Positions 1 to 64,000 of a stretch of 64,000 bases of DNA are shown piece after piece (positions within the stretch are counted from its first letter, which is position 1; each line of letters opens with the position of its first letter). Source of the stretch: Chitinophagales bacterium (lineage in GTDB: Bacteria; Bacteroidota; Bacteroidia; Chitinophagales; LD1). The notes under the pieces were generated by a model, which did not search any database, had not been told where the DNA came from, and saw nothing but the letters and a program-made list of their open reading frames with translations. The stretch covers positions 9,606 through 73,605 of the forward strand of contig JAXLUM010000003.1 of assembly GCA_046329515.1 (NCBI GenBank), in the 5' to 3' direction. Position numbers and translations under genes: made by a program.

Positions 1-332
1 GGGGTTAATACGCAACCCAAAAGAATGAGCGGAATGTTTTGGCCAAGCGTGTAGAATTGTATTTGCAGTTTGTGATTTGTTGAGCTATTGCGGCTCCACA
101 ACCACCAGCCGTAAATGCCTGCCAATACATAATAGGTTTGCAGAATGGCATCCATATACAGATGTGCGTAGATATTGATGTAGATATAAAGTGCAGAGCT
201 GATAACGCCTGCCGGCCAGCAGTGTAAATCGCTTTTGGCAGCCAGCAGCACATATAATACACCATAGAATACAGCGAGATATTCGGTAAGTGTAAATGCC
301 AATGAAAGATTATTGAGCCAGCTGTTGAGCAT
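1..332 (-). CDS. pnuC: Nicotinamide riboside transporter PnuC family, N-terminal part (gene runs off window start)
   Basis: Own translation of the minus strand from ATG (330-332): MLNSWLNNLSLAFTLTEYLAVFYGVLYVLLAAKSDLHCWPAGVISSALYIYINIYAHLYMDAILQTYYVLAGIYGWWLWSR... It stays open to position 1 and shows the PnuC-like TM helices and the IYGWW.WSR motif. It is missing from the ORF track because no stop lies in the window. Confidence 0.7.
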   Translation of the reverse strand, partial: MLNSWLNNLSLAFTLTEYLAVFYGVLYVLLAAKSDLHCWPAGVISSALYIYINIYAHLYMDAILQTYYVLAGIYGWWLWSRNSSTNHKLQIQFYTLGQNIPLILLGCVLT

Positions 333-546
333 AAATAGCTATGCTAATAAATGAATAAAACGGTAGAAAGGGCGGGTTTGAGCAAGTTGATACTTAAGCC
401 CACTAACTCTCCCGATGCTTTAATCGGGACTGTAAGCCTAAAGGGAGAACCGCCCGGCCGCGCAATTTTAGAAAGAGGTAAGGCTGAAATGATGTACTAC
501 CCATTATTGCTATAATACACTAACATTGCCCCTGAAAAATAAGTGT

Positions 547-2073
547 ATGAAAGACGTTTTGAAGCAATTGGGTATTAACGAAGTAAATTCAGGAGTTAGT
601 ACAGGAAACAAGTGGATAAAAGGCAAAGGTGCGGTTATTGAATCGCATTCGCCTGTTGATGGTAAGTGGATAGGCAGTGTAACATCTGCCACTGCAAAAG
701 AATATGAGCAGGTAGTTAACACTGCTAAAGAAGCCTTTAAAGTATGGCGCAATGTGCCGGCCCCGCAACGCGGCGAAGTGGTGCGCCAGATAGGTGAGGA
801 GTTGCGTAAATACAAAGATGCGCTTGGCCGTTTGGTAAGTTATGAAATGGGTAAGAGTTTGCAGGAAGGATTGGGTGAAGTGCAGGAGATGATTGATATA
901 TGCGACTTTGCGGTTGGCCTTAGCCGCCAGTTGTATGGTTTAACTATGCACAGCGAGCGCCCTAACCACCGCATGTATGAGCAGTGGCATCCGCTGGGTA
1001 TTGTGGGTATTATTTCTGCCTTTAACTTCCCCGTAGCGGTATGGAGCTGGAACAGTATGTTGGCCTGGGTATGCGGTGATGTGTGCATTTGGAAGCCATC
1101 GGAAAAAACACCTTTGTGTGCTATAGCTTGCCAGAACATTGTAGCGCGCGTGTTTAAGAAAAACAATTTGCCTGAAGGCTTATCGTGCATTGTTAGCGGC
1201 GGACGCGAAGTAGGGGAATGGATGGCAAATGACACGAATGTGCCATTGGTGAGCGCTACAGGCTCAACACGCATGGGTAAGGAAGTAGGAAAGAACGTAG
1301 GAGCCCGTTTAGGAAGAAGCTTACTGGAGCTGGGTGGCAACAACGCTATTATAATTACGCCTGAAGCTGATTTAGATATGGCTATGATTGCGATTGCTTT
1401 TGGTGCAGTAGGAACTGCAGGGCAGCGTTGCACTACCACCCGCCGTTTAATTATACACGAAAGCCGTTATGCTGAAGTGAAGAAGCGCCTGAAGCACATT
1501 TACGGGCAATTGAAAATTGGCAACCCACTGGACCAGAAGAACCATGTAGGTCCGCTAATTGATAAGGCAGCAGTGCATATGTATGAAGAAACGCTTGCCG
1601 CAGGCAAAAAGCAAGGTGGTAAAATTTGGGTGGAAGGCGGTGTGCTTAAAGGTAAAGGCTATGAAAGTGGTTGCTATGTAAAGCCTGCTATTGTAGAAGC
1701 TGCAAATGATTTACCAATAGTACAACATGAAACCTTTGCACCTATACTTTACATTATGAAGTATAATACGCTTGAAGAAGCTATTGCCTTACAAAATGGA
1801 GTAGTGCAGGGCTTGTCGTCGGCTATTATGACTACCAATATGCGCGAAGCGGAATTATACTTAAGCGTAAACGGCAGCGACTGCGGTATTGCTAACGTAA
1901 ACATAGGCACCAGCGGCGCTGAAATTGGTGGCGCTTTTGGTGGTGAAAAAGAAACCGGTGGTGGCCGCGAAAGCGGTAGCGATAGCTGGAAGGCTTACAT
2001 GCGTCGCCAAACCAATACTATTAACTACGGCACCAAGCTGCCATTAGCACAAGGAATTAAGTTTAGCGTTTAG
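547..2073 (+). CDS. Aldehyde dehydrogenase, ALDH7 / aminoadipate-semialdehyde (piperideine-6-carboxylate) dehydrogenase-like
   Basis: The 515-aa ORF shows ALDH motifs (ELGGNN, GQRCTTTRR catalytic Cys region, FNFPVAVWSWN). The ATG at 547 is preferred over the TTG at 526. Confidence 0.88.
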   Translation: MKDVLKQLGINEVNSGVSTGNKWIKGKGAVIESHSPVDGKWIGSVTSATAKEYEQVVNTAKEAFKVWRNVPAPQRGEVVRQIGEELRKYKDALGRLVSYEMGKSLQEGLGEVQEMIDICDFAVGLSRQLYGLTMHSERPNHRMYEQWHPLGIVGIISAFNFPVAVWSWNSMLAWVCGDVCIWKPSEKTPLCAIACQNIVARVFKKNNLPEGLSCIVSGGREVGEWMANDTNVPLVSATGSTRMGKEVGKNVGARLGRSLLELGGNNAIIITPEADLDMAMIAIAFGAVGTAGQRCTTTRRLIIHESRYAEVKKRLKHIYGQLKIGNPLDQKNHVGPLIDKAAVHMYEETLAAGKKQGGKIWVEGGVLKGKGYESGCYVKPAIVEAANDLPIVQHETFAPILYIMKYNTLEEAIALQNGVVQGLSSAIMTTNMREAELYLSVNGSDCGIANVNIGTSGAEIGGAFGGEKETGGGRESGSDSWKAYMRRQTNTINYGTKLPLAQGIKFSV

Positions 2074-4298
2074 CGGAGCAGTGTAAAGTTGCCTGCCTGC
2101 TTTAATTGCTTTTGTGCACAATAGTTGAAGTATTCTACCTGGTAAATGTATACATCAGTAGGTTGCGGAGCGCTTTTGTAAATGCCGTTCCAACCTTGCG
2201 AAACATCAGTAGTTTCAAATAAGAGATTACCCCAGCGGTTGTAAACCTGCAGGTGATAACGTTGCGCGCCGCAGCGTGAAACGCCGCGATATACATCGTT
2301 CACTCCATCACTATTAGGACTAAATGCTGTGGGCATGTGCAATTGGCATTCATCAGGTAATATCTGCACTAAAATTTCATCGGAAGCGGTGCCACAAGGT
2401 GTAGATACGGTTGCTGAATACGTGCCTGTTTGTGAAACAGTATAAATGCTATCGGTGGAATTGTTCTGCCATTGATAAGTTGCATTTTTAACCGGAATGG
2501 AAAGCAGAACCCGGGCTGCGCCACAAATGGTAGTATCTGCACCGAAGTAGAAAGTAGGATCGCCGGTAAACACTTCTAATGAATCGGCAGCTTTACAAAT
2601 GGCCGTGTCCCAGCTTTGCACCCAGTAATTGCCAACCCGGTTAACTATTATTGATGAAGAAGTTTCGCCTGTGCTCCATAGGTAATTAATGGCACTAACT
2701 GAGGCGTTCAGTGTTAGTGAATCTCCTGTGCAAAGACTTAGATTAGGCCCAAGAACGGGTTGTGGACTGGGTAGCTGAAAAAGATTTATTGTATCGCGCG
2801 CAGTGCCGCATGTCAGATTTATCTGCGCCCAGTATAAGCCCGCGCCATTAACAGTTATTTGACTGCCGTTTGCACCCGTGCTCCATACGGTATTTGCATT
2901 ACCCGAAGATAAAGTGCGGCTAAAATTACCGCAGTAGGCAGTGTCTGCATCTAAAAAAGATTGATTAGGGCTAAAGACGGTTACAATAATTGAGTCTGCT
3001 TTAATACAGCCCGATGAGTTTACCTGAACCCAATAAAAACTCGGGTTAGCGGTTGAAAGTGTAGGGCCGGTGCTTCCATCACTCCATGTGTAAGAAGCGC
3101 AAGGTAAATTTGTATTAAGAGTAACTGTAGAGCCCGGACAAATTACGGTATCGGCACCGAGGTTTACCGTTAAAGAGTTGCAGTTTGAAGATACCACCTT
3201 ATCAGGCAAACCTGCGGCGCTAACCTTGCCGCCTAAATAAAAACCATCGTCTACAAAAGTACAGCCCGTTCCCGCAACGTTAGGGTTATTTATAACGGCA
3301 AGGTAGCTATCAGTGTAAACAGCAATGTATATTTTTCCATCGGGCGCTAACTGCATATACCCGGTTTTATAATTTGCATCGGGCCCGGTAATATTGCCTA
3401 TTAGCTGTGCGGATGCACTTATTGCTGCCTGTGTATAGTTAGAAAGGTCAAATTGGTAAAGGTAATCCTGCAGGTACCAACCCGTTAAATATAGTTTGCT
3501 TCCATCGGGTGAGAACTCCAGCCCCCAGGCGGCTGTATAATTAGGAATAAGTATGGCGTTGGAAAGAGTGCCGGTTGAATTGTCAAAATCAAATAATTCA
3601 AAATTTGAACTTCCGTAACAAGCTGTTGCTACGTGACGGCCATCTGTTGAAACATTTATTTGCCCTAAGGCATTATCTCCATTACCACCGCGCAACTGCC
3701 CAACATTGGAAACTACCGGAGTTGTTTGTAAGCCCTGGCAGGTTATAAGATAGGTATTAAAATTAGTAGAGCTCCATTCATGCGTTATCAACCAAACGTC
3801 CTTGCCATTAGCGTGCATTACAGGTATAACCTGCTCCGATGCGGGGTCTTTAAGCGCAATATTTTTTTGCCCGGAAACAATATCGCCCAGGCCTCCATCT
3901 AGACTCATATCTATTACTGAGTAGCGCAAACCATTGGGCCAGCCAAAGGCCGTCATAGTAACAAGGTAGTATATATTATAGCTACCCGGTTGGCGAATTG
4001 CCGTTGCCGCATGGCCTCCGGATAAATGACCGAATAGCCCGGAACCATTAGGCATTAGTTGATGGTTTCTGTTCCATACTTGTGTACCATCGCAATAAAA
4101 CAGGAGATTGCCGGCTGAATCAGCTACGGAGGCCGGATTGTCCAAAGCATTCATTGCACTATTGGTTACTACGGTCGGTGTACCACTTGTAAAGTCAATT
4201 CCCGCCTGGTTGCCGAAATACCATTTGCTGTATTCAAATTGAGCATTGAGATTGAAGACAACTATAATCCCAAAGAAGATTAGAGTGATGTTTTTCAT
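2070..4298 (-). CDS. Secreted beta-propeller/Ig-repeat protein with T9SS type-B (gliding motility-associated, CHU_C-like) C-terminal domain
   Basis: N-terminal signal peptide (MKNITLIFFGIIVVFNLNAQ). Repeated Cys-containing Ig-like modules. C-terminus reads PTAFSPNSDGVNDVY...GWNG...YIYQV, which is typical of type-B T9SS CTDs. Confidence 0.8.
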   Translation of the reverse strand: MKNITLIFFGIIVVFNLNAQFEYSKWYFGNQAGIDFTSGTPTVVTNSAMNALDNPASVADSAGNLLFYCDGTQVWNRNHQLMPNGSGLFGHLSGGHAATAIRQPGSYNIYYLVTMTAFGWPNGLRYSVIDMSLDGGLGDIVSGQKNIALKDPASEQVIPVMHANGKDVWLITHEWSSTNFNTYLITCQGLQTTPVVSNVGQLRGGNGDNALGQINVSTDGRHVATACYGSSNFELFDFDNSTGTLSNAILIPNYTAAWGLEFSPDGSKLYLTGWYLQDYLYQFDLSNYTQAAISASAQLIGNITGPDANYKTGYMQLAPDGKIYIAVYTDSYLAVINNPNVAGTGCTFVDDGFYLGGKVSAAGLPDKVVSSNCNSLTVNLGADTVICPGSTVTLNTNLPCASYTWSDGSTGPTLSTANPSFYWVQVNSSGCIKADSIIVTVFSPNQSFLDADTAYCGNFSRTLSSGNANTVWSTGANGSQITVNGAGLYWAQINLTCGTARDTINLFQLPSPQPVLGPNLSLCTGDSLTLNASVSAINYLWSTGETSSSIIVNRVGNYWVQSWDTAICKAADSLEVFTGDPTFYFGADTTICGAARVLLSIPVKNATYQWQNNSTDSIYTVSQTGTYSATVSTPCGTASDEILVQILPDECQLHMPTAFSPNSDGVNDVYRGVSRCGAQRYHLQVYNRWGNLLFETTDVSQGWNGIYKSAPQPTDVYIYQVEYFNYCAQKQLKQAGNFTLLR

Positions 4299-4320
4299 AG
4301 ATGTTCCAGGCTAAAAATAA

Positions 4321-5787
4321 CTAATCTCTATGGAAAGGTAAATAGTGGTGGAACTCAGGCAATAAATTCAAGAAATACACCAATGCAATATATACCCCAC
4401 CTAAAACACAGGAACGGAGGATAATATTCAAAATATCAGATTGCAGGTTGGGCAGAAAATAGTTAATGCCTAAACACAGCAATGTTATGCCTATAACTTT
4501 GGCTATAGTGCCGTTATACGGCTGGAATTTAAATTTTCGCCAGATAAGGAATTGCTTAATTGCTGTATAGAGTAATGAAGACAATGCTGTTGACATAGCG
4601 GCCCCGTTGATGCCAAAAGCAGGAACTAAAACCATATTGCTTATAATGGTAATTACTACAAGTGATAAAAGCAGCAGTGCCCCTTGCCAGTGTTTGGAAG
4701 AGTAGAACAGTATGGATGTATTAGCGCCACCCATCATATTTATAAGCGAACCCAGGGAAATAATCCATACCACTTGTACGCCCTGATGAAAATCTTTACC
4801 TACAAGGTTGAGCAGAAAAGTGATGTTGCAGTTAATGCCTACAAAAAGTAGTGCGCCTATGATAGATAAATACTTTACTGATTTGTAGAAAACATCGCGC
4901 ACATCGTTCATGTTATTTTCTACAACAGAGTGTGCCACTTTAGCGGTAACAATTCTATCTAATGCATTAAGCGGAGCTTCAATAAGCGTTGGTATAAACG
5001 CAGCTATAGTATAGATACCGGTGAGGTTCAGGCCTTCAAACTTGGCAACAAAAATAGAGTCGAGCATTTTTAAACCCAGTGCTGCAATAGAAGCCAGCGA
5101 TAACAGCAGGCCGAAGCTTACCATCTCTTTCAGGTTGTTTTGACGATAGAGTTGCCAATCAATAGTAAGCGAGGGTTTATCTTCTTTAAGAAGGTAAATG
5201 ATGAGCAGAAGGAACTGCAAAGCATAAATGCCTACATAAAAGCCAATGAACTGCTTAAAAGAAATTAAACCGAAGTGGTAGCACAGAATTAAAGCGATGT
5301 AGCCAGCGCGGGTGTATATATCATTTAAATAAGAAGGAACTGTTGTTTTGAATAAGGAAATTAAGTAGGTGGTAATTACCGTACTGAAGCCAAGAAACAA
5401 ACTGAAAGGGAAAATGTAATTGTAGTAATCAATAAAGAGCGGTGACTCCTTACGGAATTGCGCAATGACAAATTCCTTGAATACAATTAGGCCTGCAGCG
5501 GAAATAATAAACCCTATAATGGGAAAGATGAGCATGAAGCCGAAAAAGCCGTTGTGCCCGTTCTTTTCATTTCGAAAATGAGGGAAATACTTAATGGTCA
5601 TGTTGGTAGCGCCTATAGGAATGAAACTTGCCACCAGTGTAGAAAAAGCAAAGAGCACACGCGCTAAACCAATTTCTTCAGTGCTTAAAAACTTAGGCTG
5701 AATAATTATAAGGGAAACGAAGCCCAGGATAATTCCGAAGTAGGAACTAATGGTGTTTTTTATGCCCTGCCGTTGTATTACGCCCAT
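4321..5787 (-). CDS. Polysaccharide/oligosaccharide flippase (MOP/Wzx family)
   Basis: 488-aa polytopic membrane protein with many hydrophobic helices. It lies in a glycan gene context, abutting asnB. Confidence 0.7.
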   Translation of the reverse strand: MGVIQRQGIKNTISSYFGIILGFVSLIIIQPKFLSTEEIGLARVLFAFSTLVASFIPIGATNMTIKYFPHFRNEKNGHNGFFGFMLIFPIIGFIISAAGLIVFKEFVIAQFRKESPLFIDYYNYIFPFSLFLGFSTVITTYLISLFKTTVPSYLNDIYTRAGYIALILCYHFGLISFKQFIGFYVGIYALQFLLLIIYLLKEDKPSLTIDWQLYRQNNLKEMVSFGLLLSLASIAALGLKMLDSIFVAKFEGLNLTGIYTIAAFIPTLIEAPLNALDRIVTAKVAHSVVENNMNDVRDVFYKSVKYLSIIGALLFVGINCNITFLLNLVGKDFHQGVQVVWIISLGSLINMMGGANTSILFYSSKHWQGALLLLSLVVITIISNMVLVPAFGINGAAMSTALSSLLYTAIKQFLIWRKFKFQPYNGTIAKVIGITLLCLGINYFLPNLQSDILNIILRSCVLGGVYIALVYFLNLLPEFHHYLPFHRD

Positions 5788-7680
5788 TTACTTCATCCAC
5801 TTATTATACCAAAGCTGAAATAAGAATAAATAGCTGAGGCGTTGAAATTCTATTTTATCGCCGTTTAGGTAACGGTCGCGCATTTTAATAACGCGCTCTA
5901 CATTAAAGATTCCCTGCTTACGTAATGACTCTTCATTTATAACCTGAATTAAGGTATTCTTCAATTCATTTTTTAGCCAGCTTTCAAGAGGTACACCAAA
6001 GCCCATTTTAGGGCGCTCCATTATTTCCTTAGGCACATGCTTATGCACTATTTCTTTAAGCATGTACTTACCTGTGCCATTGCGGTATTTGTAATCTAAA
6101 GGCAGGCGTGCCACAAATTCAATTATGCGTTGGTCAAGGAAAGGCTCGCGGCCCTCGAGGCTGATGCTCATAGTAGCGCGGTCCACCTTCTGCAGAATAT
6201 CATCCACCATGTAGGTTTTGTATTCTGTAGCCTGAAATTTAGAGAGCAGGTCGTTTGTGTCGTTCAATAAAGCGCCTTCTTCAAATGGTGTGTTAATAGG
6301 GGCAATGTCTTTATTGATTAGTTGCTTTGTTTCAGCAAAGGTCATGGCCTGGCTTATAATGTCGAAGCGTTTAACGGGGTCCTGCCCGCTCATGTATTCT
6401 ACCAGCTTGCTCCACTTATTTTGCTCACTTACATCTTTTCGTTTGCCGAATAGCGAAGCCGCACTTGCGGAGGCCGATTGAAAGAACTCCGGAATTTTAT
6501 TCAGTTGCGCTAAACGTTCAACTGCATTAAAATACTTGGGATAACCTGCAAAAATTTCATCACCACCATCGGCAGAAAGAGCTACGGTTACTTTTTTGCG
6601 CGCCATGCGGCTAACCAGTGTGGTTGGTATAGCTGAAGTATCACCAAAAGGTTCATCGTAAATAAAAGGGAGTTGTTCTACTATATCCAGTGCATCCTGG
6701 TAGGTGCAGGTGTGTTCGTGGTGGTCGGTGCCGAGAAAATCAGCTACCTGCCGTGCATGGTGGGCCTCGTTAAACTTAGGGTCGTTAAAACCAATGGTAA
6801 AGGTTTTAATTTTTTGGCTGCTGTTTTTTTGCAGCAGGGCCGTTACGGCTGTGCTGTCGTAGCCACCACTAAGAAATACCCCAACGGGCACATCGGCCAC
6901 CATGCGGTATTGAAAAGCAGAAAGCATTAAGCGTTCTGTTTCCTCTTTTGCTTCTTCGTAGGATATGTTCAGCTTGGGTTGGTTGTAGCAATCCACTACA
7001 TCCCAATATTTCTGCAAGCTGGTTTTTTCTGTTTTTAAATCAACTTCCAGGTAATGTCCGGGAAGCAATTTATAGGTGTTTTGAAAGATGGTATGTGGCG
7101 CCGAGATATATCCCCGTTGAAAGTAAAGGGATAGGGCGTTGAAGTTGATGCTCTTTTCAAAGCGCGGGTGCTCAAAAAATATTTTCAGTTCTGAACCAAA
7201 CAAAACCAAACTGCCTTTTTGATAATAGAACACGGGCTTAACCCCGGCACGGTCGCGAAAAAGGACCAGCTTTTCATTTTTGCTATCATACATGGCAATA
7301 GCAAACATGCCTATGAAGCGGTCAACACATTTTACGCCCCAATGGGCATAGCTTTTTAAAATTACCTCGGTATCGCTGTTAGATTTAAAGGTAAAGCCCG
7401 CCTGTTCCAACTCGGCGCGTATTTCGCGGTAGTTGTAAATTTCTCCGTTAAAAATTACGGTAAGGCCTGCCTCTTCAAAGCGCATGGGTTGGTGGCCTAA
7501 GGGGCTTAATTCTATAATTGAAAGCCTCCTGAACCCCAGCCCTATGTGCGCGGCAGGTGTGTCAAATAATTCATAACCGCTGTCATCGGGGCCGCGGTGC
7601 TGTATGCAGCCTGCCATCCTCTGCAGTTGCTCTAAACTGCCATTCTTCGAAAAATCAATGTACCCTGCAATTCCGCACAT
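5788..7680 (-). CDS. asnB: Asparagine synthase (glutamine-hydrolysing) family amidotransferase
   Basis: N-terminal MCGIAGY Ntn-amidotransferase start. SGGYDS PP-loop (VFLSGGYDSTAV). 630 aa. Confidence 0.9.
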   Translation of the reverse strand: MCGIAGYIDFSKNGSLEQLQRMAGCIQHRGPDDSGYELFDTPAAHIGLGFRRLSIIELSPLGHQPMRFEEAGLTVIFNGEIYNYREIRAELEQAGFTFKSNSDTEVILKSYAHWGVKCVDRFIGMFAIAMYDSKNEKLVLFRDRAGVKPVFYYQKGSLVLFGSELKIFFEHPRFEKSINFNALSLYFQRGYISAPHTIFQNTYKLLPGHYLEVDLKTEKTSLQKYWDVVDCYNQPKLNISYEEAKEETERLMLSAFQYRMVADVPVGVFLSGGYDSTAVTALLQKNSSQKIKTFTIGFNDPKFNEAHHARQVADFLGTDHHEHTCTYQDALDIVEQLPFIYDEPFGDTSAIPTTLVSRMARKKVTVALSADGGDEIFAGYPKYFNAVERLAQLNKIPEFFQSASASAASLFGKRKDVSEQNKWSKLVEYMSGQDPVKRFDIISQAMTFAETKQLINKDIAPINTPFEEGALLNDTNDLLSKFQATEYKTYMVDDILQKVDRATMSISLEGREPFLDQRIIEFVARLPLDYKYRNGTGKYMLKEIVHKHVPKEIMERPKMGFGVPLESWLKNELKNTLIQVINEESLRKQGIFNVERVIKMRDRYLNGDKIEFQRLSYLFLFQLWYNKWMK

Positions 7681-7792
7681 GCCGCTAAAGTAAAAGGATT
7701 ACACTGATTATGAGAGATTACACGGAAAGAGGATAACCAACAGGCTTGGTTAGGGCGGTAAAAAGTGTAATACAGTATGCAGCCAATAATTT

Positions 7793-7800
7793 TACTTTTG
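7793..7800 (+). promoter_or_regulatory. Bacteroidota -7 promoter box (TAnnTTTG) for the methyltransferase/GT operon
   Basis: TACTTTTG sits within aattttacttttgcgg, 10 nt upstream of the ATG at 7811. The context is nearly identical to the box upstream of rpsC. Confidence 0.5.
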
Positions 7801-7810
7801 CGGCCTTATT

Positions 7811-8749
7811 ATGATAGATTTTGTATCGCCCAAAAGCGGGCTTGGCCTGGTAAATACCGGTTCCGACCTTATATCGTCGGAAGGGGAGAAGTTCCCTGTT
7901 GTAAACGGCATACCGCGCTTTGTGCCGGCTGATAACTACGCCAATGCATTCGGCTTTCAATGGAAGAATTTTGCGAAAACGCAATTAGATAGTTTTAACG
8001 GAACCACCATTTCAAAGGACCGCCTGGAACGCTGTTTGGGCTTTCCTATTGAGCAGTTGAAGGGAAAGAACCTGCTGGAAGTAGGCGCCGGTGCCGGCCG
8101 CTTTACCGAGCTTTTGGTAAAGGGTGGCGCTAATGTGCATTCCATTGACTTAAGCGCGGCCGTTGAAGTGAACAAAGAAAACGTTGGTAGCGCCGCTAAC
8201 TACAGCATTGCGCAGGCCAGTGTATATGAGTTGCCTTTTCCTAAAGCAAGCTTTGATATTGTAATGTGTTTAGGTGTTATACAACACACCCCAAGCAGTG
8301 AACAAACCATTGAAGCCTTATGGAACATGGTAAAGCCCGGCGGCTTGTTGGTTATTGACCACTACATTTGGCGCATCAATTATTATTTTAACCCTGCTAC
8401 GTATTGGCGGTTGGTATTAAAGGAAATGAAGCCTGAAACCAGCAAGAAAATTGTGGACGGTTTAACGAATGTGTTTTTCCCTATGCACTGGGCGTTTAGA
8501 AATGCGGCCCCTTTAGATTGGCTGATAAAACGCTTTAGCCCGGTAATGACGTATATGAAACTGCACCCTGAATTGAGCCGTGAAGAACACTACGAATGGG
8601 CGCGTTTGGATAGTTACGATTCGTTAACAGATTACTATAAACACTTGCGCACGCCAGAGCAAATTAAAACGCAATTAGAGAAGTTAGGCGGTAAAAACAT
8701 TTGGATAAATAAAGGTGGTAATGGTGTGGAGGCACGTTGCACAAAGTGA
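7811..8749 (+). CDS. Class I SAM-dependent methyltransferase (with Trm112-like N-terminal segment)
   Basis: Motif I LLEVGAGAGRFTELL. N-terminal FPVVNGIPRFV. Confidence 0.8.
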   Translation: MIDFVSPKSGLGLVNTGSDLISSEGEKFPVVNGIPRFVPADNYANAFGFQWKNFAKTQLDSFNGTTISKDRLERCLGFPIEQLKGKNLLEVGAGAGRFTELLVKGGANVHSIDLSAAVEVNKENVGSAANYSIAQASVYELPFPKASFDIVMCLGVIQHTPSSEQTIEALWNMVKPGGLLVIDHYIWRINYYFNPATYWRLVLKEMKPETSKKIVDGLTNVFFPMHWAFRNAAPLDWLIKRFSPVMTYMKLHPELSREEHYEWARLDSYDSLTDYYKHLRTPEQIKTQLEKLGGKNIWINKGGNGVEARCTK

Positions 8750-8761
8750 TTAATACCCCCT

Positions 8762-8810
8762 GAACAAAGTTTTTCGGAAAACTTTGTTCTCGTCCCCCTG
8801 TTAGGGGGAC
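8762..8810. repeat. Intra-operon double hairpin (REP-like)
   Basis: gaacaaagttttt-cg-gaaaactttgttc forms a 12-bp stem. It is followed by gtccccct-gtt-agggggac. Confidence 0.6.
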
Positions 8811-8833
8811 AAAGGAGGGGAAAAACAAAAGTT

Positions 8834-9541
8834 ATGAGTGAACAAAGCAAACAGGTAGGTGAATATTACGATAAGTTGTGGGATGAGTATGAGCAAACGA
8901 AGCTGAGCAAACCTAACAGTCGCCACCGCACTATTTTTAAAAACCTGAAGAAGGCCGGCCTGCAAAGCAACAGCAGCGTGCTTGAAATAGGTTGCGGTAT
9001 AGGTTCGCTATCAGGCTTAATTATAAACCACCTTAGCAATGGTTTTTTTGTTGGCGCTGATATAAGCTCGCAAACCATTGGGTTTTTAAAGAAGAAATAT
9101 ACCGACCGAAACCGCACTGATTTTGTGGTAACGGATATGACTGATTTTACGTACGGCAAAAAGTTCGACTTCATTATTTTTCCTGATGTGCTGGAACATA
9201 TACCGGTAAGTACGCATCCTTTAATTTTTGCCACGCTTAAAAACCTGGTAAACGAAAACACCGTTATCCTTATAAACAACCCCGAGCCATTGGCTTTGGA
9301 ATGGGTGCATAAACACCGCCCTGATTTATTGCAGATAATTGATCAGCCCCTTCACGTAAATCACTTTGCACAATTAGCTTACGACAATGGTTTTTATATT
9401 GAGAAGGTAGAGCCGTACGCCCTGCATACACAGCAATACGACTACCAGAATATCATCATACGCCCTAAGCGCGAGTTAAAGAGCCTTGACCAAAAAGGAA
9501 AGGGCGATTTGGTGATGGCGAATATTAAAAGTCGTTTGTAG
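8834..9541 (+). CDS. Class I SAM-dependent methyltransferase
   Basis: Motif I VLEIGCGIGSLSG. Post-I acidic residue and the DVLEHI motif. Confidence 0.8.
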   Translation: MSEQSKQVGEYYDKLWDEYEQTKLSKPNSRHRTIFKNLKKAGLQSNSSVLEIGCGIGSLSGLIINHLSNGFFVGADISSQTIGFLKKKYTDRNRTDFVVTDMTDFTYGKKFDFIIFPDVLEHIPVSTHPLIFATLKNLVNENTVILINNPEPLALEWVHKHRPDLLQIIDQPLHVNHFAQLAYDNGFYIEKVEPYALHTQQYDYQNIIIRPKRELKSLDQKGKGDLVMANIKSRL

Positions 9542-9599
9542 CGAAATTCGAAGCACTAATTCCTAAATTCGAAACAATTGCCTGCTTTAAATTGAGGTT

Positions 9600-10655
9600 G
9601 TGCTAAAACCCAAAGTGCTTTTATTTTATAACTACCTGTCCTCTTTTGTAAAGAAGGATGTGGAGATTTTGAATGAAGCCTTTGCGGTACGCAGTCACGA
9701 TTTTTACACGAAGAAGAAAAGCGATACGCCTTTTCGGTTTCTCTCCCAATTCTTTTTTCTGCTGGGTAATATATGGACCGCTAAACTGGTAGTGGTTGAG
9801 TTTGCCGGTTACCACAGTTTGTTGCCCGTGCTGTTTGCAAAGTTGCTGGGCAAAAAGAGTTTGATTATTTCGGGCGGAACGGATGCGCATTACTTTCCGG
9901 GTATTGGTTATGGTAACTGGCAAAAGAAATATCTGCGAACCTTTACGCGCTTAAGTTTTAGTTGGTGCAGCCATATTGCACCCAAGCACAAAACCTTAAT
10001 GCAAAGTTTATATGAGTATGATAAAAGCGAACCTAAAGAACAGGGTATTTACGCGCGCATACCCGGTTTAAAAACGCCTTATACCGAAATACCGAATGGC
10101 TACGATGCGGTAAAGTGGAAATGCACTAAGGCCAAAAAGAAAAACACTTTTATAACCGTAAGCGGTGCCTGGGAATATCCCTTTCAGCAGCAGTTAAAGG
10201 GAATTGATTTGATACTGCAGGTAGCGCCTTCTTTTCCTGATTGTGAGTTTATAATACTTGGTGTGGATGATGTTAGCCGCATAGTAACCGACACGCCCAA
10301 CGTAAAAGTGCTGCCTGCCGTAGCTAACGAAAAACTGGTTGACATTTTCAGCGAATGTGAGTTTTATATGCAGCTAAGTATGGCAGAGGGTTTTCCTAAC
10401 TCTATTTGCGAGGCCATGTTGTGCGAATGTGTGCCTATTGGCTCGGCGGTATTTTCTATACCCGAAATAATAAACGGCAGCGGCTTTGTGTTGCATAAAC
10501 GCGATGCACTGGCGCTGAAAGATGTTATCACCTCTGCCTTAGCCAGCGATAGAGCCGCCTTAGGCAAACAGGCCCGCCAGCGCATTGCCACTAACTACAC
10601 GCACCAAATGCGGAAGGAGAAGTTGTTGGGGGTGTGTGAGGGGTTGGTAGGATAA
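9600..10655 (+). CDS. Glycosyltransferase family 4 (GT-B, GT1 superfamily)
   Basis: C-terminal EGFPNSICEAMLCECVPIGS matches the E(x7)E-type GT4 motif. GTG start. Confidence 0.75.
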   Translation: MLKPKVLLFYNYLSSFVKKDVEILNEAFAVRSHDFYTKKKSDTPFRFLSQFFFLLGNIWTAKLVVVEFAGYHSLLPVLFAKLLGKKSLIISGGTDAHYFPGIGYGNWQKKYLRTFTRLSFSWCSHIAPKHKTLMQSLYEYDKSEPKEQGIYARIPGLKTPYTEIPNGYDAVKWKCTKAKKKNTFITVSGAWEYPFQQQLKGIDLILQVAPSFPDCEFIILGVDDVSRIVTDTPNVKVLPAVANEKLVDIFSECEFYMQLSMAEGFPNSICEAMLCECVPIGSAVFSIPEIINGSGFVLHKRDALALKDVITSALASDRAALGKQARQRIATNYTHQMRKEKLLGVCEGLVG

Positions 10656-10681
10656 ACTCATTTGCCGCTTTACGTAAACGA

Positions 10682-11332
10682 TTATATAACAACTCCATCC
10701 TCAACAAATGATTTCATCTTCCTCCACGTAGCTCTTACTGTTAAAGCAAAAACTACTACATAGCAGTATATAACTATAAAACCAATCCATAAGAAATTTG
10801 GATAACTCCTTACAAAAAAACCAACTCCAAGCATTGCAGGAATCATTACTGCCAATGATATCATTGATAATCGCATTCTTTTAGAGAAAATTTTCATCAT
10901 TAGATGATTCTCCTTACGGTTTTTAGCATGAAAGTACGTGTTTGTAAATGCCAACAATGAAAAAAAGAGTAATACCGTCAATGAAAAAAACCACAAGTTG
11001 GTGTCAATCGTTTTGACCATAAAAACTTCTGAAGAAAACAAGCTAAATAAAACAAGGGCGTCCCGCAAAGTGGGAATCCAAGTAAAGCTGGCTACGACCA
11101 TATAAAAGTCATTCCAAATTAAGATTAACACGAGTAGAACGAATATGGCTTGAGGTAAAACCACCGACAAGTTTGCGTTATTCTCACAAGCATGATGCAC
11201 AACCTCAACCAACATATGAAATGCGACCCCTTGTCCGATACTTAATAAGGTTAGAAATGAATGCGTATGCAATTCTTTCATTCGACCATACGTTTCTTTT
11301 CTTATTCTTTCTTCCTCGTTATGCTGACCCAT
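10682..11332 (-). CDS. Hypothetical polytopic membrane protein (A+T-rich gene)
   Basis: 216-aa ORF with about 6 hydrophobic segments and no recognisable motif. It is visibly more A+T-rich than its neighbours. Confidence 0.5.
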   Translation of the reverse strand: MGQHNEEERIRKETYGRMKELHTHSFLTLLSIGQGVAFHMLVEVVHHACENNANLSVVLPQAIFVLLVLILIWNDFYMVVASFTWIPTLRDALVLFSLFSSEVFMVKTIDTNLWFFSLTVLLFFSLLAFTNTYFHAKNRKENHLMMKIFSKRMRLSMISLAVMIPAMLGVGFFVRSYPNFLWIGFIVIYCYVVVFALTVRATWRKMKSFVEDGVVI

Positions 11333-11454
11333 AGCAGTAGATTACTACGGCAATATCAAACCAGTTCTGAAAATTTGCAATCCCTATTTTCGGGTATTAC
11401 ATGTATACTGAAAGAAAATCGATTCAAATTATTGATGTTATTTTAAACACTGAA

Positions 11455-12444
11455 ATGAACAACACTAAATCCGTTTTGCTTTCCTTTTGTTTTTCGCTGA
11501 TAGTAATATCAGCAAACGCTCAACAGGTATTGTTTGAGTTGCCTTTAAAAGGCATAACGGGTAAGGACTACTGGGTTTCAAATTACATGGACCATGAAGC
11601 GAGCAGTTTGGTTCGCGATGCTTTTTGTGGAGACTTAAGTTATAACGGGCATACGGGCACTGACTTCGCCATACGCAACTTTGCGGCTATGGATAGCGGG
11701 GTGGAGGTTTACGCCGTGACCCCGGGTGTGGTGGTTGACGCACACGACGGCGAATTTGACCGCAACACGGTTTGGAAGAAGGGCGCCATACCCAATAGAG
11801 TAGTTATTAAAGATGCGGATGGATTAGTGACCACTTATCTGCATTTGCGGAAAGGCTCGGTAGCTGTGGCGGTGGGCGATACCGTTAAAGGGGGGCAGGT
11901 GTTGGGCTTGGTGGGGTCATCGGGTGTATCGAGCGGGCCGCATTTGCACCTGGAAGTGCATGATACTACCGGTAAGGTAATTGACCCCTTTAAAGGAAAT
12001 TGTAATACGGGCGCCGGCTTATGGAAGGAGCAACTGCCTTATGATACGGCCTTCTATATAATAGACTATGGCTTTGTGCCCTTTAAACTGGCTGACTATA
12101 GTTCAGAGCGCCCTCCTTATGGCTGGGGCGATACGTTGACCATCGGCCCCAAGGATTTTGTTTCGTTTTGGACAAATGTGCGTGGTGTTAAGCGGGGGCA
12201 GGTTTTTAAAACGGAATGGTATGATACTTATGGCGACCACCTGTTCGGTTTTGAAAACAAGGCGGAACGCAGCAATTGGTTTCACCTGTATTGGAGTTAT
12301 GTGGATTTAGGCGGGCGCGGCATGAGCGGCCGTTGCTGGGTTAAGGTGTTTATTAATGATAAGGAGGTGCTAACGCTGCCTTTCTATATAATAAGGAAGG
12401 CTGAAAGCACGCCTCAAAAGAAAGGAAAGAAGCCCGCGCACTAG
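11455..12444 (+). CDS. M23 family metallopeptidase (secreted)
   Basis: HTGTDFA and GSSGVSSGPHLHLEVH motifs (HxxxD / HxH). Signal peptide follows the ATG at 11455. Confidence 0.85.
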   Translation: MNNTKSVLLSFCFSLIVISANAQQVLFELPLKGITGKDYWVSNYMDHEASSLVRDAFCGDLSYNGHTGTDFAIRNFAAMDSGVEVYAVTPGVVVDAHDGEFDRNTVWKKGAIPNRVVIKDADGLVTTYLHLRKGSVAVAVGDTVKGGQVLGLVGSSGVSSGPHLHLEVHDTTGKVIDPFKGNCNTGAGLWKEQLPYDTAFYIIDYGFVPFKLADYSSERPPYGWGDTLTIGPKDFVSFWTNVRGVKRGQVFKTEWYDTYGDHLFGFENKAERSNWFHLYWSYVDLGGRGMSGRCWVKVFINDKEVLTLPFYIIRKAESTPQKKGKKPAH

Positions 12445-12681
12445 TGCCCTTAATTTTAACAGATAGGGTTGAGATATTGCATTAAAACATTGGTTTTTGG
12501 CGCTTATTGCTGTAAAAAGGCTATTTTTAAGCTGTTAGGAATATGCGGAAACGACCAACAACAGGTATGAAATTTTGGCTACGAACCATTTTTATACCTA
12601 AAACCAACAAGTTATAGCCTATAACTTAATGGTCGCCCTAAAAATTATTCAATTAGGGTTTGTAAAGCTGCACAAGAAATT

Positions 12682-12689
12682 TACTTTTG
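12682..12689 (+). promoter_or_regulatory. Bacteroidota -7 promoter box (TAnnTTTG) upstream of rpsC
   Basis: TACTTTTG sits within aaatttacttttgcag, 64 nt upstream of the rpsC ATG. Confidence 0.5.
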
Positions 12690-12752
12690 CAGTCCCTTTT
12701 TAGGGAGGGGTGTATTTTTATGCCCTTTAAAAACGTAAAAAATAATACCTGA

Positions 12753-13469
12753 ATGGGTCAGAAAACAAGTCCGATAGCTAATCGCCTCGGTATCGTAAGA
12801 GGATGGGAAAGCAACTGGTATGGTGGCAAGGATGCTGCTTCTAAGCTGATTGAAGATGAGAAGATACGCCAGTACCTGAAGGCGCGTATTAACAAAGGCG
12901 GTGTATCGCGCGTGGTAATTGAAAGAACCATGAAGCGTGTAACCGTTACCATTCACACCTCACGCCCGGGTATTATTATTGGCCGTGGCGGTAACGAGGT
13001 TGACCGTATTAAGGAAGAATTAAAGATACTTACCGGTAAGGAAGTTCAAATAAACATAGTAGAAATACGCCGCCCCGAGCTGGAAGCAGCTATTGTAGGT
13101 GAAACTATTGCCAAGCAATTAGAGGCCCGTATTAACTACCGCCGTGCAGTTAAAATGGCTATCGCTTCTGCAATGCGTATGGGCGCCGAAGGTATTAAGG
13201 TGCGCGTAGGCGGCCGTATAGGCGGTGCTGATATTGCCCGTAGCGAAGAATACAAGCAGGGCCGTACTCCACTTCATACCTGGAGAGCGGATATTGACTA
13301 CGCTATTACCGAAGCACAAACCATTTATGGTAAGCTGGGTATTAAAGTGTGGGTTTGCCGTGGTGAAGTTTATGGTAAGAAAGACTTAACCGGTGCCTTT
13401 GCAGGTGAAGAAAAACAGGAAAAGCGCAAACCACGCGGCGATTTCCGTAAGAGAGACAACAAGAAGTAA
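12753..13469 (+). CDS. rpsC: 30S ribosomal protein S3
   Basis: [14 protein letters not shown]...KH domain GRGG...; Lys/Arg-rich C-tail typical of Bacteroidota S3. Confidence 0.97.
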
Positions 13470-13523
13470 GCCGGAAGTAAGAGGTTAGAATTTAGAATTA
13501 AGAAGACGTAAAATTTAAATAAG

Positions 13524-13946
13524 ATGTTATTACCTAAACGGACGAAGTGGAGAAAAACCCAGAAGGGCAGAGTATCTGAAGTTACTTACCGTGGCCACGA
13601 AATTGCTTTCGGTACCTACGCACTGAAATCATTGGAGAGCGGCAAAATAAGCAACAAGCAGATTGAAGCTGCCCGTGTAGCCTTTACACGTTTTATGAAG
13701 CGTGAAGGAAAAGTATGGATTCGTATTTTCCCTGATAAGCCGATTACCCGCAAGCCGTTAGAAGTACGTATGGGTAAAGGTAAAGGTAACCCTGAGGGTT
13801 GGGAAGCACCTGTTCAGGCAGGCCGTATTCTGTTTGAAGTTGACGGTGTTAGCCGCGAAGTAGCCCACGAAGCTATGATGCTTGCTGCCCACAAACTTTC
13901 TGTAATGACCAAGTTCATTACCCGCCGCGATGCAGTAGAAGGATAG
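13524..13946 (+). CDS. rplP: 50S ribosomal protein L16
   Basis: [23 protein letters not shown]. Confidence 0.97.
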
Positions 13947-14075
13947 TTGCAATGCGGAATGCAGAATGATGAATGCAGAATTGATTAAAGAATAGAAGTA
14001 ATATTAAATAAGAAGAGGTTAAGCAAGGGATTCAAAATTCTAAACTCTAACTTCTAAATTCTAAAACGACCCACC

Positions 14076-14294
14076 ATGGGAGCTAATAAGAAAATAAACC
14101 AGGAAGACGTTCGCCAGTTTGTAGGTGCGGACCTGGATGCCAAAATACTGGCCGACCAGGCTGAGTTGAAGAAGCTGAAGTTTCAGCACACGGTTTCAGC
14201 TATTGAAAACCCTGCCAGCATTACTGCTAAAAGAAAGAATGTAGCGCGCCTGTTAACTGAACAGACCCGCCGTAAAAAAGAAAATAAAGGATAA
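14076..14294 (+). CDS. rpmC: 50S ribosomal protein L29
   Basis: 72 aa with the L29-like helical hairpin (LKKLKFQHTVSAIENPASITAKRKNVARLLT). Position between rplP and rpsQ. Confidence 0.9.
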   Translation: MGANKKINQEDVRQFVGADLDAKILADQAELKKLKFQHTVSAIENPASITAKRKNVARLLTEQTRRKKENKG

Positions 14295-14321
14295 TCGTTC
14301 GTAGCGATCAATTAAATAATC

Positions 14322-14576
14322 ATGGAAAGAAAGCTCAGAAAAGAAAGAACAGGTTTAGTAACCAGCGATAAAATGGATAAGACCATCACTGTTTCTATTG
14401 AAAGAAAGGTGAAGCACCCTATCTATGGCAAGTTCGTAAAACAAACCAAAAGCTTTAAAGCGCACGACGAGAAGAATGAAGCTAAAACAGGCGATACAGT
14501 AAAAATTGCTGAAACCCGCCCGTTAAGCAAAACCAAGCGTTGGAGATTAGTTGAAGTGGTTGAAAGAGCCAAGTAA
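14322..14576 (+). CDS. rpsQ: 30S ribosomal protein S17
   Basis: [19 protein letters not shown]...KHPIYGK...AHDE...RPLSKTKRW. Confidence 0.96.
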
Positions 14577-14674
14577 TTAATTAGGAGTGCGGAATGCAGA
14601 AGGTGGAATTCAACTGCAACAACCGTAAAAGATATTTTAATCTGAATTCCGAATTCTAAAATCTGAATTGAATT

Positions 14675-15043
14675 ATGTTACAGCAGGAATCAAGAGCAAA
14701 CGTAGCCGATAACTCAGGAGCAAAAGAAGTACTGGTTATTCGTGTACTGGGCGGTTCAAAAAGAAGATATGCCCGTATTGGCGATAAAGTGGTGGTAACC
14801 GTTAAGAAAGCCCTGCCAACCGGCGGCGTTAAAAAAGGCTCAGTTTCCACAGCAGTGGTAGTGCGCACAACACGCTCTATCCGTCGTAAGGATGGTTCTT
14901 ACATCCGTTTTGACGATAACGCAGTTGTGTTGTTAAACGCCCAGGACGAACCGCGCGGCACCCGTATTTTCGGGCCTGTTGCCCGCGAACTGCGCGACAA
15001 GCAGTTTATGAAGATTGTATCGTTAGCCCCTGAGGTGCTGTAA
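14675..15043 (+). CDS. rplN: 50S ribosomal protein L14
   Basis: [18 protein letters not shown]...[10 protein letters not shown]...[10 protein letters not shown]. Confidence 0.97.
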
Positions 15044-15074
15044 TTTTATCAAAAAGCAAAATCATAAGTAGGTT

Positions 15075-15383
15075 ATGAAATTCCATGTAAAAAAGAACGA
15101 TGAAGTAGTTATCCTTTCAGGCGAAGACAAAGGCAAGAAAGGCCGTATCATCGATGTAGACTATAAACACAGCCGTGTATTTGTTGATGGTTTAAACCTT
15201 AACAGCAAGCACAGCAAGCCAAGCCCTAAGAACCCACAGGGCGGTATCATCAAAACACCGGGTGGTATTCATATTTCTAACGTTGCCTTATTAAGCGATG
15301 GCAAAGCCACCCGCGTAGGCCGTAAAGAAGAAAAAGGTAAGACTGTACGTTTTGCCAAGAAAACCGGTAAAAATTTAGACTAG
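15075..15383 (+). CDS. rplX: 50S ribosomal protein L24
   Basis: KOW motif VKKNDEVVILSGEDKGKKGRI. 102 aa. Confidence 0.95.
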   Translation: MKFHVKKNDEVVILSGEDKGKKGRIIDVDYKHSRVFVDGLNLNSKHSKPSPKNPQGGIIKTPGGIHISNVALLSDGKATRVGRKEEKGKTVRFAKKTGKNLD

Positions 15384-15406
15384 TATCTAAGCTGATTACG
15401 ATATAG

Positions 15407-15436
15407 AAAATGCCTCCGCACAACGGGGGCATTTTT
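15407..15436 (+). terminator. Rho-independent terminator after rplX
   Basis: aaaaTGCCTCCGcacaaCGGGGGCAttttt: 9-bp stem plus a T-run. Confidence 0.75.
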
Positions 15437-15477
15437 ATTTTAACAACTAAAGGGTTTACACAAGTTGACACTTTCAA

Positions 15478-15541
15478 TCAGCTTTCCCCTCTAGGAGAGG
15501 GGAAACAGCTAAAAGCCAGGGCTTTTAGCTGAGGGGTGTGT
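15478..15541 (+). repeat. Repeat family A, copy 1 (64-bp double hairpin)
   Basis: tcagctttcccctctaggagaggggaaacagctaaaagccagggcttttagctgaggggtgtgt. Two hairpins: cccctct/agagggg and agctaaaagcc/ggcttttagct. Confidence 0.85.
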
Positions 15542-15648
15542 ACCGCAAAAGGGTTAACACAAGTATACACTTTTAAAATGTAAACCTTACCCTTAAAATG
15601 TCGTATTTGTCTTATAATCAATTTATTATGGGTATAAGGCAGGTTTAC

Positions 15649-15830
15649 GCGGTGTTTGGCGTGTAAACCCTTTTGCGTTCCAACTTTTCCAAAGTTTAGA
15701 ACTTTGGAAAAGTTAGCGCCCTCGTTTCTTTAGTCCGCGCAGGGGGCCGCTGCTGCACCACCCCTCTCCACAAACGGAGAAGGGAAAGCCGAACGAAGTG
15801 AGGCAGGGGTGAGGTAAAAAGAGTTAACAC
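15649..15830 (+). repeat. Repeat family B, copy 1 (about 182 bp, multi-hairpin)
   Basis: Shares tgtttggcgtgtaaacccttttgcgtt.caacttttccaaagtttagaactttggaaaagttagcg...ctgcaccacccctctcca.aa..ggaga.gggaaagccgaacgaagtgaggcaggggtgaggtaaaa with 18227-18408. Confidence 0.85.
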
Positions 15831-15837
15831 CTTTCAA

Positions 15838-15901
15838 TTAGCTTTCCCCTCTCTGAGTAGGGAAACAACTAAAAGCCGGGGCTTTTAGTTGAGGGGTGTG
15901 T
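15838..15901 (+). repeat. Repeat family A, copy 2
   Basis: ttagctttcccctctctgagtagggaaacaactaaaagccggggcttttagttgaggggtgtgt. Confidence 0.85.
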
Positions 15902-15985
15902 TCATTCTTTCGCCTCCTCCGTGCATTACCGTTATACCAATAAGAGCCTCGCGCAGATTAAATATGTTGCTAAATTTATAAAGCA

Positions 15986-17248
15986 ATGAGGCTACTAATA
16001 TTAATTCCTTTGTTTTTGATATTTCGGGCAAGTGGTCAAGGGAGTTGGCAGAGGATAGATATTGGTTATCAATACCCTATTATCTCTGCTGAAGCTTTTG
16101 GTGATACATTGTTAATGCTAGGTGGAGATGGTTCAATTTTTCATTCCAACGATTTGTTTGATACCTATCAGAGTGATACCTTTTTCAAGGGATTTAATCC
16201 CGGTGCTATGGCATCTGCTACGAGGAATTACGGTTATATTACTAATCCTTATGTACAAGGGGGCCTGTTAAAATCCGTAGATGGCGGAGCGCATTGGTAT
16301 CCCACCCCTAACGGAGCACCTCCTGGTGCAGTGTGGGGCAATGTTCTTAAATTCTCGATGCCGGAAAGAGGTTATGCTGGTGCTTATATGGGAAGCGGCA
16401 CTTTTTATCATACTGAAGACTCGGGACAAACATGGACCAGCGCATTTATAAATGCATCATGTAAATTGATACTTCAATTTCAAACCTTAAACGACTCTAC
16501 GGTTTATGTATTGGGGAATAGCAGCACAGACGGCATGCCATCATTGGCATGGACTAATATTAGTGTCTCAAAGGATAGAGGTATTAGCTGGCAATTCGTA
16601 TCTAATGTTGCTACGCGTGGTTATGCTAACTTTAGTTTTATAAACGATTCGACAATAATTCTAACAGGGAATAAAGTTATTTTTCGAAGTAGTAACCAAG
16701 GTTTAACCTTTGATACTGTTTTTAGAGGGCTTTCATCTTCTGAAAATATGTATAGCTATATATCTTCAATTTCATTCATAAGTCAAGATACCGGATACGT
16801 GGCATTTTCGCGTTCCGTATATAGAACAACTAATGCAGGAATAACCTGGACTAAAACAGCCTTCAATTTTGAGCTTGCTGATTCTTTTGCAACTATTAAT
16901 TTAATAAAGGCTCTAGGTAGTGATGAGGTCATCATTGCATCTTCCAATGGTATCATCTACAAAACCGAAAACGGCGGAGGTGTTTGGTCAGGCCTTAACA
17001 CTATTGAAGTTCCTGAAACTTTCTCCCTTTCGCCCAACCCCGCAGGCAACACACTTACTATTCAAACCTCTACTAATGCGCCTTTAATGCTTTCTATATA
17101 CGCTATTGATGGTCGGCTTATTAAGCAGTTAAATAACTTGCAGCAACCCAACACCGAAATTGACATAAGCGAATTACAAAGCGGTATTTATTTTATAGCG
17201 GTAAGCGCTAACGGCCAGCAAGCGGTTAAGCGCTTTGTAAAGCAGTAA
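15986..17248 (+). CDS. BNR/Asp-box beta-propeller protein with T9SS type-A C-terminal sorting domain
   Basis: Signal peptide. Asp-box repeats (SVDGGAHW, TEDSGQTW, SKDRGISW, TTNAGITW, TENGGGVW). C-terminus LSPNPAGNTLTI...GIYFIAV...VKRFVKQ. Confidence 0.8.
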   Translation: MRLLILIPLFLIFRASGQGSWQRIDIGYQYPIISAEAFGDTLLMLGGDGSIFHSNDLFDTYQSDTFFKGFNPGAMASATRNYGYITNPYVQGGLLKSVDGGAHWYPTPNGAPPGAVWGNVLKFSMPERGYAGAYMGSGTFYHTEDSGQTWTSAFINASCKLILQFQTLNDSTVYVLGNSSTDGMPSLAWTNISVSKDRGISWQFVSNVATRGYANFSFINDSTIILTGNKVIFRSSNQGLTFDTVFRGLSSSENMYSYISSISFISQDTGYVAFSRSVYRTTNAGITWTKTAFNFELADSFATINLIKALGSDEVIIASSNGIIYKTENGGGVWSGLNTIEVPETFSLSPNPAGNTLTIQTSTNAPLMLSIYAIDGRLIKQLNNLQQPNTEIDISELQSGIYFIAVSANGQQAVKRFVKQ

Positions 17249-17256
17249 AGTAAAAA

Positions 17257-17320
17257 TTAGCTTTCCCCTCTGCGAGAGGGGAAACAACTAAAAGCCGGGG
17301 CTTTTAGTTGAGGGGTGTGT
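17257..17320 (+). repeat. Repeat family A, copy 3
   Basis: ttagctttcccctctgcgagaggggaaacaactaaaagccggggcttttagttgaggggtgtgt, starting 9 nt after the stop of the preceding CDS. Confidence 0.85.
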
Positions 17321-17449
17321 TTATTCTTCGTTCCCTCTAGGTCTTCATTAGGTGGCCATTGTCAAGCCGAAGCCCTGGCCGTATGAAATATATGGTTAGT
17401 TTTAAATATAGTAAATTGCGGGAACTATCGCAGGGTCTGGTGCTGTACC

Positions 17450-18142
17450 ATGGCTATGCCGGCAAGACCCGCGGCACAAAAAAAGACCGCTATAAGTAAG
17501 TTATGTGCAACCCTAAAAGACGACTGCAAGAAAGTGACAGATAAAAAACGATACGAAATTTTGGATTCCTTGCCGACATACGGTCCAATGTATATTCCTG
17601 TGTCTGACAATGACGAACCCTTTTATTCTGAAGGATTTCCGGTTCGTTTTTATAAATCAGATGGAACAAATTGGGTTGCAAATTTTAGACCTGGTTGGAC
17701 GGGTTTAAACAAAGTCTTTGATTTCTATGAACGCGACAAGATAATTGTTATCGCGGGCGGACTTGGTTACATAATGACAGCTGAAAAAGAAAAGCCTCTT
17801 TCGACTTTTGGACTTACAATTAGTGAAATCTTTCAAACAGAAAATGGAAGTTTGGTTTGTGCAGACGGAATATCAATTATTATTCTCGACAATTCCACTG
17901 GAGAATTTTGGAAAAGTGAACGAATTTCTTGGGACGGTTTTCAGAATCTTGAACTTAACGACAATATTATTTCTGGGCAATCATTCGACCCGACAAATTC
18001 AATAAAAGAGTGGGTGGACTTTTCTCTTAATATTAAAACTAAAGAACTTACTAGTGGCAGTTACAGAGAATTCACAAAAAGCAACCCTAACGTCCCCAAA
18101 GTTATTTTAGAGAATGAAAATAAAATTAAACCTTGGTGGTAA
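17450..18142 (+). CDS. Hypothetical protein (A+T-rich; start uncertain, alternative ATG at 17588)
   Basis: Long ORF with no recognisable motif. The composition differs from the flanking housekeeping genes. Confidence 0.45.
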   Translation: MAMPARPAAQKKTAISKLCATLKDDCKKVTDKKRYEILDSLPTYGPMYIPVSDNDEPFYSEGFPVRFYKSDGTNWVANFRPGWTGLNKVFDFYERDKIIVIAGGLGYIMTAEKEKPLSTFGLTISEIFQTENGSLVCADGISIIILDNSTGEFWKSERISWDGFQNLELNDNIISGQSFDPTNSIKEWVDFSLNIKTKELTSGSYREFTKSNPNVPKVILENENKIKPWW

Positions 18143-18169
18143 GTATGGTGACCAACAGAAGGCATCACA

Positions 18170-18205
18170 CAACTAAAAGCCCGGGCTTTTAGTTGAGGGG
18201 TGTGT
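18170..18205 (+). repeat. Repeat family A, copy 4 (3' half only)
   Basis: caactaaaagcccgggcttttagttgaggggtgtgt. Confidence 0.8.
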
Positions 18206-18226
18206 CCCTGGAAAAATGGTTGCCAC

Positions 18227-18408
18227 CGTGTTTGGCGTGTAAACCCTTTTGCGTTTCAACTTTTCCAAAGTTTAGAACTTTGGAAAAGTTAGCGTAGTCG
18301 TTTCTTTCATCCCCCACAGGGTGTGCTACCGCTGCACCACCCCTCTCCATAAATGGAGAGGGGAAAGCCGAACGAAGTGAGGCAGGGGTGAGGTAAAAGG
18401 GTTCACAC
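18227..18408 (+). repeat. Repeat family B, copy 2
   Basis: Collinear with 15649-15830. The centre of the element is more diverged. Confidence 0.85.
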
Positions 18409-18430
18409 CCTGTGCAGGGTAACTCCCAAC

Positions 18431-18459
18431 AAAAATGCCCCCGATAAACGGAGGCATTC
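18431..18459 (-). terminator. Terminator hairpin after the PEBP gene; inverted copy of the rplX terminator
   Basis: aaaaaTGCCCCCGataaaCGGAGGCAttc. Its reverse complement matches 15407-15436 everywhere except the 5-nt loop. Confidence 0.65.
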
Positions 18460-18494
18460 TTTCTTTATTAACCCAATTTAAAAAACAAAAACTC

Positions 18495-18980
18495 CTAACT
18501 CTTTTTACTCTTAAACAGCCCCACTAATTCGCCTTCAGCAAGTATGTGACCCTTCATGGCATCTTCTACTGTTTTTTTATCCGCACCGGCTTTTACATCC
18601 AGCATAGTATCTAACGCATATACCTTAAAGTGGTAATGGTGCGTGCCCCCTGGCGGGCAAGGCCCGGTATAAGCATTTTGCCCGGCTCCGTTTTTACCGG
18701 CAACACCCGGCTGGCTGTTGGCCGCAATAGTTTGCGCTACGGGTATGTTCCAAAGCACCCAATGGTCGAAGGTGCCATGTGGTGCATCGGGGTCGTCAAC
18801 AATTAAGGCCAGGCACTTAGCATCCTTAGGTATACCGACTATGTTAAGTTCGGGGCTGGTGTTTTCGCCATGGCAACTGTATTTGTCCGGTATGTAATCG
18901 TTGCTTTTAAAAGCGGGGCTACTAACGGTTAAGTTGCCTTTATTCAGCAGGGTAAGTAGTAACAATGTAATAAAATTCAT
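18495..18980 (-). CDS. YbhB/YbcL family Raf-kinase-inhibitor-like (PEBP) protein
   Basis: DDPDAPHGTFDHWVLWNIP and GPCPPGGTHHYHFKVYALD motifs. Signal peptide. Confidence 0.85.
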   Translation of the reverse strand: MNFITLLLLTLLNKGNLTVSSPAFKSNDYIPDKYSCHGENTSPELNIVGIPKDAKCLALIVDDPDAPHGTFDHWVLWNIPVAQTIAANSQPGVAGKNGAGQNAYTGPCPPGGTHHYHFKVYALDTMLDVKAGADKKTVEDAMKGHILAEGELVGLFKSKKS

Positions 18981-18991
18981 TATAAAATAAT

Positions 18992-19189
18992 TTAAAGCGA
19001 TACCGAAAAGTCGTTCATCAATTTAATTAAATCATCACGCTTTTTACCAGTGCGTTTCTGCAAGCGGTCAAGCAACTCCTCCTCGTTTCCTTCCTTGTAA
19101 ACCAAATCATCTTCGGTTAAGGCAGGGTGCGATTTTTGAAGTTTGGGCTTTACGGTGCCCCAGTGGTCCTTAATGTGTAAGTGTTGCAT
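18992..19189 (-). CDS. CsbD-like general stress protein
   Basis: Small protein with W..VK.K...H..LTEDDL.Y.EG..EEL.DRLQKRTGKKRDD. The ATG at 19189 is preferred over the TTG at 19210. Confidence 0.55.
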   Translation of the reverse strand: MQHLHIKDHWGTVKPKLQKSHPALTEDDLVYKEGNEEELLDRLQKRTGKKRDDLIKLMNDFSVSL

Positions 19190-19395
19190 AGCCTTCGGTT
19201 TTGGCTTCAACAGCCTATAACGGTAAAAATGGTGCCGTATTTTGCTGCTGGGGCAAAGCGTTTATGTGTAGAGGTTTTGCCCTGCATATGGGGATTTACT
19301 TACCCTGTTTCCCGCTTTTTAACAAAGAAAACCCCGTCTTTAAACTGGCATCATTTTTCCGCCCTGTAAAGGTACACAAACAAAACCCGGGTGTT

Positions 19396-19719
19396 ATGGC
19401 ATTGGAAATTGAACCACAGGACTACCAGTTTTTACTCTGCTCCATAAAGTTTTGTAACCACATTGATGAGTACAAAAGCATACTTAACCTGGACTTTAAT
19501 ACGGTAGAGGAGTTTAAGAACGACCACGAAATACTGATTCATGTGTTTGACAATGCGCAAAGGTTTGCTTCGTGTGCGGAAAGTTTTGTGCGTTTTCAGG
19601 TGGGTAATATCCGCGAACATTTTATTAATCTTTCAGAGGATTGTAAACGCAGCCGCCATTACACAATTGAAATAGGAGTGAAGCTGGGCATTGAGCCTTA
19701 TGCCTTCCACTACAATTAA
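19396..19719 (+). CDS. Hypothetical protein (107 aa if ATG 19396 is used)
   Basis: ORF only. The upstream part of the track ORF overlaps the CsbD-like gene and is Cys/Phe-rich nonsense. Confidence 0.35.
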   Translation: MALEIEPQDYQFLLCSIKFCNHIDEYKSILNLDFNTVEEFKNDHEILIHVFDNAQRFASCAESFVRFQVGNIREHFINLSEDCKRSRHYTIEIGVKLGIEPYAFHYN

Positions 19720-19774
19720 TTTGTTTCAAAATATCTTCTAACAATTATCTTCATCCGCATTAATGTTATAGCGG

Positions 19775-21208
19775 ATGACCAGGGATGAATGGATAAAATT
19801 AACGGCCATTGCAGGTGCAGGCAGTCTGCTGCCGCACAGGGCGCTTTCGCAATTACTACTGCAGGAAGCCGCAATTAAACGCAGCGATTTTGGAGATGAT
19901 TTTATTTGGGGTACCGCCACAGCCAGCTACCAGATAGAGGGTGGCTGGAATGAGGACGGCAAAGGGGAATCGAACTGGGACCATTTTGTACACCACACGC
20001 ATAAGGTAGACCGGCATGAAACAGGTGATGTGGCGGATGACTTTTACCACCGCTATGAGGCCGACCTTGCTTTAATGAAGCAAATGCATATTCCGGCATT
20101 TCGCTTTTCGCTTAGCTGGCCGCGCATTTTGCCTAATGGTTCAACCACAGTAAACAGTAAAGGAGTTGACTTTTATAACCGCGTAATTGATAGTTGCCTT
20201 AACAAGGGCATTACTCCCTGGATAACCTGTTACCATTGGGATATGCCCCAAACGCTTGAAGCCAAAGGTGGTTGGAGAAACCGCGATATACTTGGCCGCT
20301 TTGAAGAATATGTGGACGTTTGCGCCAAAAATTTTGGCGACCGCGTTAAGAACTGGATGGTGTTGAATGAACCCTTATCGTACACCGTAGGCGGTTATTT
20401 AGTGGGCATTCACCCGCCCGGTAAATTTGGGTTTAAAAGTTTTTATAAGGCAGTGCATAATGTAACGCTTAGCCAGGCCATAGGTGGCCGCGTTTTGCGC
20501 AGCGGTGTAAAGGATGCAAACATTGGCACTACTTACTCCTGCATACCCATATACCCGTTGAAGGACAAGCCCGCTAATGTTGAAGCAGCCAAACGGGTAG
20601 ATGCCATATGCAATCGCCTTTTTATTGAGCCGGTGTTGGGAATGGGTTACCCTGTAAAAGATTTACCTGCACTTAAGCATGTAGAAAAGTATATGCAGGC
20701 AGGCGATGAAGAGAAAGTAAAATTCGACTTTGATTTTATTGGCTTGCAGAATTACACGCGCTGGGTAGTTAAAAACTTTCCCTTGCTGCCCATGGTGCAT
20801 GCGCTGAATATTAAACCAAAAAAGTTGAGTGATGACCTGACGGAAATGGGTTGGGAGATTTACCCTGAAGGTATGTACCGCATTATTAAACAGTTTGCGG
20901 AATATAAAGCCGTAAAGAAAATAGTGCTGACGGAAAGCGGTGTGGCGGTAAAAGATGAATTGGTGAACGGTGAGATAAACGATGTGCGCCGCGTAAAATA
21001 TGTACAGGATTATTTAAAGCAGGTGTTACGCGCCAAAAAGGAAGGCGTAAACCTGGGCGGTTATTTTATCTGGAGTTTCATGGATAACTTTGAATGGGCT
21101 GAAGGTTACCGCCCAACGCTGGGTATTGTAGGGGTTGATTATAAAACCCAACAGCGAACCGTTAAGGCCAGCGGTAAATGGTATAGCGATTTTTTATCAG
21201 GTAAATAA
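19775..21208 (+). CDS. GH1 beta-glucosidase
   Basis: FIWGTATASYQIEGGWNEDGKG. Acid/base LNEP. Nucleophile region LTESG. C-terminal FIWSFMDNFEWAEGY. Confidence 0.92.
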   Translation: MTRDEWIKLTAIAGAGSLLPHRALSQLLLQEAAIKRSDFGDDFIWGTATASYQIEGGWNEDGKGESNWDHFVHHTHKVDRHETGDVADDFYHRYEADLALMKQMHIPAFRFSLSWPRILPNGSTTVNSKGVDFYNRVIDSCLNKGITPWITCYHWDMPQTLEAKGGWRNRDILGRFEEYVDVCAKNFGDRVKNWMVLNEPLSYTVGGYLVGIHPPGKFGFKSFYKAVHNVTLSQAIGGRVLRSGVKDANIGTTYSCIPIYPLKDKPANVEAAKRVDAICNRLFIEPVLGMGYPVKDLPALKHVEKYMQAGDEEKVKFDFDFIGLQNYTRWVVKNFPLLPMVHALNIKPKKLSDDLTEMGWEIYPEGMYRIIKQFAEYKAVKKIVLTESGVAVKDELVNGEINDVRRVKYVQDYLKQVLRAKKEGVNLGGYFIWSFMDNFEWAEGYRPTLGIVGVDYKTQQRTVKASGKWYSDFLSGK

Positions 21209-21213
21209 ACAGC

Positions 21214-21987
21214 ATGAAGTACACCTTAATAACCGGTGCAAGTAAAGGATTGGGAAAAGCGTTTGCGTATGATTGTGCTAAGCGAGGAATGAATTTGCTG
21301 CTGGTAGCGCGCAGCTCTCATTTGTTGGAACCCCTTGCTGCTGATTTAAAACAGAAACATGCAATTGAGGTGCACACCTTTAGTTGCGATTTGCTGGACC
21401 ACGTAGCCTACCGCAAAATATTTGATTGGGTAAAGGAAAACGGCTTTGCAGTAAACATGCTGGTAAATAATGCGGGTATGGGCTTTTACGGCCAGTTTGA
21501 TGAGCAGCCTTTAGACAAACACCTGCAGGTAATGCACCTTAACATGGATGCTATGGTTAAAGTAGCGCATGAGTTTTTGGTAAGCACCGATGCTGCACAA
21601 CAGCGCTATATATTAAATGTAGTTAGCATGGGTGGTTTTTTGCCTGTGCCCTATATGGCCATTTATGCCGCCTCAAAAGCATTTATGCTGTCGTTCAGTA
21701 AATCATTACGGTACGAGTTAAAACAGAAGAAGGTAAACGTTACTGCCCTTTGCCCGGGCGGAGTGGACACCGAATTTTTCGGCCCTGCACAAATGGAAAC
21801 CATTGCCAAGAAAACCGCTAACCTTATGATGACTGCCGAAGAAGTGGCCAAAGAAGGTATTGATGCACTACTTGCCAATAAAATGGAAGTAGTGCCCGGC
21901 TTTACGAATAAAATCGGGGCGTTTGCCTCCAAGATGGCTCCTGATAGTTTGGTTATTTCGCAGGCGGGGCGCTTATATAAACCTTAA
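21214..21987 (+). CDS. SDR family oxidoreductase
   Basis: TGASKGLGKAFA Rossmann motif, NNAG, and YAASK (YxxxK). Confidence 0.88.
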   Translation: MKYTLITGASKGLGKAFAYDCAKRGMNLLLVARSSHLLEPLAADLKQKHAIEVHTFSCDLLDHVAYRKIFDWVKENGFAVNMLVNNAGMGFYGQFDEQPLDKHLQVMHLNMDAMVKVAHEFLVSTDAAQQRYILNVVSMGGFLPVPYMAIYAASKAFMLSFSKSLRYELKQKKVNVTALCPGGVDTEFFGPAQMETIAKKTANLMMTAEEVAKEGIDALLANKMEVVPGFTNKIGAFASKMAPDSLVISQAGRLYKP

Positions 21988-23054
21988 TTGCTTTCAACTT
22001 CGCAATTGCCCTGCAGGCTCATAATCCATTTGGCAATAAGGGCTACGCCATCAATATCAACCATGGTCCTTCCCATCTGTGGCATTTTAACGCCTAATTC
22101 TGTTGATGCTACTCGGCACATAATAATTGATTCGCCGGGTTTGCCGGGCACAATGTCAACGCGCAGGTTGCACGAGCCTTTACCCGCTGAAGGCGGAGAT
22201 TTACACAGGCCATAGGTTTCCATGTTATGGTTATCGTAATTAAGAAATAGCCCTGAAACATAAGCAGGGCCTTTGGGGTTATGGCAGTGCGCACAGTTGG
22301 CATCAAGGTAGGCGCGGGTGCGGTCATCAAGGCTATTCGAAGTATCTCTCCAATTAACGTATTTAATACCGCTACTGTAATCATCGGCCAGCAGGCCGCT
22401 TTCCTTCCAATAAGTAAGTTGGTTTTTTGGTGATGCTAAATAGTCAGCAGTTGTATTAAGGTTACCTGCTTTTACTCCTATTGGCGTAATGTGGTTGCCG
22501 TACCAGTGGCAGCCCTTACATTGGTTTTTGTTGGCTACTACAAAGTCTGCATGCATGTTGCTGCCTTTTTCATTCAACCAGTCTATAGCTTTAATATCGC
22601 CTATATCTGTTTTAAGGGCATCGGTTTGGTCCTCATTCCAAAGGTAGGTTACAGCCTGCCAGCCATCAGCGCCGTTTAATAAAAGCTGGGTTTCTATTAA
22701 GTGTTTTTCGGTGGAAGAAGTTTTTGGATTATTGGGATAGTAAATAACATTAATAAGGCAGCTACCCTGTGGCAGGCTAAGCAATTGTGTACTATCAAAG
22801 GAAAGTTTGGCCCCCTGCGGTACATACATAAAGCATTTGCGCAGGCTGTAATCAGTAAACACACTGTTTACCATGTTGTAGGGCAACACTCCGTTGTTGG
22901 GTTTCAGCTCTTTTAAGTCGCCGGTAAAAAAGCCGTATTCCGAAAGTTTTTCGAAAGCTGTGCCGGCTGGCGGCAATTGTACGGTTTGCGGGCTGCGGGT
23001 TTTACATGCCGAGATAAAAACCAGGGCCAGCAACAAAAAGCGGGGGTATTTCAT
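21984..23054 (-). CDS. Putative diheme c-type cytochrome lipoprotein
   Basis: Lipobox LVFISAC. Two CxxCH motifs (CKGCH, CAHCH). Confidence 0.65.
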   Translation of the reverse strand: MKYPRFLLLALVFISACKTRSPQTVQLPPAGTAFEKLSEYGFFTGDLKELKPNNGVLPYNMVNSVFTDYSLRKCFMYVPQGAKLSFDSTQLLSLPQGSCLINVIYYPNNPKTSSTEKHLIETQLLLNGADGWQAVTYLWNEDQTDALKTDIGDIKAIDWLNEKGSNMHADFVVANKNQCKGCHWYGNHITPIGVKAGNLNTTADYLASPKNQLTYWKESGLLADDYSSGIKYVNWRDTSNSLDDRTRAYLDANCAHCHNPKGPAYVSGLFLNYDNHNMETYGLCKSPPSAGKGSCNLRVDIVPGKPGESIIMCRVASTELGVKMPQMGRTMVDIDGVALIAKWIMSLQGNCEVESN

Positions 23055-23500
23055 AGCAACTACTTTGGGCCGTAAAGTATGGGTGCGTTGCTCAGAATAA
23101 CTATGATATTGGTCAAATACTCAATTCAGAACTTGTAAAGAACCATTCGCAACTTGTAAGGTTCTTGTCGCTTCTTATTGAATGCCGTTTTTAGGGAAAA
23201 ATCAAGAATTGTTCTCCATTTCATACAATATACTTAATTTGAAAAAGGGAAATATGTAGCTGTTAATCAGTTAAAAGCGCAGCGTAATTTTCGATGGCCA
23301 TCCCTTTAAACGGGTATATGCAGGACAATTAATCTCTATACGGTCTTATTTCCGAAAATCATGAAGACTATTCTGCATTGTTCCCTTCTCTAATTTCACA
23401 TAGTTTTAAAAAACTAATAAAACTTAAGCAACATTAAATAAACAACGCTTGCCCGAAGCGTTGGTAGACCCCTAATTATTACCTGATATTAAACAGTTTT

Positions 23501-26500
23501 ATGACAAAACTTAAACACTTTGGCAAAGCAAAGTTGGCCCTCTTGTCGGCTCTTTGTTTCTTAAGCATTACGGCGGCACAAGCCCAGGTTACCAAAACGG
23601 TAGGCGGTACCGGTGGCGCTGATTATGCAACCATTTCGGCCGCTTTTACGGCAATTAACAGCGGTTTAATTACCGGTAACATTACGCTTAATGTTATTTC
23701 AAGCACTACTGAGCCGGCAACACCTGTGCAGTTAAATGCCAGTACCGTAGGCAGTGCAAGCTATACCTCGGTATTAATTAAACCTACTGCTACTGCAACC
23801 ATTAACTCGGCAGCTTCACCAACCAGCGGTAAGGGTGTTATTGAGTTTTGCGGTGCAGATAATGTAACTATTGATGGTGCCATTGCAGCCGGCGGCAGCA
23901 CGCAGGACCTTACTATTGCCATAGCCGGTATAAACGTCACCCAGGCGGCAATTCGTTTAGCGGGGGGAACTACTTCACCTGCTTTTGGTTGCAATAACAT
24001 TACCATTAAAAACTGTAAAATAGTAGGTAATGCAACAGGCACAACCTTTACGGGCGTATTTGGTATTGCAGCAGCCAGCGGCTATTCTTCAACCACCAAC
24101 ACCAGTACGTTCAGCTCAGCCGGTACTTCAGCCGACCCCGATAACCTGACCATTACCAATAACCTTATTACAAAGTGTTATACCGGTATTTACGTTAAAG
24201 CTACCAGCGGTAACCTTGCTGATAACCTTGTTATAAAGGGAAATACTATAGGCAGCGCTACATCGGGCAGCGAGGTTTTATTCCGCGGTATTGATGTGCA
24301 ATACACCAGCACAACGGCTAATGCCGGTGGTGTTATTGATGGTAACGATATTCAGGTAAAGCAATCGACCGCCCTTATTGATATAGCAGGTATACAATTG
24401 TCAAACTGCACCAATACCATTGTGCGCGGTAATAAACTGCACGATATTATTAATGCTAATACCAGCGGTTATGGCGCTTACGGTATCTACCTGATTGTCG
24501 CTAATAGCGGTGTTGAAATAAGCAACAACTTTATTTATAATATTCTTGGATACCGTTGGAGTAGCACAGCGCCACCAACTATGAGCACCGGCGGCCCCGA
24601 CCATGCTATAGGCGTTAACCTGGAAGTAGCTACCAATACCAAAATATGGAGTAATACAATTAACTTATATGGCGCCATTCCGGGTACCAGTAACAGTGTA
24701 TCAGCCGACATTGCCTTGCTATCCAACACTAGTGTAACAGGTACTGATATTCGTAATAACGTATTGGTAAATACGCAAACTACTTCTACCAGCAGCCGTG
24801 TGGTAGCGGTTTATGCAGTAAGTGGTGTTACCTTTACGCAATCTAATTACAATATTTACTGGGTTGGCGCTACGGCAGGTACTGCACCTTATTTTGTTGG
24901 CCTTTTAGGTACTGATAGAACTAATCTCGCAGCATGGCAAGGCGCAACTACTAAAGATGGTAACTCTTTAATGGCTGACCCTTTACTGGTTTCGTCTACT
25001 AATTTGCATATAACCAGCAGCAGCTCGCCTGCAAAGGCGGCGGGCTCAAACCCGGGTGTGTATGTTGACTATGACGCACAAACACGCGGTACAAGCTGCG
25101 ATATAGGTGCCGATGAATTTTCACCTACTTGTTTTGCAACCGGCCCGGTTAGCGTAAGTGGTATTACTCAATTTGCTGCTAACCTAAGCTGGTCAGCCGC
25201 TAACACGGCACCTTCTAACGGTTATGATATTTATTATTCTACTTCAAGCACTGCACCTACAGGCGCCACTACACCAAGCTTTAGCGGCGTTAGTGGTTTA
25301 ACGCAGGGCTTAAGCGGTTTAACCCCTTCTACTTTATATTACGTTTGGATTCGTTCGAACTGCGGTGGCACACAAAGCACCTGGAGCGGCCCAACCCAGT
25401 TTACTTCTTTGGCTAACCCTTGCGTAACGCCAACAGCTAACACTGCGGGTCCGTTAACCTATGGTACAGTAACCAGCACTTCTATACCGGTAACTTCTTT
25501 CCCTGCGGCTTCGCCTGCAGCCGATGGATACCTGGTAGTTTACAGCACCAGCAGTACGCTTTCAAGCGGCCCTGTTGATGGAACTACGTATGCAGCCGGC
25601 AACGCCTTAGGTGGCGGAACAGTGGTTCAGGCAAATGCTACAACGGCGTTCACTATATCATCGCTTAGCGCTAATACGTTATATTATATTTTTATTTACA
25701 GCTATAATAACAGCGGCTGTTCAGGCGGTCCTAAATATTTTGCAACAGCTTACAGCACAAGTAAACTTACCTGTGCAGCAGCTGCTACAGCATTAGCCGG
25801 CACCGCCACCGGCCAAACAACTGCAACCATAACATGGACCAACCCTACAGGTGCCAGCAGTTGGTTATTGGAATATAAACCAACCAGCGGCAGTACCTGG
25901 ACTACCGCATCACCGGCACCTACCGGCAGCCCTTACAGCCTTACCGGCTTAAGCGCTTCAACTACATACGATATACGTTTAACGGCCAGCAATGCCAGTT
26001 GCGGTACCTTAGTTACTACTACAAGCGCTTTTACTACTGTATGTGGCGCTGTAGCTGCGGGTTGGAGCGAAGGCTTTGAAACCGTAACACCGGGTTCAGG
26101 CGCAGGCACAGGCACCTACTTACCAAACTGTTGGTCAGAAATTGGTGATTGGACAAGTGCTACAGGAACGGTAAGCACCTACCGCAAACCACGCACCGGT
26201 AACCAGTTTATTTATACGCAATGGAGTGCTGATGACTGGTTATTTAGTCCGCTAACTACTTTAACCGGCGGCGTTAGTTACGACTTTACCTACTATTATA
26301 TTGCCGACAATAACGGCGGTAGCGGTACAACAGCTTTTGCTACCGAATTAAAATACGGTACAGCACAAACAGCAGCCGGCATGACCAATGCTATTACTAC
26401 GCTTACTAACGTTGGTACTACCAGCACCTTTGTAAAAGTTACCGGCACATTTACACCGGCAACTACCGGCGATTACACTGTAGGTATACACGTATTTGTA

Positions 26501-29500
26501 AACTCAGTTACGCCTAACTACATAAGCTTTGATGATATTTCGCTTACGCAAACACCACCTTGCCCAACAGCACCAACTATAGGCACTATAACCACTACCT
26601 CAACCACAGCAACAGTACCGTTTACCTGTACCAGTTGTGCAGGTACGTTTATTGCTGAATACAGCACCTCATCGGGCTTTACACCCGGCACCGGTGCTAC
26701 AGCTGGTGGCGGTACAGTAACTTCTCCTGTAAGCAGCACACCTATTACCATTAACGGCCTTAGCCCAAATACTACGTATTATGTATATCTGCGTAATAAC
26801 TGTAGCGGCGCTTTCTACAGCCCTAATTCAACTGTAGCATCATTTACCACACCTTGCGCTCCTGTGGCTGTTGGTTGGACTGAAGGTTTTGAAACCGTAA
26901 CGCCGGGTTCAGGCGCAGGCACCGGAACTTATTTACCTACCTGTTGGTCAGAAATTGGTGATTGGACCAGCGCAACAGGCGTAGTAAGTACATACCGCCA
27001 GCCGCGTACGGGCAACCAGTTTATTTATACCAACTGGACCGCTGATGACTGGTTATTTACAGCACCAACAACCTTAACCGCAGGTGTAAGCTATGATTTT
27101 ACGTACTATTATATAGTTGATAATAATGCCGGTACCGGTACTTCAGCTTTCTCAACCGAGTTAAAATACGGCACAGCGCAAACGGTAGCCGGTATGACCA
27201 ATACCATTACCACCCTGGCTAACGTTGCAACAACAAGTACGTATACCAAGGTTACGCAAAGCTTTACACCATCGGTTAGCGGCGATTATTCAATAGGCAT
27301 ACACGTTTATGTAAACTCAACAACGCCTAACTATTTCAGCTTCGATGATATTTCATTAAGCGTAACACCGGCATGTTCATTGGCACCAACACCGGGCACA
27401 ATAACAACCACACCTGTTTCGGCTACTATACCGTTTACATGTTCAGCTTGCACTGGTACGTTTATAGCCGAATACAGCACAACCTCGGGCTTTACACCGG
27501 GCACCGGCGCTACAGCAGGTGGTGGTACAGTAACCACACCGGTTAGCAGTTCGCCAATAAGCCTTAGCAGCTTATCACCTAATACAACCTATTATGTTTA
27601 CCTGCGCAATAACTGTTCGGGGTCTACGTACTCACCAAATTCTTCGGTATTCAGCTTTACTACACCTTGTGTAGCGGCAAACGTACCATACAGCGAAAGC
27701 TTTGATTTGGTTACACAACCTGCATTGCCAAGCTGTTATTCAATAGAGAACACTAATGCCGATGCAAACGTTTGGAAGACATGTACAAGCACAAGCCTTG
27801 GTAACCTAACTGCCGTAACACCTCGTTCGGGCACTAACCAAATGGGTATAGCCTACAACACCGGTGCAGCTATGAATGACTGGTTCTTCCTGCCACAATT
27901 AAACTTAACCGGTGGTACTTCTTACCGTTTAACATTCTGGGCACGAGGTTACACCGGCTTAACTGAGCAGTTAGAAGTAAAGTACGGAACAGCAGCTTCT
28001 TCAGCATCTATGACCAGCGGCACCATTCTTTCAACTATAAGTATTGTTGGCGGTGGTGTATATACACAGTATACAGCAGACTTTATACCGGCTTCAAGCG
28101 GCACCTATAACATAGGTTTCCATGGTTTATCAGCCTCTAACCAATGGTATCTGTTTGTGGATGATATTGCCGTTAATTTAACGCCGGCATGTCCTACAAC
28201 ACCAACTATAGGTACACCGGCCGTTACTGCAACTTCAGCAACGCTGCCGTTTACCTGCACCAGTTGCAGCGGTACGTTTATTGCTGAATACAGTACATCA
28301 TCGGGCTTTACACCGGGCACCGGCGCAACAGCGGGTGGCGGTACTGTTACTGCACCGGTAAGCGGCACGCCAATAACCATTAGCGGTTTAACGCCAAACA
28401 CTACCTACTATGCCTATGTGCGCAATAACTGTAGTGGTTCTAATTACAGCGCTAACTCATCTGTAGTAAGCTTTACCACTTATTTAGATTGTTCTACAGC
28501 CACACCGCTTAGTTGTGGTGTAGCAGGCAGCTATAGCGTGGCAGGCGCAACAGGCGCAACGGCTTATAACTTCTCAGGTACCAGCCCTAACAACAGTTGC
28601 GGTAACGCTACCCCGGGCCCTGAGCAGTTCTTCTCATTTACACCGGCAGTTACCGGCCCTTATAAATTCGACGGTGTTAAAACCGGTACCGCTAATGTTA
28701 GCACATTGTATAAAGATGCCAGTTTAGGTTGCGGCCCTACAGGTTGGACCTGCCTTGGTATAATTAATAACGGTGGTTTCAGCAACACTATTACTTTAAC
28801 CGGCGGTGTTACCTACCTTATTATTGTAGATAATCAATCAGCAGTTAACAGCGCAACCGGTACAATAACTGTTACCTGCCCATGTTCAGGTACACCTAAT
28901 GCGGGCACCATAACACAAACCAGCCCGCAATATTTCTGCGGCACTACATCTACTGTTACTTTAAATGCAACCGGCTTAAGTACTACCCCGGGCATTAGTT
29001 ACCAGTGGGAGGAGAGTGACGATAATGGTGTAAGCGACCCATGGGCCAACGCCGTAGGCGGCAGTGGTGCAACTACAGCCAACTATACTTCACCGGCTAT
29101 TACCAAAACGCTTTACTACCGCTTAAAGTCTACCTGCAGCACTTCGGGTCTTTCAGCAACAACGGCTCCGTTCCAGGCTATACAAAATGCTAACCCAACA
29201 GTAAGTATTACACCTTCGGTAAGCAGCGTATGTTCAGGTGTGGGTACATCAGTTACATTATCTGCTACTCCTTCAACAGGTGCTACGTATTCATGGAGCA
29301 ACTCATTGGGCTCAACTCAATCAGTTTCTGTAGTTCCATCTATTACTTCTACTTATACTGTTTCAGCTACTGTTACTGCAACCACCTGTTCGGCTACGGC
29401 ATCAACCACTATTACGGTTAATCCTGCTCCACCGGTTACAACCGGCGCTTCAGTTTGCCCCGGCGGTAGCGCAACCATTTCAACATCCAGTACCTGTAGC

Positions 29501-32500
29501 GGATTTGTAAACTCAGGTACTACTTATTCAGGTGCATGGAATGGTGCAACAGACCCTACAGCTAACCGCATAACAACAAGTCTTTCAAACAGCACTACCT
29601 GTTCGTTCAGCAGCACTGTTTACAACCGTAACTATGTTGCCCAGCAGTTCCAGGTAAGTGTAACGGGTTCTTACACCCTTGAAATGACTGATAATACCGC
29701 TTTTGATGGTATGGCTTATATAACAACAGGTGCGTTTGTGCCCGGCAACTGTGCCGGCGGCGGAACGTGGATTGTTGGTGACGATGATGGAGGTACAGCA
29801 GGTAATGAGCCTTTAATGACCACTACCTTAACCGCAGGTGTAACGTATACACTTGTTTCAACAACCTATGCTTTATCAAGCGGCACATACACCGGTGCGT
29901 TTAGCTGGACAATTACCCCACCAAGCGGCGGCCAGATTATGTTACCGGGCACAGTTAATATGAACTGGTATACCGCCTCTTTCGGTGGCTCGCCGGTAGC
30001 TACGGGCTCAACAATTAACCCGGTTACTTTAAGCCTGGTTAACTCAAACATTTCAGGAACTACTATTTTCTACGCTGCATGTTCAAGTAACAATACCTGC
30101 CGCACAGCTACAAACTTTGTGGTTTACAATCCACCGGTAGTTGCGCCTACGGCATCTCCGGTTACAATTTGTAACGGCGCTGCTTCTACAATTTCAGCAG
30201 GGGCAACAGCAGGCAGCAATCCTATTACTACCTATGCATGGAGCAGCGGTTTAGCAGGTAACGTATCAAGCGGTTCTGTAGCTCCTACAACTAATAGTTC
30301 GTACACTGTAACAGTTACCGATAACAAGAGTTGTACTTCAACCGGCACAATAGCAGTTAACGTTATTACCTGCGGTGCTAACACCTGGTTAGGCGGCAGC
30401 AGCGATTGGCATACTGCCGGCAACTGGAGCAATGGTTTTGTGCCAACCCTTTGTTCGCACGATGTTATTATACCGGTTACGCCTAACAACCCTGTAGTAA
30501 GCACAGCGGTTAACGTAGGTAATGTTCAATTACAAAACGGAACCACACTTACCCTTAACGCTAACCTTAACGTATGCGGTAACTTTAGCGGCGGTGCAAG
30601 CACTGTAGCACAGGTTAACGGCAGCGCACGCTTGGTATTAAGCGGTAGCAGCGCACAACAGTTAAGCGGCAAGCTTGAAGTAAACACCCTGCGCTTAAAC
30701 AATGCAGCAGGCGCTTCTTTACAGGCAGGCGCTTCAGTTGATGTGTTTGATGCAGTAGAATTACAAACAGGTGTATTAAGCACCGGCAGCGCTACACTGC
30801 GTTTCCGCAGCACATCACCTTCGCAAATTGCTATACTTAATAACTTCGGCCCGGGCTTTACCGGCAGCTTAAGCGGTAATGCAACTGCACAACGTTTTGT
30901 ACCTGTTGGCGGCACCAACCAGCACTATTTTGGTACACCGGTAACCAATGCTACGTTTGGCCAATTAGGCGCAACTGGCGTTCCCGGTTATGTTCTACCA
31001 ACCTATAACTGCGACCAAACTCAAATTGCTATTAACAGCCCTTATGGCACCGTGTACCAGTGGCATGATGACAAGCCGCTAAACGCGCAGTGCTTATACA
31101 ACGGATGGGAAGTTAAAATTAGCGGTACTACACAAGCGGGCCGCGGTTACTCTACCTTCCTGTCAAATGGTGTATTCAGCATTACCGGTAATATTAACCA
31201 GGGTGCCAGTTACTCCGTTAACGGTATGAATAACATTGGCTGGACAAGCAATACCCTACAGACCTATGGCTTTGTTCCTGCTGCATACGAATCGGGCTGG
31301 CATATTGTAGCTAACCCTTACTTAGCACCACTTACCTTAAACGGCCACACACCTGATTTTGATGCGGCTGCTATTTGGGTAACCAGCGGACCATTCAGCG
31401 GTTCATACCAACCTATTCCAATTACCGGTGGCAGCATTGCTCCGTTCCAGGGCTTTATTGTTCACCGCTCATCATCAAGCAGTGTAAACTTTACATTTAA
31501 CAAGAGTGAGTGTACTACCAGCGCAGGCCAAACCTTCTATAAGCAGGCCAGCCAGCATGCTATGAACATTCAGGTTAGCGGTAATGGCTTTAATGATATT
31601 ACCTATGTTGAGTTTAACAGCGATGCTACCAATACCTACGACGTGGGTTACGATAACCGTAAGCCGTTAAGCGTTTTAGGTCAGCCTACTATCTTTACGT
31701 TCAATACCAATAACGCAGAGCGTTTATCAATTAACGTAAACCGCAGCATTGATGAAACGCCGAATGTGCCAATGAACTTTATACCGGGCGCAAACGGAAC
31801 CTTTACCTTTACTGCCGATGGTGTTAACAGCTTCGATCCTACCAGCTATGTGTTCTTAGAAGATAAGCAAACAGGCCAGTGGATTGATTTACGCCAGAAC
31901 GCTACGTATACTTTCCAAAGCACTACTGCTGATGCACACGACCGTTTTGTATTGCACTTTACACCTGCCGCTGAATTAAGCGCCAGCGATGCAAGCTGTG
32001 CTACAATGGGCCAGATTACTATTGAACAGCCCGGCACTGCCAACTGGAACTACACCGTAAGCAACCAAAACAATGTGGTAATTGCCAGCGGTACATTGAA
32101 CCAGAACAACAGCGTTAACGTAAGCGCAACAGCAGGTGTTTACCAGCTTACATTGGTTGATAACAGCGGCTACACTGTAGTTAAGAACGTGCAGGTTAAT
32201 GGTGTGCAAACCATTGCCGCTGCTATGACTGCTGATAAGAACACAGTTGAAACAGCGCAAGACGTAACCTTTACTTCTACAACGGCTAATGCAGCTACTA
32301 CTGAATGGAACTTCGGTGATGGCGCTACAGCAACTACAGCTACAGCAACCCACCAATACCAAAGCGAAGGTGTTTACACTGTAAGCTTAACGGTAACCAA
32401 TGCAGATGGTTGTTCTTCAACTGTTCAGCAAACAATTACTGTTACAGCTAAAGAAGCAACAGGTATAAACAACCTTGATAAGGATGCTATACGCATGTGG

Positions 32501-32725
32501 AGCAATGAAAGCAACATCTTTATTGACTTTAGCAAGGTTAAACAGGTTAAAGCAAGCATTGCTATTTACAACGTGCTTGGCCAAAAACTGTTGGAAGATA
32601 CCTGGACCAAATCAAGTATCTACACCAAAACGCTTAGCAATCTTGATGCGGCTTACATTTTGGTGCATGTAAACAACAACGGAAAAATGACTACTGAAAA
32701 ACTGTTTATAACAGGAACCAAGTAA
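23501..32725 (+). CDS. Giant (3074 aa) T9SS-secreted adhesin-like protein: parallel beta-helix, FN3-like and lectin/anchor-like modules, PKD domain, type-A CTD
   Basis: Signal peptide. N-terminal beta-helix-like repeats (NITIKNC.., NNLITKC.., GNTIG..). Three tandem 271-aa modules. PKD motif WNFGDGATAT...YQSEGVYTVSLTVTNADGC. C-terminal sorting-domain-like 80 aa. Confidence 0.85.
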   Translation: MTKLKHFGKAKLALLSALCFLSITAAQAQVTKTVGGTGGADYATISAAFTAINSGLITGNITLNVISSTTEPATPVQLNASTVGSASYTSVLIKPTATATINSAASPTSGKGVIEFCGADNVTIDGAIAAGGSTQDLTIAIAGINVTQAAIRLAGGTTSPAFGCNNITIKNCKIVGNATGTTFTGVFGIAAASGYSSTTNTSTFSSAGTSADPDNLTITNNLITKCYTGIYVKATSGNLADNLVIKGNTIGSATSGSEVLFRGIDVQYTSTTANAGGVIDGNDIQVKQSTALIDIAGIQLSNCTNTIVRGNKLHDIINANTSGYGAYGIYLIVANSGVEISNNFIYNILGYRWSSTAPPTMSTGGPDHAIGVNLEVATNTKIWSNTINLYGAIPGTSNSVSADIALLSNTSVTGTDIRNNVLVNTQTTSTSSRVVAVYAVSGVTFTQSNYNIYWVGATAGTAPYFVGLLGTDRTNLAAWQGATTKDGNSLMADPLLVSSTNLHITSSSSPAKAAGSNPGVYVDYDAQTRGTSCDIGADEFSPTCFATGPVSVSGITQFAANLSWSAANTAPSNGYDIYYSTSSTAPTGATTPSFSGVSGLTQGLSGLTPSTLYYVWIRSNCGGTQSTWSGPTQFTSLANPCVTPTANTAGPLTYGTVTSTSIPVTSFPAASPAADGYLVVYSTSSTLSSGPVDGTTYAAGNALGGGTVVQANATTAFTISSLSANTLYYIFIYSYNNSGCSGGPKYFATAYSTSKLTCAAAATALAGTATGQTTATITWTNPTGASSWLLEYKPTSGSTWTTASPAPTGSPYSLTGLSASTTYDIRLTASNASCGTLVTTTSAFTTVCGAVAAGWSEGFETVTPGSGAGTGTYLPNCWSEIGDWTSATGTVSTYRKPRTGNQFIYTQWSADDWLFSPLTTLTGGVSYDFTYYYIADNNGGSGTTAFATELKYGTAQTAAGMTNAITTLTNVGTTSTFVKVTGTFTPATTGDYTVGIHVFVNSVTPNYISFDDISLTQTPPCPTAPTIGTITTTSTTATVPFTCTSCAGTFIAEYSTSSGFTPGTGATAGGGTVTSPVSSTPITINGLSPNTTYYVYLRNNCSGAFYSPNSTVASFTTPCAPVAVGWTEGFETVTPGSGAGTGTYLPTCWSEIGDWTSATGVVSTYRQPRTGNQFIYTNWTADDWLFTAPTTLTAGVSYDFTYYYIVDNNAGTGTSAFSTELKYGTAQTVAGMTNTITTLANVATTSTYTKVTQSFTPSVSGDYSIGIHVYVNSTTPNYFSFDDISLSVTPACSLAPTPGTITTTPVSATIPFTCSACTGTFIAEYSTTSGFTPGTGATAGGGTVTTPVSSSPISLSSLSPNTTYYVYLRNNCSGSTYSPNSSVFSFTTPCVAANVPYSESFDLVTQPALPSCYSIENTNADANVWKTCTSTSLGNLTAVTPRSGTNQMGIAYNTGAAMNDWFFLPQLNLTGGTSYRLTFWARGYTGLTEQLEVKYGTAASSASMTSGTILSTISIVGGGVYTQYTADFIPASSGTYNIGFHGLSASNQWYLFVDDIAVNLTPACPTTPTIGTPAVTATSATLPFTCTSCSGTFIAEYSTSSGFTPGTGATAGGGTVTAPVSGTPITISGLTPNTTYYAYVRNNCSGSNYSANSSVVSFTTYLDCSTATPLSCGVAGSYSVAGATGATAYNFSGTSPNNSCGNATPGPEQFFSFTPAVTGPYKFDGVKTGTANVSTLYKDASLGCGPTGWTCLGIINNGGFSNTITLTGGVTYLIIVDNQSAVNSATGTITVTCPCSGTPNAGTITQTSPQYFCGTTSTVTLNATGLSTTPGISYQWEESDDNGVSDPWANAVGGSGATTANYTSPAITKTLYYRLKSTCSTSGLSATTAPFQAIQNANPTVSITPSVSSVCSGVGTSVTLSATPSTGATYSWSNSLGSTQSVSVVPSITSTYTVSATVTATTCSATASTTITVNPAPPVTTGASVCPGGSATISTSSTCSGFVNSGTTYSGAWNGATDPTANRITTSLSNSTTCSFSSTVYNRNYVAQQFQVSVTGSYTLEMTDNTAFDGMAYITTGAFVPGNCAGGGTWIVGDDDGGTAGNEPLMTTTLTAGVTYTLVSTTYALSSGTYTGAFSWTITPPSGGQIMLPGTVNMNWYTASFGGSPVATGSTINPVTLSLVNSNISGTTIFYAACSSNNTCRTATNFVVYNPPVVAPTASPVTICNGAASTISAGATAGSNPITTYAWSSGLAGNVSSGSVAPTTNSSYTVTVTDNKSCTSTGTIAVNVITCGANTWLGGSSDWHTAGNWSNGFVPTLCSHDVIIPVTPNNPVVSTAVNVGNVQLQNGTTLTLNANLNVCGNFSGGASTVAQVNGSARLVLSGSSAQQLSGKLEVNTLRLNNAAGASLQAGASVDVFDAVELQTGVLSTGSATLRFRSTSPSQIAILNNFGPGFTGSLSGNATAQRFVPVGGTNQHYFGTPVTNATFGQLGATGVPGYVLPTYNCDQTQIAINSPYGTVYQWHDDKPLNAQCLYNGWEVKISGTTQAGRGYSTFLSNGVFSITGNINQGASYSVNGMNNIGWTSNTLQTYGFVPAAYESGWHIVANPYLAPLTLNGHTPDFDAAAIWVTSGPFSGSYQPIPITGGSIAPFQGFIVHRSSSSSVNFTFNKSECTTSAGQTFYKQASQHAMNIQVSGNGFNDITYVEFNSDATNTYDVGYDNRKPLSVLGQPTIFTFNTNNAERLSINVNRSIDETPNVPMNFIPGANGTFTFTADGVNSFDPTSYVFLEDKQTGQWIDLRQNATYTFQSTTADAHDRFVLHFTPAAELSASDASCATMGQITIEQPGTANWNYTVSNQNNVVIASGTLNQNNSVNVSATAGVYQLTLVDNSGYTVVKNVQVNGVQTIAAAMTADKNTVETAQDVTFTSTTANAATTEWNFGDGATATTATATHQYQSEGVYTVSLTVTNADGCSSTVQQTITVTAKEATGINNLDKDAIRMWSNESNIFIDFSKVKQVKASIAIYNVLGQKLLEDTWTKSSIYTKTLSNLDAAYILVHVNNNGKMTTEKLFITGTK
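26041..28479 (+). repeat. Three tandem 813-bp (271-aa) coding repeats inside the giant adhesin gene
   Basis: Units start near 26041, 26854 and 27667. Units 1 and 2 share long near-identical DNA runs (gaaaccgtaac.ccgggttcaggcgcaggcac.gg.ac.ta.tta.c....tgttggtcagaaattggtgattggac). All three share the FTCTSC.GTFIAEYST.SGFTPGTGATAGGGTVT module. Confidence 0.85.
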
Positions 32726-32749
32726 GCTTCCGTTTCTTATAACACACAA

Positions 32750-32781
32750 GCGGCCCCGTTTTTACGGGGCCGCTTTTTTTT
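32750..32781 (+). terminator. Rho-independent terminator after the giant adhesin gene
   Basis: GCGGCCCCGtttttaCGGGGCCGCtttttttt. Confidence 0.85.
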
Positions 32782-32789
32782 AAATAAAA

Positions 32790-32816
32790 GTCCCGCTCTC
32801 AGCGCGAAAGCGGGAC
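32790..32816 (-). terminator. Terminator hairpin for the convergent T9SS gene
   Basis: GTCCCGCtctcagcgcgaaaGCGGGAC, followed on the minus strand by ttttattt. Confidence 0.6.
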
Positions 32817-32853
32817 CGAACAAAACTCAATTCAAAAGAGAAATAGTTTGTAC

Positions 32854-35028
32854 TTATTGTTTGCTGAATTTTTTAACCGCGTTTTTACCGCTTACTGATT
32901 TTGTTTTAAGGGTGTAAAGCCCGCCGGCCAAAGGGGCTACATTAATTTTTGTTATTTGCCCCCTAACAAATAGTACCTGCTGCCCGGTTATACTATAAAC
33001 TTCTGCCGTTTCAATTTCTTCATCGCAGCTTATTATTAAAAGCTCTGTGGCAGGGTTAGGGTAAACACTCAGTGCATTGTCTTGTGCGTCCTCAATACCA
33101 TTAACAATTACGTTAACGCTGTTAGAATATTTTTGACAGCTACCATTGGTAGTAGCTACCATATAGTCTCCGGTTTGAGTAACTACATAAGTGCTGTCAT
33201 TAGCATTAGGAATAAATGTTCCGTTTAGATACCAGATAAAAGATGCACCCGGCGTAAACTGCGTAGCGGTTAAAACCGTGCCTGCCTCAACAATTACTGC
33301 TGCAGTATTAGTGGTTACGCTTACCGCTGCTGTGTTGGAGGTATCGCTACCCGCGCCGCAACCTGAGGTAGCAACGTAGTAGTAATTGCCGCTTTCTGTT
33401 GCAGTTACAAGGGGTATATAAATATTTCCTGATACTGCCCCGTTTATAGGCTGACCATCCTTATACCATTGCTGGGTGTAATTGGTGGTGCCTGTTACCG
33501 TTAAGGGGCCCAGTTGCAGGGTTTCGCCCTGGCATAAAGGAACGTTGGCTGAAAGTTGTGAGCTAATAACCGGCGCATTGCAGGGTACTGGTGGAGGTGT
33601 AACAAAATTTACCAGGGCAGTGCAGTGGTTGGTGTCTTCAAACAATATCTCGTATGTTTCAGGGCAAAGACCACCGGGGATAAAAGGTGATGATGTAACC
33701 TGTGCGGTAGAACCTCCGCCTGTCCAGCTAAATGTAGCGGTCATAGGGAAGGCGCCGCTAAGCGATATGTGCGCATTCCAGTCGCATCCGCCGGTGCCAT
33801 AAACAGAATCGAGCTGAGCAGAGAAGTTAGCGCAAAGCGAAGGATTAGAACCTTTACCTAAAACTTTAATAACAAAACCCGCAAGGCCTACGGTGGTTGG
33901 ATGATTGTTCAAATCAGGGCAGAAGCCTGATATAAGAATGTCGTTACCTAACATCTCCATATCGGTATAATAAACTTGCTGTGTGCCCAATAGGTAGGCG
34001 GCATTCATAGGGGCATAGTTGAAACTGTTTCCTATACCATCCGGATTAAAGGCATTGTCCAGCGTGTAGCTTGCGTTTAAAGCAAAAATATTGGAACCTG
34101 TAAACGCATAAATTTCACCGGTAGCGGCATGGCGTGTAAGTTGAATAACGCCGCTAACCGCTGCAGGAACAGCCGTTGTAGTACCGTTATTTATATTCAA
34201 CAGCATAAGGTTATCGCCACCTAAAAGTACTTGTGTGTTACTGATGGCTATCATAGCTTCATAATGCACATTGCCTAAATTATAAGTAGCAGTTGCCACG
34301 CCGTTGTTAATAATAAATACAGTGCTGCTGCCCATTACGTTGTATACCAATAAGGCGCATGTATTGCTACCGGGTATGGTGCGTAAAGCTTTTGGGCGCC
34401 ATGTGCCTATACCACCGGCTATTTTAGGAAAGGTGATTACCGTAGTGCCAGGTGCCTGAGCAAACTGCGTAATGTACAAGCTGTCGCCGGTGTAATTGAT
34501 TACGGCTGTTACAATATCTCCGCCTACTAATTGATCAGAGCAGTTTGGGTTGCTTTGCCCTACGGGGTAGTTAGGCCCGTAAAGCGCTTCGGTAATAAAT
34601 GAATCAGGTTGGGTTGTTTGATGAAACATAGGGTTGGTAGTGCCATCAAAGTTATACGCCATGTTTTGGTAGTGGCCACCGTTGGGGTTTTGCCCGCCAA
34701 GGAAAAACTTATTGCCGGCTACAGCGCCGGTATAGCCGCCTGCCGCCTGGTAGGCCAAACCGTTCTTACTCATTAGCTGGCTGCCATTATTATCGAACTT
34801 ATTAGCCAGGTAAGCGCCATTGGTTACGCCGCCAACCCAAAACTGGTCAGTAACGCCCGGTAAAATTTCCATATACTGTATATAGGCGCCGCCTGTAAGC
34901 GTATCAATATAAAAACCGTTTTGCCCAAAGGCCATATCATAGCGGGTTCCGGCTGAAGCCCCCCCAGCATGCACGTACCCGCCGTAAAAGGCCAGTAAGA
35001 ATGCGAAAAGAGTAATTGTCTTTTTCAT
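32854..35028 (-). CDS. T9SS-secreted beta-propeller/Ig-like protein (type-A CTD)
   Basis: Signal peptide after the ATG at 35028 (MKKTITLFAFLLAFYGGYVHA). C-terminus LSVYPNPATELLIIS...GGLYTLKTK...VKKFSKQ. Confidence 0.78.
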   Translation of the reverse strand: MKKTITLFAFLLAFYGGYVHAGGASAGTRYDMAFGQNGFYIDTLTGGAYIQYMEILPGVTDQFWVGGVTNGAYLANKFDNNGSQLMSKNGLAYQAAGGYTGAVAGNKFFLGGQNPNGGHYQNMAYNFDGTTNPMFHQTTQPDSFITEALYGPNYPVGQSNPNCSDQLVGGDIVTAVINYTGDSLYITQFAQAPGTTVITFPKIAGGIGTWRPKALRTIPGSNTCALLVYNVMGSSTVFIINNGVATATYNLGNVHYEAMIAISNTQVLLGGDNLMLLNINNGTTTAVPAAVSGVIQLTRHAATGEIYAFTGSNIFALNASYTLDNAFNPDGIGNSFNYAPMNAAYLLGTQQVYYTDMEMLGNDILISGFCPDLNNHPTTVGLAGFVIKVLGKGSNPSLCANFSAQLDSVYGTGGCDWNAHISLSGAFPMTATFSWTGGGSTAQVTSSPFIPGGLCPETYEILFEDTNHCTALVNFVTPPPVPCNAPVISSQLSANVPLCQGETLQLGPLTVTGTTNYTQQWYKDGQPINGAVSGNIYIPLVTATESGNYYYVATSGCGAGSDTSNTAAVSVTTNTAAVIVEAGTVLTATQFTPGASFIWYLNGTFIPNANDSTYVVTQTGDYMVATTNGSCQKYSNSVNVIVNGIEDAQDNALSVYPNPATELLIISCDEEIETAEVYSITGQQVLFVRGQITKINVAPLAGGLYTLKTKSVSGKNAVKKFSKQ

Positions 35029-35156
35029 TTTGTTTGATTTGTTGATTGAATTTTGTTTGAGCGCAAACATCAGCCACCTGAGGTGGGTATTCCGGGCCAT
35101 TTCATGAATGGTAGGTTTCAGTTTATGAATGGTAAATTTTTGTGGTAAACTTGGGT

Positions 35157-37028
35157 ATGAGTTTTTACGGCACCTCTATTGCTGATTTACTGAAAAGGCT
35201 TGAAACCGAAACGGGAGCGAAAAAGGCTGATACCTACCTGTATTTGGCGGTTGAGCATAAACCATCGGACCCTAAGCTGGCCCTGGATTATGCCAATAAG
35301 GCACTGGAGATTTGCCGTGAAGGAAATTTTAAAGAAGCGGAAATTGATTACTGGACGGTAAGGGCCATATTGGAAGAAGGTGTTTCGGCCTCGGAAAAAG
35401 CAATAGAACACCTTGAAAAAGCTGTGGCCATAGCCGAAGAGATTGGCGATAAACAGGGCAGGCTTACCGCCCTGCAAAAAATAGGCTTGCATAAACTGCG
35501 GCAGCACAAGGCTGATGAAGCGCGCGAAATTTTATTGCAATGCGTGGAGGATTATAAAGCCCTGCCCGATACATTAATGAAGGCGGAATGCTATCACCAA
35601 ACAGCCCACTACTTATTAAATGAAGATTTGGCAAAAGCCACTGAACTGGCATTGGCGGGGCTTGAAATGGCCCGAAAGGTTGGCCGCCCGCTTGATACGG
35701 TTCACCATTTAAAAACACTGCAAACTATAGCTGATAAAAGCGGCGATGTAAAAGGCGCTATACATTACGGCACAGAAGTATTGCGTATTAAGGACGAGAA
35801 CAATGATGAAACTGCGCTTATTGGTGTTGCGCGGCATTTAGGCCACCTGTATTTAAAAGGTGGTGATGGCGAAACCGCACGCCGGTATTTTGAACGCGAA
35901 ATAAAATTGCATTCCTCCCCTGTAAATGCGCACCGCACTAAGCAATTGCAACTTAATGATGCTGAAACGTATTTCTATGCCGGTAAAAAGCAGGAAGCAT
36001 TAAACTATGCCCAACAGGCAGTGGCTGAGGCACAAGTAGAAAACAATGAGCGAAAACTGGGCAGCGCTCAATTTCAATTGGGTAAACTGCTGCTGTTATG
36101 CAGCGATTATGCGCAAGCGGCAGCGCTGCTAAACCAATCTATCACTACAAAGGGCGAAGCTATGCCTGCGATAGACCACATTACCACCTTAAGCTTATTA
36201 GCAGAGTGTTATGGGCAGTTGAACCAATTTGATGAAGCGTATAAAGCACTAAAGCAAAAAATGGCCTTAGAGGCTGAGCTGATAAATACGGAACGCATTA
36301 AAGAAGTAGCGCTGCTGAATAAAAAATATGAGGCTGAAAAGCGGGAAGCTGAATTGCGCGAGCTTAAAATAAAACAACAACAAATTGAGTTGCAGCGCAC
36401 GGAAAGTGAATTGAAGGCTATTAAAGCCCAAATGAACCCGCACTTTATTTTTAACGCGCTTAACAGCATACAGGAAATGTTCTTTATTGGAGATAAGCGA
36501 TTGGCGAATGAGCACCTGGGTAAGTTCAGCCAGTTAACGCGCGATATACTTAAGGCCAGCGGCAAACGCACCATATCCTTGGCGGAAGAAGTGGAAATGT
36601 TGCGGAAGTACCTGCAACTGGAAGGGCTGAGGTTTGAAACGGGTTTTTCGTTTTCAATAACTGTTGAAGATGAAGATGCTGCCGACGATATTCTATTGCC
36701 GCCCATGCTTATACAACCCTACGTGGAGAATGCCATAAGGCATGGCTTACTACATAAGAAAGGAGAGAAGCGCTTAAGAGTACACTTTGCATTTAATGAA
36801 GCAGAAGAATATTTAAGTTGTGTGGTGGAAGACAATGGTATTGGCAGAAAGACAGCGGAAGAAATAAACAAAAACCGCAGGCAGTTGAATGAATCGTTCT
36901 CAACCTCTGCTAATGCCAAACGGTTAGAGTTATTGAACCAAAGCCGCAGTAAGCGCATAGGTGTAAATTATGATGATTTGGAGGAAGGCACAAGAGTGTC
37001 TATTTTAATACCGCTTAGTTATGATTAA
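35157..37028 (+). CDS. Cytoplasmic TPR-repeat sensor histidine kinase (LytS/YehU-type His_kinase domain)
   Basis: N-terminal TPR-like helical repeats with no TM segment seen. Coiled coil. NPHFIFNALNSIQ phospho-acceptor region. HATPase region PPMLIQPYVENAIRHG...DNGIG. Confidence 0.85.
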   Translation: MSFYGTSIADLLKRLETETGAKKADTYLYLAVEHKPSDPKLALDYANKALEICREGNFKEAEIDYWTVRAILEEGVSASEKAIEHLEKAVAIAEEIGDKQGRLTALQKIGLHKLRQHKADEAREILLQCVEDYKALPDTLMKAECYHQTAHYLLNEDLAKATELALAGLEMARKVGRPLDTVHHLKTLQTIADKSGDVKGAIHYGTEVLRIKDENNDETALIGVARHLGHLYLKGGDGETARRYFEREIKLHSSPVNAHRTKQLQLNDAETYFYAGKKQEALNYAQQAVAEAQVENNERKLGSAQFQLGKLLLLCSDYAQAAALLNQSITTKGEAMPAIDHITTLSLLAECYGQLNQFDEAYKALKQKMALEAELINTERIKEVALLNKKYEAEKREAELRELKIKQQQIELQRTESELKAIKAQMNPHFIFNALNSIQEMFFIGDKRLANEHLGKFSQLTRDILKASGKRTISLAEEVEMLRKYLQLEGLRFETGFSFSITVEDEDAADDILLPPMLIQPYVENAIRHGLLHKKGEKRLRVHFAFNEAEEYLSCVVEDNGIGRKTAEEINKNRRQLNESFSTSANAKRLELLNQSRSKRIGVNYDDLEEGTRVSILIPLSYD

Positions 37029-37764
37029 GGCAATACTGATAGATGATGAGGCAAAGGCGCGGCGCATACTTGAAGCGCTGATAAAAGAATACTGCCCCGA
37101 TGTAGAGATAGTGGCCACTGCCGAAGATGTGCCTTCAGGTGTTATTGCCATTAACCAGCATAAACCGGATGTGTTATTTCTTGATGTGGAAATGCCGGGT
37201 TATACGGGCTTTCAACTGCTCGACTTTTTTAAAGAAACTGATTTTGAAATTGTGTTTACCACAGCGCATAGCGATTATGCCTTGCAGGCTTTTAGGGTAA
37301 GCGCCATCGATTTTTTATTGAAACCTATTCAGATTTCGGAACTGATTGCTGCGGTAGATAAAGTGAAAGCGAAGATGGGGCAAAGTAAAGAGCGGCTTTC
37401 CGTTTTGCGCGACAACTTCGAAAACAACGCCATTAAAAAAATGGCTTTACCCGTAGCGGAAGGCTTACTGTTTGTAAATGTAGAAGAGCTTTCGCACCTG
37501 GAGGCAGATGGCCCGTACACTAACTTCCATTTCTCTGACGGACGAAAAATATTGGTGAGCAAAAAGATAAAGGAGTTTGAAGAAGCGCTTACCCAGCGTA
37601 ATAGTTTCTTCCGTACGCACCGTTCGTACATTATTAACCTGAAAAAGATAAGCCAGTATGTAAAGCAGGAGGGGGGATATGTGTTGCTGGAAAATGATAT
37701 TCAGATACCCCTGGCCCGCGAAAGGAAGAATGATTTTTTAACGGTAATTGAACGTTTTGCCTAA
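37021..37764 (+). CDS. LytTR-family DNA-binding response regulator
   Basis: Receiver domain (ILIDDE...DVLFLDVEMPG). C-terminal LytTR (FFRTHRSYIINL). Overlaps the kinase gene by 8 nt. Confidence 0.9.
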   Translation: MIKAILIDDEAKARRILEALIKEYCPDVEIVATAEDVPSGVIAINQHKPDVLFLDVEMPGYTGFQLLDFFKETDFEIVFTTAHSDYALQAFRVSAIDFLLKPIQISELIAAVDKVKAKMGQSKERLSVLRDNFENNAIKKMALPVAEGLLFVNVEELSHLEADGPYTNFHFSDGRKILVSKKIKEFEEALTQRNSFFRTHRSYIINLKKISQYVKQEGGYVLLENDIQIPLARERKNDFLTVIERFA

Positions 37765-38153
37765 TGAACAAGGAGATACAGGAATACAACAACAAGCAGC
37801 TTGAAGGTGATAAAGAGATTTGCGATTTATTAGCCACTACTATTTGCGCTGCATTACCCGAAGCGGAAAACAAAATATGGCATGCGCACCCCGTTTGGTT
37901 TTTGGACGGTAACCCTGTTGTAGGGTATAGCAAATTGAAAGGAAGTGTTCGTTTGCTGTTTTGGAGTGGACAATCTTTTGAAGAAGCAGGCTTACAAAAG
38001 GAGGGAAGTTTTAAAGCTGCTGAAGCTCGTTTTACCGATGCCAGCGAGGTACAGGTGAAAGACCTTAAGCGCTGGCTTAAAAAGGCGCGCGATATACAAT
38101 GGGATTATAAGAACCTGGTAAAGCGCAAAGGAAAACTGGAGCGCCTGAAGTAG
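37764..38153 (+). CDS. DUF1801 (YdhG-like) domain protein
   Basis: 129 aa with K.WHAHPVWFLDGNPVVGYS.LKG.VRLLFW, typical of YdhG-like proteins. ATG overlaps the regulator stop. Confidence 0.6.
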   Translation: MNKEIQEYNNKQLEGDKEICDLLATTICAALPEAENKIWHAHPVWFLDGNPVVGYSKLKGSVRLLFWSGQSFEEAGLQKEGSFKAAEARFTDASEVQVKDLKRWLKKARDIQWDYKNLVKRKGKLERLK

Positions 38154-38199
38154 TCAGCACTAGTAATCTGCAACATATTATTGCAGAGAAATAAAATAT

Positions 38200-38231
38200 A
38201 AAGCCGCCCCCTTTTTAGGGGCGGCTTTTTT
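38200..38231. terminator. Bidirectional rho-independent terminator
   Basis: aAAGCCGCCCCctttttaGGGGCGGCTTttttt lies between two convergent stops (38153 and 38235). Confidence 0.85.
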
Positions 38232-38234
38232 CAG

Positions 38235-38360
38235 TTAGCACTTGCAGTCTGCACAGTTGCAGGGTGAACACTGGCAACCGGTGGTTTTGCAGTTACAGTT
38301 TTCGCATTTACAGTTGTTGCAAGAGCAGTTCTGCTGCTTCAGTTTCAATGTTGTTTCCAT
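38235..38360 (-). CDS. 41-aa cysteine-rich, metallothionein-like peptide (not in ORF track)
   Basis: Own translation: METTLKLKQQNCSCNNCKCENCNCKTTGCQCSPCNCADCKC*. It has 12 Cys in two copies of CxCxxCxCxxCxC. ATG start with an A-rich leader, a -7 box about 30 nt upstream, and a terminator 3 nt after the stop. Confidence 0.7.
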   Translation of the reverse strand: METTLKLKQQNCSCNNCKCENCNCKTTGCQCSPCNCADCKC

Positions 38361-38389
38361 CTTTTTAATTGTTTAGTTAATTAATGATG

Positions 38390-38397
38390 CAAACATA
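38390..38397 (-). promoter_or_regulatory. Bacteroidota -7 promoter box (TAtgTTTG on the minus strand) for the Cys-rich peptide gene
   Basis: Minus strand reads ..cccctATGTTTGcatcattaattaactaaacaattaaaaagATG. Confidence 0.5.
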
Positions 38398-38426
38398 GGG
38401 GCAGTAGGCCGCCTGCGGTTTATACT

Positions 38427-38456
38427 ACTTTGGGTGCGTGTTATAAAACTTTGGGT
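38427..38456 (-). promoter_or_regulatory. Two direct repeats ACTTTGGGT spaced 21 bp apart (candidate AraC-type operator)
   Basis: actttgggt occurs at 38427-38435 and 38448-38456, upstream of the -7 box and abutting the stop of the AraC gene. Confidence 0.35.
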
Positions 38457-39032
38457 TTAAATTTTATCCAACGCCTTACGCTTGGCGGCTCCAACTTCTT
38501 TATAATGCGAAGGCGTAAGCCCTGTTATTTTTTTAAACTGGCTCGATAAGTGGGCCACGCTGCTGTAGTTCAGCTCTACGGCAATTTCTGATAAGGTTAG
38601 CTGACGGTAAACAATAAGTTCTTTCGCCTTCTCAATACGCTGCTCAATAAAATACTGCTCAATAGTTCGGCCTTCAATGGCGGAAAACATACTGCTTAAG
38701 TGGGTGTATTCGTAGTTAAGCTGCTCAGCCAAATATTTGGAAAGGATTATTTTTTTATCGCTGCTATCTTCTTCGTTGCGCGCTTTTTTAATAATCAACT
38801 GCTTTGTTTTTTCTATCAGCGCACTGGTGTGGCTGTCAATTAATTCAAAGCCTACTTTTTCCAGTTCTTCTGCCAGCTTGTGTTTTTGCGTATCGCTTAT
38901 TTTTTCGGGCAGGTGTATTTCACCAAAAATAACTTCGTTAAACGGTATAGCTGCCTTATTTAAAATGGTTTCTACCGACATTATGCAACGCCTGCATACC
39001 ATATTCTTAACCAGTAAAACTGAAGCCGCCAT
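38457..39032 (-). CDS. AraC-family transcriptional regulator with N-terminal HMA-like (MxCxxC) metal-binding domain
   Basis: N-terminus LLVKNMVCRRCIMSVETIL (MxCxxC in a ferredoxin-like segment). C-terminal AraC HTH (LTLSEIAVELNYSSVAHLSSQFKKITGLTPSHY). The ATG at 39032 is preferred because the TTG at 39062 overlaps a -7 box. Confidence 0.8.
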   Translation of the reverse strand: MAASVLLVKNMVCRRCIMSVETILNKAAIPFNEVIFGEIHLPEKISDTQKHKLAEELEKVGFELIDSHTSALIEKTKQLIIKKARNEEDSSDKKIILSKYLAEQLNYEYTHLSSMFSAIEGRTIEQYFIEQRIEKAKELIVYRQLTLSEIAVELNYSSVAHLSSQFKKITGLTPSHYKEVGAAKRKALDKI

Positions 39033-39059
39033 GATGTATTGATGTAAGTGAGTCCGCGC

Positions 39060-39067
39060 CAAAATTA
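39060..39067 (-). promoter_or_regulatory. Bacteroidota -7 box (TAatTTTG on the minus strand) for the AraC regulator
   Basis: Minus strand reads gcgcaTAATTTTGgcgcgg, about 28 nt upstream of the ATG at 39032. Confidence 0.4.
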
Positions 39068-39106
39068 TGCGCTTTTATTTTTGCTGCAAATTTTACGGCG
39101 AACAAT

Positions 39107-39133
39107 AAAAAAGGCCGTGCTTGCGCACGGCCT
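39107..39133 (-). terminator. Rho-independent terminator after the DUF4397 gene
   Basis: Minus strand reads AGGCCGTGCgcaaGCACGGCCTtttttt. Confidence 0.8.
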
Positions 39134-39157
39134 CCATTAAACCCAAGAGAGAATCAA

Positions 39158-41584
39158 CTATCTCAAAACACTAAAGCGTAGGGTTTGCTTATTGCTGCCA
39201 CTTACAATGGCTGCAGTGTATAATCCGTTAGTTATATCGCTTACATCAAGCGTTAACAGTTGCTTGCCTGCAGCAAGGCCGTTGAAGGCCTGTTGTTTTA
39301 CTACCGCGCCTGTGGCGTCAAAAATCTGAACGTTGTAGGCTGCGTCAACTTCGTTTTCAATTGCCAGGTTTAATAGGCCATTGGTAGGGTTAGGGAATGC
39401 TACTACTGAACCTAATGTGTTTTGTTCATCGTTTACAGAAGACACTACAGAAAGAGGAATAAAGTTGCCGCCTTCTGCCAACGCTACGTATAAACCAAAG
39501 GCAGGGCCGTTGTTGTTAGCTGCAGGGTTTAAGAAACCTGAGGCCAACACTACACCGCTTTTGCCTGCAAGTGGGGTTACATCTGCACTATAGGTTACAA
39601 TGGTGTTAGTGCCTGAAGAATCTTTTACGGCCAATTGATAAGCGCCGGCTAATACCTGTAAATAATTGGTTTGAGCGCCGTAGGAAGCGTTGTTTACAAT
39701 TGTTGTTCCGCCAACTGCTGCTACGTCAACGGTAGGTGCATCGGTAGCGCCATGTATTACAAAGAAATCTACATTAGCTACAAGGGCAGCCTGCTTTTGT
39801 GCCATTGGTTTAACCAGTATCTCAAATGCAGTGCTTATACCATCGGGGTTAGCAGCAAAACCACTACCAACTACGCCCGAGGCTGTAAGAACATAATTTT
39901 CATTAGCATTTAAAGTGTAACCGTTTGTCCATAGGGCATCAGCTACTGTCATTGATGTTTTAGGGGCAATGGCTATTTCGTGCTCAACACCGGCCAGTAA
40001 ATCAATAAACGGCGTAGCAGTGCGGAAAGCGAAGTTGTCAAGCGCTTTGGTGCCATCTATATAAACATCCACTGAATCAGCTAATGGGTCGGCACAGTTG
40101 TGTAATACCTGCACACTTGCAAATTGCTGCGATGGTAACTGTAATACAGTTCCGTTGGCTAACAGTGCAAAAATTCCAAAGGCAGGGCCGTTGTTGTTCA
40201 TTGATGGAGTTAAGAAACCGCTGGCGAAAACTAATGCGGCACCGCCGCTCAGGCTGCTTAAATCAGCTACGTAGCTGGCTACTACAGTTGAAGAACCTGC
40301 AGGTGTAATATCCAGTGGATACCATGTAGGGTCTACACTTAAGTAAGCTGTGTTATCCTGGTATTTTGCGTTAGATACCAGTGTAGGGCCGCCGTTGCTC
40401 ACTTTAACGTCTACAGCAGGTGCATCGGTTACACCATGTAATACTGCAAAATCTACTTTGTTACCATTGCTTGCAGCAAGTTGTGCGTTAGCAATTACTT
40501 TTAAAGTAAAGGCTGTGCTCACACCATCGGGGTTTACTGAAAAGCCTGTGCCTACAACACCTGAAGCAGCTACTATATAGTTTTGGTTAGCTGCTAAGTT
40601 AATGTTGGGGAATGATGCCAGCGCCTGTGCTACTGAAGTTGAGTTAGATGGCGCTACAGCAATAGTGTGGTTTACACCTGCTAACAAATTGATGAACGGT
40701 GTACCTGTGCGGAAGGCAAAGTTATCTAAGGCCAGTGCACCGTCAATATAAACATCTACTGAAGCGGCAGCAGGGTCAGCACAGTTATGCAGCACCTGTA
40801 CTTTTGCAAACTGCTGTTGTGGTAATTCAATTACAGTACCATCAGCTAAAGCAGCAAACAAACCAAATGCAGGGCCGTTGTTGTTAGCCGAAGGGGTTAA
40901 AAAGCCTGAAGCAAAAACTACAGCTGCTCCGCCGCCAAGGCCGCTAAGGTCAGCAACGTAACTTGCTACTACAGTGCTGGTACCGGCTGCGGCAATATCA
41001 AGCGCATACCAGGTTGGGTCTACACTTAAATAACCGCTGGCATCGCCATACTTAGCATTAGGCACCAGGGTTGCGCCGCCTGTTAGGTTTACATCTACGC
41101 CCGGTGCATCAGTAGCGCCATGAAAAACAGCGAATTCTACTTTACCGCTGTTAAATGAAGTGCGGCGTGCAGGGGCAAGAATTTTTAAATCGAAACCTGT
41201 GCTTATGCTGTTTGGGTTAGCAGCAAAACCGCTGCCCACCACACCTGAAGCAATTACCACATAGCTTGAATCAGTAGCTAAGGCAGGTAAGGTTTGCGAG
41301 TAGATAGCAGGGTCAGAAGCAGAAGCGCCGGGAGCTTTTATATAGGCCGTGATAGCCACGCCCGATGGCACCGTTAAAAATGCCGATGCCGTGCGAAAGG
41401 CAAAGGCAGAAGAAATAAGCGTTTGACCGCCGCCGAAATCAGCATAAACTGAAACAGTATCTGCTGCGGGGTCGGCGCAGTTGTGAATAAGTTGTACGTA
41501 GGAGTTGGCCCGGGTTTGGCCAATGCTGAAGCATGCCAGAATGGTAAGGCACAGCATCTTTGTCCTGATAGTTAAATTTCTCAT
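39158..41584 (-). CDS. DUF4397-repeat protein with T9SS type-A CTD
   Basis: Signal peptide. Three units of about 230 aa, each with two DUF4397-like halves (VQ.LHNCADP.A.SVDVYIDG...; DFAV.HG.TDAP.VDV). C-terminus VVAFPNPTNGLLNL...GLYTAAIV...LRFSVLR. Confidence 0.75.
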   Translation of the reverse strand: MRNLTIRTKMLCLTILACFSIGQTRANSYVQLIHNCADPAADTVSVYADFGGGQTLISSAFAFRTASAFLTVPSGVAITAYIKAPGASASDPAIYSQTLPALATDSSYVVIASGVVGSGFAANPNSISTGFDLKILAPARRTSFNSGKVEFAVFHGATDAPGVDVNLTGGATLVPNAKYGDASGYLSVDPTWYALDIAAAGTSTVVASYVADLSGLGGGAAVVFASGFLTPSANNNGPAFGLFAALADGTVIELPQQQFAKVQVLHNCADPAAASVDVYIDGALALDNFAFRTGTPFINLLAGVNHTIAVAPSNSTSVAQALASFPNINLAANQNYIVAASGVVGTGFSVNPDGVSTAFTLKVIANAQLAASNGNKVDFAVLHGVTDAPAVDVKVSNGGPTLVSNAKYQDNTAYLSVDPTWYPLDITPAGSSTVVASYVADLSSLSGGAALVFASGFLTPSMNNNGPAFGIFALLANGTVLQLPSQQFASVQVLHNCADPLADSVDVYIDGTKALDNFAFRTATPFIDLLAGVEHEIAIAPKTSMTVADALWTNGYTLNANENYVLTASGVVGSGFAANPDGISTAFEILVKPMAQKQAALVANVDFFVIHGATDAPTVDVAAVGGTTIVNNASYGAQTNYLQVLAGAYQLAVKDSSGTNTIVTYSADVTPLAGKSGVVLASGFLNPAANNNGPAFGLYVALAEGGNFIPLSVVSSVNDEQNTLGSVVAFPNPTNGLLNLAIENEVDAAYNVQIFDATGAVVKQQAFNGLAAGKQLLTLDVSDITNGLYTAAIVSGSNKQTLRFSVLR

Positions 41585-41819
41585 GTGCTTTTTTGTTTAA
41601 GTTTTTTGTATGAAAGGTTAAACAAAAAAGAATCCACGCGGTTCGCACAGGCATGAAAAAAAATGAAGATTTTAACGCTTATTTAAAAATCAGCAGCTAA
41701 ATTACAGATGCCTTTTGGCTGAACATCAATGGTTTAAAAGCCCATGGTTGGCTAAAAAGAAAAATATAAAGGCAAGGATAGAATGCTCCTATGCCGAAAA
41801 TGAGAAAACGAATAAACGT

Positions 41820-42302
41820 ATGACACCTGCAGAACTGGCCGCTTTTTATGAGCGTGATATGAATAAGCTGATTGCTGAAATTGAAGCTTTTAAAAAGGAA
41901 GAGGACCTTTGGAAAGTTAGCGGTTCTATAAAAAATTCCAGCGGCAACCTGGCGCTGCACCTTATTGGCGGTATGAACTTTTTAATAGGAACTACCCTTG
42001 CGGGTACGGGCTATGTTAGAAACCGCGATTTAGAATTTACCGCAACCGGCATTACCCGCAGAGAGTTAATTGAACAACTGAACGCTTTAAAAACGCTTAT
42101 TGTGCAAACGCTAAATGCTATGCCGGCAGAGCAATTGAACAGGCCTTACCCCCGTTTTTTTGATAAAGAAAATGCAACAGTTAGTTACGTACTAACGCAG
42201 CTGCTTTTGCATTTAAACTACCACATTGGGCAAATAAACTATTTAAGAAGAATGATGGATGGCAATGGAGAATGGGCAATAAAAGAGGCTGCGGGTATTT
42301 AA
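41820..42302 (+). CDS. DinB-family (DUF1572-like) protein
   Basis: Four-helix DinB-like pattern with His residues (LALHLIGG...HLNYHIGQINYLRR). ATG 41820 is preferred over the track start. Confidence 0.6.
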   Translation: MTPAELAAFYERDMNKLIAEIEAFKKEEDLWKVSGSIKNSSGNLALHLIGGMNFLIGTTLAGTGYVRNRDLEFTATGITRRELIEQLNALKTLIVQTLNAMPAEQLNRPYPRFFDKENATVSYVLTQLLLHLNYHIGQINYLRRMMDGNGEWAIKEAAGI

Positions 42303-42340
42303 TGGTAAGGGTAAAAATTACTTACGATTAAAGTTGTTAT

Positions 42341-42937
42341 ATGCGGAAAATTATTGTTCTATCCATGCTATCCTTAGATGGAGTGATGCAGGCACCGGGT
42401 GGGCCGCAGGAAGATACATCAGAAGGTTTTACTTATGGCGGGTGGGTTGCGCCTTACGGAGATGAAGTATACCGAAAGGTAGTTCAAAAGGAAATGGAAC
42501 CGGGGCCATTGCTGTTAGGCAGAAAGACATTTGAAATTTGGGAAAACTATTGGCCGCAGCACGCCAATGCATGGCCGGGCATTAATGAGATGCCGAAATA
42601 TGTGTTGAGCACCACACGTCAAAAATCGGATTGGAAGAATTCTGTTTTTCTGGAAAGTTTGGCTGATATTAAACAATTGAAAAGTACGGAAGGGCCGGCT
42701 ATTAAAGTTTGGGGTAGCAGCAAGCTTGTGCAGTTATTGCTTGAAAATGATTTAGTTGATGAGCTTTGGCTAAAAATTCATCCCTTAGTGCTTGGTAAAG
42801 GCAAACGGCTGTTTAATGATGCCGCAGCTGCTGCCGCTTTTACATTAGTAAACCAAACCGTTACTACCACCGGGGTAATTATAGCTAATTACAGGCGTGC
42901 GGGTAATGTAGAAACAGGTATAGCCGGAGGGAGATAA
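42341..42937 (+). CDS. Dihydrofolate reductase-like (RibD C-terminal domain) family protein
   Basis: [22 protein letters not shown]...GRKTFE...[36 protein letters not shown]. Confidence 0.75.
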
Positions 42938-42938
42938 C

Positions 42939-43301
42939 ATGACAAATAACGAAGCACAACATACGCGCATTGCCAATATGCTCTTCTCATCAGTTTATCC
43001 TTTATATGTAAGTAAGGTGGTTAAGAAAGGAAGGACCAAGGAGGAATTGGATGAGGTTATAAAATGGTTAACGGGCTTTAGTGATAAGCAATTGGAACAA
43101 CAAATTAATAGCAAAGCTACATTTGCCTCATTCTTTGAAAGGGCGAAATTAAACTCCAATGCTCACCTTATTACCGGCGTAATTTGTGGTTACCGCGTAG
43201 AAGAAATTGAAAACCCTTTAACCCAAAAGGTGCGTTACCTTGATAAGCTGGTAGATGAGTTAGCAAAGGGGAAAGCGATCGAAAAGATTTTAAGAAAGTA
43301 A
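42939..43301 (+). CDS. DUF2200 domain protein
   Basis: 120 aa; [38 protein letters not shown] pattern as recalled for DUF2200. Confidence 0.55.
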
Positions 43302-43333
43302 TTTTTTCAACGCTTAATATTTGGCATTGGTAC

Positions 43334-43759
43334 ATGAAAGTAGAAGAACAAATAAAGCAATACATAAACAGCCAACAGGAACCTAAACAGGGGGAAATGC
43401 AGGAACTGCATAAGCGAATAATGAAGGCACTACCTAAATGTAAGTTGTGGTTTCATGATGGTAAAGATGAGAAGGGTAAGGTAGTCTCTAATCCTAATAT
43501 CGGTTACGGCGCATACACCATACAATACGCCAACGGCAAATCAAAGGAATGGTATAGAATTGGTTTGAGCGCAAACACTACCGGCATTTCGGTTTACATA
43601 CTGGGGCTTGAAGACAAGACGTACCTGGCTAAGACCTATGGAAAGAAGTTAGGCAAAGCGAGTGTAACAGACTACTGCATAAAGTTTAAAAAGCTGGGTG
43701 ATATTGACCTTGATGTGCTGATGGAAGCCGTAAAGTACGGAGCAGAACAAGGAGGATAG
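43334..43759 (+). CDS. DUF1801 (YdhG-like) domain protein
   Basis: 141 aa; IGYGAYTIQYANGKSKEWYRIGLSANTTGISVYI pattern. Confidence 0.55.
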   Translation: MKVEEQIKQYINSQQEPKQGEMQELHKRIMKALPKCKLWFHDGKDEKGKVVSNPNIGYGAYTIQYANGKSKEWYRIGLSANTTGISVYILGLEDKTYLAKTYGKKLGKASVTDYCIKFKKLGDIDLDVLMEAVKYGAEQGG

Positions 43760-43769
43760 TGTTTGAATT

Positions 43770-44168
43770 CTATTTCTTACTGCACTTGGCGCACCTGCAA
43801 CCGTATGGCTTAATGTAGGCATCAAACATTTCCTTGCCGTAATCATAGGATAGTTCTTCACCTTCTTTGATGTTCTTTTTGGCAAACACCCAAATGCGGC
43901 CGGCTTTAATATCTATATCGCAATTAGCGGCTGATTTGCAGGCATGGTTAATATAACGGGCTGTGTTTTTGCGGTCCTTACCGTCAATGTACCACTTAGA
44001 GTTTAGCTCAAACAAGTACATACCGCCGCGGCGGTTGGCTTCATCTTCATTTATTTTTTCGCCGGTATATTCTATAATTCTTTGGCCTTTAGCTATTGGT
44101 TCCATAGCAAACAACCCAAGGCCCGAAGCCCCTCTTTTCACTTTTAACTGCACATCCGTTTTCTTCAT
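43770..44168 (-). CDS. SET-domain protein (putative lysine methyltransferase)
   Basis: GLGLFA...I.EYTGE.I....A.RR......YLFEL...YIDG......ARYINHAC..AN.......I..FA...I..GEELSYDYG. C-terminal CRCAKC cluster. Confidence 0.8.
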   Translation of the reverse strand: MKKTDVQLKVKRGASGLGLFAMEPIAKGQRIIEYTGEKINEDEANRRGGMYLFELNSKWYIDGKDRKNTARYINHACKSAANCDIDIKAGRIWVFAKKNIKEGEELSYDYGKEMFDAYIKPYGCRCAKCSKK

Positions 44169-44271
44169 AAGGCTGCGAATGTAGACGAAATAAATTTTTT
44201 GTTCCTGTTTTTAAGAAAGTAGCGGAACACGGCTCTGCTGCAACGGCTTTAAGTGTTTGTATGGAATCTTC

Positions 44272-44970
44272 TTAACAGATTAGAAGTAATCTCGGCTCTC
44301 CCGGTTTTTCCTGCGGGGCACGATGCACGCAGGGCGCTACCGGGCTTTCGGGGTTAGCTACTGCCAAACGCCATAAGTTGCCAATGCCGCAGTTAATAGT
44401 CTGGGCATTAGGTTTGCCCTGGTAGTGTAAATCAAAAAAATGCTCACTCAGGAAAGCTTCGAAACCTTCTTCGGGGCCATCATAAAGTTTTAGTAGTTCA
44501 GCGCGTATTTCCGGAACAAGCACTTTCTTCTCGCATAGTGCGTTTGGTATTATCTCGCTCGGTGCTCCGAAGTAGGTGCATAAGAAGGTATCAGTAGCAA
44601 TGGGCGAGCTATCTGCATGAAAGGAATACACATCGGTTGGAAAGAAAGGAAAGTCTTCATCCCTCTCGTAATGCGTAATTAAATTTAGCACCGGTTGTGC
44701 GCCATAGTCCTGCAACAAATGCAAATCATGCAAAATAATTTCACGGGCTGTTTGCCCCTCTTCACTTAAAATCAGCGCACGAAGTTCATCCGGTTCTATC
44801 ACTGTTATATTGCCGTTTACAGTTATTGCATTTACAATCTCCCTGAAATCTCCCTTCAATTCCCGCTGCCAGCAAAGGGCGTTGCGCTCCCCGGCAAATG
44901 GCGTATTCACCAGGTCTGCAAAACTTGCAACATTAGGATATTGGTAAGTGATAAACGGTAAATCGGGCAT
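44272..44970 (-). CDS. Hypothetical protein (possibly DUF1826-like)
   Basis: ORF only, using the ATG at 44970. The family assignment is from memory and weak. Confidence 0.4.
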   Translation of the reverse strand: MPDLPFITYQYPNVASFADLVNTPFAGERNALCWQRELKGDFREIVNAITVNGNITVIEPDELRALILSEEGQTAREIILHDLHLLQDYGAQPVLNLITHYERDEDFPFFPTDVYSFHADSSPIATDTFLCTYFGAPSEIIPNALCEKKVLVPEIRAELLKLYDGPEEGFEAFLSEHFFDLHYQGKPNAQTINCGIGNLWRLAVANPESPVAPCVHRAPQEKPGEPRLLLIC

Positions 44971-45137
44971 AATAGCAATGCAAGATAAGAGGAAAACGTG
45001 GAGGGTGCCGGAACCTTTAACACCTCTGTTACTGAAAAGTGGGCCCCCTCCCACTTCTTAACCCAAGTTAAGGAGATTGGCAAAGCGGGGCCATACTTTT
45101 GCCTCATCAAATCACACAAACAACTAAAAACAACAAA

Positions 45138-46091
45138 ATGAAAGCAGCAGTTTATACCCAATACGGCGCACCACAGGTTTTACAACTTAAAGAGGTAGCA
45201 AAGCCGGTACCTACTGAAAACGAAATTCTTATTCGCATAAAAGCCACAGCCGTTAATTCAGGTGATGTGCGCCTGCGCAAAGCCGACCCCTTTGCCGTTC
45301 GGTTCTTCTTCGGCTTACTTAAGCCGAAAATAGGCACGCTGGGCAGTGTGTTTTCAGGCGAGGTGGAAAGCGTAGGAAACAAGGTTACCCTTTTTAAAGC
45401 CGGCGACCAGGTGTTTGGCCACACCGATATGCGTTTTGGCGCCTATGCAGAATACATATGTGTGGCAGAGAACAGTTCTTTGGCCGTAAAACCAACGAAT
45501 ATTTCACATAAGGAAGCCGCCTCTATTCCCTTTGGTGGAGTTACAGCCTTGCATTTTCTTAATAAGGCTATGGTTAAGGCAAATCAAAAAGTAATTATAG
45601 TGGGTGCTTCAGGTGCTGTGGGAAGTGCCGCAGTTCAACTGGCAAAGTCGTACGGCGCAATAGTAACCGGTGTTTGTAGCACCTCGAATGTTGCCTTGGT
45701 AAAAAGCATAGGGGCCGATAAAGTTATTGACTACACAAAAGAAGACTTTACCCAAAACGGCGAGCAATACGATTTGATTTTTGATACGGTAAATACTATA
45801 TCGGTTACAAAGGCGGCAAAATGCTTAACCCAAAACGGCACTATGATTTTGAGCGCCGCCGGAATGGCTGAAATGCTGCAGGGCTTTTGGCTGAATATTT
45901 CAGGTGGTAGAAAAGTATTAACCGGGGTTATTAGCCATAAAGCAGAAGATATTCAATTGTTGAAAGGGCTTATTGAGGCGAAAAAGTATAAGCCTGTTGT
46001 TGACAGAAGTTTCCCTTTAGCGCAGATAGCAGAGGCACATGCTTATGTAGAGAAAGGACATAAAAAAGGAAACGTAGCGCTGGAGGTATAA
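45138..46091 (+). CDS. NAD(P)-dependent medium-chain dehydrogenase/quinone oxidoreductase
   Basis: MKAAVYTQYG...; GASGAVGSAAVQLAK nucleotide-binding motif. Confidence 0.85.
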   Translation: MKAAVYTQYGAPQVLQLKEVAKPVPTENEILIRIKATAVNSGDVRLRKADPFAVRFFFGLLKPKIGTLGSVFSGEVESVGNKVTLFKAGDQVFGHTDMRFGAYAEYICVAENSSLAVKPTNISHKEAASIPFGGVTALHFLNKAMVKANQKVIIVGASGAVGSAAVQLAKSYGAIVTGVCSTSNVALVKSIGADKVIDYTKEDFTQNGEQYDLIFDTVNTISVTKAAKCLTQNGTMILSAAGMAEMLQGFWLNISGGRKVLTGVISHKAEDIQLLKGLIEAKKYKPVVDRSFPLAQIAEAHAYVEKGHKKGNVALEV

Positions 46092-46092
46092 C

Positions 46093-46668
46093 CTATTTCT
46101 GAAGCAACCTCTTTCTAATGCGGCTTAATGATTCCGGTTTAACGCCAACGTAACTGGCAATTTGATACTGAGGGATTTTTTGAAATAAATCGGGGCGCGA
46201 TTTCAGCAACTTCAAATAGCGTTGTTCTGCAGTATCGGTAGAGTAGGAGGACATAATCTCCTGTTGCTCGGCAAATACCTTCTCCATTACTTTTCTTGAA
46301 ACGGTTTCCAATTTCGGGAACCGTTTATAAAGGCCCTCTTCTTTTTCGCGGTTACCAACCACCAACGAGCAATCTATACAACAATCCATATAATGCCTTG
46401 AAGGAGCATTCTGCATAAAACTGTTCATGGATATTACCCATTGTTCTTCGGTAAAAAAGTTACTCGTTCTTTCCTCACCATCTACCAGGTAATACTGCCT
46501 TACGCAGCCCTCTAAAACAAAATATACTTCGGTTGAAACCTGTCCCTCTTTAAGCAGCACCGTACCCTTTTTATATTGCTTAATGGTCATGGTTTCTACA
46601 ATGCCTTCAATCTCTTCTTTTGAGAGGGGCATAATCCGTTGAAAATATTGCAGAAGTTTTTGTTCCAT
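46093..46668 (-). CDS. Crp/Fnr family transcriptional regulator
   Basis: cNMP-binding beta-roll (KKGTVLLKEGQVSTEVYFVLEGCVRQY). C-terminal HTH (IASYVGVKPESLSRIRKRL). Confidence 0.85.
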   Translation of the reverse strand: MEQKLLQYFQRIMPLSKEEIEGIVETMTIKQYKKGTVLLKEGQVSTEVYFVLEGCVRQYYLVDGEERTSNFFTEEQWVISMNSFMQNAPSRHYMDCCIDCSLVVGNREKEEGLYKRFPKLETVSRKVMEKVFAEQQEIMSSYSTDTAEQRYLKLLKSRPDLFQKIPQYQIASYVGVKPESLSRIRKRLLQK

Positions 46669-46824
46669 TAAACTGGGAGGTCAATCGCTAGTTTCAAATA
46701 TAGGAACTCTTTTAATGCGGTGGTTGTACTAAACATTGCATCAATGTAATTTCTGCCATACATAGTAATAGTTGCTATGTGATATAGATTAACCTCTATT
46801 TTTGTCCGCGCCAAACCACTTTTT

Positions 46825-48306
46825 ATGCAAAAAACGGAATCCCGGATCCGAAAGCAAGACCAATTGCTGCAGTTAATCCATGCGCTTAATAGTAATGAAC
46901 GAAGGTATTTCAAGCTCTATACCGGATTGCAAAGTGGCGGTAAAAAGTATGCAGCCTTGTTTGATGTGCTTGCAGAAATGCAACAGTATGATGCCCCCGC
47001 TGTGTGCACTAAACTAAATGTTAGCCGTAAGCAACTAGGTGATGATAAAGCCTACCTGGAAGTTATACTTTTAAAAGCCTTACAAGCCTACCACGCTAAC
47101 GATAATTACCGTGCGCAAATTTTAAATGGATTGTTGGAGGCAGATATTATAGCTGCTAAGGGACTGTTTACGTATGCGCTTTCGCACTTGCAGAAATTGA
47201 AAAGAATATTTCCTGAGCACGGCAAGGATGATTTGGTGTATGTTATGCTGCTTTTGAAAGAGAGCAATTTCAAACGCAGGTCTATACCCGGTTTTTTTAA
47301 AGGGGATGCAGAAGGTAAGGCAGATGAGATAAGTGAACGGCTTGAAAATGTTTTGGTAAACACCAAGCTGACCATACTGGGAATTGAAATGGCTGATTTA
47401 GCTGATGATAATACATACATTGCAGATAAGGATGTGCTTCGAAAAGCTGCCGGCATTATCGGCAAATATCACGCGCTGGAAAAGGAAAGAAAATTCAGTG
47501 TGGGGGCGCAAATTACAGGTTGCATTCTTTTATGCAATTATTACCTGCACCTTGGGGTTGACTCAAAACTTGCTTTACAACATGCGCAAAAGGGATTACA
47601 CTTATTCAGCGCTGAATCAAAAAAGTTTAATGAGTTAAATTCCTACAACCATTACCTGCTTATAATGGCGATGTTACAGAGCTACTTTGCGCTTAATAAT
47701 GTAAAGGGCTGTGTGGAAAGTATAAACCGGTTAAAAACATTTGCGGCAGGAAAAATACCGGTTGCACTGGCTAAGCGCGCTTCGTTTTCCGCTATTAAGT
47801 TTGAAATATTAACGGCCACTGCGGCGGGCAACTATACAGCCGCTTTGAACGTTATACGCCAAACCGGCGAGCAGGCTATGCAATTAACTCCCTTTGCTGA
47901 AGATGCAGCGGTATTTACGCTTTTTGAGGCTATAAACCTTTTTCATTTGCAGCGGTACGATGAAGCCTTACAACAGCTTATGATACTGCTTGCATCGGAT
48001 GCGCCCGACCAACGCCCTGAAACCCGGCTGGGCGCACGTGTTTTAAATTTAATACTGCAGCATGAGTTAGGTAATTCTATCTCCATGCCTAATTATATAC
48101 GGGCCGATGCGCGTTTTTTTAAAACGAATAAATGGGTAAGCGAAGAAACGGAGCTGTTTATGGAATTGATAAGATATTTAACCCGCAGCAACAACAGGAG
48201 TAAGCTGGCTGAATTCAAAAGGAAATTTGAAGCTATTTATGACAACAGGCGCCTTGAGCTTATTGGCCATTTTGTGATATTGCCATGGTTGGACCGCTTG
48301 TATTAG
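46825..48306 (+). CDS. Hypothetical all-helical protein
   Basis: 493-aa ORF, helical/TPR-like by composition, with no catalytic motif recognised. Confidence 0.5.
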   Translation: MQKTESRIRKQDQLLQLIHALNSNERRYFKLYTGLQSGGKKYAALFDVLAEMQQYDAPAVCTKLNVSRKQLGDDKAYLEVILLKALQAYHANDNYRAQILNGLLEADIIAAKGLFTYALSHLQKLKRIFPEHGKDDLVYVMLLLKESNFKRRSIPGFFKGDAEGKADEISERLENVLVNTKLTILGIEMADLADDNTYIADKDVLRKAAGIIGKYHALEKERKFSVGAQITGCILLCNYYLHLGVDSKLALQHAQKGLHLFSAESKKFNELNSYNHYLLIMAMLQSYFALNNVKGCVESINRLKTFAAGKIPVALAKRASFSAIKFEILTATAAGNYTAALNVIRQTGEQAMQLTPFAEDAAVFTLFEAINLFHLQRYDEALQQLMILLASDAPDQRPETRLGARVLNLILQHELGNSISMPNYIRADARFFKTNKWVSEETELFMELIRYLTRSNNRSKLAEFKRKFEAIYDNRRLELIGHFVILPWLDRLY

Positions 48307-48392
48307 CGGCTCGCAAAATACCATAAAGCTATTTGTGGCAACAGATGTGTATATTTAAGTGGCTGCAGTTATTTAACTGCCCGTTTAACAGA

Positions 48393-49979
48393 ATGACAAT
48401 GCTATTAACTACCACATTTACTTTTTGCACGAATAGGATAAAACTGTTCAATCTGCTTTTACTTTTCTTTTTACTTATAGGCCTAATTCAAAGCTCCCAT
48501 GCTCAAAGCAAAGAAGACGCCTTAAAATCTTTTTTTTCAGCAATTGATAAGAATGGAGACATTAATGGCAGTGTTTTGGTAATGGAGAAAGGGAAGGTGC
48601 TGTTTCAGAAATCGTACGGTTACGCTGATGTACAGAATAGAATACCGAATACAGAAAACACCCTTTTTCAACTTGCTTCTGTTTCAAAAATATTTACGGC
48701 AATTGCCATTTTACAGTTGAACGAAAAAAAGAAACTCCGCTTAACGGATAAAGTGGCAATGTACTTTCCGAAATTCCCTTATCCCGATGTAAGCATTCAA
48801 CAGTTACTGTCTAATACATCGGGTATACCAAACATTGATGAAATATTGATAGAGTTCAGACAGGCTAACTCTGACACCATATTTACAATGCATGATGTTA
48901 TTCCCGCATTGCTTGAAAGCAAACTACCGCTAAACTTTAATGCCGGGGCCGGTTGGGATTATTCTAATACTAATTACGTTTTAGCTGCGCTTTTGGTGGA
49001 GAAGATTAGCGGCGAAAAGTATGGCAATTATCTTTTCAAAAACATTTTTAAACCGGCAGGAATGGTCGCTACTTTTCAAAGGGCATCGGGTGAAAATGCC
49101 TACACCCATGCCAACGTGGCTTATAATTATGCATGGCCCTATATTTCATCGCCGGCTGCTGTACGGGTTGATTCATTTGCTATTGACTATTACAGGATTC
49201 AATACCAAACATTGCCGGCAGAAGGAGATGCGAATATCTATTCATCTGTAAATGATTTGGTACGTTTTGATAAAGCCTTGAAAGGCGGTGTGCTTTTAAA
49301 CAAAAAAAGCATGAACCTTCTTTTTTCGCCGGCTACCAGCATTAAAGGGCGCATATATAGCTTTAACGGCGTAGGTTCTGAAGTGGGCGAAATAGGAAAC
49401 TTTTATTGGGGTTGCGGCAATCGTATTTTAATTGATAGCACTTACGGTAAAATTGTTTGGTATAGCGGTGGCATGCCCGGCTGCGCAACAAACATTATAA
49501 GCAATTTAAGCACGGACCAAACGCTTATTTGGCTTGACAACCGCGAAAGCAAATCGGCTATGAACAATCTTTTCGGGGCTTTCTATCTAATAAATGGTGT
49601 TCCAACTGCTGCTTTAAAAGCAAAAACACATGTAGCCGTTGCCTATGCGCAAACACTTGAACATGAGGGGGCTGACATAGCGTTCGCCCGGCTTACAGAT
49701 ATGGTTGCTGACACCGCTAACTATATATTGGATGAAGATGAATTTAATACCCTGGGGTATGAATATGATGGAAGAAATTTGAGGGGCCTTGCATTTGAAG
49801 TCTTTCGTTCTGCAATTTCATTATTCCCTGAAAGCGATAACTTATACAATAGTTATGGGGAGCTGCTCGTAAAGTCAGGAAAGAAAAAAGAGGCTGTGAT
49901 TATGTATAAAAAGTCGCTGCTTTTAAACCCTGAAAATGAAGACTCGCAAAAAAGTTTAAAACAGTTAGAAGATAACTAA
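48393..49979 (+). CDS. Serine hydrolase (class C beta-lactamase/PBP fold) with C-terminal TPR-like region
   Basis: SxxK motif (LASVSKIF), YSN motif (DYSNTNY), signal peptide. C-terminal TPR-like KKSLLLNPENEDS. Confidence 0.8.
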   Translation: MTMLLTTTFTFCTNRIKLFNLLLLFFLLIGLIQSSHAQSKEDALKSFFSAIDKNGDINGSVLVMEKGKVLFQKSYGYADVQNRIPNTENTLFQLASVSKIFTAIAILQLNEKKKLRLTDKVAMYFPKFPYPDVSIQQLLSNTSGIPNIDEILIEFRQANSDTIFTMHDVIPALLESKLPLNFNAGAGWDYSNTNYVLAALLVEKISGEKYGNYLFKNIFKPAGMVATFQRASGENAYTHANVAYNYAWPYISSPAAVRVDSFAIDYYRIQYQTLPAEGDANIYSSVNDLVRFDKALKGGVLLNKKSMNLLFSPATSIKGRIYSFNGVGSEVGEIGNFYWGCGNRILIDSTYGKIVWYSGGMPGCATNIISNLSTDQTLIWLDNRESKSAMNNLFGAFYLINGVPTAALKAKTHVAVAYAQTLEHEGADIAFARLTDMVADTANYILDEDEFNTLGYEYDGRNLRGLAFEVFRSAISLFPESDNLYNSYGELLVKSGKKKEAVIMYKKSLLLNPENEDSQKSLKQLEDN

Positions 49980-50079
49980 GTAGGCATACTGCTTACCCGC
50001 ACACAGGGCAATTACTGCCGCTAAAGAGAAAAGCCAAACATTTTACGGTTACAACTGTTTATAGCATACAACATATTGT

Positions 50080-50754
50080 ATGCTACGAGTGAAAATAGAT
50101 AATGAAGAAGCGGATGCCATTGGCGATAACCATGTAATGACCAGTACCGATACCCCCTTGAGGGCTGATGCATTTGTAATGGATGATGACCTTAAGATTG
50201 AACTGATTGAAGAGAAGTTTGCCGAGATAATGCACATACTTGGTTTGGACCTGAATGATGATAGCCTGAAAGGCACGCCGCACAGGGTAGCTAAAATGTA
50301 TGTAAAAGAAATTTTTAGCGGACTTAACCCGGCCAATAAACCTAAAATAGCGCTTTTTGAAAATAAGTACCGGTACCGCGAGATGCTGGTGGAGAAGGAC
50401 ATTTCGTTTTACAGTAACTGCGAGCACCACTTTGTGCCTATTATAGGCAAAGCGCATGTAGCTTATTATAGTAACGGATATGTTATAGGCCTTTCTAAAA
50501 TTAACCGCCTGGTGCAGCACTATGCCAAACGCCCGCAGGTGCAGGAGCGCCTTACTATGCAAATAGCCGATGCCGTTAAAGAGGCTACCCGCTCAGAAGA
50601 TGTAGCGGTTATAATAGATGCCCATCATCTTTGCGTTTCTTCACGAGGTGTAAGTGATGTTAACTCATCTACAGTTACTTCATCGTTTAGCGGCAGGTTT
50701 TTGAATGAACAGAACCGAAACGAATTTTTGGCTTACTGCGGCGTAGCCAAATAA
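50080..50754 (+). CDS. folE: GTP cyclohydrolase I
   Basis: GTPHRVAKMY, NCEHHFVPI, and HLC near the C-terminus. Length is comparable to E. coli FolE. Confidence 0.93.
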   Translation: MLRVKIDNEEADAIGDNHVMTSTDTPLRADAFVMDDDLKIELIEEKFAEIMHILGLDLNDDSLKGTPHRVAKMYVKEIFSGLNPANKPKIALFENKYRYREMLVEKDISFYSNCEHHFVPIIGKAHVAYYSNGYVIGLSKINRLVQHYAKRPQVQERLTMQIADAVKEATRSEDVAVIIDAHHLCVSSRGVSDVNSSTVTSSFSGRFLNEQNRNEFLAYCGVAK

Positions 50755-50758
50755 CGCT

Positions 50759-51679
50759 ATGGCCATGGCAGCTGCGGCAATAGAATTGAAGGGACTTGTG
50801 AAGCAGTATGGTAAACATACTGCCGTAAATAACCTTAACTTAACGGTTGAAGCGGGAAGCGTATATGGCCTGTTGGGCCCTAACGGCGCCGGCAAAAGTA
50901 CTACCATACGCATGGTGCTATCGCTTATTAAACCTACAGCCGGTTCCATAAATATTTTAGGTCAATCGTTACCGGAGGACCGCCGGCAGATAATGCGCAA
51001 CATTGGATGTATTATAGAAAAACCTGATTTTTACCAATACCTTTCTGCACGTAAAAACTTAGAGTTGCTTACCCGCATGAGCATGGTGCGGCCCGATGCA
51101 AAAAGAATACAGGAAATGTTTGCGTTGGTAGGGCTTAGCGGTAGGGAGGACGACCCCGTTAAAACATACAGCCATGGTATGAAACAACGGCTGGGCCTGG
51201 CACAAGCGCTTATACACAACCCGCAATTAATTATACTGGATGAACCTACAACCGGGCTGGACCCGCAGGGCATTATTGACCTCAGACACCTTATACTACG
51301 GTTGAAGAATGAAATGGGTAAAACCGTTGTGCTTTCATCGCACATACTTAGTGAAATTGAGCTGATAGCTGATAGCATGGCTATAATAGCCAAAGGCAAA
51401 GCTGTGGTACAGGGGCGGGTAAAAGAACTGCTAACGGATGATGATTTAATGGTATCAATAGAACCTGCGGATATGCAGGCGCTAAAAAGGGTATTGCAAA
51501 GTTCGCAGTGGGTTAAGCAGGTGCAAAGTGAGGATAATGCACAGTTGGTTATGCGCGTAAGTAAACCTGAATTACCCGCGTTACACAGTTACCTTGAAAC
51601 GCAGGGGGTGGCCCTGTTCTCCTTATCGTATAAACGGCAGCTTGAGGATTATTTTCTGAAACTTACCAATGCGGCATAA
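50759..51679 (+). CDS. ABC transporter ATP-binding protein (ABC-2 exporter type)
   Basis: Walker A GPNGAGKST, signature YSHGMKQR, Walker B LIILDEPTTGLD. Confidence 0.9.
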   Translation: MAMAAAAIELKGLVKQYGKHTAVNNLNLTVEAGSVYGLLGPNGAGKSTTIRMVLSLIKPTAGSINILGQSLPEDRRQIMRNIGCIIEKPDFYQYLSARKNLELLTRMSMVRPDAKRIQEMFALVGLSGREDDPVKTYSHGMKQRLGLAQALIHNPQLIILDEPTTGLDPQGIIDLRHLILRLKNEMGKTVVLSSHILSEIELIADSMAIIAKGKAVVQGRVKELLTDDDLMVSIEPADMQALKRVLQSSQWVKQVQSEDNAQLVMRVSKPELPALHSYLETQGVALFSLSYKRQLEDYFLKLTNAA

Positions 51680-52518
51680 TGTTACAATTGATATACGTTG
51701 AGCTGATAAAAATATTTACCAAGCCGCGCAGCTACATAGGCTTTTTGGCCATTACAGCGGTTATACTGCTTATACAGTTTGCTATTTATATTGATGGGCG
51801 CAACTACCTTGATTTTATGCTGCAAACCATGCGGCAATCGTTTGATATAAGCGGCAACATTCTTAACGGCAACCTGGTTTGTTTCATTATACTGCAAACA
51901 CTAATTATGCAAATGCCTTTAATGGTAGCCCTGGTTACCGGCGATTTAGTTTCCGGCGAAGCCGCCACCGGAACCATCCGCCTGTTGGCTACCCGCCCGT
52001 TTTCGAGGGGGCAAATTTTGTTTGCCAAGTATTGCGCCGGCGCTATTTACACCGTGGCGTTGGTGGTGTGGCTGGGTGTTTTGGCCCTTGGGGTCAGCAG
52101 GCTGGTATTCGGGCATGGCGATATTATAGTTTTGAAAACAGACTCCCTTACTATTATTCGTGATGCAGACCTGTTATGGCGCTTCTTTGGAGCGTTTTTC
52201 ATTGCGGTGCTCAGCCTTATGCTAATCGCTACTTTTTCACTAATGCTATCGTGCTTTACTGATAATTCCATAGGCCCTATAATAACAAGCATGTCGGTTA
52301 TAATTGTGTTTACCATTATAGGTACAATTGAGGTGCCCGTATTCGACCACATAAAGCCATTTCTGTTTACTACGCACATGGTTATATGGCGAAACATGTT
52401 TGACGATCCGCTGCCAGTAGCTCAAATAGCCACATCAATTGGTGTTATAATAGCGCACATAGCAGCTTTTTTGGGTATTAGTTTTTATCATTTCACCCGC
52501 AAAGATTTACTGAGCTGA
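51679..52518 (+). CDS. ABC-2 family transporter permease
   Basis: 279 aa with about 6 TM segments. Start is coupled to the ATPase stop (ATAATG). Confidence 0.75.
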   Translation: MLQLIYVELIKIFTKPRSYIGFLAITAVILLIQFAIYIDGRNYLDFMLQTMRQSFDISGNILNGNLVCFIILQTLIMQMPLMVALVTGDLVSGEAATGTIRLLATRPFSRGQILFAKYCAGAIYTVALVVWLGVLALGVSRLVFGHGDIIVLKTDSLTIIRDADLLWRFFGAFFIAVLSLMLIATFSLMLSCFTDNSIGPIITSMSVIIVFTIIGTIEVPVFDHIKPFLFTTHMVIWRNMFDDPLPVAQIATSIGVIIAHIAAFLGISFYHFTRKDLLS

Positions 52519-52519
52519 T

Positions 52520-53209
52520 ATGAAACCTGTATTTCTCTTACTGCTTGTATTGTTTACGGAATGTGTTATGGCCCAGCAACCGGCGCAGACCGTTAATGCC
52601 GCTTACAAAAATTTTAAAAGGCTGAAGGATTACAGTGCCAATGTAAAAATGGACTTTGATATTCCTTCGGTGCGTATAAAAAGTATTGAAGGCAAAGTGT
52701 ATTTTAAGCAGCCTAACCGTTTTAGAGTAAAAACAAACGGCATTATTTTTTTGCCGAACCAAAATCCTTACTACGCGCTTGGTTTTTTAGCAGATAGCAG
52801 CGCCTACACGGCTGTTGCTACCGGCACTGAAAAAATAGGAACTGCTGATTGTAAGATTATAACGGTAATTCCGCTTAAAGAAGGCGAGGTGGTACTATGC
52901 AAGTTATGGATAGATGAGGCCCGTTCGTTAATACTGCGCACACAACTTACCACACGCACTGATGGTACTATACAAATGGACAACACCTTTAGCCCAACGG
53001 CAGTGTACCCTACGCCCGATAAAATTCTGTTTACGGTTGATATGACCAAGTTTAAAGTGCCCAAAGCTATTGCGGTTGACATTAACTCTAAAACCACCTC
53101 GGGCAGTTATAACCAAAAAAGCACCGGCCACATTACGTTAAGCTTCACTGATTACAAAATCAATCAGAACCTCTCTAATTCGGTATTTGAGGAAGATAAA
53201 CAGCAATAG
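52520..53209 (+). CDS. LolA-like / outer-membrane lipoprotein-sorting fold protein
   Basis: Signal peptide. Pattern Y.A.V.M.F......IKS.EGKVYFKQPN.FRV, as in LolA/LolB-like proteins. Translationally coupled to the permease. Confidence 0.5.
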   Translation: MKPVFLLLLVLFTECVMAQQPAQTVNAAYKNFKRLKDYSANVKMDFDIPSVRIKSIEGKVYFKQPNRFRVKTNGIIFLPNQNPYYALGFLADSSAYTAVATGTEKIGTADCKIITVIPLKEGEVVLCKLWIDEARSLILRTQLTTRTDGTIQMDNTFSPTAVYPTPDKILFTVDMTKFKVPKAIAVDINSKTTSGSYNQKSTGHITLSFTDYKINQNLSNSVFEEDKQQ

Positions 53210-53263
53210 CAATTTGTTTGTAATACGGGCTGTCAGGCCCCGTCAATAATAAACAGGGGAAGT

Positions 53264-53286
53264 ACCTTGCACCAAAAGTTTGGGGA
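53264..53286. repeat. Left copy of an imperfect direct repeat bounding the A+T-rich islet
   Basis: accttgcaccaaaagtttgggga versus accttgcatcaaaagtttaggaa at 57438-57460 (20/23 matches). The related string atcaaaagtttaggaaa lies inside the tRNA-Arg gene (57552-57568). Confidence 0.55.
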
Positions 53287-53390
53287 CTTTTAGTAGCCTT
53301 AAGCACTGACTTATCGAACCTTTGGAGTTATATTCAACGGGTTGGTTTATTTTAAGACGTATTTAAAATATGTTTCAATTTATCGTTTCT

Positions 53391-53398
53391 TATATTTG
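53391..53398 (+). promoter_or_regulatory. Candidate -7 box (TAtaTTTG) upstream of the 1287-aa ORF
   Basis: tatatttg, 45 nt upstream of the GTG at 53444. Confidence 0.35.
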
Positions 53399-53443
53399 AG
53401 TGTTAAAGTTTACTCTTAATACAAGCGCATAAGTTAATAAATA

Positions 53444-56400
53444 GTGATTTACCTCTTTTTTGATAGCGATGTTTGGTTAAACTCTCTCAAAGAAAGCGGG
53501 GAGGAAGATAACTATATTGATTCATTGGAGTACTGGATTGAAAATGGGCATGTCAAAATACTACTTCCTGAAAACGTAATTGACGAATGGAAAAGAAACC
53601 GAGACAAGAAAAAGGAAACGTTTCTAGAAGATTGGAAATCCTTTTTCAACAGAGCCAAAAAGGTTTTCTCAGGGGATGTGGTAAACAATTTAATGACCCC
53701 TGAGAATCTGAATGAGAGAGTTGAGAAACAGCTCAAAAGAGTTGAAGCAATTTTTGAAAACTACGCTATAAAAATTCCAATCACCAACGATTATAAATTA
53801 AAGGCAATAGAATTAGCTGAACGGAAGAAGGCGCCTTTTGGACAAAAGAACAGCATTGGAGATGCTTATATTTTTGTAAGCATAATCGACTATATTTCAT
53901 CTAACAATCTTTCCGATTGTGTTTTTGTAACCAATAACCACACAGATTTCAGCCACAAAGGTGATTACAGTAAAATTCACCCTGATTTAGAGCCTGAATT
54001 CACTAAACTGCAAATCAGTTATTACATTAATCTCAGAAGATTTTTTCGTGAGTACTCATCTCGTCTTCCAGATGTCTCAGAATACAGAAAGCTCAAAGCT
54101 CGCAAAGAAGAAGATAAAAAACTTGCTAGTGCGGTTTTGGACCCTCAAACACTTGAGAACCTAACAGGACTAAGAGATTCTTACATTGAAAACATTAATC
54201 ACTTAGACCTAATTTTCAAAACCGTCAGTCCAACAAAGGAGCAAGTTCTCTTTGCGCTCGGGTTAGTTGATTCTGATGAAAGTTACAAGCAATACTTTTT
54301 TAAAAAAATTGAAAGTAGTGTTTGGTTTAAAATACTTAAAAGTAGCGGAGAGTTTAATCCCTCAAAGAATCCTGCCCCGATTCAGTTAAATGATGGGATT
54401 CAAGTTCCCCTGTGGGATCCGCTTGTTTACCTTGAAAAGCTTTCATTGCAAATCAAGAATGGACAGTCTCTTGAACTCATTGATGAAATAGTTGCAATCA
54501 TCAATGAAACTTCTCAAAAACCAGTTGACAATTACAAAACCTGGTATTTGTTTATCAAAATATTGGCTAATCTCCCGAAAGAAAAAATTCCAATAGAGAC
54601 ATTGAAATTCATTCCTACATGGTTTAGTGGAAGTTTTGATACAATGATGCAGAGTTCAGAGATATGCGATAATCTACTTCCAAAGTTTCTCTCTGAAAGT
54701 CCAACAACGGATGACATTCAAAAGGCAGAAGTGATTTTAAAATATCTTTTCAGTATTGAGAAAGTTGAAGTTACTGGACAGGGCAGATTAGTGACTGATG
54801 CAGAGAGCTATCACTCGAAAGTTTACATGTATTATTTAACAGATGCTTTAATTGATAAGAAGCTAACGAAAAAAATTGTTGCTTATTGTTCAGATAATAT
54901 CATTATTGAATTAGCAGAAAAAATTAAGACGCTGGGATTTGATTTTCCTGGAGGAATTAACTTTTCACTCAAAATAATAGACAAGAGCTACAGTTGTAAG
55001 GCTGAAATTGTAAATGAGGATTTGATTGTTAAGATTTTAGTGGAAGATGGAAAAATCATTGGAGAAGGAATAATAGAAAAATTTGAAAACCTTACCGACG
55101 AGCAAGTGAAAGCTTACTTAATTGCGCTTCTGGAAAAGTTAGAAGTTGTATATGAAGAGAACGAAGAAAACGAGTGGGAAATACAAATACTTACAAATGC
55201 TTTAGCAAATGGCAATTACCACTTTTCTGACGACGCAATAAGTGAATTAAATTACCGCTCCCATCACGGAGATAAAGTTATTGAAGTGTTTTCTTTAATC
55301 TTTAGGAATCTTCTAAATGATAAAGTACAACAGAATAAGGAAGAGGGGCTTTTGCTTTTAAAAGTTTTTGCCTTTAAGAATAAATACAGGTCGACATTTT
55401 TCCGTAGGGTTATTCTGTTTGTAATTAGAGAGAATTGGGAGGCATGTAGGGGTTTGTTTTGGGAAATTGTTAAAGAGAATGACTCCTTGTCGCTTTTTTC
55501 TGATTATAATTTTTATAAAGACCTGTACGAAATCCTCAATAAGAACCAAATGTTATTGCGCCAAGAAGAAATCTCGACACTTCAAAAGATAATCGATTTA
55601 GGCCCTCGGGATAAAGAAGTTGGAGACCCAAAGTATAAGGACTATTGGCAGTTGCGTTGGTATTCTGCTTTGAGAAATATTGCTCCGTTCAGAAAAAGTT
55701 ATGAAAAGCTTTCACAATCAGAAAACCTGACCAACGAACACTATGAAAATTTGGGTGTGATAAGAACCAGAGTTGGTTCGGTTTCTCCTTTTAGTGTAGA
55801 AGAAATACTTCAAAAAGGTAATCAGGATATTGTCGAATTCATTCATGCGTTCAAACCAAAAGATCGTTGGGAAGAACCAACTATTGACGGACTATCAAGT
55901 TCATTAAGTGCAGCGATCCAAAAGGAACCGCAAAAATTTTCTGATGAAATTGAACTTTACAAGGATGTACCCTACATCTATGCTTACCATATTTCCAATG
56001 GTTTTAGGGAGGCATGGAAAAATAAAAGGTCATTCAATTGGGAAAAGGTTTTGAATTTCTACAAAGAGTATATCTCAAACGAAAAATTTACATCAGATGA
56101 GCTTCGTTTAGAAAATGATGGTTGGGGGGCAACATCAGATTGGGTTTTAGGTTCAGTTGCTAACCTTTTAACTGAAGGGTTGCAATCAGACAATAATGGA
56201 TTTGATTTATCGCTTCTGCCTATTGCAAAATATATTCTTAAAATTATTGTTCCACGGTTAAGGCCAGTGGAAGACTTTAAGCAAACGAATATGGACTATC
56301 CGACCTATTCGCTGAATTCAACAGCCGGTAAAACGCTTAGAGCTTTACTTGATTATTCACTCAGGAGAGCAAGAAACTTAAAAGCAGAAGATAGTTTACC

Positions 56401-57307
56401 CTATTGGGAAAAAGAGATTAAGGCTTTATGGGAAGAAACTTTTAATAAAGGAATAATCGACGGTTACGTTATCAACGGTCGGTATTTCCAGCAATTTTAT
56501 TATTTGGATAAAGAGTGGATAACTAATAAAGTAAAAGAGTATTACAAACTTGAAGATAAGGAGTGGCGTGCTTTTATGAGTGGATTTGCCTTCGGCAATC
56601 CGCCATTTAACAAGGACATTTATCAGTTGTTTTACGCGCACTATGAAAGAGCAATTAAGAACAACATTCAGATAAAAGGTCATTATGGTCACGGTATTAT
56701 TAGACACATTGTTGCTTTTTATTTTTGGGGTTTTGAAGATTTGCAAACGGACGGCTTGCTTACAATGCTTTTCAATGAAGGCGATCATGCTAGTATTCTA
56801 GAAGTTGTAAATTTTGTTTGGAGGCAGGAGAGCTATTTGAATAGTTTGAATGGAGAGGAAGTAAAGAACTTTGAAGAAATAATTTTCAATTTGTGGAACT
56901 ACCTTGTTCAGAAGTATGACAATACAACTAGCGAAGAAGGACATGAGGTTTTAGCTGCACTTTCAAATCTTCTTGTTTTCGTACCTAAGCTAAATGACAC
57001 TTATACGGCTTTAGTTTTGAAGTCAAGCGAGGTTACCGATAAACGGTCTTATTCTCATTATCTTATTGAAAACCTTGTCAAACTTAAAGACCGTGGTGGT
57101 CTAAATGAGTCTGCTAAACATGTTGGAATTATCTTGAACTCAATGCGATTTGCTCCTTACTTTTCCTCCAATGACAAGAAACATATTATTGACTTAGTTG
57201 TATTTCTTTATGAAAATGGACAGAAGCCAATTGCCGATGAATTTTGTAACAAGATGGCAAAGCAGGGCGATGAATTTCTTATTGAGATACATAACAAATA
57301 TAGGTAA
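53444..57307 (+). CDS. 1287-aa protein: N-terminal PIN-like nuclease domain plus about 1080-aa helical region of unknown function
   Basis: GTG start. The N-terminal roughly 200 aa carry PIN signatures (IYLFFDSDVW; ...IGDAYIFVSII...; CVFVTNNHTDFS). In the remainder I recognise no P-loop or other catalytic motif. The gene is A+T-rich relative to its flanks. Confidence 0.7.
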   Translation: MIYLFFDSDVWLNSLKESGEEDNYIDSLEYWIENGHVKILLPENVIDEWKRNRDKKKETFLEDWKSFFNRAKKVFSGDVVNNLMTPENLNERVEKQLKRVEAIFENYAIKIPITNDYKLKAIELAERKKAPFGQKNSIGDAYIFVSIIDYISSNNLSDCVFVTNNHTDFSHKGDYSKIHPDLEPEFTKLQISYYINLRRFFREYSSRLPDVSEYRKLKARKEEDKKLASAVLDPQTLENLTGLRDSYIENINHLDLIFKTVSPTKEQVLFALGLVDSDESYKQYFFKKIESSVWFKILKSSGEFNPSKNPAPIQLNDGIQVPLWDPLVYLEKLSLQIKNGQSLELIDEIVAIINETSQKPVDNYKTWYLFIKILANLPKEKIPIETLKFIPTWFSGSFDTMMQSSEICDNLLPKFLSESPTTDDIQKAEVILKYLFSIEKVEVTGQGRLVTDAESYHSKVYMYYLTDALIDKKLTKKIVAYCSDNIIIELAEKIKTLGFDFPGGINFSLKIIDKSYSCKAEIVNEDLIVKILVEDGKIIGEGIIEKFENLTDEQVKAYLIALLEKLEVVYEENEENEWEIQILTNALANGNYHFSDDAISELNYRSHHGDKVIEVFSLIFRNLLNDKVQQNKEEGLLLLKVFAFKNKYRSTFFRRVILFVIRENWEACRGLFWEIVKENDSLSLFSDYNFYKDLYEILNKNQMLLRQEEISTLQKIIDLGPRDKEVGDPKYKDYWQLRWYSALRNIAPFRKSYEKLSQSENLTNEHYENLGVIRTRVGSVSPFSVEEILQKGNQDIVEFIHAFKPKDRWEEPTIDGLSSSLSAAIQKEPQKFSDEIELYKDVPYIYAYHISNGFREAWKNKRSFNWEKVLNFYKEYISNEKFTSDELRLENDGWGATSDWVLGSVANLLTEGLQSDNNGFDLSLLPIAKYILKIIVPRLRPVEDFKQTNMDYPTYSLNSTAGKTLRALLDYSLRRARNLKAEDSLPYWEKEIKALWEETFNKGIIDGYVINGRYFQQFYYLDKEWITNKVKEYYKLEDKEWRAFMSGFAFGNPPFNKDIYQLFYAHYERAIKNNIQIKGHYGHGIIRHIVAFYFWGFEDLQTDGLLTMLFNEGDHASILEVVNFVWRQESYLNSLNGEEVKNFEEIIFNLWNYLVQKYDNTTSEEGHEVLAALSNLLVFVPKLNDTYTALVLKSSEVTDKRSYSHYLIENLVKLKDRGGLNESAKHVGIILNSMRFAPYFSSNDKKHIIDLVVFLYENGQKPIADEFCNKMAKQGDEFLIEIHNKYR

Positions 57308-57390
57308 TGAAAATGCGAACCGCTAAAAATGGCTAAACAAAAAAGGGTTTCAGTATTGAATCAAGTACTTCAGCTATACTTTGGCAACAC

Positions 57391-57476
57391 GTAGCCCCGG
57401 CAGGAATCCCTGCCTGACTGCGTCACGCAGAAAGGAAACCTTGCATCAAAAGTTTAGGAAATACTAGTGCGAGACC
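57391..57476 (-). pseudogene. Degenerate tRNA-Arg(CCU)-derived remnant
   Basis: Minus strand reads GGTCTCG-cactagta-TTTCCTAAACTTT-TGAT-[29-nt hairpin insert]-AGGCAGGGATTCCTGCC-GGGGCT. It parallels the acceptor, anticodon and T arms of the adjacent tRNA but lacks a D arm. Confidence 0.5.
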
Positions 57477-57486
57477 GAGTATTGAG

Positions 57487-57523
57487 AAAAACCAGAGTGA
57501 GAGGCCGCTCTCCCTCTGGTTTT
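57487..57523 (-). terminator. Hairpin terminator immediately 3' of tRNA-Arg
   Basis: aaaaaCCAGAGtGAGAGgccgCTCTCcCTCTGGtttt. Confidence 0.7.
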
Positions 57524-57598
57524 TGGTAGCCCCGAGCAGAATCGAACTGCTATCAAAAGTTTAGGAAACTTCTATTCTATCCGTTGAACTACGGGACC
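57524..57598 (-). tRNA. tRNA-Arg (anticodon CCU), CCA encoded
   Basis: Hand-folded cloverleaf: GGTCCCG TA GTTC AACGGATA GAAT A GAAGT TTCCTAA ACTTT TGAT AGCAG TTCGATT CTGCT CGGGGCT A CCA. 75 nt; the acceptor stem has two G-U pairs. Confidence 0.85.
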
Positions 57599-57760
57599 AT
57601 AAGCTGAATAACAACAACCCCGGTATCCCGCTGCAATAGCGGGAAAGGGACCATAAAGAACGGAGGGCGAAAATAATTTCTTTCGGCAAAATTGCAGAGT
57701 GTGGTTTAATGCACGGCTCCAGCATCTTTTTTGTATTATAGCAGTATCTAAAATCTATCT

Positions 57761-58825
57761 ATGAACAAAAAAATACCTGCAGTTTTAGCGGCTCTGTTGC
57801 TTTCGGCAGCAGCGCTTAATGCGCAAAAGGGCTTTAGCCTTCGCTTAGCCGGCGGTTATGCCTGGCCTGGCTTTCTTAAAACGGAATCTATAATGGGCCC
57901 CAGGGTGGACCCTAAAAACCCTTATAGCGATGCCCTTGTGCCAATGGCCGATATTGAACATCCGAATGACTCCATTAACAGCTACAAATTAACCCGAGGC
58001 AGTTACGGGCAGGGCATGAACTTTACCCTTGGCCTGGGCTACCAGATTAACCGCTACTTTGGGGTGGAGTTGGGTGTTTCGTATCTTAAAAGCGCTACCA
58101 TAGGCTGCAAGCAGAACTACGAATTGATTTATGATGCCGGCGGCGGCTTTTTTGCCCATTCGCCTTATACCATGAGCGTGGATATGAAAACCAACGCCTT
58201 TGGCTTACAGGTGTCGCCCGCTATTTATGTGCAGGCTGCCAAGCCGGGTTGGAAGGTTTACCCTTATGCAAGGGTGGGTGTTAGCCTGCCGGTATATGGC
58301 GGTTTAACCCATACTATTGATATACACATACAGGATGAGGTATTTACCGAAGCGCCTGCTATTGCTACCATATTGGGCAAAAGCCCTTACTTTTTAGGTA
58401 ACAACACCAAGGTTACCCTTAAAACAGAAGGTACGGTATCGCTTGGTGTAAACGGTGCAGTGGGTGTTAAGTATGAGCCGCTACCTTTTATGGGTGTGTT
58501 TGCCGAGGTAAACGGCCAGTACCTGGTAACCCGCGCAAAACGTTCTGACATTACCCAGTGGGATGTTGACGGCGTAAGCAAATTAGATGCACGCGGCCCT
58601 TACCGCACTATGTTTAATTATGTGGATGAGTTAACGCCATCATCAAATAACGGCGATAACAACAAGGATATTAACGGTAAGCCTAAGTTTGACCCTAACA
58701 AAGCTAAGGATGATATACGCCCTACAGGCCCTTTCAGCAATATAGGCATTAACATAGGTGTAAGCTTTGTATTTGGTAAGGAAACCTTAAAGAAGAAAGA
58801 AAAGACTAAGCCGGCTAATCAATAG
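57761..58825 (+). CDS. Outer-membrane beta-barrel protein
   Basis: Signal peptide (MNKKIPAVLAALLLSAAALNAQ). Alternating beta-strand pattern, aromatic-rich strands, Lys-rich tail. Confidence 0.55.
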   Translation: MNKKIPAVLAALLLSAAALNAQKGFSLRLAGGYAWPGFLKTESIMGPRVDPKNPYSDALVPMADIEHPNDSINSYKLTRGSYGQGMNFTLGLGYQINRYFGVELGVSYLKSATIGCKQNYELIYDAGGGFFAHSPYTMSVDMKTNAFGLQVSPAIYVQAAKPGWKVYPYARVGVSLPVYGGLTHTIDIHIQDEVFTEAPAIATILGKSPYFLGNNTKVTLKTEGTVSLGVNGAVGVKYEPLPFMGVFAEVNGQYLVTRAKRSDITQWDVDGVSKLDARGPYRTMFNYVDELTPSSNNGDNNKDINGKPKFDPNKAKDDIRPTGPFSNIGINIGVSFVFGKETLKKKEKTKPANQ

Positions 58826-58838
58826 AACGGCCGCAAAT

Positions 58839-58872
58839 AAAAAAGCCCCGTGAGCAATCGCGGGGCTTTTTT
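58839..58872. terminator. Bidirectional rho-independent terminator
   Basis: aaaaaaGCCCCGtgagcaatCGCGGGGCtttttt lies between convergent genes. Confidence 0.85.
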
Positions 58873-58892
58873 ATTTGTATTAGTTGAAGTGC

Positions 58893-60095
58893 TTATTCAA
58901 ACACTACACGTTTAACAGAGAAGGTAGCATCTTTAGCCATAACCTTAACGAAGTAAATACCTGCAGGCAGGTCGTTTCTTTCAAAGGTAATGTTAGCGCT
59001 GTTAACAGGCTTTTCGCTTATTAAGCGGCCGGTGTTATCAATTAACTGAACAGAAGAATAATCGTTAGTGTTAGTCAGTAACACGTTAACCTGGCCTGTT
59101 GCAGGAATAGGGTATACGTTTACTTCGTTCTCCTTAGCCATATCCTTAATACCTACACCCGAAGTGCAGAAGAAGGTATAGTAAAGGAAGTTGGCAGCCA
59201 TAGTATCAACCTTGGTCATTTTAGCATTGTCTGTACCCCATGGCACGTGTCCATCGCCGGGGAATACAACGCTAAGGTGTGTAACATTATACTGCTGGTA
59301 TAGTGGGTCTAAAGCGCCTAAACCACACAGGCGAACCGGTGTAGCGCCGCTTTGTGCGTTAGCACAGCCGTAAGGCACCACAGCATCAGCATCGCCATGG
59401 AAGTGTACCACAGGCTTGCTGCCCGGGCCAACAAACTCAGGCACGTTTAAGCCACCTGCGCAGCTAACCAATGCACTAACTTCTGAAGAGTAACCATCGT
59501 TACCGCTGTTACCTTCAATACCGCCGTTGTTATTAATAATAGCCTGTAAAGTAGCCGGTGCTTCCGCTACACTGTCAATATAAATGTAGTGTTGAAACAA
59601 AACCGCGCCTGCACTGTTACCGCCCACAAAAATGTGATTAGGGTCAATTTTGTAGGTGTTGGTGGTTGCTGCATCCTTACGGAAGAAACGAACGGCAGAT
59701 TTACCATCGCTGATAGCCATCATAACTTCGTTAATTGCTTTTGATGAATCAAGCATATCAAGGAAGCTGGCCAAACGGTAGTCAATAGAAACTGCTACAT
59801 AACCGCGCTTGGCAAAATTGGTGCACAGGGTAGTAACTACGTTATCGTTGCTTTTGTTGCCTGATACAAAGCTGCCGCCGTGTGCCAGTACAATAAGCGG
59901 ACGCATTGAAGCTGTATCGCCTTGTGGTTCGTAAACATCTAACTTAAGCGTGGTGCTGTTAGATGTGCTGTACGTAATATCAGTAGTAGTGGTAACGTTC
60001 TGGAAAATCATTTCCTTATAACGCTGGCCGCACTGCGCAAATATTTGCGTAGAGAAAAGAAGAAGCATGAAAGCCGTGTAAATTTTGGGTTTCAT
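58893..60095 (-). CDS. Alpha/beta-hydrolase (esterase/lipase) with T9SS type-A CTD
   Basis: HGGSF oxyanion motif (LAHGGSFVSG). GNSAG nucleophile elbow (GGNSAGA). C-terminus VNVYPIPATGQVNV...GIYFVKV...VKRVVFE. Confidence 0.82.
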   Translation of the reverse strand: MKPKIYTAFMLLLFSTQIFAQCGQRYKEMIFQNVTTTTDITYSTSNSTTLKLDVYEPQGDTASMRPLIVLAHGGSFVSGNKSNDNVVTTLCTNFAKRGYVAVSIDYRLASFLDMLDSSKAINEVMMAISDGKSAVRFFRKDAATTNTYKIDPNHIFVGGNSAGAVLFQHYIYIDSVAEAPATLQAIINNNGGIEGNSGNDGYSSEVSALVSCAGGLNVPEFVGPGSKPVVHFHGDADAVVPYGCANAQSGATPVRLCGLGALDPLYQQYNVTHLSVVFPGDGHVPWGTDNAKMTKVDTMAANFLYYTFFCTSGVGIKDMAKENEVNVYPIPATGQVNVLLTNTNDYSSVQLIDNTGRLISEKPVNSANITFERNDLPAGIYFVKVMAKDATFSVKRVVFE

Positions 60096-60141
60096 AGAGG
60101 GTTTTTATTGTGAATTAAATAGTAATCGAATGTAAAATTAT

Positions 60142-62205
60142 TTAACGTATGGTACTGCCATTTTTAGTTAAATCCTTTGGCATAACAAAGTGCAGCTTTC
60201 CGGTTTCGTCCTCAGCCATTAAAATCATGCCACGGCTCTCAATTCCACGAATTTTTCGCGGGGCAAGGTTGGCTACAAGGCTTACCTGCTGGCCCACTAT
60301 TTCTTCGGGTTTAAAGAACTCCGCAATGCCTGATACTACAGTGCGAATTTCATAACCTAAATCAACCGAAAGCTTCAGCAATTTATCAGCCTTCTCTACT
60401 TTTTCGGCACTCAAAATAGTGCCTACGCGCAGGTCAAGCTTGCTGAAATCATCATATGTTATTTCCGGCTTTGGGGCGGCAGTTTCCGTAGTTTGCACAG
60501 CAGGGGTTTTAGGTGCAGCAACAGTGGCGGTTTTAGTAGCCTGCAGCTTCTGCACTTGTTTTTCAATAACGTCGTTCTCTAACTTTTGGTAAAGCAGTTC
60601 TGCCTTGCCTAAAACATGGCCGGGTTTTAATAAGTTCTGACGGCCTGCATCAAACCAGTTAAAGCTGTCACTATCCAAATTCAGCATTTCAAACAGCTTT
60701 TTGGAGGTGAAAGGCAAAAACGGGCGGCATAGGATGGCCAGGTTCGCTATAATCTGTAAACCATCATATAAAGTAATACCGGTATACTCGCGGTTTTCCT
60801 TAATGGTTTTCCACGGCTCTTTATCGCTTAATAGCTGGTTGCCGTGGCGGGCCACATTCATCATTTCCTGCAGTGCCTCGCGGAAGTGGAAGTTTTCCAA
60901 CGCATCGGAAATCTTATCGCGTTGTGCGGTTATAAAGGCTTTAAGGTCTTTGCACTCATCGGCATTAGGCACCTTGTTGTCAAAGTTCTTCTCCGTTAAC
61001 ACCAGCACGCGGTTAACCAGGTTGCCGAAAATGCCCACCAATTCGCTGTTAACGCGGGTTTGGTAATCCTTCCAGGTAAACTCACTGTCCTTGGTTTCGG
61101 GGGCAATAGAGCATAACACATAGCGCAGTTCATCGGCCTTGCCGGCAAAGTCCTGCAGGTATTCGTGCATCTCCACACTCCAGCGGCGGCTGGTGCTCAT
61201 TTTGTCACCTTCCAGGTTCAAAAATTCATTGGCCGGTACGTTATCAGGCACAATGTAGTCGCCATGCATATGCAACATTACCGGGAAGATAATACAGTGA
61301 AAAACGATATTATCTTTTCCTACAAAGTGTATAAGGCGGGTGTCGCTGTCTTTCCAATATAACTCCCAATTATTACCGGTGTCCTTAGCCCATTGTTTGG
61401 TAGCGCTTATGTAGCCAATAGGCGCATCAAACCAAACATACAGCACTTTGCCATCTGCATCAGGTAAAGGCACTTTAATACCCCATTCGCCATCGCGCGT
61501 CATGGCACGTGGTTGAAGGCCGCCTTCAATCCAGCTTTTACATTGGCCGTAAACGTTAGTCTTCCAATCCTTGGCATGGTCGCGCAATAACCAGGTACGT
61601 AACCAGGGTTCGTAATCGTTCAAGGGTAAATACCAATGCTTGGTATCTTTTAAAACTGGGGCTTTGCCACTTAAAGTACTGTGCGGGTTTATTAAATCGC
61701 TTGGCGAAAGCGACTTGCCGCATTTTTCGCATTGGTCGCCATAGGCGCGGTCGTGCCCGCAATTAGGGCAAGTGCCCATAATATAGCGGTCGGCCAAAAA
61801 CACCTTCTTCTCTTCGTCGTAATACTGCTCGCTGGTTATTTCTTTAAACAGGCCTTTATTGTAGAAGTCCAGGAAAAACTCCTGCGAGGTTTCATGATGG
61901 ATAGGCTCGCTGGTGCGGTGGTATATGTCAAACTCAATGCCCAGCTTTTCAAAACTCTCCTTAATTAAAACGTGATACTTATCAATAATGGCCCTTGGGG
62001 TGGTATTCTCCTGCAGGGCTTGTATAGTAATGGCTGTGCCGTGCTCATCGCTGCCGCACACAAACACCACATCGCGTTTATTGGCTTTAAGGTAACGCAC
62101 ATAAATATCCGCAGGCAAATAAGCGCCTGCCAAATGGCCTATATGCTTAGGTCCGTTGGCATAGGGTAATGCTGCGGTAATAGTATATCTCTTCCACTGT
62201 TTCAT
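60142..62205 (-). CDS. metG: Methionine--tRNA ligase
   Basis: HIGH motif ([10 protein letters not shown]), KMSKS-like KMSTSRR, Zn knuckle [19 protein letters not shown]-terminal EMAP/tRNA-binding domain. Confidence 0.96.
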
Positions 62206-62352
62206 AAAGTAGCGAATATAATAAGGTTGGGGGAATGGGGAGTTTGGAGTGCGGAGTTTAGAATGCAGAGTCGGGAATGATATCCTTTGTATATCTACAG
62301 TTAACGGAATGTAAGCGTATTGATACTAAAGCACAAACACTATTTTAGCCCC

Positions 62353-63249
62353 ATGCTATTACGTCCACCGGCCTTAAAGCAAGGCGATACCGTTTACATA
62401 TTAAGCACGGCCCGCAAGGTAACTATGCAGGAAATTGAACCTGCCATTGCTGTACTGCAAGGCTGGGGCTTAAAGGCTGTTATTGGCAAAACCATTGGTA
62501 AGGAATTCCGCCAGTTTGCCGGAACCGATGAGGAGCGCCGGGAGGATTTTCAACTGGCACTGGATGATGCTAATGTACGCGCCATACTATGCGCCCGCGG
62601 TGGTTACGGCACCGTGCGCATGATGGACGACCTTAACTACGATGCCTTTATGAAGAACCCTAAATGGGTGGTGGGTTTTAGTGATATTACTTTTTTGCAT
62701 ATACACATAAGCAATACTATAGGCATACAAACCTTGCAGGGTATAATGCCTTTTAGCTTTCATAAAAGCACACCCCTTGCAGCCGAAACCTTACGCAAAG
62801 AACTGTTTGGGGAGAAGAACGAATACGTTATTGAACCTAACCCTTTAAACCGCCTGGGCACAGCAAGGGGTATTTTAACGGGGGGCAACCTTTCTATCCT
62901 TTACAGTATTACAGGCACTAAAAGCGGCATCAATACTTCCGGCAAAATTCTTTTTCTGGAAGATTTGGATGAATACCTGTACCATGTTGACCGCATGATG
63001 CAGAACCTGAAACGCAGCGGTAAACTGCACGACCTGGCGGGTATTGTTGTGGGTGGCTTTACGGAAATGAAGGATAACAAAGTGCCTTTTGGTATTACGG
63101 CTTACGAAATAATTGCCGAGAACGTGGCAAAATATAACTACCCCGTGTGCTATGGTTTCCCTGCCGGGCATGTAGAAGATAACCGCGCCCTGGTTATTGG
63201 CCGCACTTATACGTTGGAAGTAGGAGAGAAGGAAGTGAGGTTGGGGTAA
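62353..63249 (+). CDS. LD-carboxypeptidase (peptidase S66)
   Basis: GFSDITFLH nucleophile motif. C-terminal GFPAGH. The ATG at 62353 is preferred. Confidence 0.85.
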   Translation: MLLRPPALKQGDTVYILSTARKVTMQEIEPAIAVLQGWGLKAVIGKTIGKEFRQFAGTDEERREDFQLALDDANVRAILCARGGYGTVRMMDDLNYDAFMKNPKWVVGFSDITFLHIHISNTIGIQTLQGIMPFSFHKSTPLAAETLRKELFGEKNEYVIEPNPLNRLGTARGILTGGNLSILYSITGTKSGINTSGKILFLEDLDEYLYHVDRMMQNLKRSGKLHDLAGIVVGGFTEMKDNKVPFGITAYEIIAENVAKYNYPVCYGFPAGHVEDNRALVIGRTYTLEVGEKEVRLG

Positions 63250-63261
63250 CCAAGCTAGTGT

Positions 63262-63900
63262 TTAGCTGTGTTTTGGGTGAATGAGCTGATATACATTCCC
63301 TTCTAAACTTTGTTTCAGGGGTTCACTGATTTGGTAGGTGCCATCAGACCGAATTATTATTTCGCGATTCTCTAATGCATCTAAAATTTCAACAGCAAAA
63401 GGCTTTAATTGTTGGTGGTAGTAATCCAGTCCTTTAAGGCACTTTTCATATTCCAATTTCCAATTCTCACCATAATTTGCCTTTAAGTAACCTTCATCCA
63501 TCCAATAGAAATAATTCAACCCCAGGCTGCCTAAAAATCTGAACTGAAATATTCTCAGGCCATCATCTTTGGGTTGTCCGCAGTAGAGCTGGTATAATTT
63601 GTTTAAATAAACAGGAAGGTTTGGCGGATCAGCAATCAGGTTATTGAGTGTGGTTTTTATCTTCCACGTTTCATACTCTGCCACATCAATTACTTGTTCG
63701 TTTAGGAATTTTACTAAGTTTTGGTGAGCGTATTTGTCCTTAAAATCGAAAGCTAGTAGCTGTGAAAATATTTCAGAAGGAAGTTCATCTTCCAAAGTGT
63801 TTTGGGTAGAGATGGTTTTTTCAAAATCAGTAATGCTGATATCGCCATTAAGAAACGGGAAGAATATTTCTTTGCTATGGTTGGAAAGATTGGTTTTCAT
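63262..63900 (-). CDS. Hypothetical protein (212 aa, A+T-rich)
   Basis: ORF only, acidic and helical. It starts 6 nt after the stop of an upstream partial gene. Confidence 0.5.
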   Translation of the reverse strand: MKTNLSNHSKEIFFPFLNGDISITDFEKTISTQNTLEDELPSEIFSQLLAFDFKDKYAHQNLVKFLNEQVIDVAEYETWKIKTTLNNLIADPPNLPVYLNKLYQLYCGQPKDDGLRIFQFRFLGSLGLNYFYWMDEGYLKANYGENWKLEYEKCLKGLDYYHQQLKPFAVEILDALENREIIIRSDGTYQISEPLKQSLEGNVYQLIHPKHS

Positions 63901-63906
63901 TAGGTG

Positions 63907-64000
63907 TTACCTCCCTGCAAACTTCTGCACCAGCTTTAATGGGCGCGGTAAATCAACCTTAAAGGTAAAGGTGAATTTTTTATACCATTTGTCTATACCG
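63907..64000 (-). CDS. C-terminal 31 codons of an unidentified gene running off the window end
   Basis: Own translation: ...GIDKWYKKFTFTFKVDLPRPLKLVQKFAGR*. Open to the window edge. Confidence 0.3.
   Translation of the reverse strand, partial: GIDKWYKKFTFTFKVDLPRPLKLVQKFAGR

Follow-up and report, generated by a model that had tools for sequence, protein, structure and literature searches.

Peptide sequence and cysteine pattern

The question raised by this locus is whether a 41-codon frame in the window (the whole 64 kb stretch of DNA that was analyzed) encodes a metallothionein-like peptide, as proposed in a first-pass annotation, and how such a gene might be controlled.

38235..38360, minus strand, stop codon included: coding sequence of a metallothionein-like peptide of 41 amino acids with 12 Cys, assigned from its translation, frame conservation and a family of 68 sequences

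The minus strand translates as METTLKLKQQNCSCNNCKCENCNCKTTGCQCSPCNCADCKC*, which bears out the proposed composition of 41 codons and 12 Cys. Cysteine accounts for 12 of the 41 residues (29%), and there is no His, Phe, Tyr or Trp. The pattern C-x-C-x2-C-x-C-x2-C-x-C occupies residues 12–24 and again residues 29–41; as had been described, the two blocks are joined by a KTTG linker and preceded by an N-terminal lead of 10 hydrophilic residues without Cys. The Cys density, 12 in 31 residues, exceeds that of any other of the 999 stop-to-stop segments that reach 30 amino acids in the 64 kb window (the runner-up has 7), and the top count in 200 simulated windows (second-order Markov) is 9 per 31 residues.

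The peptide had also been called internally duplicated. The two halves of the gene share 23 of 39 nucleotides, and 9 of 21 outside the Cys codons; the term therefore holds for the repeated Cys pattern, and a recent duplication is not demonstrated. The perfect double CxCxxCxCxxCxC arrangement occurs in one of the 68 family members, namely the window peptide. An AF2 model of the peptide is devoid of secondary structure, with no helices and a mean pLDDT of 51, which is compatible with metal-dependent folding but does not constitute evidence for it.

Selection on the reading frame in orthologous loci

The peptide gene is preceded on the same strand, after a gap of 96 nt, by a regulator gene.

38457..39032, minus strand: regulator gene of 191 amino acids, HMA-like domain plus AraC-type HTH, assigned from Pfam, profile search and orthologue alignment

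We searched one genome per GTDB species with the regulator and obtained 38 loci. The six nearest (L001–L006) come from Chitinophagales or other Bacteroidota MAGs and encode regulators 66–81% identical to that of the window; in all six, a Cys-rich ORF of 48–58 amino acids follows on the same strand, ∼80–100 nt after the regulator. A seventh orthologue, in the same arrangement as in the window, is the 'hypothetical protein' P0001 in locus L039, the only database protein found with a first family profile. The window, L001–L006 and L039 form our eight-locus comparison set.

Frame conservation in related genomes, a check that the first-pass annotation had called for, is clear: the proposed frame alone among six is open in all eight orthologues, and indels in the protein alignment are whole codons. 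We find pN < pS in every pair, with pS values of 0.46–1.0 for all pairs except the near-identical L004/L005 (pS 0.10, pN 0.05) and pN ranging from 0.05 to 0.46; dN/dS is 0.13–0.48 for the computable pairs. Ten invariant Cys codons show TGC/TGT wobble changes only across the eight loci, and all eight proteins end in C-x-C followed directly by the stop. On this comparative evidence the 41-codon ORF is a genuine protein-coding gene, as had been claimed, whose Cys codons are subject to purifying selection.

The shortness of the frame, and its being passed over by gene callers, could raise the suspicion of a chance ORF or of some non-coding feature, for instance an sRNA, in the 3' region of the regulator gene. 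Against this stand the outlying count of 12 Cys in 31 residues, the single conserved frame, pN below pS, the wobble-only Cys codons and 52 like ORFs independently retrieved downstream of the operator described below. The frame and substitution analysis of the eight loci excludes both a chance ORF and a purely RNA-level feature.

The same loci bear on a different reading, in which the ORF product matures into a Cys-rich peptide that is secreted or post-translationally modified (a RiPP, bacteriocin or signal). The small ORF, with a variable hydrophilic 'leader' of ∼10–18 residues before a Cys-rich 'core', has the look of such a precursor, but the eight loci share no adjacent gene for a maturase, radical-SAM enzyme, protease or ABC exporter, the peptides carry neither a signal peptide nor a double-glycine motif, and their sole constant partner is the metal-sensor regulator. 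With the regulator alone conserved beside the ORF, we rejected a RiPP or bacteriocin precursor as very improbable.

The peptide family in sequence databases

The family now comprises 68 distinct sequences of 30–59 amino acids, with a hydrophilic, Cys-free lead (median 16 residues) and the core C-x-N-P-x-C-T-C-x-x-C-x-C-G-x-x-C-x-C; CxCxxCxC is present in 65 of them. Short forms have ∼8 Cys, and long forms, among them the window peptide, have a second cluster and 12–14 Cys. Averaged over 54 distinct members, the composition is 21.7% Cys, 0.4% His, 0.4% Phe, 0.1% Tyr and no Trp.

Used as a single query, the window peptide returned nothing in a word-index search of 5.8 billion proteins and no match in an exhaustive phmmer search of 1.84 billion representatives, and exact look-ups of the peptide and of the regulator with a TTG start found no protein. 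No gene is called at the peptide position in L041, a nearly identical contig. The HMM search that had been suggested was more productive: a 44-sequence profile matches 18 of 5.8 billion predicted proteins, all of them 'hypothetical' or unnamed. Searching Pfam and NCBIfam with the window peptide and 44 relatives gave no significant match; the sub-threshold Pfam matches that recur in the family are to metallothionein families only. Against PDB sequences, the family profile returned just a spurious LDL-receptor repeat (E = 2.8).

A 2025 review recognizes only two families of bacterial metallothioneins, BmtA/SmtA/PmtA and MymT, from cyanobacteria, pseudomonads, a few enterobacteria and mycobacteria. 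Open-access papers and bioRxiv yielded nothing on a Bacteroidota metallothionein, an HMA-AraC copper regulator or the NPNCTC motif. The earlier statement that no characterized Bacteroidota metallothionein is known agrees with these literature, Pfam and NCBIfam searches.

The HMA-AraC regulator

Translation of the regulator most likely starts at the ATG at 39032; the ORF list extends the frame to a TTG at 39062, and orthologues align from the MAAS start. Its C-terminus is an AraC double HTH and matches the Pfam families HTH_18 (E = 3.5e-18, 66.1 bits, cut-off 33.6) and HTH_AraC (E = 6.6e-11, 42.5 bits, cut-off 26.6). A single-sequence search with the N-terminal 70 residues gives no Pfam HMA match at E ≤ 1. 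A profile of the N-terminus built from 25 homologues, in all of which the motif N-M-V-C-x-R-C-I is invariant, matches the HMA domains of ATP7B (E = 1.2e-12) with the CxxC aligned, and also CopZ (E ∼2e-3) and other copper ATPases; the motif falls on the HMA metal site M-x-C-x-x-C. Weaker matches in the regulator and ATPase comparisons include ZntA and MerTP. A single-sequence AF2 model has a β-α-β-β-α arrangement at the N-terminus, at low confidence. Judged by its motif and profile matches, the regulator is a probable metal sensor in which an HMA domain is fused to an AraC DNA-binding domain. Synteny of the peptide gene with an HMA-AraC regulator, which the first-pass annotation had wanted examined, extends to all eight orthologous loci and to most of 84 metagenomic operator copies.

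Operator, promoter and terminator

The DNA on either side of the peptide gene contains the following elements, in the direction of transcription.

38441..38456, minus strand: distal operator half-site ACCCAAAGTTTTATAA, a zero-mismatch copy, conserved in orthologous loci
38420..38435, minus strand: proximal operator half-site ACCCAAAGTAGTATAA, direct repeat of the distal site with a 21-bp period
38398..38419, minus strand: GC-rich spacer ACCGCAGGCGGCCTACTGCCCC, 22 nt from operator to -7 box, with a short palindrome
38390..38397, minus strand: -7 box TATGTTTG of the Bacteroidota type (consensus TAnnTTTG), 29 nt before the ATG
38361..38389, minus strand: A/T-rich leader CATCATTAATTAACTAAACAATTAAAAAG, conserved
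38187..38228, minus strand: intrinsic terminator with a 12-bp GC-rich stem, 5-nt loop and U-rich tail, bidirectional

The putative operator consists of two direct repeats of ACCCAAAGTnnTATAA, 21 bp apart, and these two half-sites are the only zero-mismatch copies of the repeat in the 64 kb window. The distal one begins 1 nt past the regulator stop codon, and the proximal one ends 22 nt before the -7 box, as read from the sequences of the window, L001 and L006. AraC-type activators classically bind direct repeats that are spaced by one or two turns of the helix beside the -35 region, and the layout found here would fit binding by such a protein. The spacer can form a small hairpin, GGCGGCCTACTGCC; orthologues also have GC palindromes at this position, of differing sequence. 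It contains no TTTG -33 element upstream of the -7 box, and the promoter should therefore depend on an activator.

A -7 box of the TAnnTTTG type ∼30 nt upstream of the start had been noted, and we find one in all eight orthologues (TATGTTTG in six, TACCTTTG in two). The A-rich leader ahead of an ATG is present as described: the start codon (38358–38360) directly follows the leader, of which the segment CATCATTAAWTAAC is nearly invariant among orthologues. Across the orthologues the intergenic DNA is better conserved than the peptide coding sequence. The terminator hairpin at 38200–38228 has a folding energy of -23.7 kcal/mol (z = -4.7 against shuffles); it starts 6 nt past the stop codon, or at the 3 nt originally stated if flanking A-U pairs are counted. 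It also closes the convergent DUF1801 gene (37764–38153, plus strand). A GC-rich hairpin follows the stop in all eight orthologues, with compensatory changes at 4 of 10 pairs. Conservation of operator repeats, -7 box, leader and terminator in every orthologue upholds the proposal that the peptide gene is a transcription unit of its own.

The ORF is short, abounds in one codon type and has a terminator directly 3' of it, and could also encode the leader peptide of a transcription attenuator, in which ribosome stalling at Cys codons controls read-through of the terminator. Rfam returned sub-threshold matches only, among them Thr and Leu leaders at 27 bits (gathering score 55), and these arise from the terminator hairpin. 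The next genes in the window, however, lie on the other strand, the convergent DUF1801 gene being the first; genes downstream of the orthologues vary in identity and orientation, and none belongs to cysteine biosynthesis. We found neither a conserved same-strand downstream operon nor an alternative antiterminator fold at the peptide loci, and a stalling leader would not need the conserved peptide length and Cys spacing. An attenuator leader is hardly credible at a locus with a convergent downstream gene and unconserved genes behind its orthologues, and we discarded it.

Operator-guided search of metagenomes

We scanned metagenomes with the query CCCAAANTNNTRTAA-N6-CCCAAANTNNTRTAA, which holds no coding information, and recovered 88 stretches, from which 80 loci with 84 operator copies were fetched. 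Most of the 84 copies sit 1–5 nt past a homologue of the regulator (56–77% identity), and in 76 a TAnnTTT[GA] element is found 15–35 nt downstream. The sequences following the operator are:

52 copies: intact ORF of 34–59 amino acids with 7–14 Cys, starting 51–77 nt downstream
15 copies: other long genes (multicopper oxidase, TonB-dependent receptor, PF00756 lipoproteins, unknown lipoproteins)
11 copies: short or eroded ORFs
6 copies: contig end

The peptide gene is tied to the sensor and the operator across many genomes. An exact operator also precedes a multicopper oxidase (L065), a TonB-dependent receptor (L054) and PF00756 'putative esterase' lipoproteins.

A few of the operator-linked peptide copies are eroded or carry an in-frame stop, and the gene is therefore dispensable in some lineages.

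Links to copper genes

No copper ATPase or other metal gene is present within the 64 kb window. In L002 a multicopper oxidase gene comes first, followed by the genes for the regulator, the peptide and an esterase. Immediately behind regulator homologues of 36–53% identity lie genes for Cu(I) P1B ATPases, which contain CPC and MxxSS motifs and score 586–611 bits with TIGR01511 (cut-off 397), clearly above the Cd/Zn model; all five ATPases tested beside related regulators score as the Cu(I) type. Other genes found after such regulators encode a CopA-like multicopper oxidase, HMA-MauE fusions, an HMA-ArsP permease and a small HMA protein. The pattern TnnTRTAA-N19-25-TAnnTTTG lies right after the regulator stop in 10 of 31 distant loci, with 0.0026 expected per locus; this count refers to a relaxed half-site (background, 2 matches in 432 kb), and a strict regular expression matches 4 of 31. 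A related peptide from a high-GC genome (P0012) is encoded behind a P-type ATPase, an HMA protein and a DUF5134 protein.

The same operator and related sensors thus precede copper genes, which the sensor would be predicted to control. We lean toward copper as the most likely metal, because the same operator or related sensors accompany multicopper oxidases and Cu(I) ATPases. The TonB-dependent receptor and the esterases look more like uptake functions and fit poorly with a simple 'excess copper' regulon.

The same architecture might instead serve another metal, the peptide buffering or detoxifying Zn(II), Cd(II), Hg(II) or Ag(I), or storing zinc. Cys-only peptides with CxC and CxxC motifs bind all thiophilic metals, as is established in metallothionein chemistry, and the CxxC sites of HMA domains take Hg, Cd, Zn and Ag as well, in line with ZntA and MerTP among the weaker matches. 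HMA-MauE and HMA-ArsP proteins, to which no specificity is assigned, are also encoded behind relatives of the regulator, and the regulators form distinct clades: the peptide-linked clade (56–81% identical to the window regulator) is separate from the ATPase-linked one (36–53%). Set against this are the exact operator before one multicopper oxidase, a second such enzyme flanking the module in L002, and the uniform Cu(I) type of the five tested ATPases. A non-copper metal is possible, at perhaps one chance in a few, and we keep copper as the preferred assignment.

The peptide may, in a further reading, act as a thiol or redox buffer, as a cysteine or sulfur reserve, or as a metal-stripping partner that resets the sensor in a feedback loop. 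Its very high Cys content, a convergent thioredoxin/AhpC-like neighbor in two loci (L039 and L135) and, for feedback, the tight pairing with the regulator gene would all suit such roles. Yet no neighbor besides the regulator is conserved, the sensor domain, like the regulon, suggests a role with metals, and the regular CxC/CxxC spacing over 68 members is typical of cluster-forming ligands and would be unexpected in a mere thiol reserve. We regard these roles as unlikely and retain metal buffering.

Comparison with known metallothioneins

Three operational features of a metallothionein are found in the peptide, namely a mass below ∼10 kDa, a high Cys content with CxC and CxxC motifs, and scarce aromatic residues and His. 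Two further hallmarks of the class, metal-thiolate clusters and induction by metal, are predicted, the latter indirectly from the dedicated HMA-AraC sensor and an operator shared with copper genes. By composition the peptide is a metallothionein, and this is its predicted function; its sequence places it outside every described metallothionein family.

Vertebrate β-domains, Neurospora crassa MT and yeast Cup1 are likewise small, with ∼30% Cys in CxC and CxxC motifs, and share with the window peptide the lack of aromatic residues and His and of secondary structure without metal. The mammalian motif CKCKECKC is comparable to the CxC spacing of the window peptide. The likeness to eukaryotic metallothioneins that had been pointed out holds for composition and Cys motifs but not for homology: the match to Metallothio_Euk (PF12749) reaches 10.6 bits, short of the cut-off of 22 (E = 0.57), and Metallothio_2 and PEC match the family with E ≥ 0.026 at best. 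Sub-threshold matches to PF12749, PF01439 and PF02068 occur in 4, 3 and 1 of 44 members, respectively. The Cys-free N-terminal lead and a core motif of its own set the family apart from the eukaryotic proteins. In yeast, CUP1 is controlled by the metal-binding activator ACE1, and the peptide gene likewise appears to be activated rather than released from a repressor; Ace1 and the HMA-AraC activator are unrelated proteins.

BmtA/SmtA/PmtA proteins (PF02069), with their regulator SmtB, are also bacterial, cytoplasmic, small and encoded beside a dedicated metal sensor. The N-terminal CACEPCLC of SmtA (CxCxxCxC) recurs as CTCEPCLC in L096 and CSCEPCLC in L100. As had been anticipated, the Cys/His pattern is otherwise a different one: none of 44 family members matches PF02069 at E ≤ 10, and His is virtually absent. 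Alignment of the family with SmtA in hhalign gave a probability of 3% over 10 columns, in the CxCxxCxC stretch. The peptide family has neither the His ligands of SmtA nor its zinc-finger-like core, which contains aromatic residues, and SmtA is regulated by ArsR/SmtB-type de-repression, whereas the peptide gene would be activated by the HMA-AraC protein.

MymT is a small, Cys-rich bacterial peptide of similar size that is copper-induced and binds Cu(I). It differs in Cys pattern and sequence, is controlled by a repressor of the CsoR/RicR type, not by an AraC-type activator, and comes from a different phylum. Csp copper storage proteins are bacterial and Cys-rich as well, and store Cu(I) as thiolate clusters; they are four-helix bundles of ∼120 amino acids that form tetramers, in contrast to the 41-residue window peptide, which has no predicted helices and no sequence match to them.

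A proposed two-gene module

Taken together, we consider it probable (roughly three chances in four) that the locus is a self-contained two-gene module for metal buffering, composed of an HMA-AraC sensor and a cytoplasmic Cys12 metallothionein. DNA binding by the sensor, its activation by metal, the identity of that metal and metal binding by the peptide are predictions of this model. The sensor would be a one-component protein, its HMA CxxC binding a thiophilic metal and its AraC domain contacting DNA, presumably the two ACCCAAAGTnnTATAA direct repeats downstream of its own stop codon. Loaded with metal, most probably Cu(I), it would activate a monocistronic mRNA of ∼170 nt ending at the terminator. 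Translation would yield the 41-residue cytoplasmic peptide, whose 12 Cys may form metal-thiolate clusters that sequester excess metal; by analogy with known metallothioneins, its capacity would be roughly 4 divalent ions or 6–8 Cu(I).

In broader terms, we think it likely that the peptides represent a metallothionein family of Bacteroidota that is new, widespread and all but absent from annotations, and that has relatives in at least some high-GC bacteria. The family would be controlled by an AraC-type activator that senses metal through an HMA domain, in a circuit analogous to Ace1/CUP1 and with a regulon that may also include genes for a multicopper oxidase, a TonB-dependent receptor and esterase lipoproteins. 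Bacteroidota are dominant in soils, sediments, oceans and guts, and no metallothionein has been described from them. Gene callers have missed the family nearly completely, with 18 database entries compared with dozens of copies from one operator scan, and studies that assess metal resistance from genomes may therefore have overlooked the metal-buffering capacity of Bacteroidota. Bacterial metal-sensor families are few, and the HMA-AraC protein would be a new class among them; the operator is clearly defined, so that its regulon should be predictable from sequence. With a sensor of ∼190 codons, a control region of 96 nt and a peptide gene of 41 codons, the module is compact and could serve as a biosensor or metal-sequestration part.

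Operator targets, apparent loss and duplication of the peptide gene

Genes for PF00756 'putative esterase' lipoproteins, for a TonB-dependent receptor and for an unknown lipoprotein family (MKALTILSVF...) likewise lie downstream of this operator and -7 box. We find such non-peptide targets at loci L048, L049, L050, L086, L121 and L002:4913-5686, and further at L054:3203-5524, L055, L073, L091, L111 and L119. Because these look like uptake or metallophore functions, the regulon extends beyond metal sequestration.

At three loci (L066, L089 and L094) the peptide ORF downstream of the operator has eroded to 7-15 codons and TGC-rich remnants are left, whereas regulator and operator are both intact. 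Some lineages have apparently lost the peptide gene. At two other loci, operator, promoter and peptide gene are duplicated in tandem as an entire cassette, which yields two slightly differing 38-aa, 8-Cys peptides behind a single regulator.

Tandem cassette duplications
L052: two operators, 3790-3825 and 4196-4231
L088: two operators, 1012-1047 and 1420-1455

Peptide-gene copies with an in-frame stop codon

In three copies of the peptide gene from metagenomes, an in-frame TAA falls exactly on a Gln codon of their relatives (MKST...KDK*KCDNPNCTCENCNCGSNCTCKNCK), and the Cys-rich part stays in frame beyond it.

Copies with in-frame TAA, each with the peptide ORF starting 68 nt downstream of the operator
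L063: operator 569-604, minus strand
L074: operator 391-426, minus strand
L109: operator 20-55, plus strand

L109, a diverged sequence, shares this stop and lacks one Cys as well. The stop could represent a shared pseudogene, read-through or recoding.

Elements flanking the regulator gene

In every case, a short palindrome rich in G and C is present in the spacer between operator and -7 box (window 38398-38419, with equivalents in the orthologous loci L001-L006); its sequence varies between loci, for example CCCCTCGGGGG or CCCCCGTGGGGG. This palindrome might act as a weak terminator of the regulator gene or as a structural promoter element. A regulator homologue in a Saprospiraceae MAG is immediately followed by a long array of tandem GGCGTTTAG units (L007:4590-4700).

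Relatives in high-GC contigs

The NPxCTCxxCxCG core is also present in peptides from high-GC, apparently non-Bacteroidota contigs (L133/L134 and L135), from which the operator is absent.

Peptides in high-GC contigs
L133/L134: 3001-3165, 62% GC
L135: 3001-3114, 57% GC, record labelled Mycobacteroides abscessus

One of these peptides, P0012, has two such cores and is preceded by a P-type ATPase, an HMA protein and DUF5134.

Other genes in the window

Three large proteins are T9SS cargo or resemble such, confirming a Bacteroidota host; we see no link between them and the regulator-peptide module in the window.

Further window genes
23501-32725, plus strand: 3074-aa repetitive giant, putative T9SS cargo
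32854-35100, minus strand: 748-aa protein, putative T9SS cargo
39158-41584, minus strand: 808-aa protein in which DUF4397 occurs as six repeats and Por_Secre_tail is confirmed
35142-37764, plus strand: TPR-containing LytS-type histidine kinase and LytTR response regulator, 8-nt overlap
37764-38153, plus strand: DUF1801 gene, next after the response regulator

Base 37764 is the first base of the DUF1801 ATG and is shared with the stop codon of the LytTR response regulator. In the orthologous locus L003, too, the gene that converges on the peptide gene is DUF1801, as in the window.

Follow-up and report, generated by a model that had tools for sequence, protein, structure and literature searches.

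A regulator in which a heavy-metal-associated (HMA) domain is fused to an AraC-type DNA-binding domain lies next to a gene for a 41-amino-acid cysteine-rich peptide, and between them stands a pair of operator boxes that is conserved across the phylum and unique in the genome. The window, i.e. the whole stretch of 64,000 nucleotides that was analysed, contains this pair as a module whose sequence suggests a minimal unit for sensing and trapping a metal. With reasonable though far from complete confidence, we propose that the regulator is a Cu(I)-sensing activator that would switch on a new metallothionein-like peptide in a two-gene metal-buffering unit. The initial annotation is supported by our analysis: every part of it that could be checked held, and the observation is now stronger than first stated. 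The features are listed in Table 1.

Table 1 Features of the regulator–operator–peptide module, in window coordinates.
Feature	Position	Strand	Basis and remarks
HMA-AraC regulator gene, 191 aa	38457..39032	-	ORF; ATG at 39032, stop TAA at 38459-38457
N-terminal HMA domain, ferredoxin-like beta-alpha-beta-beta-alpha-beta, residues 4-64	38841..39023	-	AF2 model, profile, Foldseek
Codons for C13-R-R-C16, putative metal-binding CxxC	38985..38996	-	conservation; alignment with ATP7B and CopZ
AraC/XylS double helix-turn-helix DNA-binding domain, residues 101-178	38499..38732	-	Pfam HTH_18 and HTH_AraC, Foldseek
Candidate -7 element TAATTTTG of the regulator's own promoter	39060..39067	-	read from sequence; 27 nt before ATG
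Distal operator box ACCCAAAGTTTTATAAC	38440..38456	-	directly after regulator stop codon
Proximal operator box ACCCAAAGTAGTATAAA	38419..38435	-	21 bp downstream of distal box; ends 22 nt before -7 box
-7 element TATGTTTG of the peptide gene	38390..38397	-	read from sequence
41-aa peptide gene, peptide METTLKLKQQNCSCNNCKCENCNCKTTGCQCSPCNCADCKC	38235..38360	-	ORF; unannotated
Bidirectional intrinsic terminator shared by the peptide gene and a convergent DUF1801 gene	38200..38228	.	stem prediction

A copper-chaperone-like domain fused to an AraC-type DNA-binding domain

The regulator is encoded by a single-copy gene. In the N-terminal part of the AF2 model (pLDDT 86; block pLDDT 80-94), DSSP assigns strands to residues 4-9, 33-35 and 38-41, helices to residues 14-26 and 47-59, and a short strand to residues 63-64. 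This is the beta-alpha-beta-beta-alpha-beta order of the HMA fold of approximately 65 residues, and Foldseek superimposes the domain on CopZ (6ff2 and 2qif) with target TM-scores of 0.68-0.70. The family profile reaches the HMA domains of ATP7B in the PDB with a summed E-value of 3.2e-11 (2ew9, 3.9e-5) and CopZ (2qif) with 6e-3. The Pfam model PF00403 (HMA) gave no match to the regulator at E≤1, and a whole-genome search with this model did not return it. As the Pfam model misses the N-terminus, the assignment needed profile and structure evidence, and since the protein falls below PF00403 while its family profile reaches solved HMA domains, we regard it as a divergent HMA member.

None of the residues N10, M11, V12, C13, R15 and C16 varies among 36 sequences from across the phylum (motif NMVCxRC). 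The stretch M11-V-C13-R-R-C16 aligns with M-T-C-x-x-C of ATP7B and CopZ and so forms an MxCxxC loop. The initial annotation had proposed an N-terminal HMA domain on the basis of the motif LLVKNMVCRRCIM, which is present in the regulator; model, profile and Foldseek now place the CxxC in register with copper chaperones. The two cysteines of the predicted domain may bind Cu(I) or another soft metal. Fold and position of the CxxC loop are shared with CopZ/Atx1 and with the N-terminal HMA domains of CopA/ATP7B, which are Cu(I)-binding domains able to pair around one shared Cu(I) ion. These proteins, however, act in metal trafficking and have no DNA-binding function, and their loop reads GMTCxxC instead of NMVCRRC in the regulator, which stays below the Pfam HMA threshold.

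CxxC motifs can also be thiol-disulfide redox switches and Cys-rich peptides can scavenge oxidants, so that the module might respond to oxidants or electrophiles and remove them rather than buffer a metal. We consider this highly improbable: the domain agrees in fold and loop with metal-binding HMA domains and not with a thioredoxin-like fold, and metal transporters, chaperones and a copper oxidase are the neighbours of the family.

The C-terminal half scores 66.1 bits against PF12833 (HTH_18; cut-off 33.6) and 42.7 bits against PF00165 (cut-off 26.6), which bears out the fusion to an AraC helix-turn-helix domain that had been read from the sequence. Foldseek matched it to the C-terminal AraC-type domains of AraT (6swi) and YesN (3lsg) as well as to the DNA-binding domains of AraC (2k9s), MarA (1bl0), SoxS and Rob. 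The regulator ends in a domain of some 100 residues that carries two helix-turn-helix motifs, as is characteristic of the AraC/XylS family. It does not have the fold of the known copper sensors (CueR/MerR, CsoR/RicR, CopY), its Pfam matches being AraC HTH domains only.

An unannotated gene for a cysteine-rich peptide

The 41-aa peptide contains 12 Cys (29%), which form six CxC pairs; F, W, Y and H are absent. This is the composition of metallothioneins, which are small, contain at least 25-30% Cys in CxC or CxxC and lack aromatic residues. A Cys-rich ORF occupies the same place at 11 other loci, and an alignment of nine relatives has six invariant columns, all of them Cys. Homology to a described metallothionein family (eukaryotic, SmtA/BmtA or MymT) was not found. 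The best Pfam match of the peptide was Metallothio_Euk with an E-value of 0.57 and 10.6 bits, below the cut-off of 22; NCBIfam gave no match, the relatives of the peptide matched no Pfam family either, and a word-based protein search yielded no candidates. A profile of nine peptides run against the peptide's own genome missed the query gene itself; it is insensitive to a low-complexity peptide of this kind and therefore silent on other copies.

We infer that the peptide is a metallothionein-like metal binder; peptides rich in CxC can bind Cu(I), but Zn or Cd too. A RiPP precursor or secreted peptide was ruled out, as there is no signal peptide, no modification enzyme is encoded nearby and the neighbouring genes (DUF1801 and a T9SS cargo protein) are unrelated. 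The terminator downstream of the gene has a 12-pair stem with 8 G-C pairs and a T-rich tail on both strands.

Predicted tandem operator boxes at the position of a -33 element

The 9-mer ACTTTGGGT occurs on the + strand at 38427-38435 and 38448-38456, 21 bp from start to start, exactly as the initial annotation had it, and the second copy abuts the regulator stop codon (TTA, 38457-38459). There are four copies in the window against about one expected; because four were also reached in 2 of 100 shuffles, the count alone is weak evidence. While the repeat itself is real, the unit is not 9 but 15-21 nt long. ACTTTGGGT is the core of the 21-bp tandem unit ACCCAAAGTnnTATAA, present in two copies, and a repeat search delineated a 21-nt unit in tandem at 38414-38434 and 38435-38455 with an identity of 17/21. 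Of the extended unit CCCAAAGTnnTATAA, the 4.38-Mb genome contains three exact copies, two of which belong to the operator. From these data we predict two 17-nt boxes (Table 1). They have the layout of AraC/XylS sites, which are asymmetric, approximately 17-20 bp long and often occur as direct repeats whose proximal copy adjoins the -35 region.

The operator is conserved well beyond this genome. Among 33 non-redundant family promoters, the AAAT..TATAA columns of the distal box, which were not used for anchoring, are kept in 25-32, and the TA and TTTG positions of the -7 element lie at a fixed distance in the 33 aligned promoters. Two boxes and a -7 element in the same rigid geometry were found at 39 of 67 family loci across the phylum. 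Conservation of the repeat in orthologous spacers, which had been suggested as a check, was thereby observed both there and across the family.

We take TATGTTTG to be a Bacteroidota TAnnTTTG-type -7 box, following the consensus of Bacteroides and Flavobacterium promoters. The repeats do lie upstream of it, as had been noted, though not immediately: they are 22 nt away, at the place of a -33 element. No TTTG-type -33 element is present in the 22-nt spacer 38398-38419, and the proximal box abuts the position where such an element would lie. This layout is that of activator-dependent promoters and argues for activation by the regulator, since the boxes sit in the -33 region of a promoter that has no -33 element. 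AraC/XylS proteins with tandem direct repeats that abut the -35 region are typically activators.

The regulator might instead be a repressor or roadblock that is released by metal, with the apo-protein on the boxes blocking the promoter or read-through from its own gene. Protein on the boxes could stop such read-through, since these separate the regulator gene from the peptide promoter, and most known copper sensors except CueR are repressors (CsoR, RicR, CopY; PMC3944814). However, the boxes are located upstream of the -7 element and not over it or the start site, the promoter should be weak unaided because its -33 element is missing, and the typical behaviour of AraC/XylS proteins at such repeats is activation. 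Repression is therefore improbable in our view.

The peptide gene is the only predicted target in the genome

A two-box matrix that was built without the window's own site scored the operator at 34.4 bits, which is rank 1 of 8.76 million positions in the 4.38-Mb genome; the next position reached 19.6 bits. Likewise, a search for a single box plus -7 element found only the peptide promoter. As the operator tops the genome scan, the peptide gene is the only predicted target of the regulator. The next-best paired sites (C1:462458 and C4:422280) have six mismatches each and no -7 element at the right distance, and were rejected. A loose mismatch search for the box gave 154 scattered matches genome-wide and was uninformative.

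Repeat and small ORF might conceivably have arisen by chance, with the targets of the regulator lying elsewhere. Apart from the count of the 9-mer, which is weakly above chance, only the absence of the peptide from protein databases speaks for this. On the other side, the boxes keep their sequence, their spacing and their distance from the -7 element across the phylum, the genome contains no second such site, and the ORF has invariant Cys columns, its own -7 box and terminator and is present in 12 of 12 clade members (see below). We regard this explanation as close to refuted and its probability as almost negligible.

The operator is absent from both HMA P-type ATPase genes and from the small HMA protein gene of the genome, in agreement with the earlier description of a self-contained module with no linked efflux pump. 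No match to PF02583 (CsoR) was found in the genome, and no CueR above the cut-off (best score 29.7 bits versus 147). A role of the regulator as the main copper sensor of this cell would nevertheless be odd, because the copper ATPases of the genome are not under its operator.

A peptide-linked clade within a widespread, copper-associated family

Members of the regulator family were found in 155 of 301 sampled Bacteroidota genomes and in 92 of 144 genera. In the tree, the ten peptide-linked regulators form one clade (support 100/99) that is set apart by a long branch (0.61). A CxC-rich ORF of 37-58 aa follows the regulator in all 12 checked members of this clade, i.e. the ten regulators in the tree and two members checked outside it. 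The comparison of gene neighbourhoods that had been recommended thus recovered the trio of regulator, operator and peptide throughout one well-supported clade. At neither of the two annotated loci that we checked has a gene been called at the position of the CxC-rich ORF.

Other clades of the family precede genes for CopA-type ATPases, HMA membrane proteins, a multicopper oxidase and a DUF326 Csp-like protein, and several HMA proteins are also among their neighbours. The ATPases carry the CPC and MxxSS motifs and reach 604 bits against TIGR01511 (cut-off 397). The remark that HMA-AraC regulators are found beside P-type ATPases is hence true for these clades. Because the linked genes of the relatives are of the copper type, they suggest Cu(I) specifically as the signal.

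With the same architecture, the peptide-linked clade might however sense Zn(II), Cd(II), Hg(II) or Ag(I), and the peptide might be a Zn/Cd-type metallothionein. CxC motifs are typical of these metallothioneins too, the clade sits on its long branch, and the copper ATPases of the genome are not co-regulated. Furthermore, the metal in this clade could differ from that in the CopA-linked clades because the first x of the CxxC varies (R, Q, H, T or N) in the peptide-linked clade alone, CRRC being constant in all others. Against this stand the informative neighbours of the wider family, all of which are of the copper type (CopA/TIGR01511, multicopper oxidase, Csp-like), the finding that a ZntA or CzcD-type gene was seen beside no family member, and the NMVCxRC loop, which lacks the Asp of the ZntA-type GMDCxxC. 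A metal other than copper is accordingly unlikely, though it deserves consideration, and we retain Cu(I) as the preferred signal.

How Bacteroidota, which are dominant in gut, soil and freshwater, sense cytoplasmic copper is not settled. In the Bacteroidota representatives of a 2023 survey, the homologues of known copper systems that were found belong to the two-component and ECF types only (PMC10141476). We found no description of an HMA-AraC copper or metal regulator or of a Bacteroidota metallothionein in the searchable literature, which excludes subscription-only articles, so that a prior one is possible. A widespread HMA-AraC family with a copper-chaperone-like sensor and a rigid, recognisable operator would fill this gap and extend the few known metalloregulator families by a new architecture. 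The broadest version of our proposal, for and against which we see an even balance, is that Bacteroidota sense cytoplasmic Cu(I) mainly through HMA-AraC proteins, which would be a new family of bacterial metalloregulators in which Cu(I)-bridged, chaperone-like domains would load two AraC domains on a tandem operator and activate transcription. The CxC-rich 37-58 aa peptides of the clade would then be new copper metallothioneins missed by gene callers, and the module described here a single-target circuit for buffering without export. Bacterial metallothioneins are few, and the linked peptides would represent a new family of them; their case also illustrates how small functional genes can escape annotation pipelines. 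The operator matrix allows the regulon of any Bacteroidota genome to be predicted from its sequence. The two-gene unit is the simplest system for testing the mechanism and possibly a compact metal biosensor part for Bacteroidota.

Proposed mechanism and comparison with known systems

In the mechanism that we favour, the regulator would sense a thiophilic metal, most likely cytoplasmic Cu(I), via the CxxC of its HMA domain. When metallated, two regulators would occupy the two 21-bp-phased direct repeats, with one AraC DNA-binding domain per 17-bp box. Since the regulator lacks any other dimerisation domain, two HMA domains might plausibly pair across a Cu(I) bridge, as they do in CopZ and Atx1-type dimers, and so act as the switch. 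The proximal box would stand in for the missing -33 element, and for this reason the bound regulator is proposed to recruit RNA polymerase to the -7 element TATGTTTG. This would switch on the monocistronic gene for the 41-aa, 12-Cys peptide, which would sequester the metal as a metallothionein would.

On the DNA side, the closest parallel is AraC at araI1-I2 and the class II arrangement of XylS, RhaS and MelR. The DNA-binding domain is the same (Foldseek), and araI1-I2 also consists of two direct-repeat half-sites of about 17 bp that are 21 bp apart, the proximal one abutting the -35-equivalent. In contrast to AraC, the ligand or dimerisation domain is a 65-residue HMA fold and not a cupin/jelly-roll sugar-binding domain, the proposed effector is a metal ion and the promoter is of the Bacteroidota -33/-7 type.

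Three systems resemble the module as a whole. SmtB-SmtA of Synechococcus combines an ArsR-family Zn sensor with the BmtA/SmtA metallothionein and is likewise a bacterial two-gene unit in which the sensor gene adjoins the metallothionein gene; its genes are divergent, however, and its regulator is an ArsR-type, Zn-specific repressor. The fold of SmtA is zinc-finger-like and uses His ligands; the 41-aa peptide contains no His and does not match the SmtA family. In fungi, a copper-activated factor (Ace1, also Cup2, or Amt1) turns on CUP1, a very small CxC-rich Cu(I)-thionein, and the CxC spacing of the peptide resembles that of fungal copper metallothioneins of the Neurospora/Agaricus type. This system is eukaryotic, its copper-fist sensor with a Cu4S6 cluster is unrelated to HMA or AraC, and no sequence homology of the fungal thioneins to the peptide was found, the Metallothio_Euk match being below threshold. 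Finally, RicR of Mycobacterium tuberculosis is a CsoR-family Cu(I) repressor that controls the copper metallothionein MymT (PMC3944814). Both systems would pair a dedicated cytoplasmic one-component copper sensor, here a proposed one, with a small Cys-rich peptide gene, and in both a multicopper oxidase and further copper genes are among the targets, here the predicted targets, of the wider sensor family. The all-helical RicR represses in the manner of CsoR, from a palindrome that it leaves when Cu(I) is bound, whereas the regulator described here is an HMA-AraC fusion at tandem direct repeats and probably an activator; MymT and the peptide share no detectable homology.

Start and promoter of the regulator gene

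The ATG at 39032 is the likely start of the regulator, as judged from an alignment with 35 homologues. It was chosen over a TTG at 39062, which was ruled out because the homologues align from the ATG. The regulator's own promoter may lie at the candidate -7 element TAATTTTG, upstream of which no operator-like box was found. The terminator of the gene upstream of the regulator is located at 39110-39135.

Fusion of a divergent HMA domain with an AraC domain

The C-terminus of the regulator is an AraC double HTH (PF12833, 66 bits; PF00165, 43 bits). An HMA domain was not detected in the regulator by Pfam even at E ≤ 1, and the protein was also not reported in a whole-genome search with PF00403. 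Independent tests of the HMA claim made in the initial annotation were therefore needed. In an alignment of 36 homologues (39–81% identity), N10, M11, V12, C13, R15, C16, G37 and G61 were invariant. The AlphaFold model (mean pLDDT 86, pTM 0.74) contains a beta-alpha-beta-beta-alpha-beta domain at residues 4–64 with the CxxC motif at the start of helix 1, followed by a linker helix and then the AraC domain. Searched against PDB sequences, a profile made from the first 65 residues retrieved the HMA domains of ATP7B (summed E 3.2e-11; 2ew9, 3.9e-5) and CopZ (2qif, 6e-3), with the Cys pair of the regulator in register with that of ATP7B and CopZ. Foldseek matched the model to the DNA-binding domains of AraC, MarA, SoxS and Rob and, separately, to CopZ (6ff2 and 2qif, target TM 0.68–0.70). 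The N-terminus of the regulator is a true, if divergent, HMA domain, joined to an AraC domain.

The Cys-rich peptide

The peptide, METTLKLKQQNCSCNNCKCENCNCKTTGCQCSPCNCADCKC, contains 12 Cys in 41 residues, with six CxC pairs and neither aromatic residues nor His. Its relatives diverge quickly (32–56% identity), but the six invariant columns of the alignment are all Cys. No signal peptide was found in the peptide and no modification enzyme nearby. Pfam returned Metallothio_Euk below threshold (E 0.57), NCBIfam returned nothing, and a collection of 5.8 billion proteins yielded no candidate homologue. Judged from its sequence, the peptide is a metallothionein by composition and belongs by homology to no described family.

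Operator and promoter of the peptide gene

On the coding strand, the spacer reads TAA-ACCCAAAGTTTTATAAC-acgc-ACCCAAAGTAGTATAAA-(22 nt)-TATGTTTG-(29 nt)-ATG, the distal box beginning directly after the TAA of the regulator. TATGTTTG matches TAnnTTTG, the Bacteroidota −7 element (the consensus of Bacteroides and Flavobacterium promoters), and no −33 TTTG occurs in the 22-nt stretch where it would be expected. The repeat at 21-bp spacing described in the initial annotation was found again, and the 21-nt unit as a whole proved to be a tandem duplication with 17/21 identity. The count of ACTTTGGGT by itself is only weakly above chance, as four copies in the window were reached by 2 of 100 shuffles. 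The two other exact copies (9608–9616 and 55626–55634, minus strand) have no TATAA half and no partner at 21 bp and were therefore taken as chance occurrences.

Features of the regulator–peptide locus and related loci
Feature	Position	Strand	Remarks
Regulator gene, 191 codons	39032..38457	−	ORF
Spacer, regulator to peptide gene	96 bp	−	between the two ORFs
9-mer ACTTTGGGT, two copies	38427–38435 and 38448–38456	+	21 bp apart; second copy touches regulator stop codon
Peptide gene, 41 codons	38360..38235	−	ORF
Strong bidirectional terminator ending peptide gene	38200–38228	both	terminator scan
HMA P1B-type ATPase, outside window	C3:139937–142100	+	without HMA-AraC operator
HMA P1B-type ATPase, outside window	C1:1453000–1455393	−	without HMA-AraC operator
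Uncalled Cys-rich ORF behind operator	L075:3174–3287		GCA_040006615.1
Uncalled Cys-rich ORF behind operator	L076:~3187–3357		JGI 3300066133

The 22 nt from the proximal box to the −7 element (38398–38419, minus strand) are G+C-rich and can form a short hairpin, GGCGGCCTACTGCC, which was flagged by the terminator scan. Counterparts in the spacers of relatives (L002, L003, L004) are CCCCTCGGGGG, CCCCCGTGGGGG and CCCCGGGGG. Such a hairpin might reduce transcription running on from the regulator gene into the peptide gene, or might influence melting of the promoter.

Conservation of the operator was analysed by phylogenetic footprinting at 67 loci, 38 from genome contigs and 29 from the order sample. 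With a TrTAA pentamer located exactly 26 nt ahead of a TTTG as the only anchor, gapless alignment was possible for 39 of the 67 loci. Removal of near-duplicates left 33 promoter sequences, in which columns outside the anchor were also conserved. The proximal box has the consensus y-C-C-A-a-A-A-T-n-n-T-G-T-A-A (C in 27 and 25, T in 30 of 33). Exactly 21 bp upstream, the distal box follows A-A-A-T-n-n-T-A-T-A-A in 25–32 of the 33 promoters, and the A of TA in the −7 element is present in 32. In many relatives (L049, L050, L059, L060, L061, L016, L029 and others) the distal box overlaps the regulator stop codon, which accounts for the weaker conservation of its first half in them. This coding/regulatory overlap is conserved as ..TGTAAAtnTTACAA.., though the last amino acids vary.

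A two-box weight matrix built from 31 loci, with the window left out, ranked the window's site first among the 8.76 million positions of the 4.38-Mb genome (34.4 bits, a value that lies among the scores of the training sites; runner-up 19.6 bits). A looser scan for one box and a correctly spaced −7 element returned only the peptide promoter (19.4 bits; next three ≤10.6). The operator is absent upstream of the genome's two HMA P-type ATPases and its small HMA protein, where the best two-box scores were ≤5.2. From these scans, the peptide gene is predicted to be the sole operator target in the genome, which confirms and sharpens the earlier proposal of a self-contained module with no linked pump.

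Linkage of regulator, operator and peptide in one clade

The regulator family is large, with at least 7,942 significant matches among 8,000 candidates scored in the 5.8-billion protein collection; most top matches are exactly 191 aa long. In a sample of the order to which the window belongs, it occurs in 78 of 151 genomes, which have as many as four copies, and in a phylum sample in 155 of 301 genomes and 92 of 144 genera. The window's genome holds one copy.

We read the first downstream gene at each of the 67 loci. A Cys-rich ORF of 40–58 aa follows all ten regulators at ≥59% identity, the window's included, and in a maximum-likelihood tree these ten form one clade (support 100/99, stem 0.61) with no other row inside. 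Two extra members come from a Ferruginibacter MAG at NCBI (L075) and a JGI metagenome (L076). In both, the uncalled ~350 bp after the regulator contain the operator together with a −7 box and a CxC-rich ORF (37 or 52 aa) that neither gene caller had annotated. The linkage is therefore 12/12, and the regulator–operator–peptide trio recurs throughout the clade.

Regulators of other clades precede HMA-bearing P1B ATPases. All full-length ATPases checked contain MxxSS and 5/6 contain CPC; the one tested against the copper-translocating model TIGR01511 scored 604 bits (cut-off 397). Further metal genes downstream of regulators encode HMA-MauE membrane proteins of ~240 aa, an HMA protein with a hydrophobic N-terminus, an ArsP-HMA permease, a multicopper oxidase in Flavobacterium tructae, and a Cys-rich DUF326 protein, DUF326 being the four-helix Csp-type copper storage fold. 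A minority of the 67 loci, such as those of Chlorobiota or one with a TonB receptor, have no evident metal gene downstream.

Metal and mechanism

Based on these neighbours of the wider family, we favour copper as the metal of the system. The genome also lacks CsoR and multicopper oxidases, and has no CueR that scores above cut-off. Some points call for caution: Zn and Cd are further metals that CxC peptides can bind, the copper pumps of the window's genome are not co-regulated with the peptide, and a long branch leads to the peptide-linked clade. Residue 14, the first x of CxxC, varies only within this clade (CRRC, CQRC, CHRC, CTRC, CNRC), and C-R-R-C is kept in 26/26 sequences of other clades. 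It is a possible determinant of specificity or affinity. Sensing of a different soft metal is therefore an unlikely alternative, a repressor mode is rated slightly below it, and a redox switch appears very improbable.

Activation by the regulator can be argued from position: both boxes are upstream of the −7 element, the missing −33 element would be replaced by the proximal box, and the phasing of the boxes corresponds to two helical turns. The same layout is found at AraC I1–I2 and at class II activators of the XylS/RhaS type. CopZ, Atx1 and similar HMA proteins pair through shared Cu(I), and the title of PDB entry 2qif describes a CopZ that carries a tetranuclear Cu(I) cluster. For the favoured activator, the switch may be metal-bridged dimerisation via the HMA domains, which we propose because HMA is the only domain that could join two monomers and because of the pairing of CopZ and Atx1.

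Relation to known systems

By function, the closest known system is RicR–MymT of M. tuberculosis, in which a copper metallothionein and also a multicopper oxidase are under the control of a Cu(I) sensor (PMC3944814); the fungal Ace1–CUP1 circuit and SmtB–SmtA are also close. In contrast to the CsoR, copper-fist and ArsR proteins of these systems, the sensor of the window is an HMA-AraC fusion. Its operator is a tandem direct repeat instead of a palindrome, and its promoter geometry resembles that of AraC and XylS. Full-text searches of literature open without subscription turned up no paper on a metal sensor of the HMA-AraC type or on a metallothionein from Bacteroidota. In a 2023 survey, the only homologues of known copper systems reported for its Bacteroidota representatives are of the two-component and ECF kinds, and AraC is not mentioned (PMC10141476). 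Together, the observation of a metal-sensor and peptide module is confirmed and its interpretation supported: the data support a unit of a known kind, metal sensor plus metallothionein, with a regulator architecture and peptide family not found described. In the window this circuit takes its most reduced form: a single sensor, a single operator and a single target.

Other targets of the regulator family

The ~240-aa protein with an N-terminal HMA and a MauE-like membrane domain (PF07291) is the commonest family target in Sphingobacteriia and Chitinophagales (L008, L013, L016, L038, L055, L057, L058, L061–L064, L066, L068, L074). It has no NCBIfam match, and we know of no established function for it. 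The family also extends beyond Bacteroidota to Chlorobiota MAGs (L018, L019, L022), where the downstream gene encodes a DUF6544/DUF6920 membrane protein and the anchored operator was not found. At L069 (G140:C2), a paralogous regulator is followed after ~106 nt by a gene for a 105-aa protein with 16 Cys and DUF326 repeats. Upstream of this gene lie two TGTAAAnnTTACAA-like palindromic boxes with a different spacing.

Follow-up and report, generated by a model that had tools for sequence, protein, structure and literature searches.

Beside a tRNA-Arg gene in the analysed window (a 64,000-nt stretch of a 4.38-Mb Chitinophagales genome), about 4 kb of DNA at 53.3-57.4 kb has a GC content of 0.35. 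Taken at its full length, this islet has a GC of 0.349, compared with 0.437 +/- 0.022 for 4-kb windows across the genome, of which 0.25% are equally low. Between 53 and 57 kb, each of the four 1-kb bins lies at 0.346-0.361, and the remaining bins of the window at 0.387-0.496. A single open reading frame (53,444-57,307, plus strand) occupies the whole islet, with a GC3 of 0.333 against 0.39-0.53 in the adjoining genes. The discontinuity proposed in the initial annotation, that of an A+T-rich islet, is thus borne out by the GC profile and by the third codon positions of the gene. Comparison with relatives, a check suggested at the same time, showed no such islet at the same site: contig C5 of genome G024 presents an empty site (the homologue of gene w_44272, tRNA-Arg and an OMP gene), and the closest relative, G010, holds a different gene in its place (contig C1). 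As in the classical definition of a tRNA-integrated genomic island, the segment combines a foreign composition with absence from the same site in relatives, and it sits next to an intact tRNA gene, tRNA-Arg(CCT), whose 3' end faces the islet. It is foreign DNA with one intact gene, whose product joins a PIN nuclease to a DSR1-type sensor region.

The gene begins with GTG and encodes 1287 amino acids. PIN_12 (residues 4-169, 3.7e-19) is its only Pfam domain, while residues 643-1286 match positions 593-1224 of the 1227 in the PADLOC profile Dsr1 (PDLC04166, 2.8e-111). An alignment of 18 homologues shows no variation at D7, E48 and D140 and at least 90% conservation at D168; a search for a sequence-related solved structure returned none. 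DSR1 is defence-associated sirtuin 1, with an N-terminal SIR2 NADase. The cargo protein resembles it in its C-terminal 640 residues or so, in the single-gene layout and in overall size (about 1,200-1,300 residues), but in place of the SIR2 domain it has the PIN_12 nuclease domain. Because PIN_12 replaces SIR2, the predicted effector chemistry is nucleic-acid cleavage and not NAD+ depletion. Judged from its domains alone, the protein is most likely a single-protein abortive-infection sensor-nuclease, and the exchange of SIR2 for PIN on a DSR1-type sensor would make it a version of a known defence protein in which the effector has been swapped, an idea open to testing. Homologues of 1281-1293 residues occur across Bacteroidota, those in other orders with 52-80% amino acid identity, and the GC of the gene stays near 0.33 in every host (0.31-0.345), independently of host GC. 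The constant composition and the similar copies in other orders indicate that the gene was acquired horizontally.

The islet is flanked by direct repeats. The 23-nt core previously noted at both edges was confirmed, and similarity around it extends the match to 25 of 31 nt (53,264-53,294 and 57,438-57,468). The concern that a 20/23 match might arise by chance in 64 kb proved unfounded: in 500 shuffles of both 400-nt flanks the best match was 23 and never 25/31, and a search of the whole genome for the 23-mer with up to three mismatches, also proposed as a check, found the two islet sites only (reversed control, zero), so that it is no genome-wide motif. The right copy lies, as the initial annotation had stated, inside a tRNA-like remnant, here delimited to 57,391-57,476 on the minus strand (nhmmer A profile, E 2.7e-21). 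The relation to the intact tRNA-Arg was equally correct, since the 17-mer at 57,445-57,461 is an exact copy of 57,552-57,568, within tRNA-Arg(CCT). The 31-nt repeat spans the anticodon arm only; in the distal copy, neither T-arm nor acceptor part is detectable. Accordingly, the left repeat (A_L, 53,264-53,294, plus strand) is recognisable as a stump of a tRNA-Arg(CCT) 3'-half copy by its anticodon-arm part alone, and the sequence to its left has no significant similarity to the right pseudo-tRNA (score reached by 139/1000 shuffles). The same stump, in the same register, adjoins the same neighbouring element in G010, and this junction recurs in that register in five loci. These observations support the view that both repeats would be anticodon-arm pieces of tRNA-Arg(CCT), that is, att-type relics.

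At the right edge, the remnant (A_R) is a pseudo-tRNA-Arg(CCT) made of a 3' acceptor strand, a type-1 T-stem and an anticodon arm; the D arm and CCA are absent, and neither ARAGORN nor Rfam calls it. Its T-stem, GGCAGG/CCTGC, is that of the functional tRNA in G010 and G024, unlike that of the window's own tRNA. The latter (57,524-57,598, minus strand; ARAGORN, Rfam tRNA model 58.9 bits) has the T-stem GAGCAG/CTGCT and an encoded CCA, and it is of type 2 in a two-type comparison across the genus, a type that differs from the closest relative's. A palindrome (57,408-57,436, CCCTGCCTGACTGCGTCACGCAG, right arm decayed) splits the T-loop of A_R. A terminator hairpin (57,487-57,524, minus strand; 17-nt arms, 94% complementary, 4-nt loop), set between runs of A and T, directly adjoins the functional tRNA at its 3' end. 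Its placement is that of the terminators found behind large serine recombinase (LSR) genes abutting tRNAs on contig C1 of this genome and in G024 and G044. The proximal edge, in short, consists of a tRNA-Arg-derived unit and, after it, a terminator in contact with the functional tRNA, as at the sites where LSR genes abut tRNAs.

At the left edge, the stump is abutted by a genus-specific element of about 57 nt, which we call B (53,293-53,346; nhmmer E 3.4e-16, the sole strong copy in the genome). An alignment of 21 B copies divides it in two. The left 24 nt (53,293-53,316, plus strand, GTAGCCTTAAGCACTGACTTATCG) are variable and resemble a miniature tRNA 3' end; they are the positional equivalent of a 54-nt tRNA-Leu copy on C1 of this genome and of a 24-nt piece, GTACCCCTACGGGGCAAATTATCG, on contig C7 of G024. 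The right half (53,317-53,346, plus strand, AACCTTTGGAGTtATATTCAacggGTTgg), a putative element-side att arm, is conserved, with two half-sites and a variable centre. B was found in 15 of 33-40 genomes of the genus and in 0 of 26 from other genera of the family. In at least eight loci, 0.7-12 kb of variable cargo separates it from tRNA-Arg(CCT or CCG), to which it is distal; this cargo is not always defensive and includes T9SS proteins, regulators and metabolic genes. Other species of the genus have unrelated cargo within the frame formed by tRNA-Arg and B. Four junction classes were distinguished, all breaking at GTAG(C/T)C. No recombinase gene lay directly beside B among about 20 copies examined, and for several copies, some on short contigs, the retrieved sequence contained no tRNA near B. 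We considered an integron-like cassette array and rejected it, because B has no conserved (attC-type) folding on either strand and no tyrosine recombinase was found near any examined copy. Between B and the gene runs a leader (53,344-53,443, plus strand) common with the closest relative (local alignment to G010 from B to the ORF, score 26, reached by 2/1000 shuffles). It contains, at 53,391-53,398, a candidate Bacteroidota-type -7 box (TATATTTG), from which a promoter may be proposed by the known consensus.

The absence of an integrase from the islet, already stated in the initial annotation, was confirmed, the single ORF comprising the PIN_12 and Dsr1-type regions only. No recombinase domain was detected in this ORF or in any gene between 43.8 and 60 kb, and the five matches to PF00589 in the genome all fall outside 43-64 kb of the window. 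Nor does the window hold a significant LSR remnant, and a profile of LSR 3' ends found no match at 57,316-57,353 (plus strand). Two short collinear motifs there are possible vestiges of a lost LSR 3' end, both weak, with scores reached by 5-71 of 1000 shuffles: CGAACCGCTAAA (57,316-57,327) matches the C1 LSR at 11 of 12 positions, and AAGGGTTTCAG (57,343-57,353) matches G024 and G047 at 11 of 11, lying 46 nt from GTAGCC, compared with 50 nt there.

The same genome carries an intact relative. On C1, a 56/57-nt repeat of the 3' part of tRNA-Leu(CAA) brackets a 16.2-kb element; its LSR gene (Resolvase 3e-25, Recombinase 1.5e-7) and terminator abut the tRNA, and its distal repeat is followed immediately by AACTTATGGATTGATATTCAATTGATTAATTCC, the right half of B. 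This arm, beside the 56/57-nt repeat, is the second-best B match in the genome, and the LSR, at 1.13 Mb, is the only full-length LSR match. The same arm, 100% identical across 66 nt, occurs on C7 of G024 after a different left sequence, and the break falls exactly before AAC. The conserved right half of B at the distal edge of the islet is the element-side arm that stands beside the tRNA-derived direct repeat of the intact element. As in the LSR elements of the genus, a B-type arm (AAC..TTGGAGTGATATTCA..TTAATTC) lies beside a tRNA-half-like piece at the distal end of the islet; at its proximal end the terminator is present and the LSR gene absent. By analogy, the 23-mer would not mark the boundaries of the element; these would fall at 53,317 (before AAC) and, in the tRNA-like unit, at GTAGCC, so that the repeats flank the low-GC segment, as first described, but would not be its exact limits.

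Of 15 LSR loci in the genus, 12 have the recombinase gene directly at a tRNA or tmRNA 3' end (Arg-CCG in three, Leu in four, Asn in three, Glu and tmRNA in one each). In G044, an LSR remnant adjoins tRNA-Arg(CCT) and precedes copies of B (tblastn 1.7e-11). On contig C11 of G024, tRNA-Arg(CCG) is followed by an LSR gene and then by a PIN-Dsr1 homologue 44% identical to ours, and the end where an A unit meets a B-like sequence lies 47.7 kb away. The C1 LSR is 100% identical in our genome and in G024, separate species, which indicates recent transfer. This same element abuts tRNA-Leu(CAA) in the former and tRNA-Leu(TAA) in the latter, and the homology stops exactly at the tRNA 3' end. This argues against a tRNA 3' half brought in by the element itself, as the classical model has it; yet the copy in our genome has the 56/57-nt tRNA-derived repeat. 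With the LSRs of the phiC31, Bxb1 and TnpX types the family shares the Resolvase plus Recombinase architecture and the location of the gene at the element end, beside the att junction; it differs in its association with tRNA and tmRNA 3' ends and, in one member, in the long tRNA-derived repeat. To our knowledge, a repeat of this kind is unusual for serine recombinases: the serine integrases that we know of rely on short cores, tRNA genes are rarely their targets, and we are aware of hardly any description of members with both tRNA targets and long tRNA-derived repeats.

Since the right half of B matches the C1 arm and the LSR family abuts tRNAs and tmRNA, the evidence is best fitted by a recombinase-less remnant: the islet is probably what is left of a genus-specific family of integrative elements inserting at tRNA 3' ends by means of an LSR. 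Mechanistically, an element with the layout B arm, cargo, LSR and terminator would have entered at tRNA-Arg(CCT) and later lost its LSR gene by deletion, and a second event would have left the pseudo-tRNA and terminator beside the type-2 tRNA. The two direct repeats would then correspond to the anticodon arms of tRNA-Arg 3'-half copies that these events left stacked at the site. The locus is a stack of at least two relics, stump and B on the left, pseudo-tRNA and terminator on the right. Of the att-site duplication at a tRNA gene that had been proposed, the tRNA-Arg origin of the repeats stands; the pair was probably not created when this cargo arrived, because the closest relative has the stump-B frame around a different gene. 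The latter observation and the empty site in another species argue that the repeats predate the cargo's arrival or are independent of it. As for the absent integrase, a related recombinase does exist elsewhere in the genome, but it is an LSR and not the classical tyrosine integrase. A candidate for the missing enzyme can therefore be named, the LSR clade abutting tRNA and tmRNA 3' ends, and B, as a conserved 57-nt arm, provides a searchable marker for relics of this clade.

The strongest competitor, which we consider rather unlikely, treats the tRNA-Arg...B frame as old and long dead, a relic whose edges served as anchors for RecA-mediated replacement, through which PIN-Dsr1 was acquired, the repeats being unrelated to its arrival. 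Our genome and G010 share stump, B and about 70 nt of leader yet hold different single genes, so that PIN-Dsr1 may have been swapped into a dead frame. The start codons stand 100 and 104 nt after B in the two genomes, the functional tRNAs are of different types, and B (about 90% identity) and the tRNA (90-99%) are better conserved than the surrounding genes (55-75%, protein). Such anchors, however, would measure only about 55-75 nt, none of the homologues found represents a donor with the same cargo between B and the tRNA, and the homologue on C11 of G024 is carried on an LSR element.

Improbable, in our opinion, is that the islet is still cis-mobilisable in trans, the C1 LSR or that of an incoming element recombining the B junction with the terminator-tRNA junction to release a circle of about 4.2 kb. 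Both junction types are present in the window, and a related, recently transferred LSR is at hand. Against this, the window's B and the C1 arm agree at only about 22 of 31 nt. The LSR of C1 is located at tRNA-Leu and not at tRNA-Arg, and it shares only about 43% identity with the LSR that G024 carries at tRNA-Arg(CCG). Serine integrase excision normally requires a directionality factor, and none was identified. Within the favoured reading of an LSR-element remnant, we think that the islet is now immobile alone, and at most moved in trans or swapped by homologous recombination via B and the tRNA. That the repeat is a coincidence of tRNA-like sequences and the gene an old resident of odd composition might be suggested by the shortness and imperfection of the match and by the missing T-arm and acceptor part of the stump, but this is effectively refuted by the shuffles, the unique 23-mer, the relatives lacking the gene at the site, its constant GC and the recurrent stump-B junction.

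Defence genes are common in small foreign segments beside tRNA genes, often without mobility genes, and the islet is for that reason ordinary as an islet, with some unusual details. In classical tRNA-linked islands a tyrosine integrase goes together with a directly repeated 3' part of the tRNA, and degenerate, integrase-less remnants of such islands exist. The islet resembles them in its place at the 3' side of an intact tRNA with a tRNA-derived repeat at the far end, in its foreign composition, in its absence from relatives and in its defence cargo; it differs in that it lacks an integrase and the associated family is LSR, in a repeat covering the anticodon arm only, and in a proximal partner that is a pseudo-tRNA and not the functional one. 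ICESt1 and ICESt3 of Streptococcus thermophilus reportedly involve cis-mobilisable elements and tandem accretion at one att site. In common with these, the islet is att-flanked without recombination genes, with relics stacked at one site and a related recombinase elsewhere in the genome; its att sites, in contrast, are visibly decayed, the recombinase belongs to another class and mobilisation is only putative. In E. coli, tRNA loci host 18 of the 41 defence-island hotspots, and no mobile element is detectable in 68% of the islands of hotspot #37 (PMC10121019). Our locus shares with these hotspots a fixed slot beside a tRNA, with varying defence-type cargo among genomes and often no mobility genes; unlike them, it has the conserved 57-nt B as one edge instead of a core gene, and the slot also takes T9SS proteins, regulators and metabolic genes.

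More broadly, it is possible, although we hold this with considerable doubt, that the genus harbours undescribed integrative elements with an LSR at the tRNA/tmRNA 3' boundary, whose tRNA 3'-half copies are marked or inactivated by palindromes in the T-loop; the islet would be one slot, and B with the leader a fixed platform for the exchange of single genes, defence genes among them. The palindrome of A_R also occurs in the T-loops of tRNA-Arg, tRNA-Phe, tRNA-Pro and one untyped pseudo-tRNA half of the genus, and its position exactly in the T-loop of the Arg, Phe and Pro halves suggests that a T-loop-specific insertion process may lie behind it. Variants of the palindrome are also present outside any tRNA context.

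The islet beside tRNA-Arg(CCT), in a genome (G000, with the window at C3:9606–73605) whose encoded T9SS sorting domains and SusD proteins mark it as belonging to Bacteroidota, departs from its surroundings in composition. Between 53 and 57 kb, its four 1-kb bins have a GC content of 0.346–0.361 against 0.387–0.496 in the remaining bins of the window, and the islet as a whole (0.349) compares with 0.437 ± 0.022 across all 4-kb windows of the genome, of which 0.25% have a GC content as low. The GC3 of its ORF is 0.333, versus 0.39–0.53 for the neighbouring genes. The discontinuity described in the initial annotation was thus borne out, and so were the imperfect direct repeats said to bracket it: the pair at 53264–53294 and 57438–57468 is identical at 25/31 positions, a match reached in 0/500 shuffles, and the 23-mer at its core, searched with up to three mismatches, has these repeats as its sole two sites in the 4.38-Mb genome. 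The proposed tie to a tRNA gene holds as well, the right repeat having an exact 17-mer in common with the anticodon arm of the functional tRNA-Arg(CCT) (57524–57598, minus strand).

Read from the left, the islet begins with what is left of an old tRNA-Arg half, a stump (53264–53292) that corresponds to the anticodon-arm end alone of a pseudo-tRNA-Arg unit, hereafter A; the rest of that unit cannot be recognised, and the similarity between the left part of the stump and the left part of the pseudo-tRNA was not significant. The stump adjoins B (53293–53346), a genus-specific element of ~57 nt, followed by a leader in which TATATTTG (53391–53398) is a -7 box candidate, and by the only gene of the islet, PIN-Dsr1 (53444–57307). 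The 83 nt to the right of this gene hold two weak collinear matches to the 3′ ends of large serine recombinase (LSR) genes, not significant in a profile search. The right repeat sits within the window copy of A (A_R, 57391–57476), after which come 10 nt and a terminator adjoining the functional tRNA. We also observed a 10-nt duplication made of the tRNA 5′ end and its flank (GGGACCATAA, 57593–57602 and 57647–57656), with 44 nt carrying a small hairpin (CCCGCTGCAATAGCGGG) between the two copies; the closest relative, G010, has one copy and no 44-nt insert.

On the tRNA strand, A comprises the acceptor 5′ strand, a CCU anticodon arm, a T arm and the 3′ acceptor strand, without a D arm and without CCA, and its T-loop is split by a ~29-nt palindrome (57408–57436). 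A second A copy in G000 (C2:262283–262355) directly adjoins tRNA-Arg(CCG), while other genomes of the genus carry A singly or in tandem 80-nt arrays, with T-stems similar to those of the local tRNA-Arg. A_R lacks CCA, and its T-stem is of the type found in the functional tRNAs of G010 and another relative, G024; the functional tRNA-Arg(CCT) of the window belongs to the other of two types present in the genus and encodes CCA. The two types coexist in the genus (window versus loci L016, L025, L015 and L009–L013), one with the T-stem GGCAGG/CCTGC and CCA not encoded, the other with GAGCAG/CTGCT, a G in the D-loop and CCA encoded in some genomes (window, G020); pseudo-tRNA and functional tRNA of the window differ in type. 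As a side observation, tRNA-Arg(CCG) in G000 (C2:262210–262282) is the next gene after a tRNA-Met, and a tyrosine integrase (260795–262048, minus) just 5′ of this tRNA-Met lies at the end of a 9-kb low-GC island (C2:253977–262355, GC 0.29–0.35).

The same palindrome, ~29–33 nt long (CCCTGCCTGACTGCG..CGCAGGCAGGG), occupies the T-loops of pseudo 3′ halves of tRNA-Phe, tRNA-Pro, tRNA-Arg and another tRNA (L063 in G024:C6, L064 in G024:C2, L067 in G012:C12, L072 in G055:C68 and the window), frequently just behind a terminator; L067 holds two tandem copies 203 nt apart. Variants also occur beyond tRNA contexts (L069, L071, L074–L076). In its behaviour it resembles a small REP-like insertion that prefers T-loops. 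That its arms might be the ends of a larger transposon found no support, as the follow-up gave short palindromes only, in T-loops and elsewhere; a search with a 15-mer of the arm and 2 mismatches was too noisy.

Comparison with relatives separates the frame of the islet from its cargo. In G010 (96% amino-acid identity in the OMP) the order is a homologue of the window gene w_44272, then a 153-aa ORF, stump, B, a leader of ~70 nt homologous to window 53344–53412, a 319-aa T9SS protein, tRNA-Arg(CCT) and the OMP gene. In G024:C5, 47 nt separate the w_44272 homologue from the tRNA, which makes this an empty site. From these two arrangements it follows that PIN-Dsr1 at this tRNA-Arg site is specific to G000, and the stump-B frame predates its arrival or is independent of it. 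The att-site duplication read in the initial annotation is partly supported: a relative has the site empty, but with the frame also in G010 the repeat pair was probably not formed by the arrival of this gene. To the left of the islet, an 8.2-kb block of native GC (44971–53209; ADH, Crp-like, a 493-aa ORF, a beta-lactamase family protein with TPR, folE, an ABC transporter and LolA-like) is not syntenic with G010 and G024. The genes flanking this block adjoin, or nearly adjoin, the tRNA-Arg slot in G010, G012 and G024, and the ABC/LolA operon is found at other places in G004, G005 and G007.

The cargo gene encodes a protein of 1287 aa with a PIN_12 domain at residues 4–169 (3.7e-19), and its residues 643–1286 match positions 593–1224 of the 1227 of the PADLOC Dsr1 profile (2.8e-111). 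From this combination of N-terminus and C-terminal half, the product is a DSR1-type protein with a PIN nuclease in place of SIR2. Among 18 homologues (37–79% identity), D7, E48 and D140 of the acidic PIN residues do not vary, and conservation of D168 is at least 90%; no solved structure related by sequence to PIN-Dsr1 was found. Homologues of the same length, at 52–80% identity, occur in other orders (Bacteroidales UBA5536, Saprospiraceae, Algoriphagus, Parachryseolinea), whereas core proteins within the genus are only 55–96% identical, and the GC of the gene stays at 0.31–0.345 across hosts with a flanking GC of 0.32–0.48. PIN-Dsr1 is a horizontally travelling gene. Elsewhere it is not linked to tRNA genes, to A or to B: a tRNA lies nearby in 1/12 loci, and A or B in 0/12. 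Among proteins P0048–P0123, DSR1-type variants that lack PIN (~1000 aa) or whose N-terminus is not assigned by Pfam (~1215 aa) suggest swapping or loss of the effector.

B is carried by 15 of 33–40 genomes of the genus in 1–3 copies per genome (one strong copy in G000), by 0/26 in other genera of the family and by 1/~340 in the rest of the order. At no fewer than eight loci, 0.7–12 kb separate it from a tRNA-Arg(CCT) or tRNA-Arg(CCG) 3′ end, in fixed relative orientation, and the genes in between are unrelated across loci: T9SS cargo proteins, a collagen-like protein, a MoxR-VWA-DUF5682-DUF5691-SWIM cluster, DUF4145 with DUF6602, regulators and metabolic genes. Several explanations of B itself were discarded. 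As a structured RNA it reaches about -1 kcal/mol with RNAalifold on either strand, and Rfam returned nothing but the tRNA over 53–58 kb; as a coding remnant its one open frame (..LSNLWSDIQ..) has no start codon and has stops upstream or inside in several copies. A general role as a fixed promoter is not supported, as orientation and distance of the next gene differ among loci, and the promoter-like appearance is limited to the leader common to G000 and G010.

No recombinase was detected beside B in the window. In line with the absence of an integrase noted for the islet in the initial annotation, no tyrosine integrase was found in the window or near any B copy; an LSR pseudogene was rejected, since the tblastn matches are spurious read-through of the tRNA and an nhmmer profile of LSR 3′ ends has no match at 57.3 kb. 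Relatives supply a candidate family. At G024:C11, tRNA-Arg(CCG) is followed by an LSR (Resolvase and Recombinase domains), a 44%-identical PIN-Dsr1 homologue and a dynamin-like/DUF4365 gene, with an [A][A]|[B-like] end 47.7 kb away. Used as a tblastn query, this LSR retrieved a 42.5%-identical gene in G000 itself (C1:1130135–1131982). The C1 LSR heads an intact 16.2-kb element (G000:C1:1115521–1131822; L062 1521–17822) at tRNA-Leu(CAA), which is adjoined by the LSR and a terminator; flanking the element are 56/57-nt direct repeats that copy the 3′ part of this tRNA. Among other cargo, the element carries a histidine kinase, an IstB-like fragment and a collagen-repeat protein.

Directly after the distal repeat of the C1 element comes AACTTATGGATTGATATTCAATTGATTAATTCC, which equals the right half of B (31/35 to a B copy by manual count) and is the second-best B match in G000. 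The same arm, 100% identical over 66 nt, is found in G024:C7 behind a different left sequence, a 24-nt GTACCCC..TTATCG piece, with the break exactly at |AAC. Because the same arm follows different left sequences with this break, the conserved right half of B is element DNA and its variable left 24 nt a tRNA-end-like piece. Relative to G024:C7 and G000:C1, the arm in G020:C267 (L095) has its 25-nt imperfect palindrome (GGATTGATATTCAATTGATTAATTC) in inverted orientation, and this palindrome may itself be the core site of the recombinase.

The search of 40 genomes of the genus, G000 included, gave 15 LSR loci (L077–L091) from 11 of them. In 12/15 the 3′ end of the LSR gene adjoins the 3′ end of a tRNA or tmRNA (Leu in four, Arg-CCG and Asn in three each, Glu and tmRNA in one each), and this clade represents tRNA/tmRNA-targeting serine integrases. 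The C1 LSR is 100% identical in protein to that of a different species (G024:C10:109021–110616; L078, L092), and the DNA of the two elements is 97% identical over 6.5 kb, which reads as evidence of recent horizontal transfer. The near-identical element lies at tRNA-Leu(TAA) in G024 and at tRNA-Leu(CAA) in G000, pointing to a relaxed or shifting target. Remains of the family are seen in G044, where an LSR C-terminus remnant and terminator precede tRNA-Arg(CCT) and two B copies. Across these loci there are four junction classes, [A]|[B], [A]|[tRNA], [LSR end + terminator]|[tRNA] and [LSR end + terminator]|[B], all of which break at |GTAG(C/T)C.

Two crossover positions are each favoured by part of these data. 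An exchange at the tRNA 3′ boundary is favoured by the pair of tRNA-Leu insertions, whose homology ends exactly at the tRNA 3′ end. The classical model places the crossover near the anticodon, with the element supplying the tRNA 3′ half and displacing the chromosomal one; in its favour is the 56/57-nt repeat of G000, which has a flank that looks native. For the islet, two or more events in succession at a single tRNA would explain the arrangement: the first would have left stump|B-cargo, the second A_R + terminator|tRNA, and the LSR gene or genes would have been deleted along the way. PIN-Dsr1 may have come in on the element as cargo, or homologous exchange may have introduced it by way of B and the tRNA.

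Defence hotspots next to tRNA genes, some without a detectable mobile element, are well described. In E. coli, tRNA loci make up 18/41 hotspots, and 68% of the islands at hotspot #37 have no detectable MGE (PMC10121019). The islet belongs to this kind. It varies from it in the family of serine recombinases that target tRNA and tmRNA genes, in having the B arm for a marker, in pseudo-tRNA halves marked by the palindrome and in a DSR1-type sensor on which PIN has taken the place of SIR2. Among the other slots between tRNA-Arg(CCG) and B, one (L039, G054:C19, 4728–12083) contains the five-gene cluster SWIM-DUF5691-AAA_5(MoxR)-DUF5682-VWA and another (L034, G004:C46, 13221–14633) the DUF6602 and DUF4145 pair; the contents of both are of defence-island type.

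Follow-up and report, generated by a model that had tools for sequence, protein, structure and literature searches.

The analysed window (the whole 64,000-nt stretch of Chitinophagales bacterium DNA) contains an intact reading frame of 1287 codons with no internal stops, as first called from the letters alone, in which a PIN_12 nuclease domain is fused to a Dsr1-type sensor (Table 1). The GTG start is supported by homologues, whose opening 'MIYL.FDS' aligns with it. An identical protein (P0001) carries the annotation 'PIN domain-containing protein [Chitinophagales bacterium]'. The original prediction placed the gene in an islet rich in A+T beside a tRNA gene, and the base composition (G+C 0.352 in the ORF vs 0.440 in the rest of the window) and a tRNA-Arg(CCT) whose 3′ end faces the gene bear this out. 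It also held the gene to be the sole ORF of the islet, with its own −7 box and no antitoxin-sized partner. The flanking ORFs indeed do not exceed 43 aa, and a Bacteroidota-type −7 box (TATATTTG) lies 46 nt upstream of the start, a candidate by match to the TAnnTTTG consensus only. A scan for sigma-70 promoters gave nothing above chance, as expected for a Bacteroidota host.

The gene is flanked by an imperfect 31-nt direct repeat with only two copies in the window, which agree at 25/31 positions (maximum of 21 in 300 shuffles). The right copy is held in a decayed tRNA-like remnant, of which positions 57445-57461 are identical to tRNA positions 57552-57568 and positions 57391-57408 resemble 57526-57543; neither ARAGORN nor Rfam called the remnant as a tRNA. 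The hairpin between gene and tRNA is terminator-like on both strands. Neighbouring genes in the window have housekeeping functions (folE, ABC transporter, outer-membrane protein, MetRS), and no integrase or mobile-element genes were found near the gene in the window. Three related genomes keep the upstream four-gene folE-ABC-DUF2092 block and lack the gene; no empty insertion site was found in these three genomes, where downstream synteny differs and the tRNA is missing. Taken together, the gene probably arrived by horizontal transfer, as a solitary cassette of 4.2 kb that inserted next to tRNA-Arg(CCT).

Table 1. Features of the PIN_12-sensor gene and its flanks (window coordinates).
Feature	Position	Strand	Basis or remark
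PIN_12 nuclease + Dsr1-type sensor, fused ORF	53444-57307	+	1287 aa, GTG start
PIN_12 (PF16289/DUF4935) nuclease domain, aa 1-207	53444-54064	+	Pfam E 3.7e-19
Catalytic residues D7, E48, D140, D168, plus N165	D7 53462-53464; E48 53585-53587; D140 53861-53863; D168 53945-53947	+	predicted
Helical linker, aa 208-240	54065-54163	+	least conserved segment, low model confidence
Dsr1-type alpha-solenoid sensor body, aa 241-1287	54164-57304	+	PADLOC, hhalign, BLASTP, tblastn
Clade-specific sensor insert, about aa 496-595	54929-55228	+	gap in hhalign alignment
C-terminal helix motif A..FCNK....G.EFL..I..KY, aa 1260-1287	57221-57304	+	conserved
Candidate Bacteroidota-type −7 box, TATATTTG	53391-53398	+	TAnnTTTG consensus match only
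Direct repeat, left copy, imperfect 31-nt	53264-53294	+	flanks gene
Decayed tRNA-like remnant, holds right repeat copy (57438-57468)	57391-57468	+	similarity to tRNA-Arg
Hairpin, 17-bp arms, between gene and tRNA	57487-57524		inverted repeat, 94% complementary
tRNA-Arg(CCT)	57524-57598	-	ARAGORN; Rfam tRNA 58.9 bits

A PIN-like DUF4935 domain with an acidic signature had been proposed for the N-terminus, and the Pfam PIN_12 profile (PF16289, formerly DUF4935) matches aa 4-169 over its whole length at 70.2 bits (E = 3.7e-19), above the curated cut-off of 32 bits. All three motifs quoted in that proposal are present, and E48 completes the tetrad: D7 in FFDSDVW, E48 in IDEWKRN, D140 in IGDAYIF and D168 in NNHTDFS. 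These four residues do not vary among 22 and among 39 homologues, which reach down to 30% identity. The structural model of this region (pLDDT 81.6, pTM 0.74) has a PIN fold in which strand 2 is followed by a long helical insert, and Foldseek ranks VapC PIN toxins highest among its matches (probability 1.0; TM-scores of 0.54-0.64 when normalised by target length, with modest E values of about 3e-3). These features agree with the published account of DUF4935 (Matelska et al. 2017, PMC5499597): a fold of the VapC group, four acidic residues and, behind strand 2, a long insert of helices.

Stand-alone PIN_12/DUF4935 proteins and VapC toxins belong to the same domain family as aa 1-207. Typical DUF4935 proteins are ~350 aa long and monocistronic, whereas here the PIN is fused to a 1000-aa sensor; VapC toxins pair with an antitoxin, whereas the PIN has none here and is translationally coupled with the sensor in some relatives. 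A VapBC toxin-antitoxin module, in which a small antitoxin gene next to the toxin gene is co-transcribed with it and which would have suited the 'toxin system' alternative of the original prediction, was rejected because there is no partner ORF (no flanking ORF exceeds 43 aa), and the protein has 1287 aa against ~130 aa for a PIN toxin.

The C-terminal part had been described as helical-repeat-like, and its AlphaFold model is an alpha-solenoid with one small beta-sheet (pLDDT 89.2). It had also been described as free of known motifs, which is wrong: the PADLOC Dsr1 model PDLC04166 matches the C-terminal body with E = 2.8e-111. A motif scan of the protein found no Walker A, DEAD or HEPN motif, and no NTPase family matched in Pfam, NCBIfam or PADLOC (an NCBIfam search of the protein gave no match of any kind). 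An architecture that had seemed unrecognisable is thus a Dsr1 sensor with PIN_12 where SIR2 usually sits. The matched profile positions are 304-538 and 593-1224, while positions 1-303 are unmatched and the Dsr1 profile does not match the N-terminal 252 aa alone; as only positions 304-1224 align, the SIR2 part is excluded from the match. No SIR2 Pfam domain was found in the protein, in which PIN_12 occupies aa 4-169.

Comparison with SIR2-bearing proteins gave the same relationship by BLASTP (P0064, E = 1e-55) and by hhalign (probability 100%, E = 2e-92, 936 columns). With the sensor alone as query, tblastn retrieved 'SIR2 family protein' genes of 116 Bacillus plasmids at 99% coverage (E = 1e-77), and one Bacillus plasmid SIR2 protein is itself a PADLOC Dsr1 (E = 6.5e-159). 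Judged from these profile and sequence alignments, homology to the Dsr1 sensor extends over the whole length of the last ~1050 aa, at an identity of only about 26% to SIR2-bearing Dsr1 sensors. The ~100-aa insert is absent from the SIR2-bearing Dsr1 relatives, contains a four-stranded beta-sheet (aa 505-544; model residues 265-304) plus helices, and is poorly conserved (0.512). The linker between PIN and sensor has pLDDT <60 after ~aa 220 and a conservation of 0.485 (aa 206-240) vs a whole-protein mean of 0.63. Within the C-terminal helix motif, C1268, N1269 and F1278 do not vary within the PIN clade, and A1024, C1028, N1029 and F1038 (body numbering) are nearly invariant across all effector types. 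Neither the query, nor the sensor profile, nor a true relative of Dsr1 matched any PDB entry in sequence and profile searches. Foldseek with the sensor model matched only generic HEAT/ARM solenoids (CAND1, importins; TM-score <=0.28), which are not diagnostic.

Dsr1 is defence-associated sirtuin 1 (Gao et al. 2020; Garb et al. 2022). Like the protein studied here, it is a single large polypeptide in which an N-terminal effector is followed by a helical sensor of ~950-1050 aa, and the two have common N-lobe motifs (WF..LK..G.F.P, LLPKFL) and the C-terminal helix motif. The ~900-1000-aa Dsr1-type sensor is therefore present here and the N-terminal SIR2 is not: the Dsr1 effector is a SIR2 NADase and ours a PIN_12 nuclease, so that the predicted output is nucleic-acid cleavage and not NAD+ depletion, which would not be expected of a protein with neither SIR2 nor TIR. 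The host range seen in our searches centres on Bacteroidota and not on Bacillus or E. coli.

The Dsr1/Avs7 sensor class detects the phage major capsid protein and carries diverse effectors (Lee et al., Nature 2026, PMC13581612; PMC12803255). Avs7 and Dsr1 share a bilobed repeat sensor for this protein (PMC13581612; Avs7 PDB 9N00, 9N01, 9YIX), and Avs7, like our protein, has an N-terminal effector, which is highly exchangeable and in SeAvs7 is the nuclease Cap4 (PMC13581612). Avs proteins carry a central STAND NTPase (Walker A/B) between effector and sensor, whereas our protein has no Walker A or NTPase match, so the nucleotide-exchange-driven tetramerisation of Avs7 cannot apply as described; a STAND/Avs reading was ruled out because there is no P-loop. 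Neither PDB sequence and profile searches nor Foldseek matched the query to SeAvs7, which is either missing from the PDB copy searched or too distant, and the Dsr1-Avs7 link is taken from PMC13581612. Non-STAND carriers of the sensor have NADase, nuclease and kinase effectors, mutation of which abolishes defence (PMC13581612; PMC12803255), and our protein resembles them in its N-terminal effector (PIN_12 with an intact tetrad) and in lacking a STAND NTPase. The main texts of PMC13581612 and PMC12803255 do not name PIN as an effector. DSR2 follows a logic like the one proposed below: its N-terminal SIR2 effector is restrained by an extensive alpha-solenoid at the C-terminus, which binds the tail tube protein, a structural protein of the phage. 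Its sensor family is a different one, and no sequence or structural match between DSR2 and our protein was found with PADLOC, the PDB or Foldseek.

The gene had been called an orphan, which does not hold: the sensor family comprises 3,891 clusters at 50% identity, and we collected 84 sensor proteins bearing PIN_12 (representatives of clusters at 90% or 50% identity; the first two homologue searches supplied 53). These 84 are part of a set of 254 sensor-bearing proteins, the others having TIR (n = 13), SIR2 (n = 7), unannotated N-termini of two types (n = 8), unclassified N-termini (n = 5) or no N-terminal module (n = 137). In several loci the modules are separate genes: split PIN_12 and sensor operons have a conserved 14-nt or 1-nt overlap (L007, L008-L010, L016, L017), and one split operon pairs SIR2_2 with the sensor (L018/L019). 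The sensor is thus found with PIN_12, SIR2, TIR and other modules, either in cis or with the partner encoded by an overlapping neighbour gene. No relatives were found in a search of viral contigs.

Neighbours of the homologues include SoFic, a type II restriction-modification methyltransferase, HerA-like and PLD genes, as well as integrases, IS66, HigB, SymE, HEPN and MazE/PIN, and the context differs at every locus examined. The family shifts among unrelated loci, which are often rich in defence, toxin or integrase genes. Against a defence role, the neighbours in the window have housekeeping functions, and those at L004 and L005, two loci with fused homologues, include no obvious defence genes. 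Such ordinary metabolic and cell-envelope surroundings, together with the Foldseek matches to eukaryotic HEAT-repeat scaffolds, would suit a housekeeping RNA-processing or scaffold protein of Bacteroidota, in which a PIN RNase would be held on a cellular substrate by a platform of helical repeats. We regard this as very improbable: the changing context, the three related genomes that keep the folE-ABC-DUF2092 block and lack the gene, the low G+C with a flanking repeat, the patchy distribution and the swapping of effectors for SIR2 or TIR are not expected of a core gene.

Homologues that lie amid integrases, IS66 and the toxin-antitoxin genes SymE, HigB and MazE/PIN raise the possibility that a mobile element carries the gene as a selfish toxin or addiction module, in which the PIN (VapC-type PINs being classical toxins) stabilises the element or mediates competition between elements and no phage is sensed. 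This is unlikely, since an antitoxin-sized partner ORF is absent, the sensor, which makes up four-fifths of the protein, is homologous to one proven to sense phage, and the gene persists in a window without mobile-element genes.

Given the homology to the Dsr1 sensor and the intact PIN tetrad, the single-gene sensor-plus-nuclease defence role of the original prediction is the best reading. The gene product is probably an anti-phage protein of the Dsr1 type, sensor and effector in one polypeptide, with a metal-dependent PIN_12 nuclease in place of the usual SIR2 NADase. By analogy with EcDsr1 and SeAvs7 (Lee et al. 2026), the helical sensor would keep the nuclease inactive in an uninfected cell. 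On binding of the trigger (the foremost candidate being the phage major capsid protein), the lobes would clamp and release autoinhibition, probably with oligomerisation, and the PIN nuclease would cut nucleic acid, arresting phage replication or the infected cell. RNA is a more likely substrate than DNA because of the affinity to the VapC group.

Trigger specificity cannot be transferred with confidence from Dsr1 because of the low identity and the insert. It is possible, though we lean against it, that the architecture and defence role are as proposed and that the trigger is some other conserved protein of the phage, a structure in phage nucleic acid or a disturbance of the host, the insert giving a new specificity. 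The divergence of the sensor (about 26% identity to Dsr1 sensors) and the beta-containing insert, which SIR2 relatives lack and which is among the least conserved regions, point in this direction, and different Avs sensors recognise 13 different phage proteins (Lee et al., PMC13581612). Against a non-capsid trigger, SeAvs7 and EcDsr1, the two tested carriers, both respond to the major capsid protein despite their different effectors (PMC13581612), and our sensor is colinear with Dsr1 over 936 columns.

Dsr1 is among the less understood single-gene defence systems, and its sensor was tied to phage capsid recognition only in 2026. Phage NAD+-rebuilding pathways (such as NARP1) overcome DSR1; a nuclease output would evade such pathways, which offers a rationale for the effector swap. 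A broader proposal, speculative and rather doubtful as a whole, is that the fused and the translationally coupled two-gene PIN_12-sensor proteins form an uncharacterised anti-phage family, in our searches mostly from Bacteroidota. There a Dsr1-class sensor would drive a PIN RNase or DNase and not an NADase, which would confer insensitivity to counter-defences that reconstitute NAD+, such as NARP1, the insert would retarget the sensor away from the capsid protein recognised by EcDsr1 and SeAvs7, and the split forms would exemplify control in trans without a STAND NTPase. The fused and split PIN and SIR2 forms provide a natural construct set, suited to studying how an NTPase-less sensor governs chemically unrelated effectors in cis and in trans. 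Bacteroidota genes annotated as 'PIN domain-containing protein' or 'hypothetical protein' also become recognisable as Dsr1-like defence candidates, a modest practical gain because the modularity of the sensor class has already been reported.

Two minor observations concern the modules themselves. A search for PIN-only homologues gave just three short proteins, one of which (P0115), encoded at the edge of a contig with low coverage, is probably an assembly or frameshift artefact. Among the unannotated N-termini, the P0039 and P0066 types had no Pfam match, and the P0039 type appears by eye, as an impression only, to be PD-(D/E)xK-like (GLDIYS...IQCK).

The original prediction of an uninterrupted reading frame was confirmed: the ORF starts with GTG and runs for 1287 codons with no internal stops, and alignment places the start at the same position in the homologues, which open with MIYL.FDS. 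An identical public protein (P0001) carries the label 'MAG: PIN domain-containing protein [Chitinophagales bacterium]'. Assignment of the N-terminus to the PIN-like DUF4935 class also holds, with a full-length match of Pfam PF16289 (PIN_12, formerly DUF4935) to aa 4-169 (E 3.7e-19; 70.2 bits, cut-off 32). The catalytic centre is intact, the acidic tetrad D7, E48, D140 and D168, together with N165, showing no variation in sets of 22 and of 39 PIN-bearing homologues with identities down to 30%; on this basis the domain looks catalytically competent. An AlphaFold model built from the homologue alignment (pLDDT 81.6, pTM 0.74) adopts a PIN fold in which strands and helices alternate and a long helical insert follows strand 2, exactly the feature described for DUF4935, which is placed in the VapC group (Matelska et al. 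2017, PMC5499597). The best Foldseek matches in the PDB are VapC-type PIN toxins (probability 1.0, TM-score normalised by target length 0.54-0.64), with E-values of only ~3e-3 because of the helical insert. The literature examined assigns no function to DUF4935.

The remainder of the protein had been described as an orphan architecture without known motifs, and neither description stands. Though Pfam and NCBIfam give no match in the C-terminal ~1050 aa, the PADLOC model PDLC04166 for Dsr1 (defence-associated sirtuin 1, a SIR2 domain with a large helical sensor) recognises the protein with E 2.8e-111, and its homologues are many. Residues 263-496 map to profile positions 304-538 and residues 643-1286 to 593-1224; nothing in the first 252 aa matched the profile. 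Three proteins from the homologue search, P0064, P0065 and P0113, have a Pfam SIR2_2 domain and match the Dsr1 profile end to end (1135 bits for P0064, 1686 bits for P0065). In BLASTP, aa 241-419 and 597-1283 align to the post-SIR2 part of P0064 (E 1e-55), and a profile-profile comparison of 22 PIN-bearing with three SIR2-bearing proteins spans 936 columns (probability 100%, E 2e-92), beginning directly past the effector on both sides. With the sensor body alone, tblastn finds 'SIR2 family protein' genes on 116 Bacillus plasmids covering 99% of it at 26.6% identity (E 1e-77), among them a gene of the B. mycoides p419 plasmid (1331 aa) that PADLOC calls Dsr1 (E 6.5e-159).

The AlphaFold model of the sensor body (pLDDT 89.2, pTM 0.66) shows an alpha-solenoid that includes a single sheet of four strands. 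This sheet falls in a ~100-aa insert (aa ~496-595) that is absent from the SIR2-bearing relatives and is among the least conserved stretches of the protein. Foldseek returned only generic HEAT/ARM solenoids, and PDB sequence and profile searches gave no matches, so the C-terminal ~1050 aa is classed as a Dsr1 sensor on sequence profiles and not on structure. A very conserved motif in the C-terminal helix (C1268, N1269, F1278) is common to all effector types.

The effectors on this sensor are interchangeable. Searching exhaustively with a profile of the sensor alone recovered 3,891 clusters at 50% identity (E ≤ 1e-3), 1,333 of them at E ≤ 1e-30. Among 254 sensor-bearing proteins gathered, a sample biased towards the neighbourhood of our protein, 84 begin with PIN_12, 13 with TIR, 7 with SIR2, 8 with one of two unannotated types and 5 with an unclassified module; the other 137 have no N-terminal module (<60 aa before the sensor). 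The sensor-only proteins that we checked are halves of two-gene systems rather than truncations. Most members of a ~1000-aa sensor-only clade begin at the identical residue (M.WF.FLK), and at each split-PIN locus examined a PIN_12 gene of 298-304 aa precedes and overlaps the sensor gene. The separately encoded PIN protein aligns colinearly to residues 1-289 of the fusion, and one fused form (P0090) is nested inside the split clade. Dsr1 itself has a split counterpart at L018 and also at L019. As the split form exists for both, PIN_12 and SIR2 hold equivalent positions on the Dsr1-type sensor, and this equivalence is the strongest argument that PIN is the effector of the system.

Both unannotated module types lack a Pfam match and are candidate new effectors. 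The first (N-terminal ~220 aa; P0039, P0045, P0229) shows a PD-(D/E)xK-like pattern, GLDIYS...IQCK, judged by eye; the second (N-terminal ~185 aa; P0066, P0111, P0184, P0158) has conserved HAAREIDGG.RD and H..AHR.G.

Coordinates of features in the window and at homologue loci
Locus	Feature	Coordinates	Strand	Remarks
Window	PIN_12 + sensor ORF	53444..57307	+	
Window	Candidate -7 box, TAnnTTTG match TATATTTG	53391-53398	+	46 nt upstream of the start; consensus match
Window	Imperfect 31-nt direct repeat, left copy	53264-53294		25/31 positions match; brackets the gene
Window	Imperfect 31-nt direct repeat, right copy	57438-57468		
Window	Decayed tRNA-like remnant	57391-57468		between gene and tRNA-Arg; houses right repeat copy
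Window	Strong hairpin	57487-57524		between gene and tRNA-Arg
Window	tRNA-Arg(CCT)	57524..57598	-	216 nt downstream of the gene, opposite strand, 3' end towards gene
L007	Split PIN_12 / sensor	7100-8014 / 8001-11003		overlap 14 nt
L016	Split PIN_12 / sensor	4100-5014 / 5001-8006		overlap 14 nt
L017	Split PIN_12 / sensor	4103-5014 / 5001-7961		overlap 14 nt
L008 (as L009, L010)	Split PIN_12 / sensor	7105-8001 / 8001-11015		overlap 1 nt; three Elizabethkingia meningoseptica assemblies
L018	Split Dsr1: SIR2_2 gene (285 aa) / sensor-only P0060 (1075 aa)	4151-5008 / 5001-8228		overlap 8 nt
L008	Region with PIN_8 gene, PIN_12 + sensor pair and PLDc_2 gene	5792-11803		
L002	Fused locus adjoining ftsA-ftsZ	1245-6691		
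L016	Split locus adjoining ftsA-ftsZ	9001-12021		
L011	1454-aa ORF, related Chitinophaga MAG	8639-13003	-	

As judged from sequence, the protein is an effector-swapped Dsr1 relative of which fused and split forms are both known; it is not an orphan, and its architecture is not categorically new. It shares the sensor of Dsr1, and we propose that it works alike; it cannot strictly be called Dsr1, since a test for the defining SIR2 domain showed none. An Avs identity was rejected for lack of a P-loop, and a VapBC module for lack of a partner ORF. The sensor of Avs7 (antiviral STAND type 7) is common to Dsr1 and other proteins without a STAND NTPase (Lee et al., bioRxiv January 2026, PMC12803255; Nature July 2026, PMC13581612), and our protein fits a broader class mentioned there in one sentence, that of non-STAND proteins in which the Avs7/Dsr1 sensor is joined to a nuclease effector (PMC13581612). 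The main text of neither version names 'PIN', while the supplementary tables might already list such proteins; no paper in the literature searched combines Dsr1 with a PIN domain. The modularity of the sensor is already known, so the find will not surprise a specialist; its use lies in annotation and in working out how one sensor controls unrelated effectors.

DSR1 is described as detecting phage through its C-terminal domain, which activates the N-terminal SIR2. Its protection of B. subtilis against phi29 is accompanied by a transient depletion of NAD+ (Garb et al. preprint). Phage major capsid protein is the sole trigger identified for both SeAvs7 and EcDsr1, effector mutations abolish both toxicity and defence, and in SeAvs7 binding of the capsid protein clamps the sensor lobes by about 30 Å and frees the sequestered nuclease (Lee et al., PMC12803255, PMC13581612). 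We consider it likely that the present protein is likewise a defence sensor-effector, as had been proposed. In the resting state the sensor would hold PIN in check; a phage protein, for which capsid protein is the foremost candidate, would bind the sensor cleft, and a conformational change, probably with oligomerisation, would expose or assemble the PIN active site. The activated PIN would then cut nucleic acid, RNA being likelier than DNA given its VapC-group affinity, and the infection would abort. By analogy, major capsid protein is a possible though rather doubtful trigger for this clade, held low because of the ~26% identity to Dsr1 sensors and the insert peculiar to the clade. The motif in the C-terminal helix may form part of the switch common to all effector types, and we conjecture a link with the C-terminal helix that has been singled out as conserved in Avs7. 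Phage NAD+-reconstitution pathways, which defeat DSR1, would be sidestepped by a nuclease output, and this may matter.

In the window, the surroundings agree with the predicted A+T-rich islet by a tRNA: G+C is 35.2% in the ORF against 44.0% in the remaining window. The gene has its own candidate -7 box, as claimed, and neither flanking intergenic region holds an ORF longer than 43 aa, consistent with the reported lack of an antitoxin-sized partner. Housekeeping genes surround it (GTP cyclohydrolase I, ABC transporter, DUF2092 protein, outer-membrane beta-barrel protein, esterase, MetRS), and there is no integrase. The 31-nt repeat that brackets the gene occurs only in these two copies in the window, and its agreement exceeds the maximum of 21 matches in 300 shuffles. 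The tRNA-like remnant shares 17 identical nt with the anticodon arm of the neighbouring tRNA-Arg; ARAGORN and Rfam call no tRNA there. Taken together, the repeat, the remnant and the low G+C fit a 4.2-kb cassette that inserted site-specifically at the tRNA long ago. Three related genomes keep the upstream four-gene block without the gene, and their downstream synteny also differs, leaving no clean empty site. In a related Chitinophaga MAG (L011), the 1454-aa ORF lies on the opposite strand downstream of the conserved folE-ABC-DUF2092 block. Across the whole window TAnnTTTG is strongly depleted, with 48 matches where shuffled sequences predict 82 ± 8.5, as would fit selection against spurious promoters.

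The genomic surroundings of the homologues differ at every locus examined, indicating mobility, and defence, toxin or integrase genes are frequent neighbours. The fused loci L002 and L003 lie in an island by ftsZ with integrases, RadC, SSB, SoFic (PADLOC E 1.7e-119) and IS66, and L006 adjoins HEPN, integrase, HigB and SymE; L004 and L005 have ordinary genes. Near the split locus L007 lie a type II methyltransferase, part of which resembles a nicking endonuclease, together with HNH, a UvrD-like protein and an rve integrase. At the other split loci we find SymE, PIN_8, PLD and HerA/NurA-like genes (L008-L010), HEPN_RiboL-PSP (L016), an AAA_15/AAA_21 ATPase with a faint CHAT match (L017) and, at the SIR2 split locus L018, a MazE antitoxin/PIN pair and UvrD. 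A search of viral contigs found no relatives.

In the three Elizabethkingia assemblies the PIN_12 + sensor pair is tightly preceded by a 430-aa PIN_8 gene and tightly followed by a 262-aa PLDc_2 gene, and the four genes may make up one operon encoding three nucleases; in the vicinity lie SymE toxins and a PIN_8-HerA(DUF87)-NurA cluster. A 73% identical homologue (P0006) is labelled Candidatus Heimdallarchaeota archaeon and comes from a 4.3-kb contig, probably a mis-binned bacterial contig and not an archaeal occurrence. Two unrelated loci, L002 and L016, both directly adjoin ftsA-ftsZ, a hint that in Bacteroidota the stretch downstream of the cell-division cluster is a hot spot for integration.
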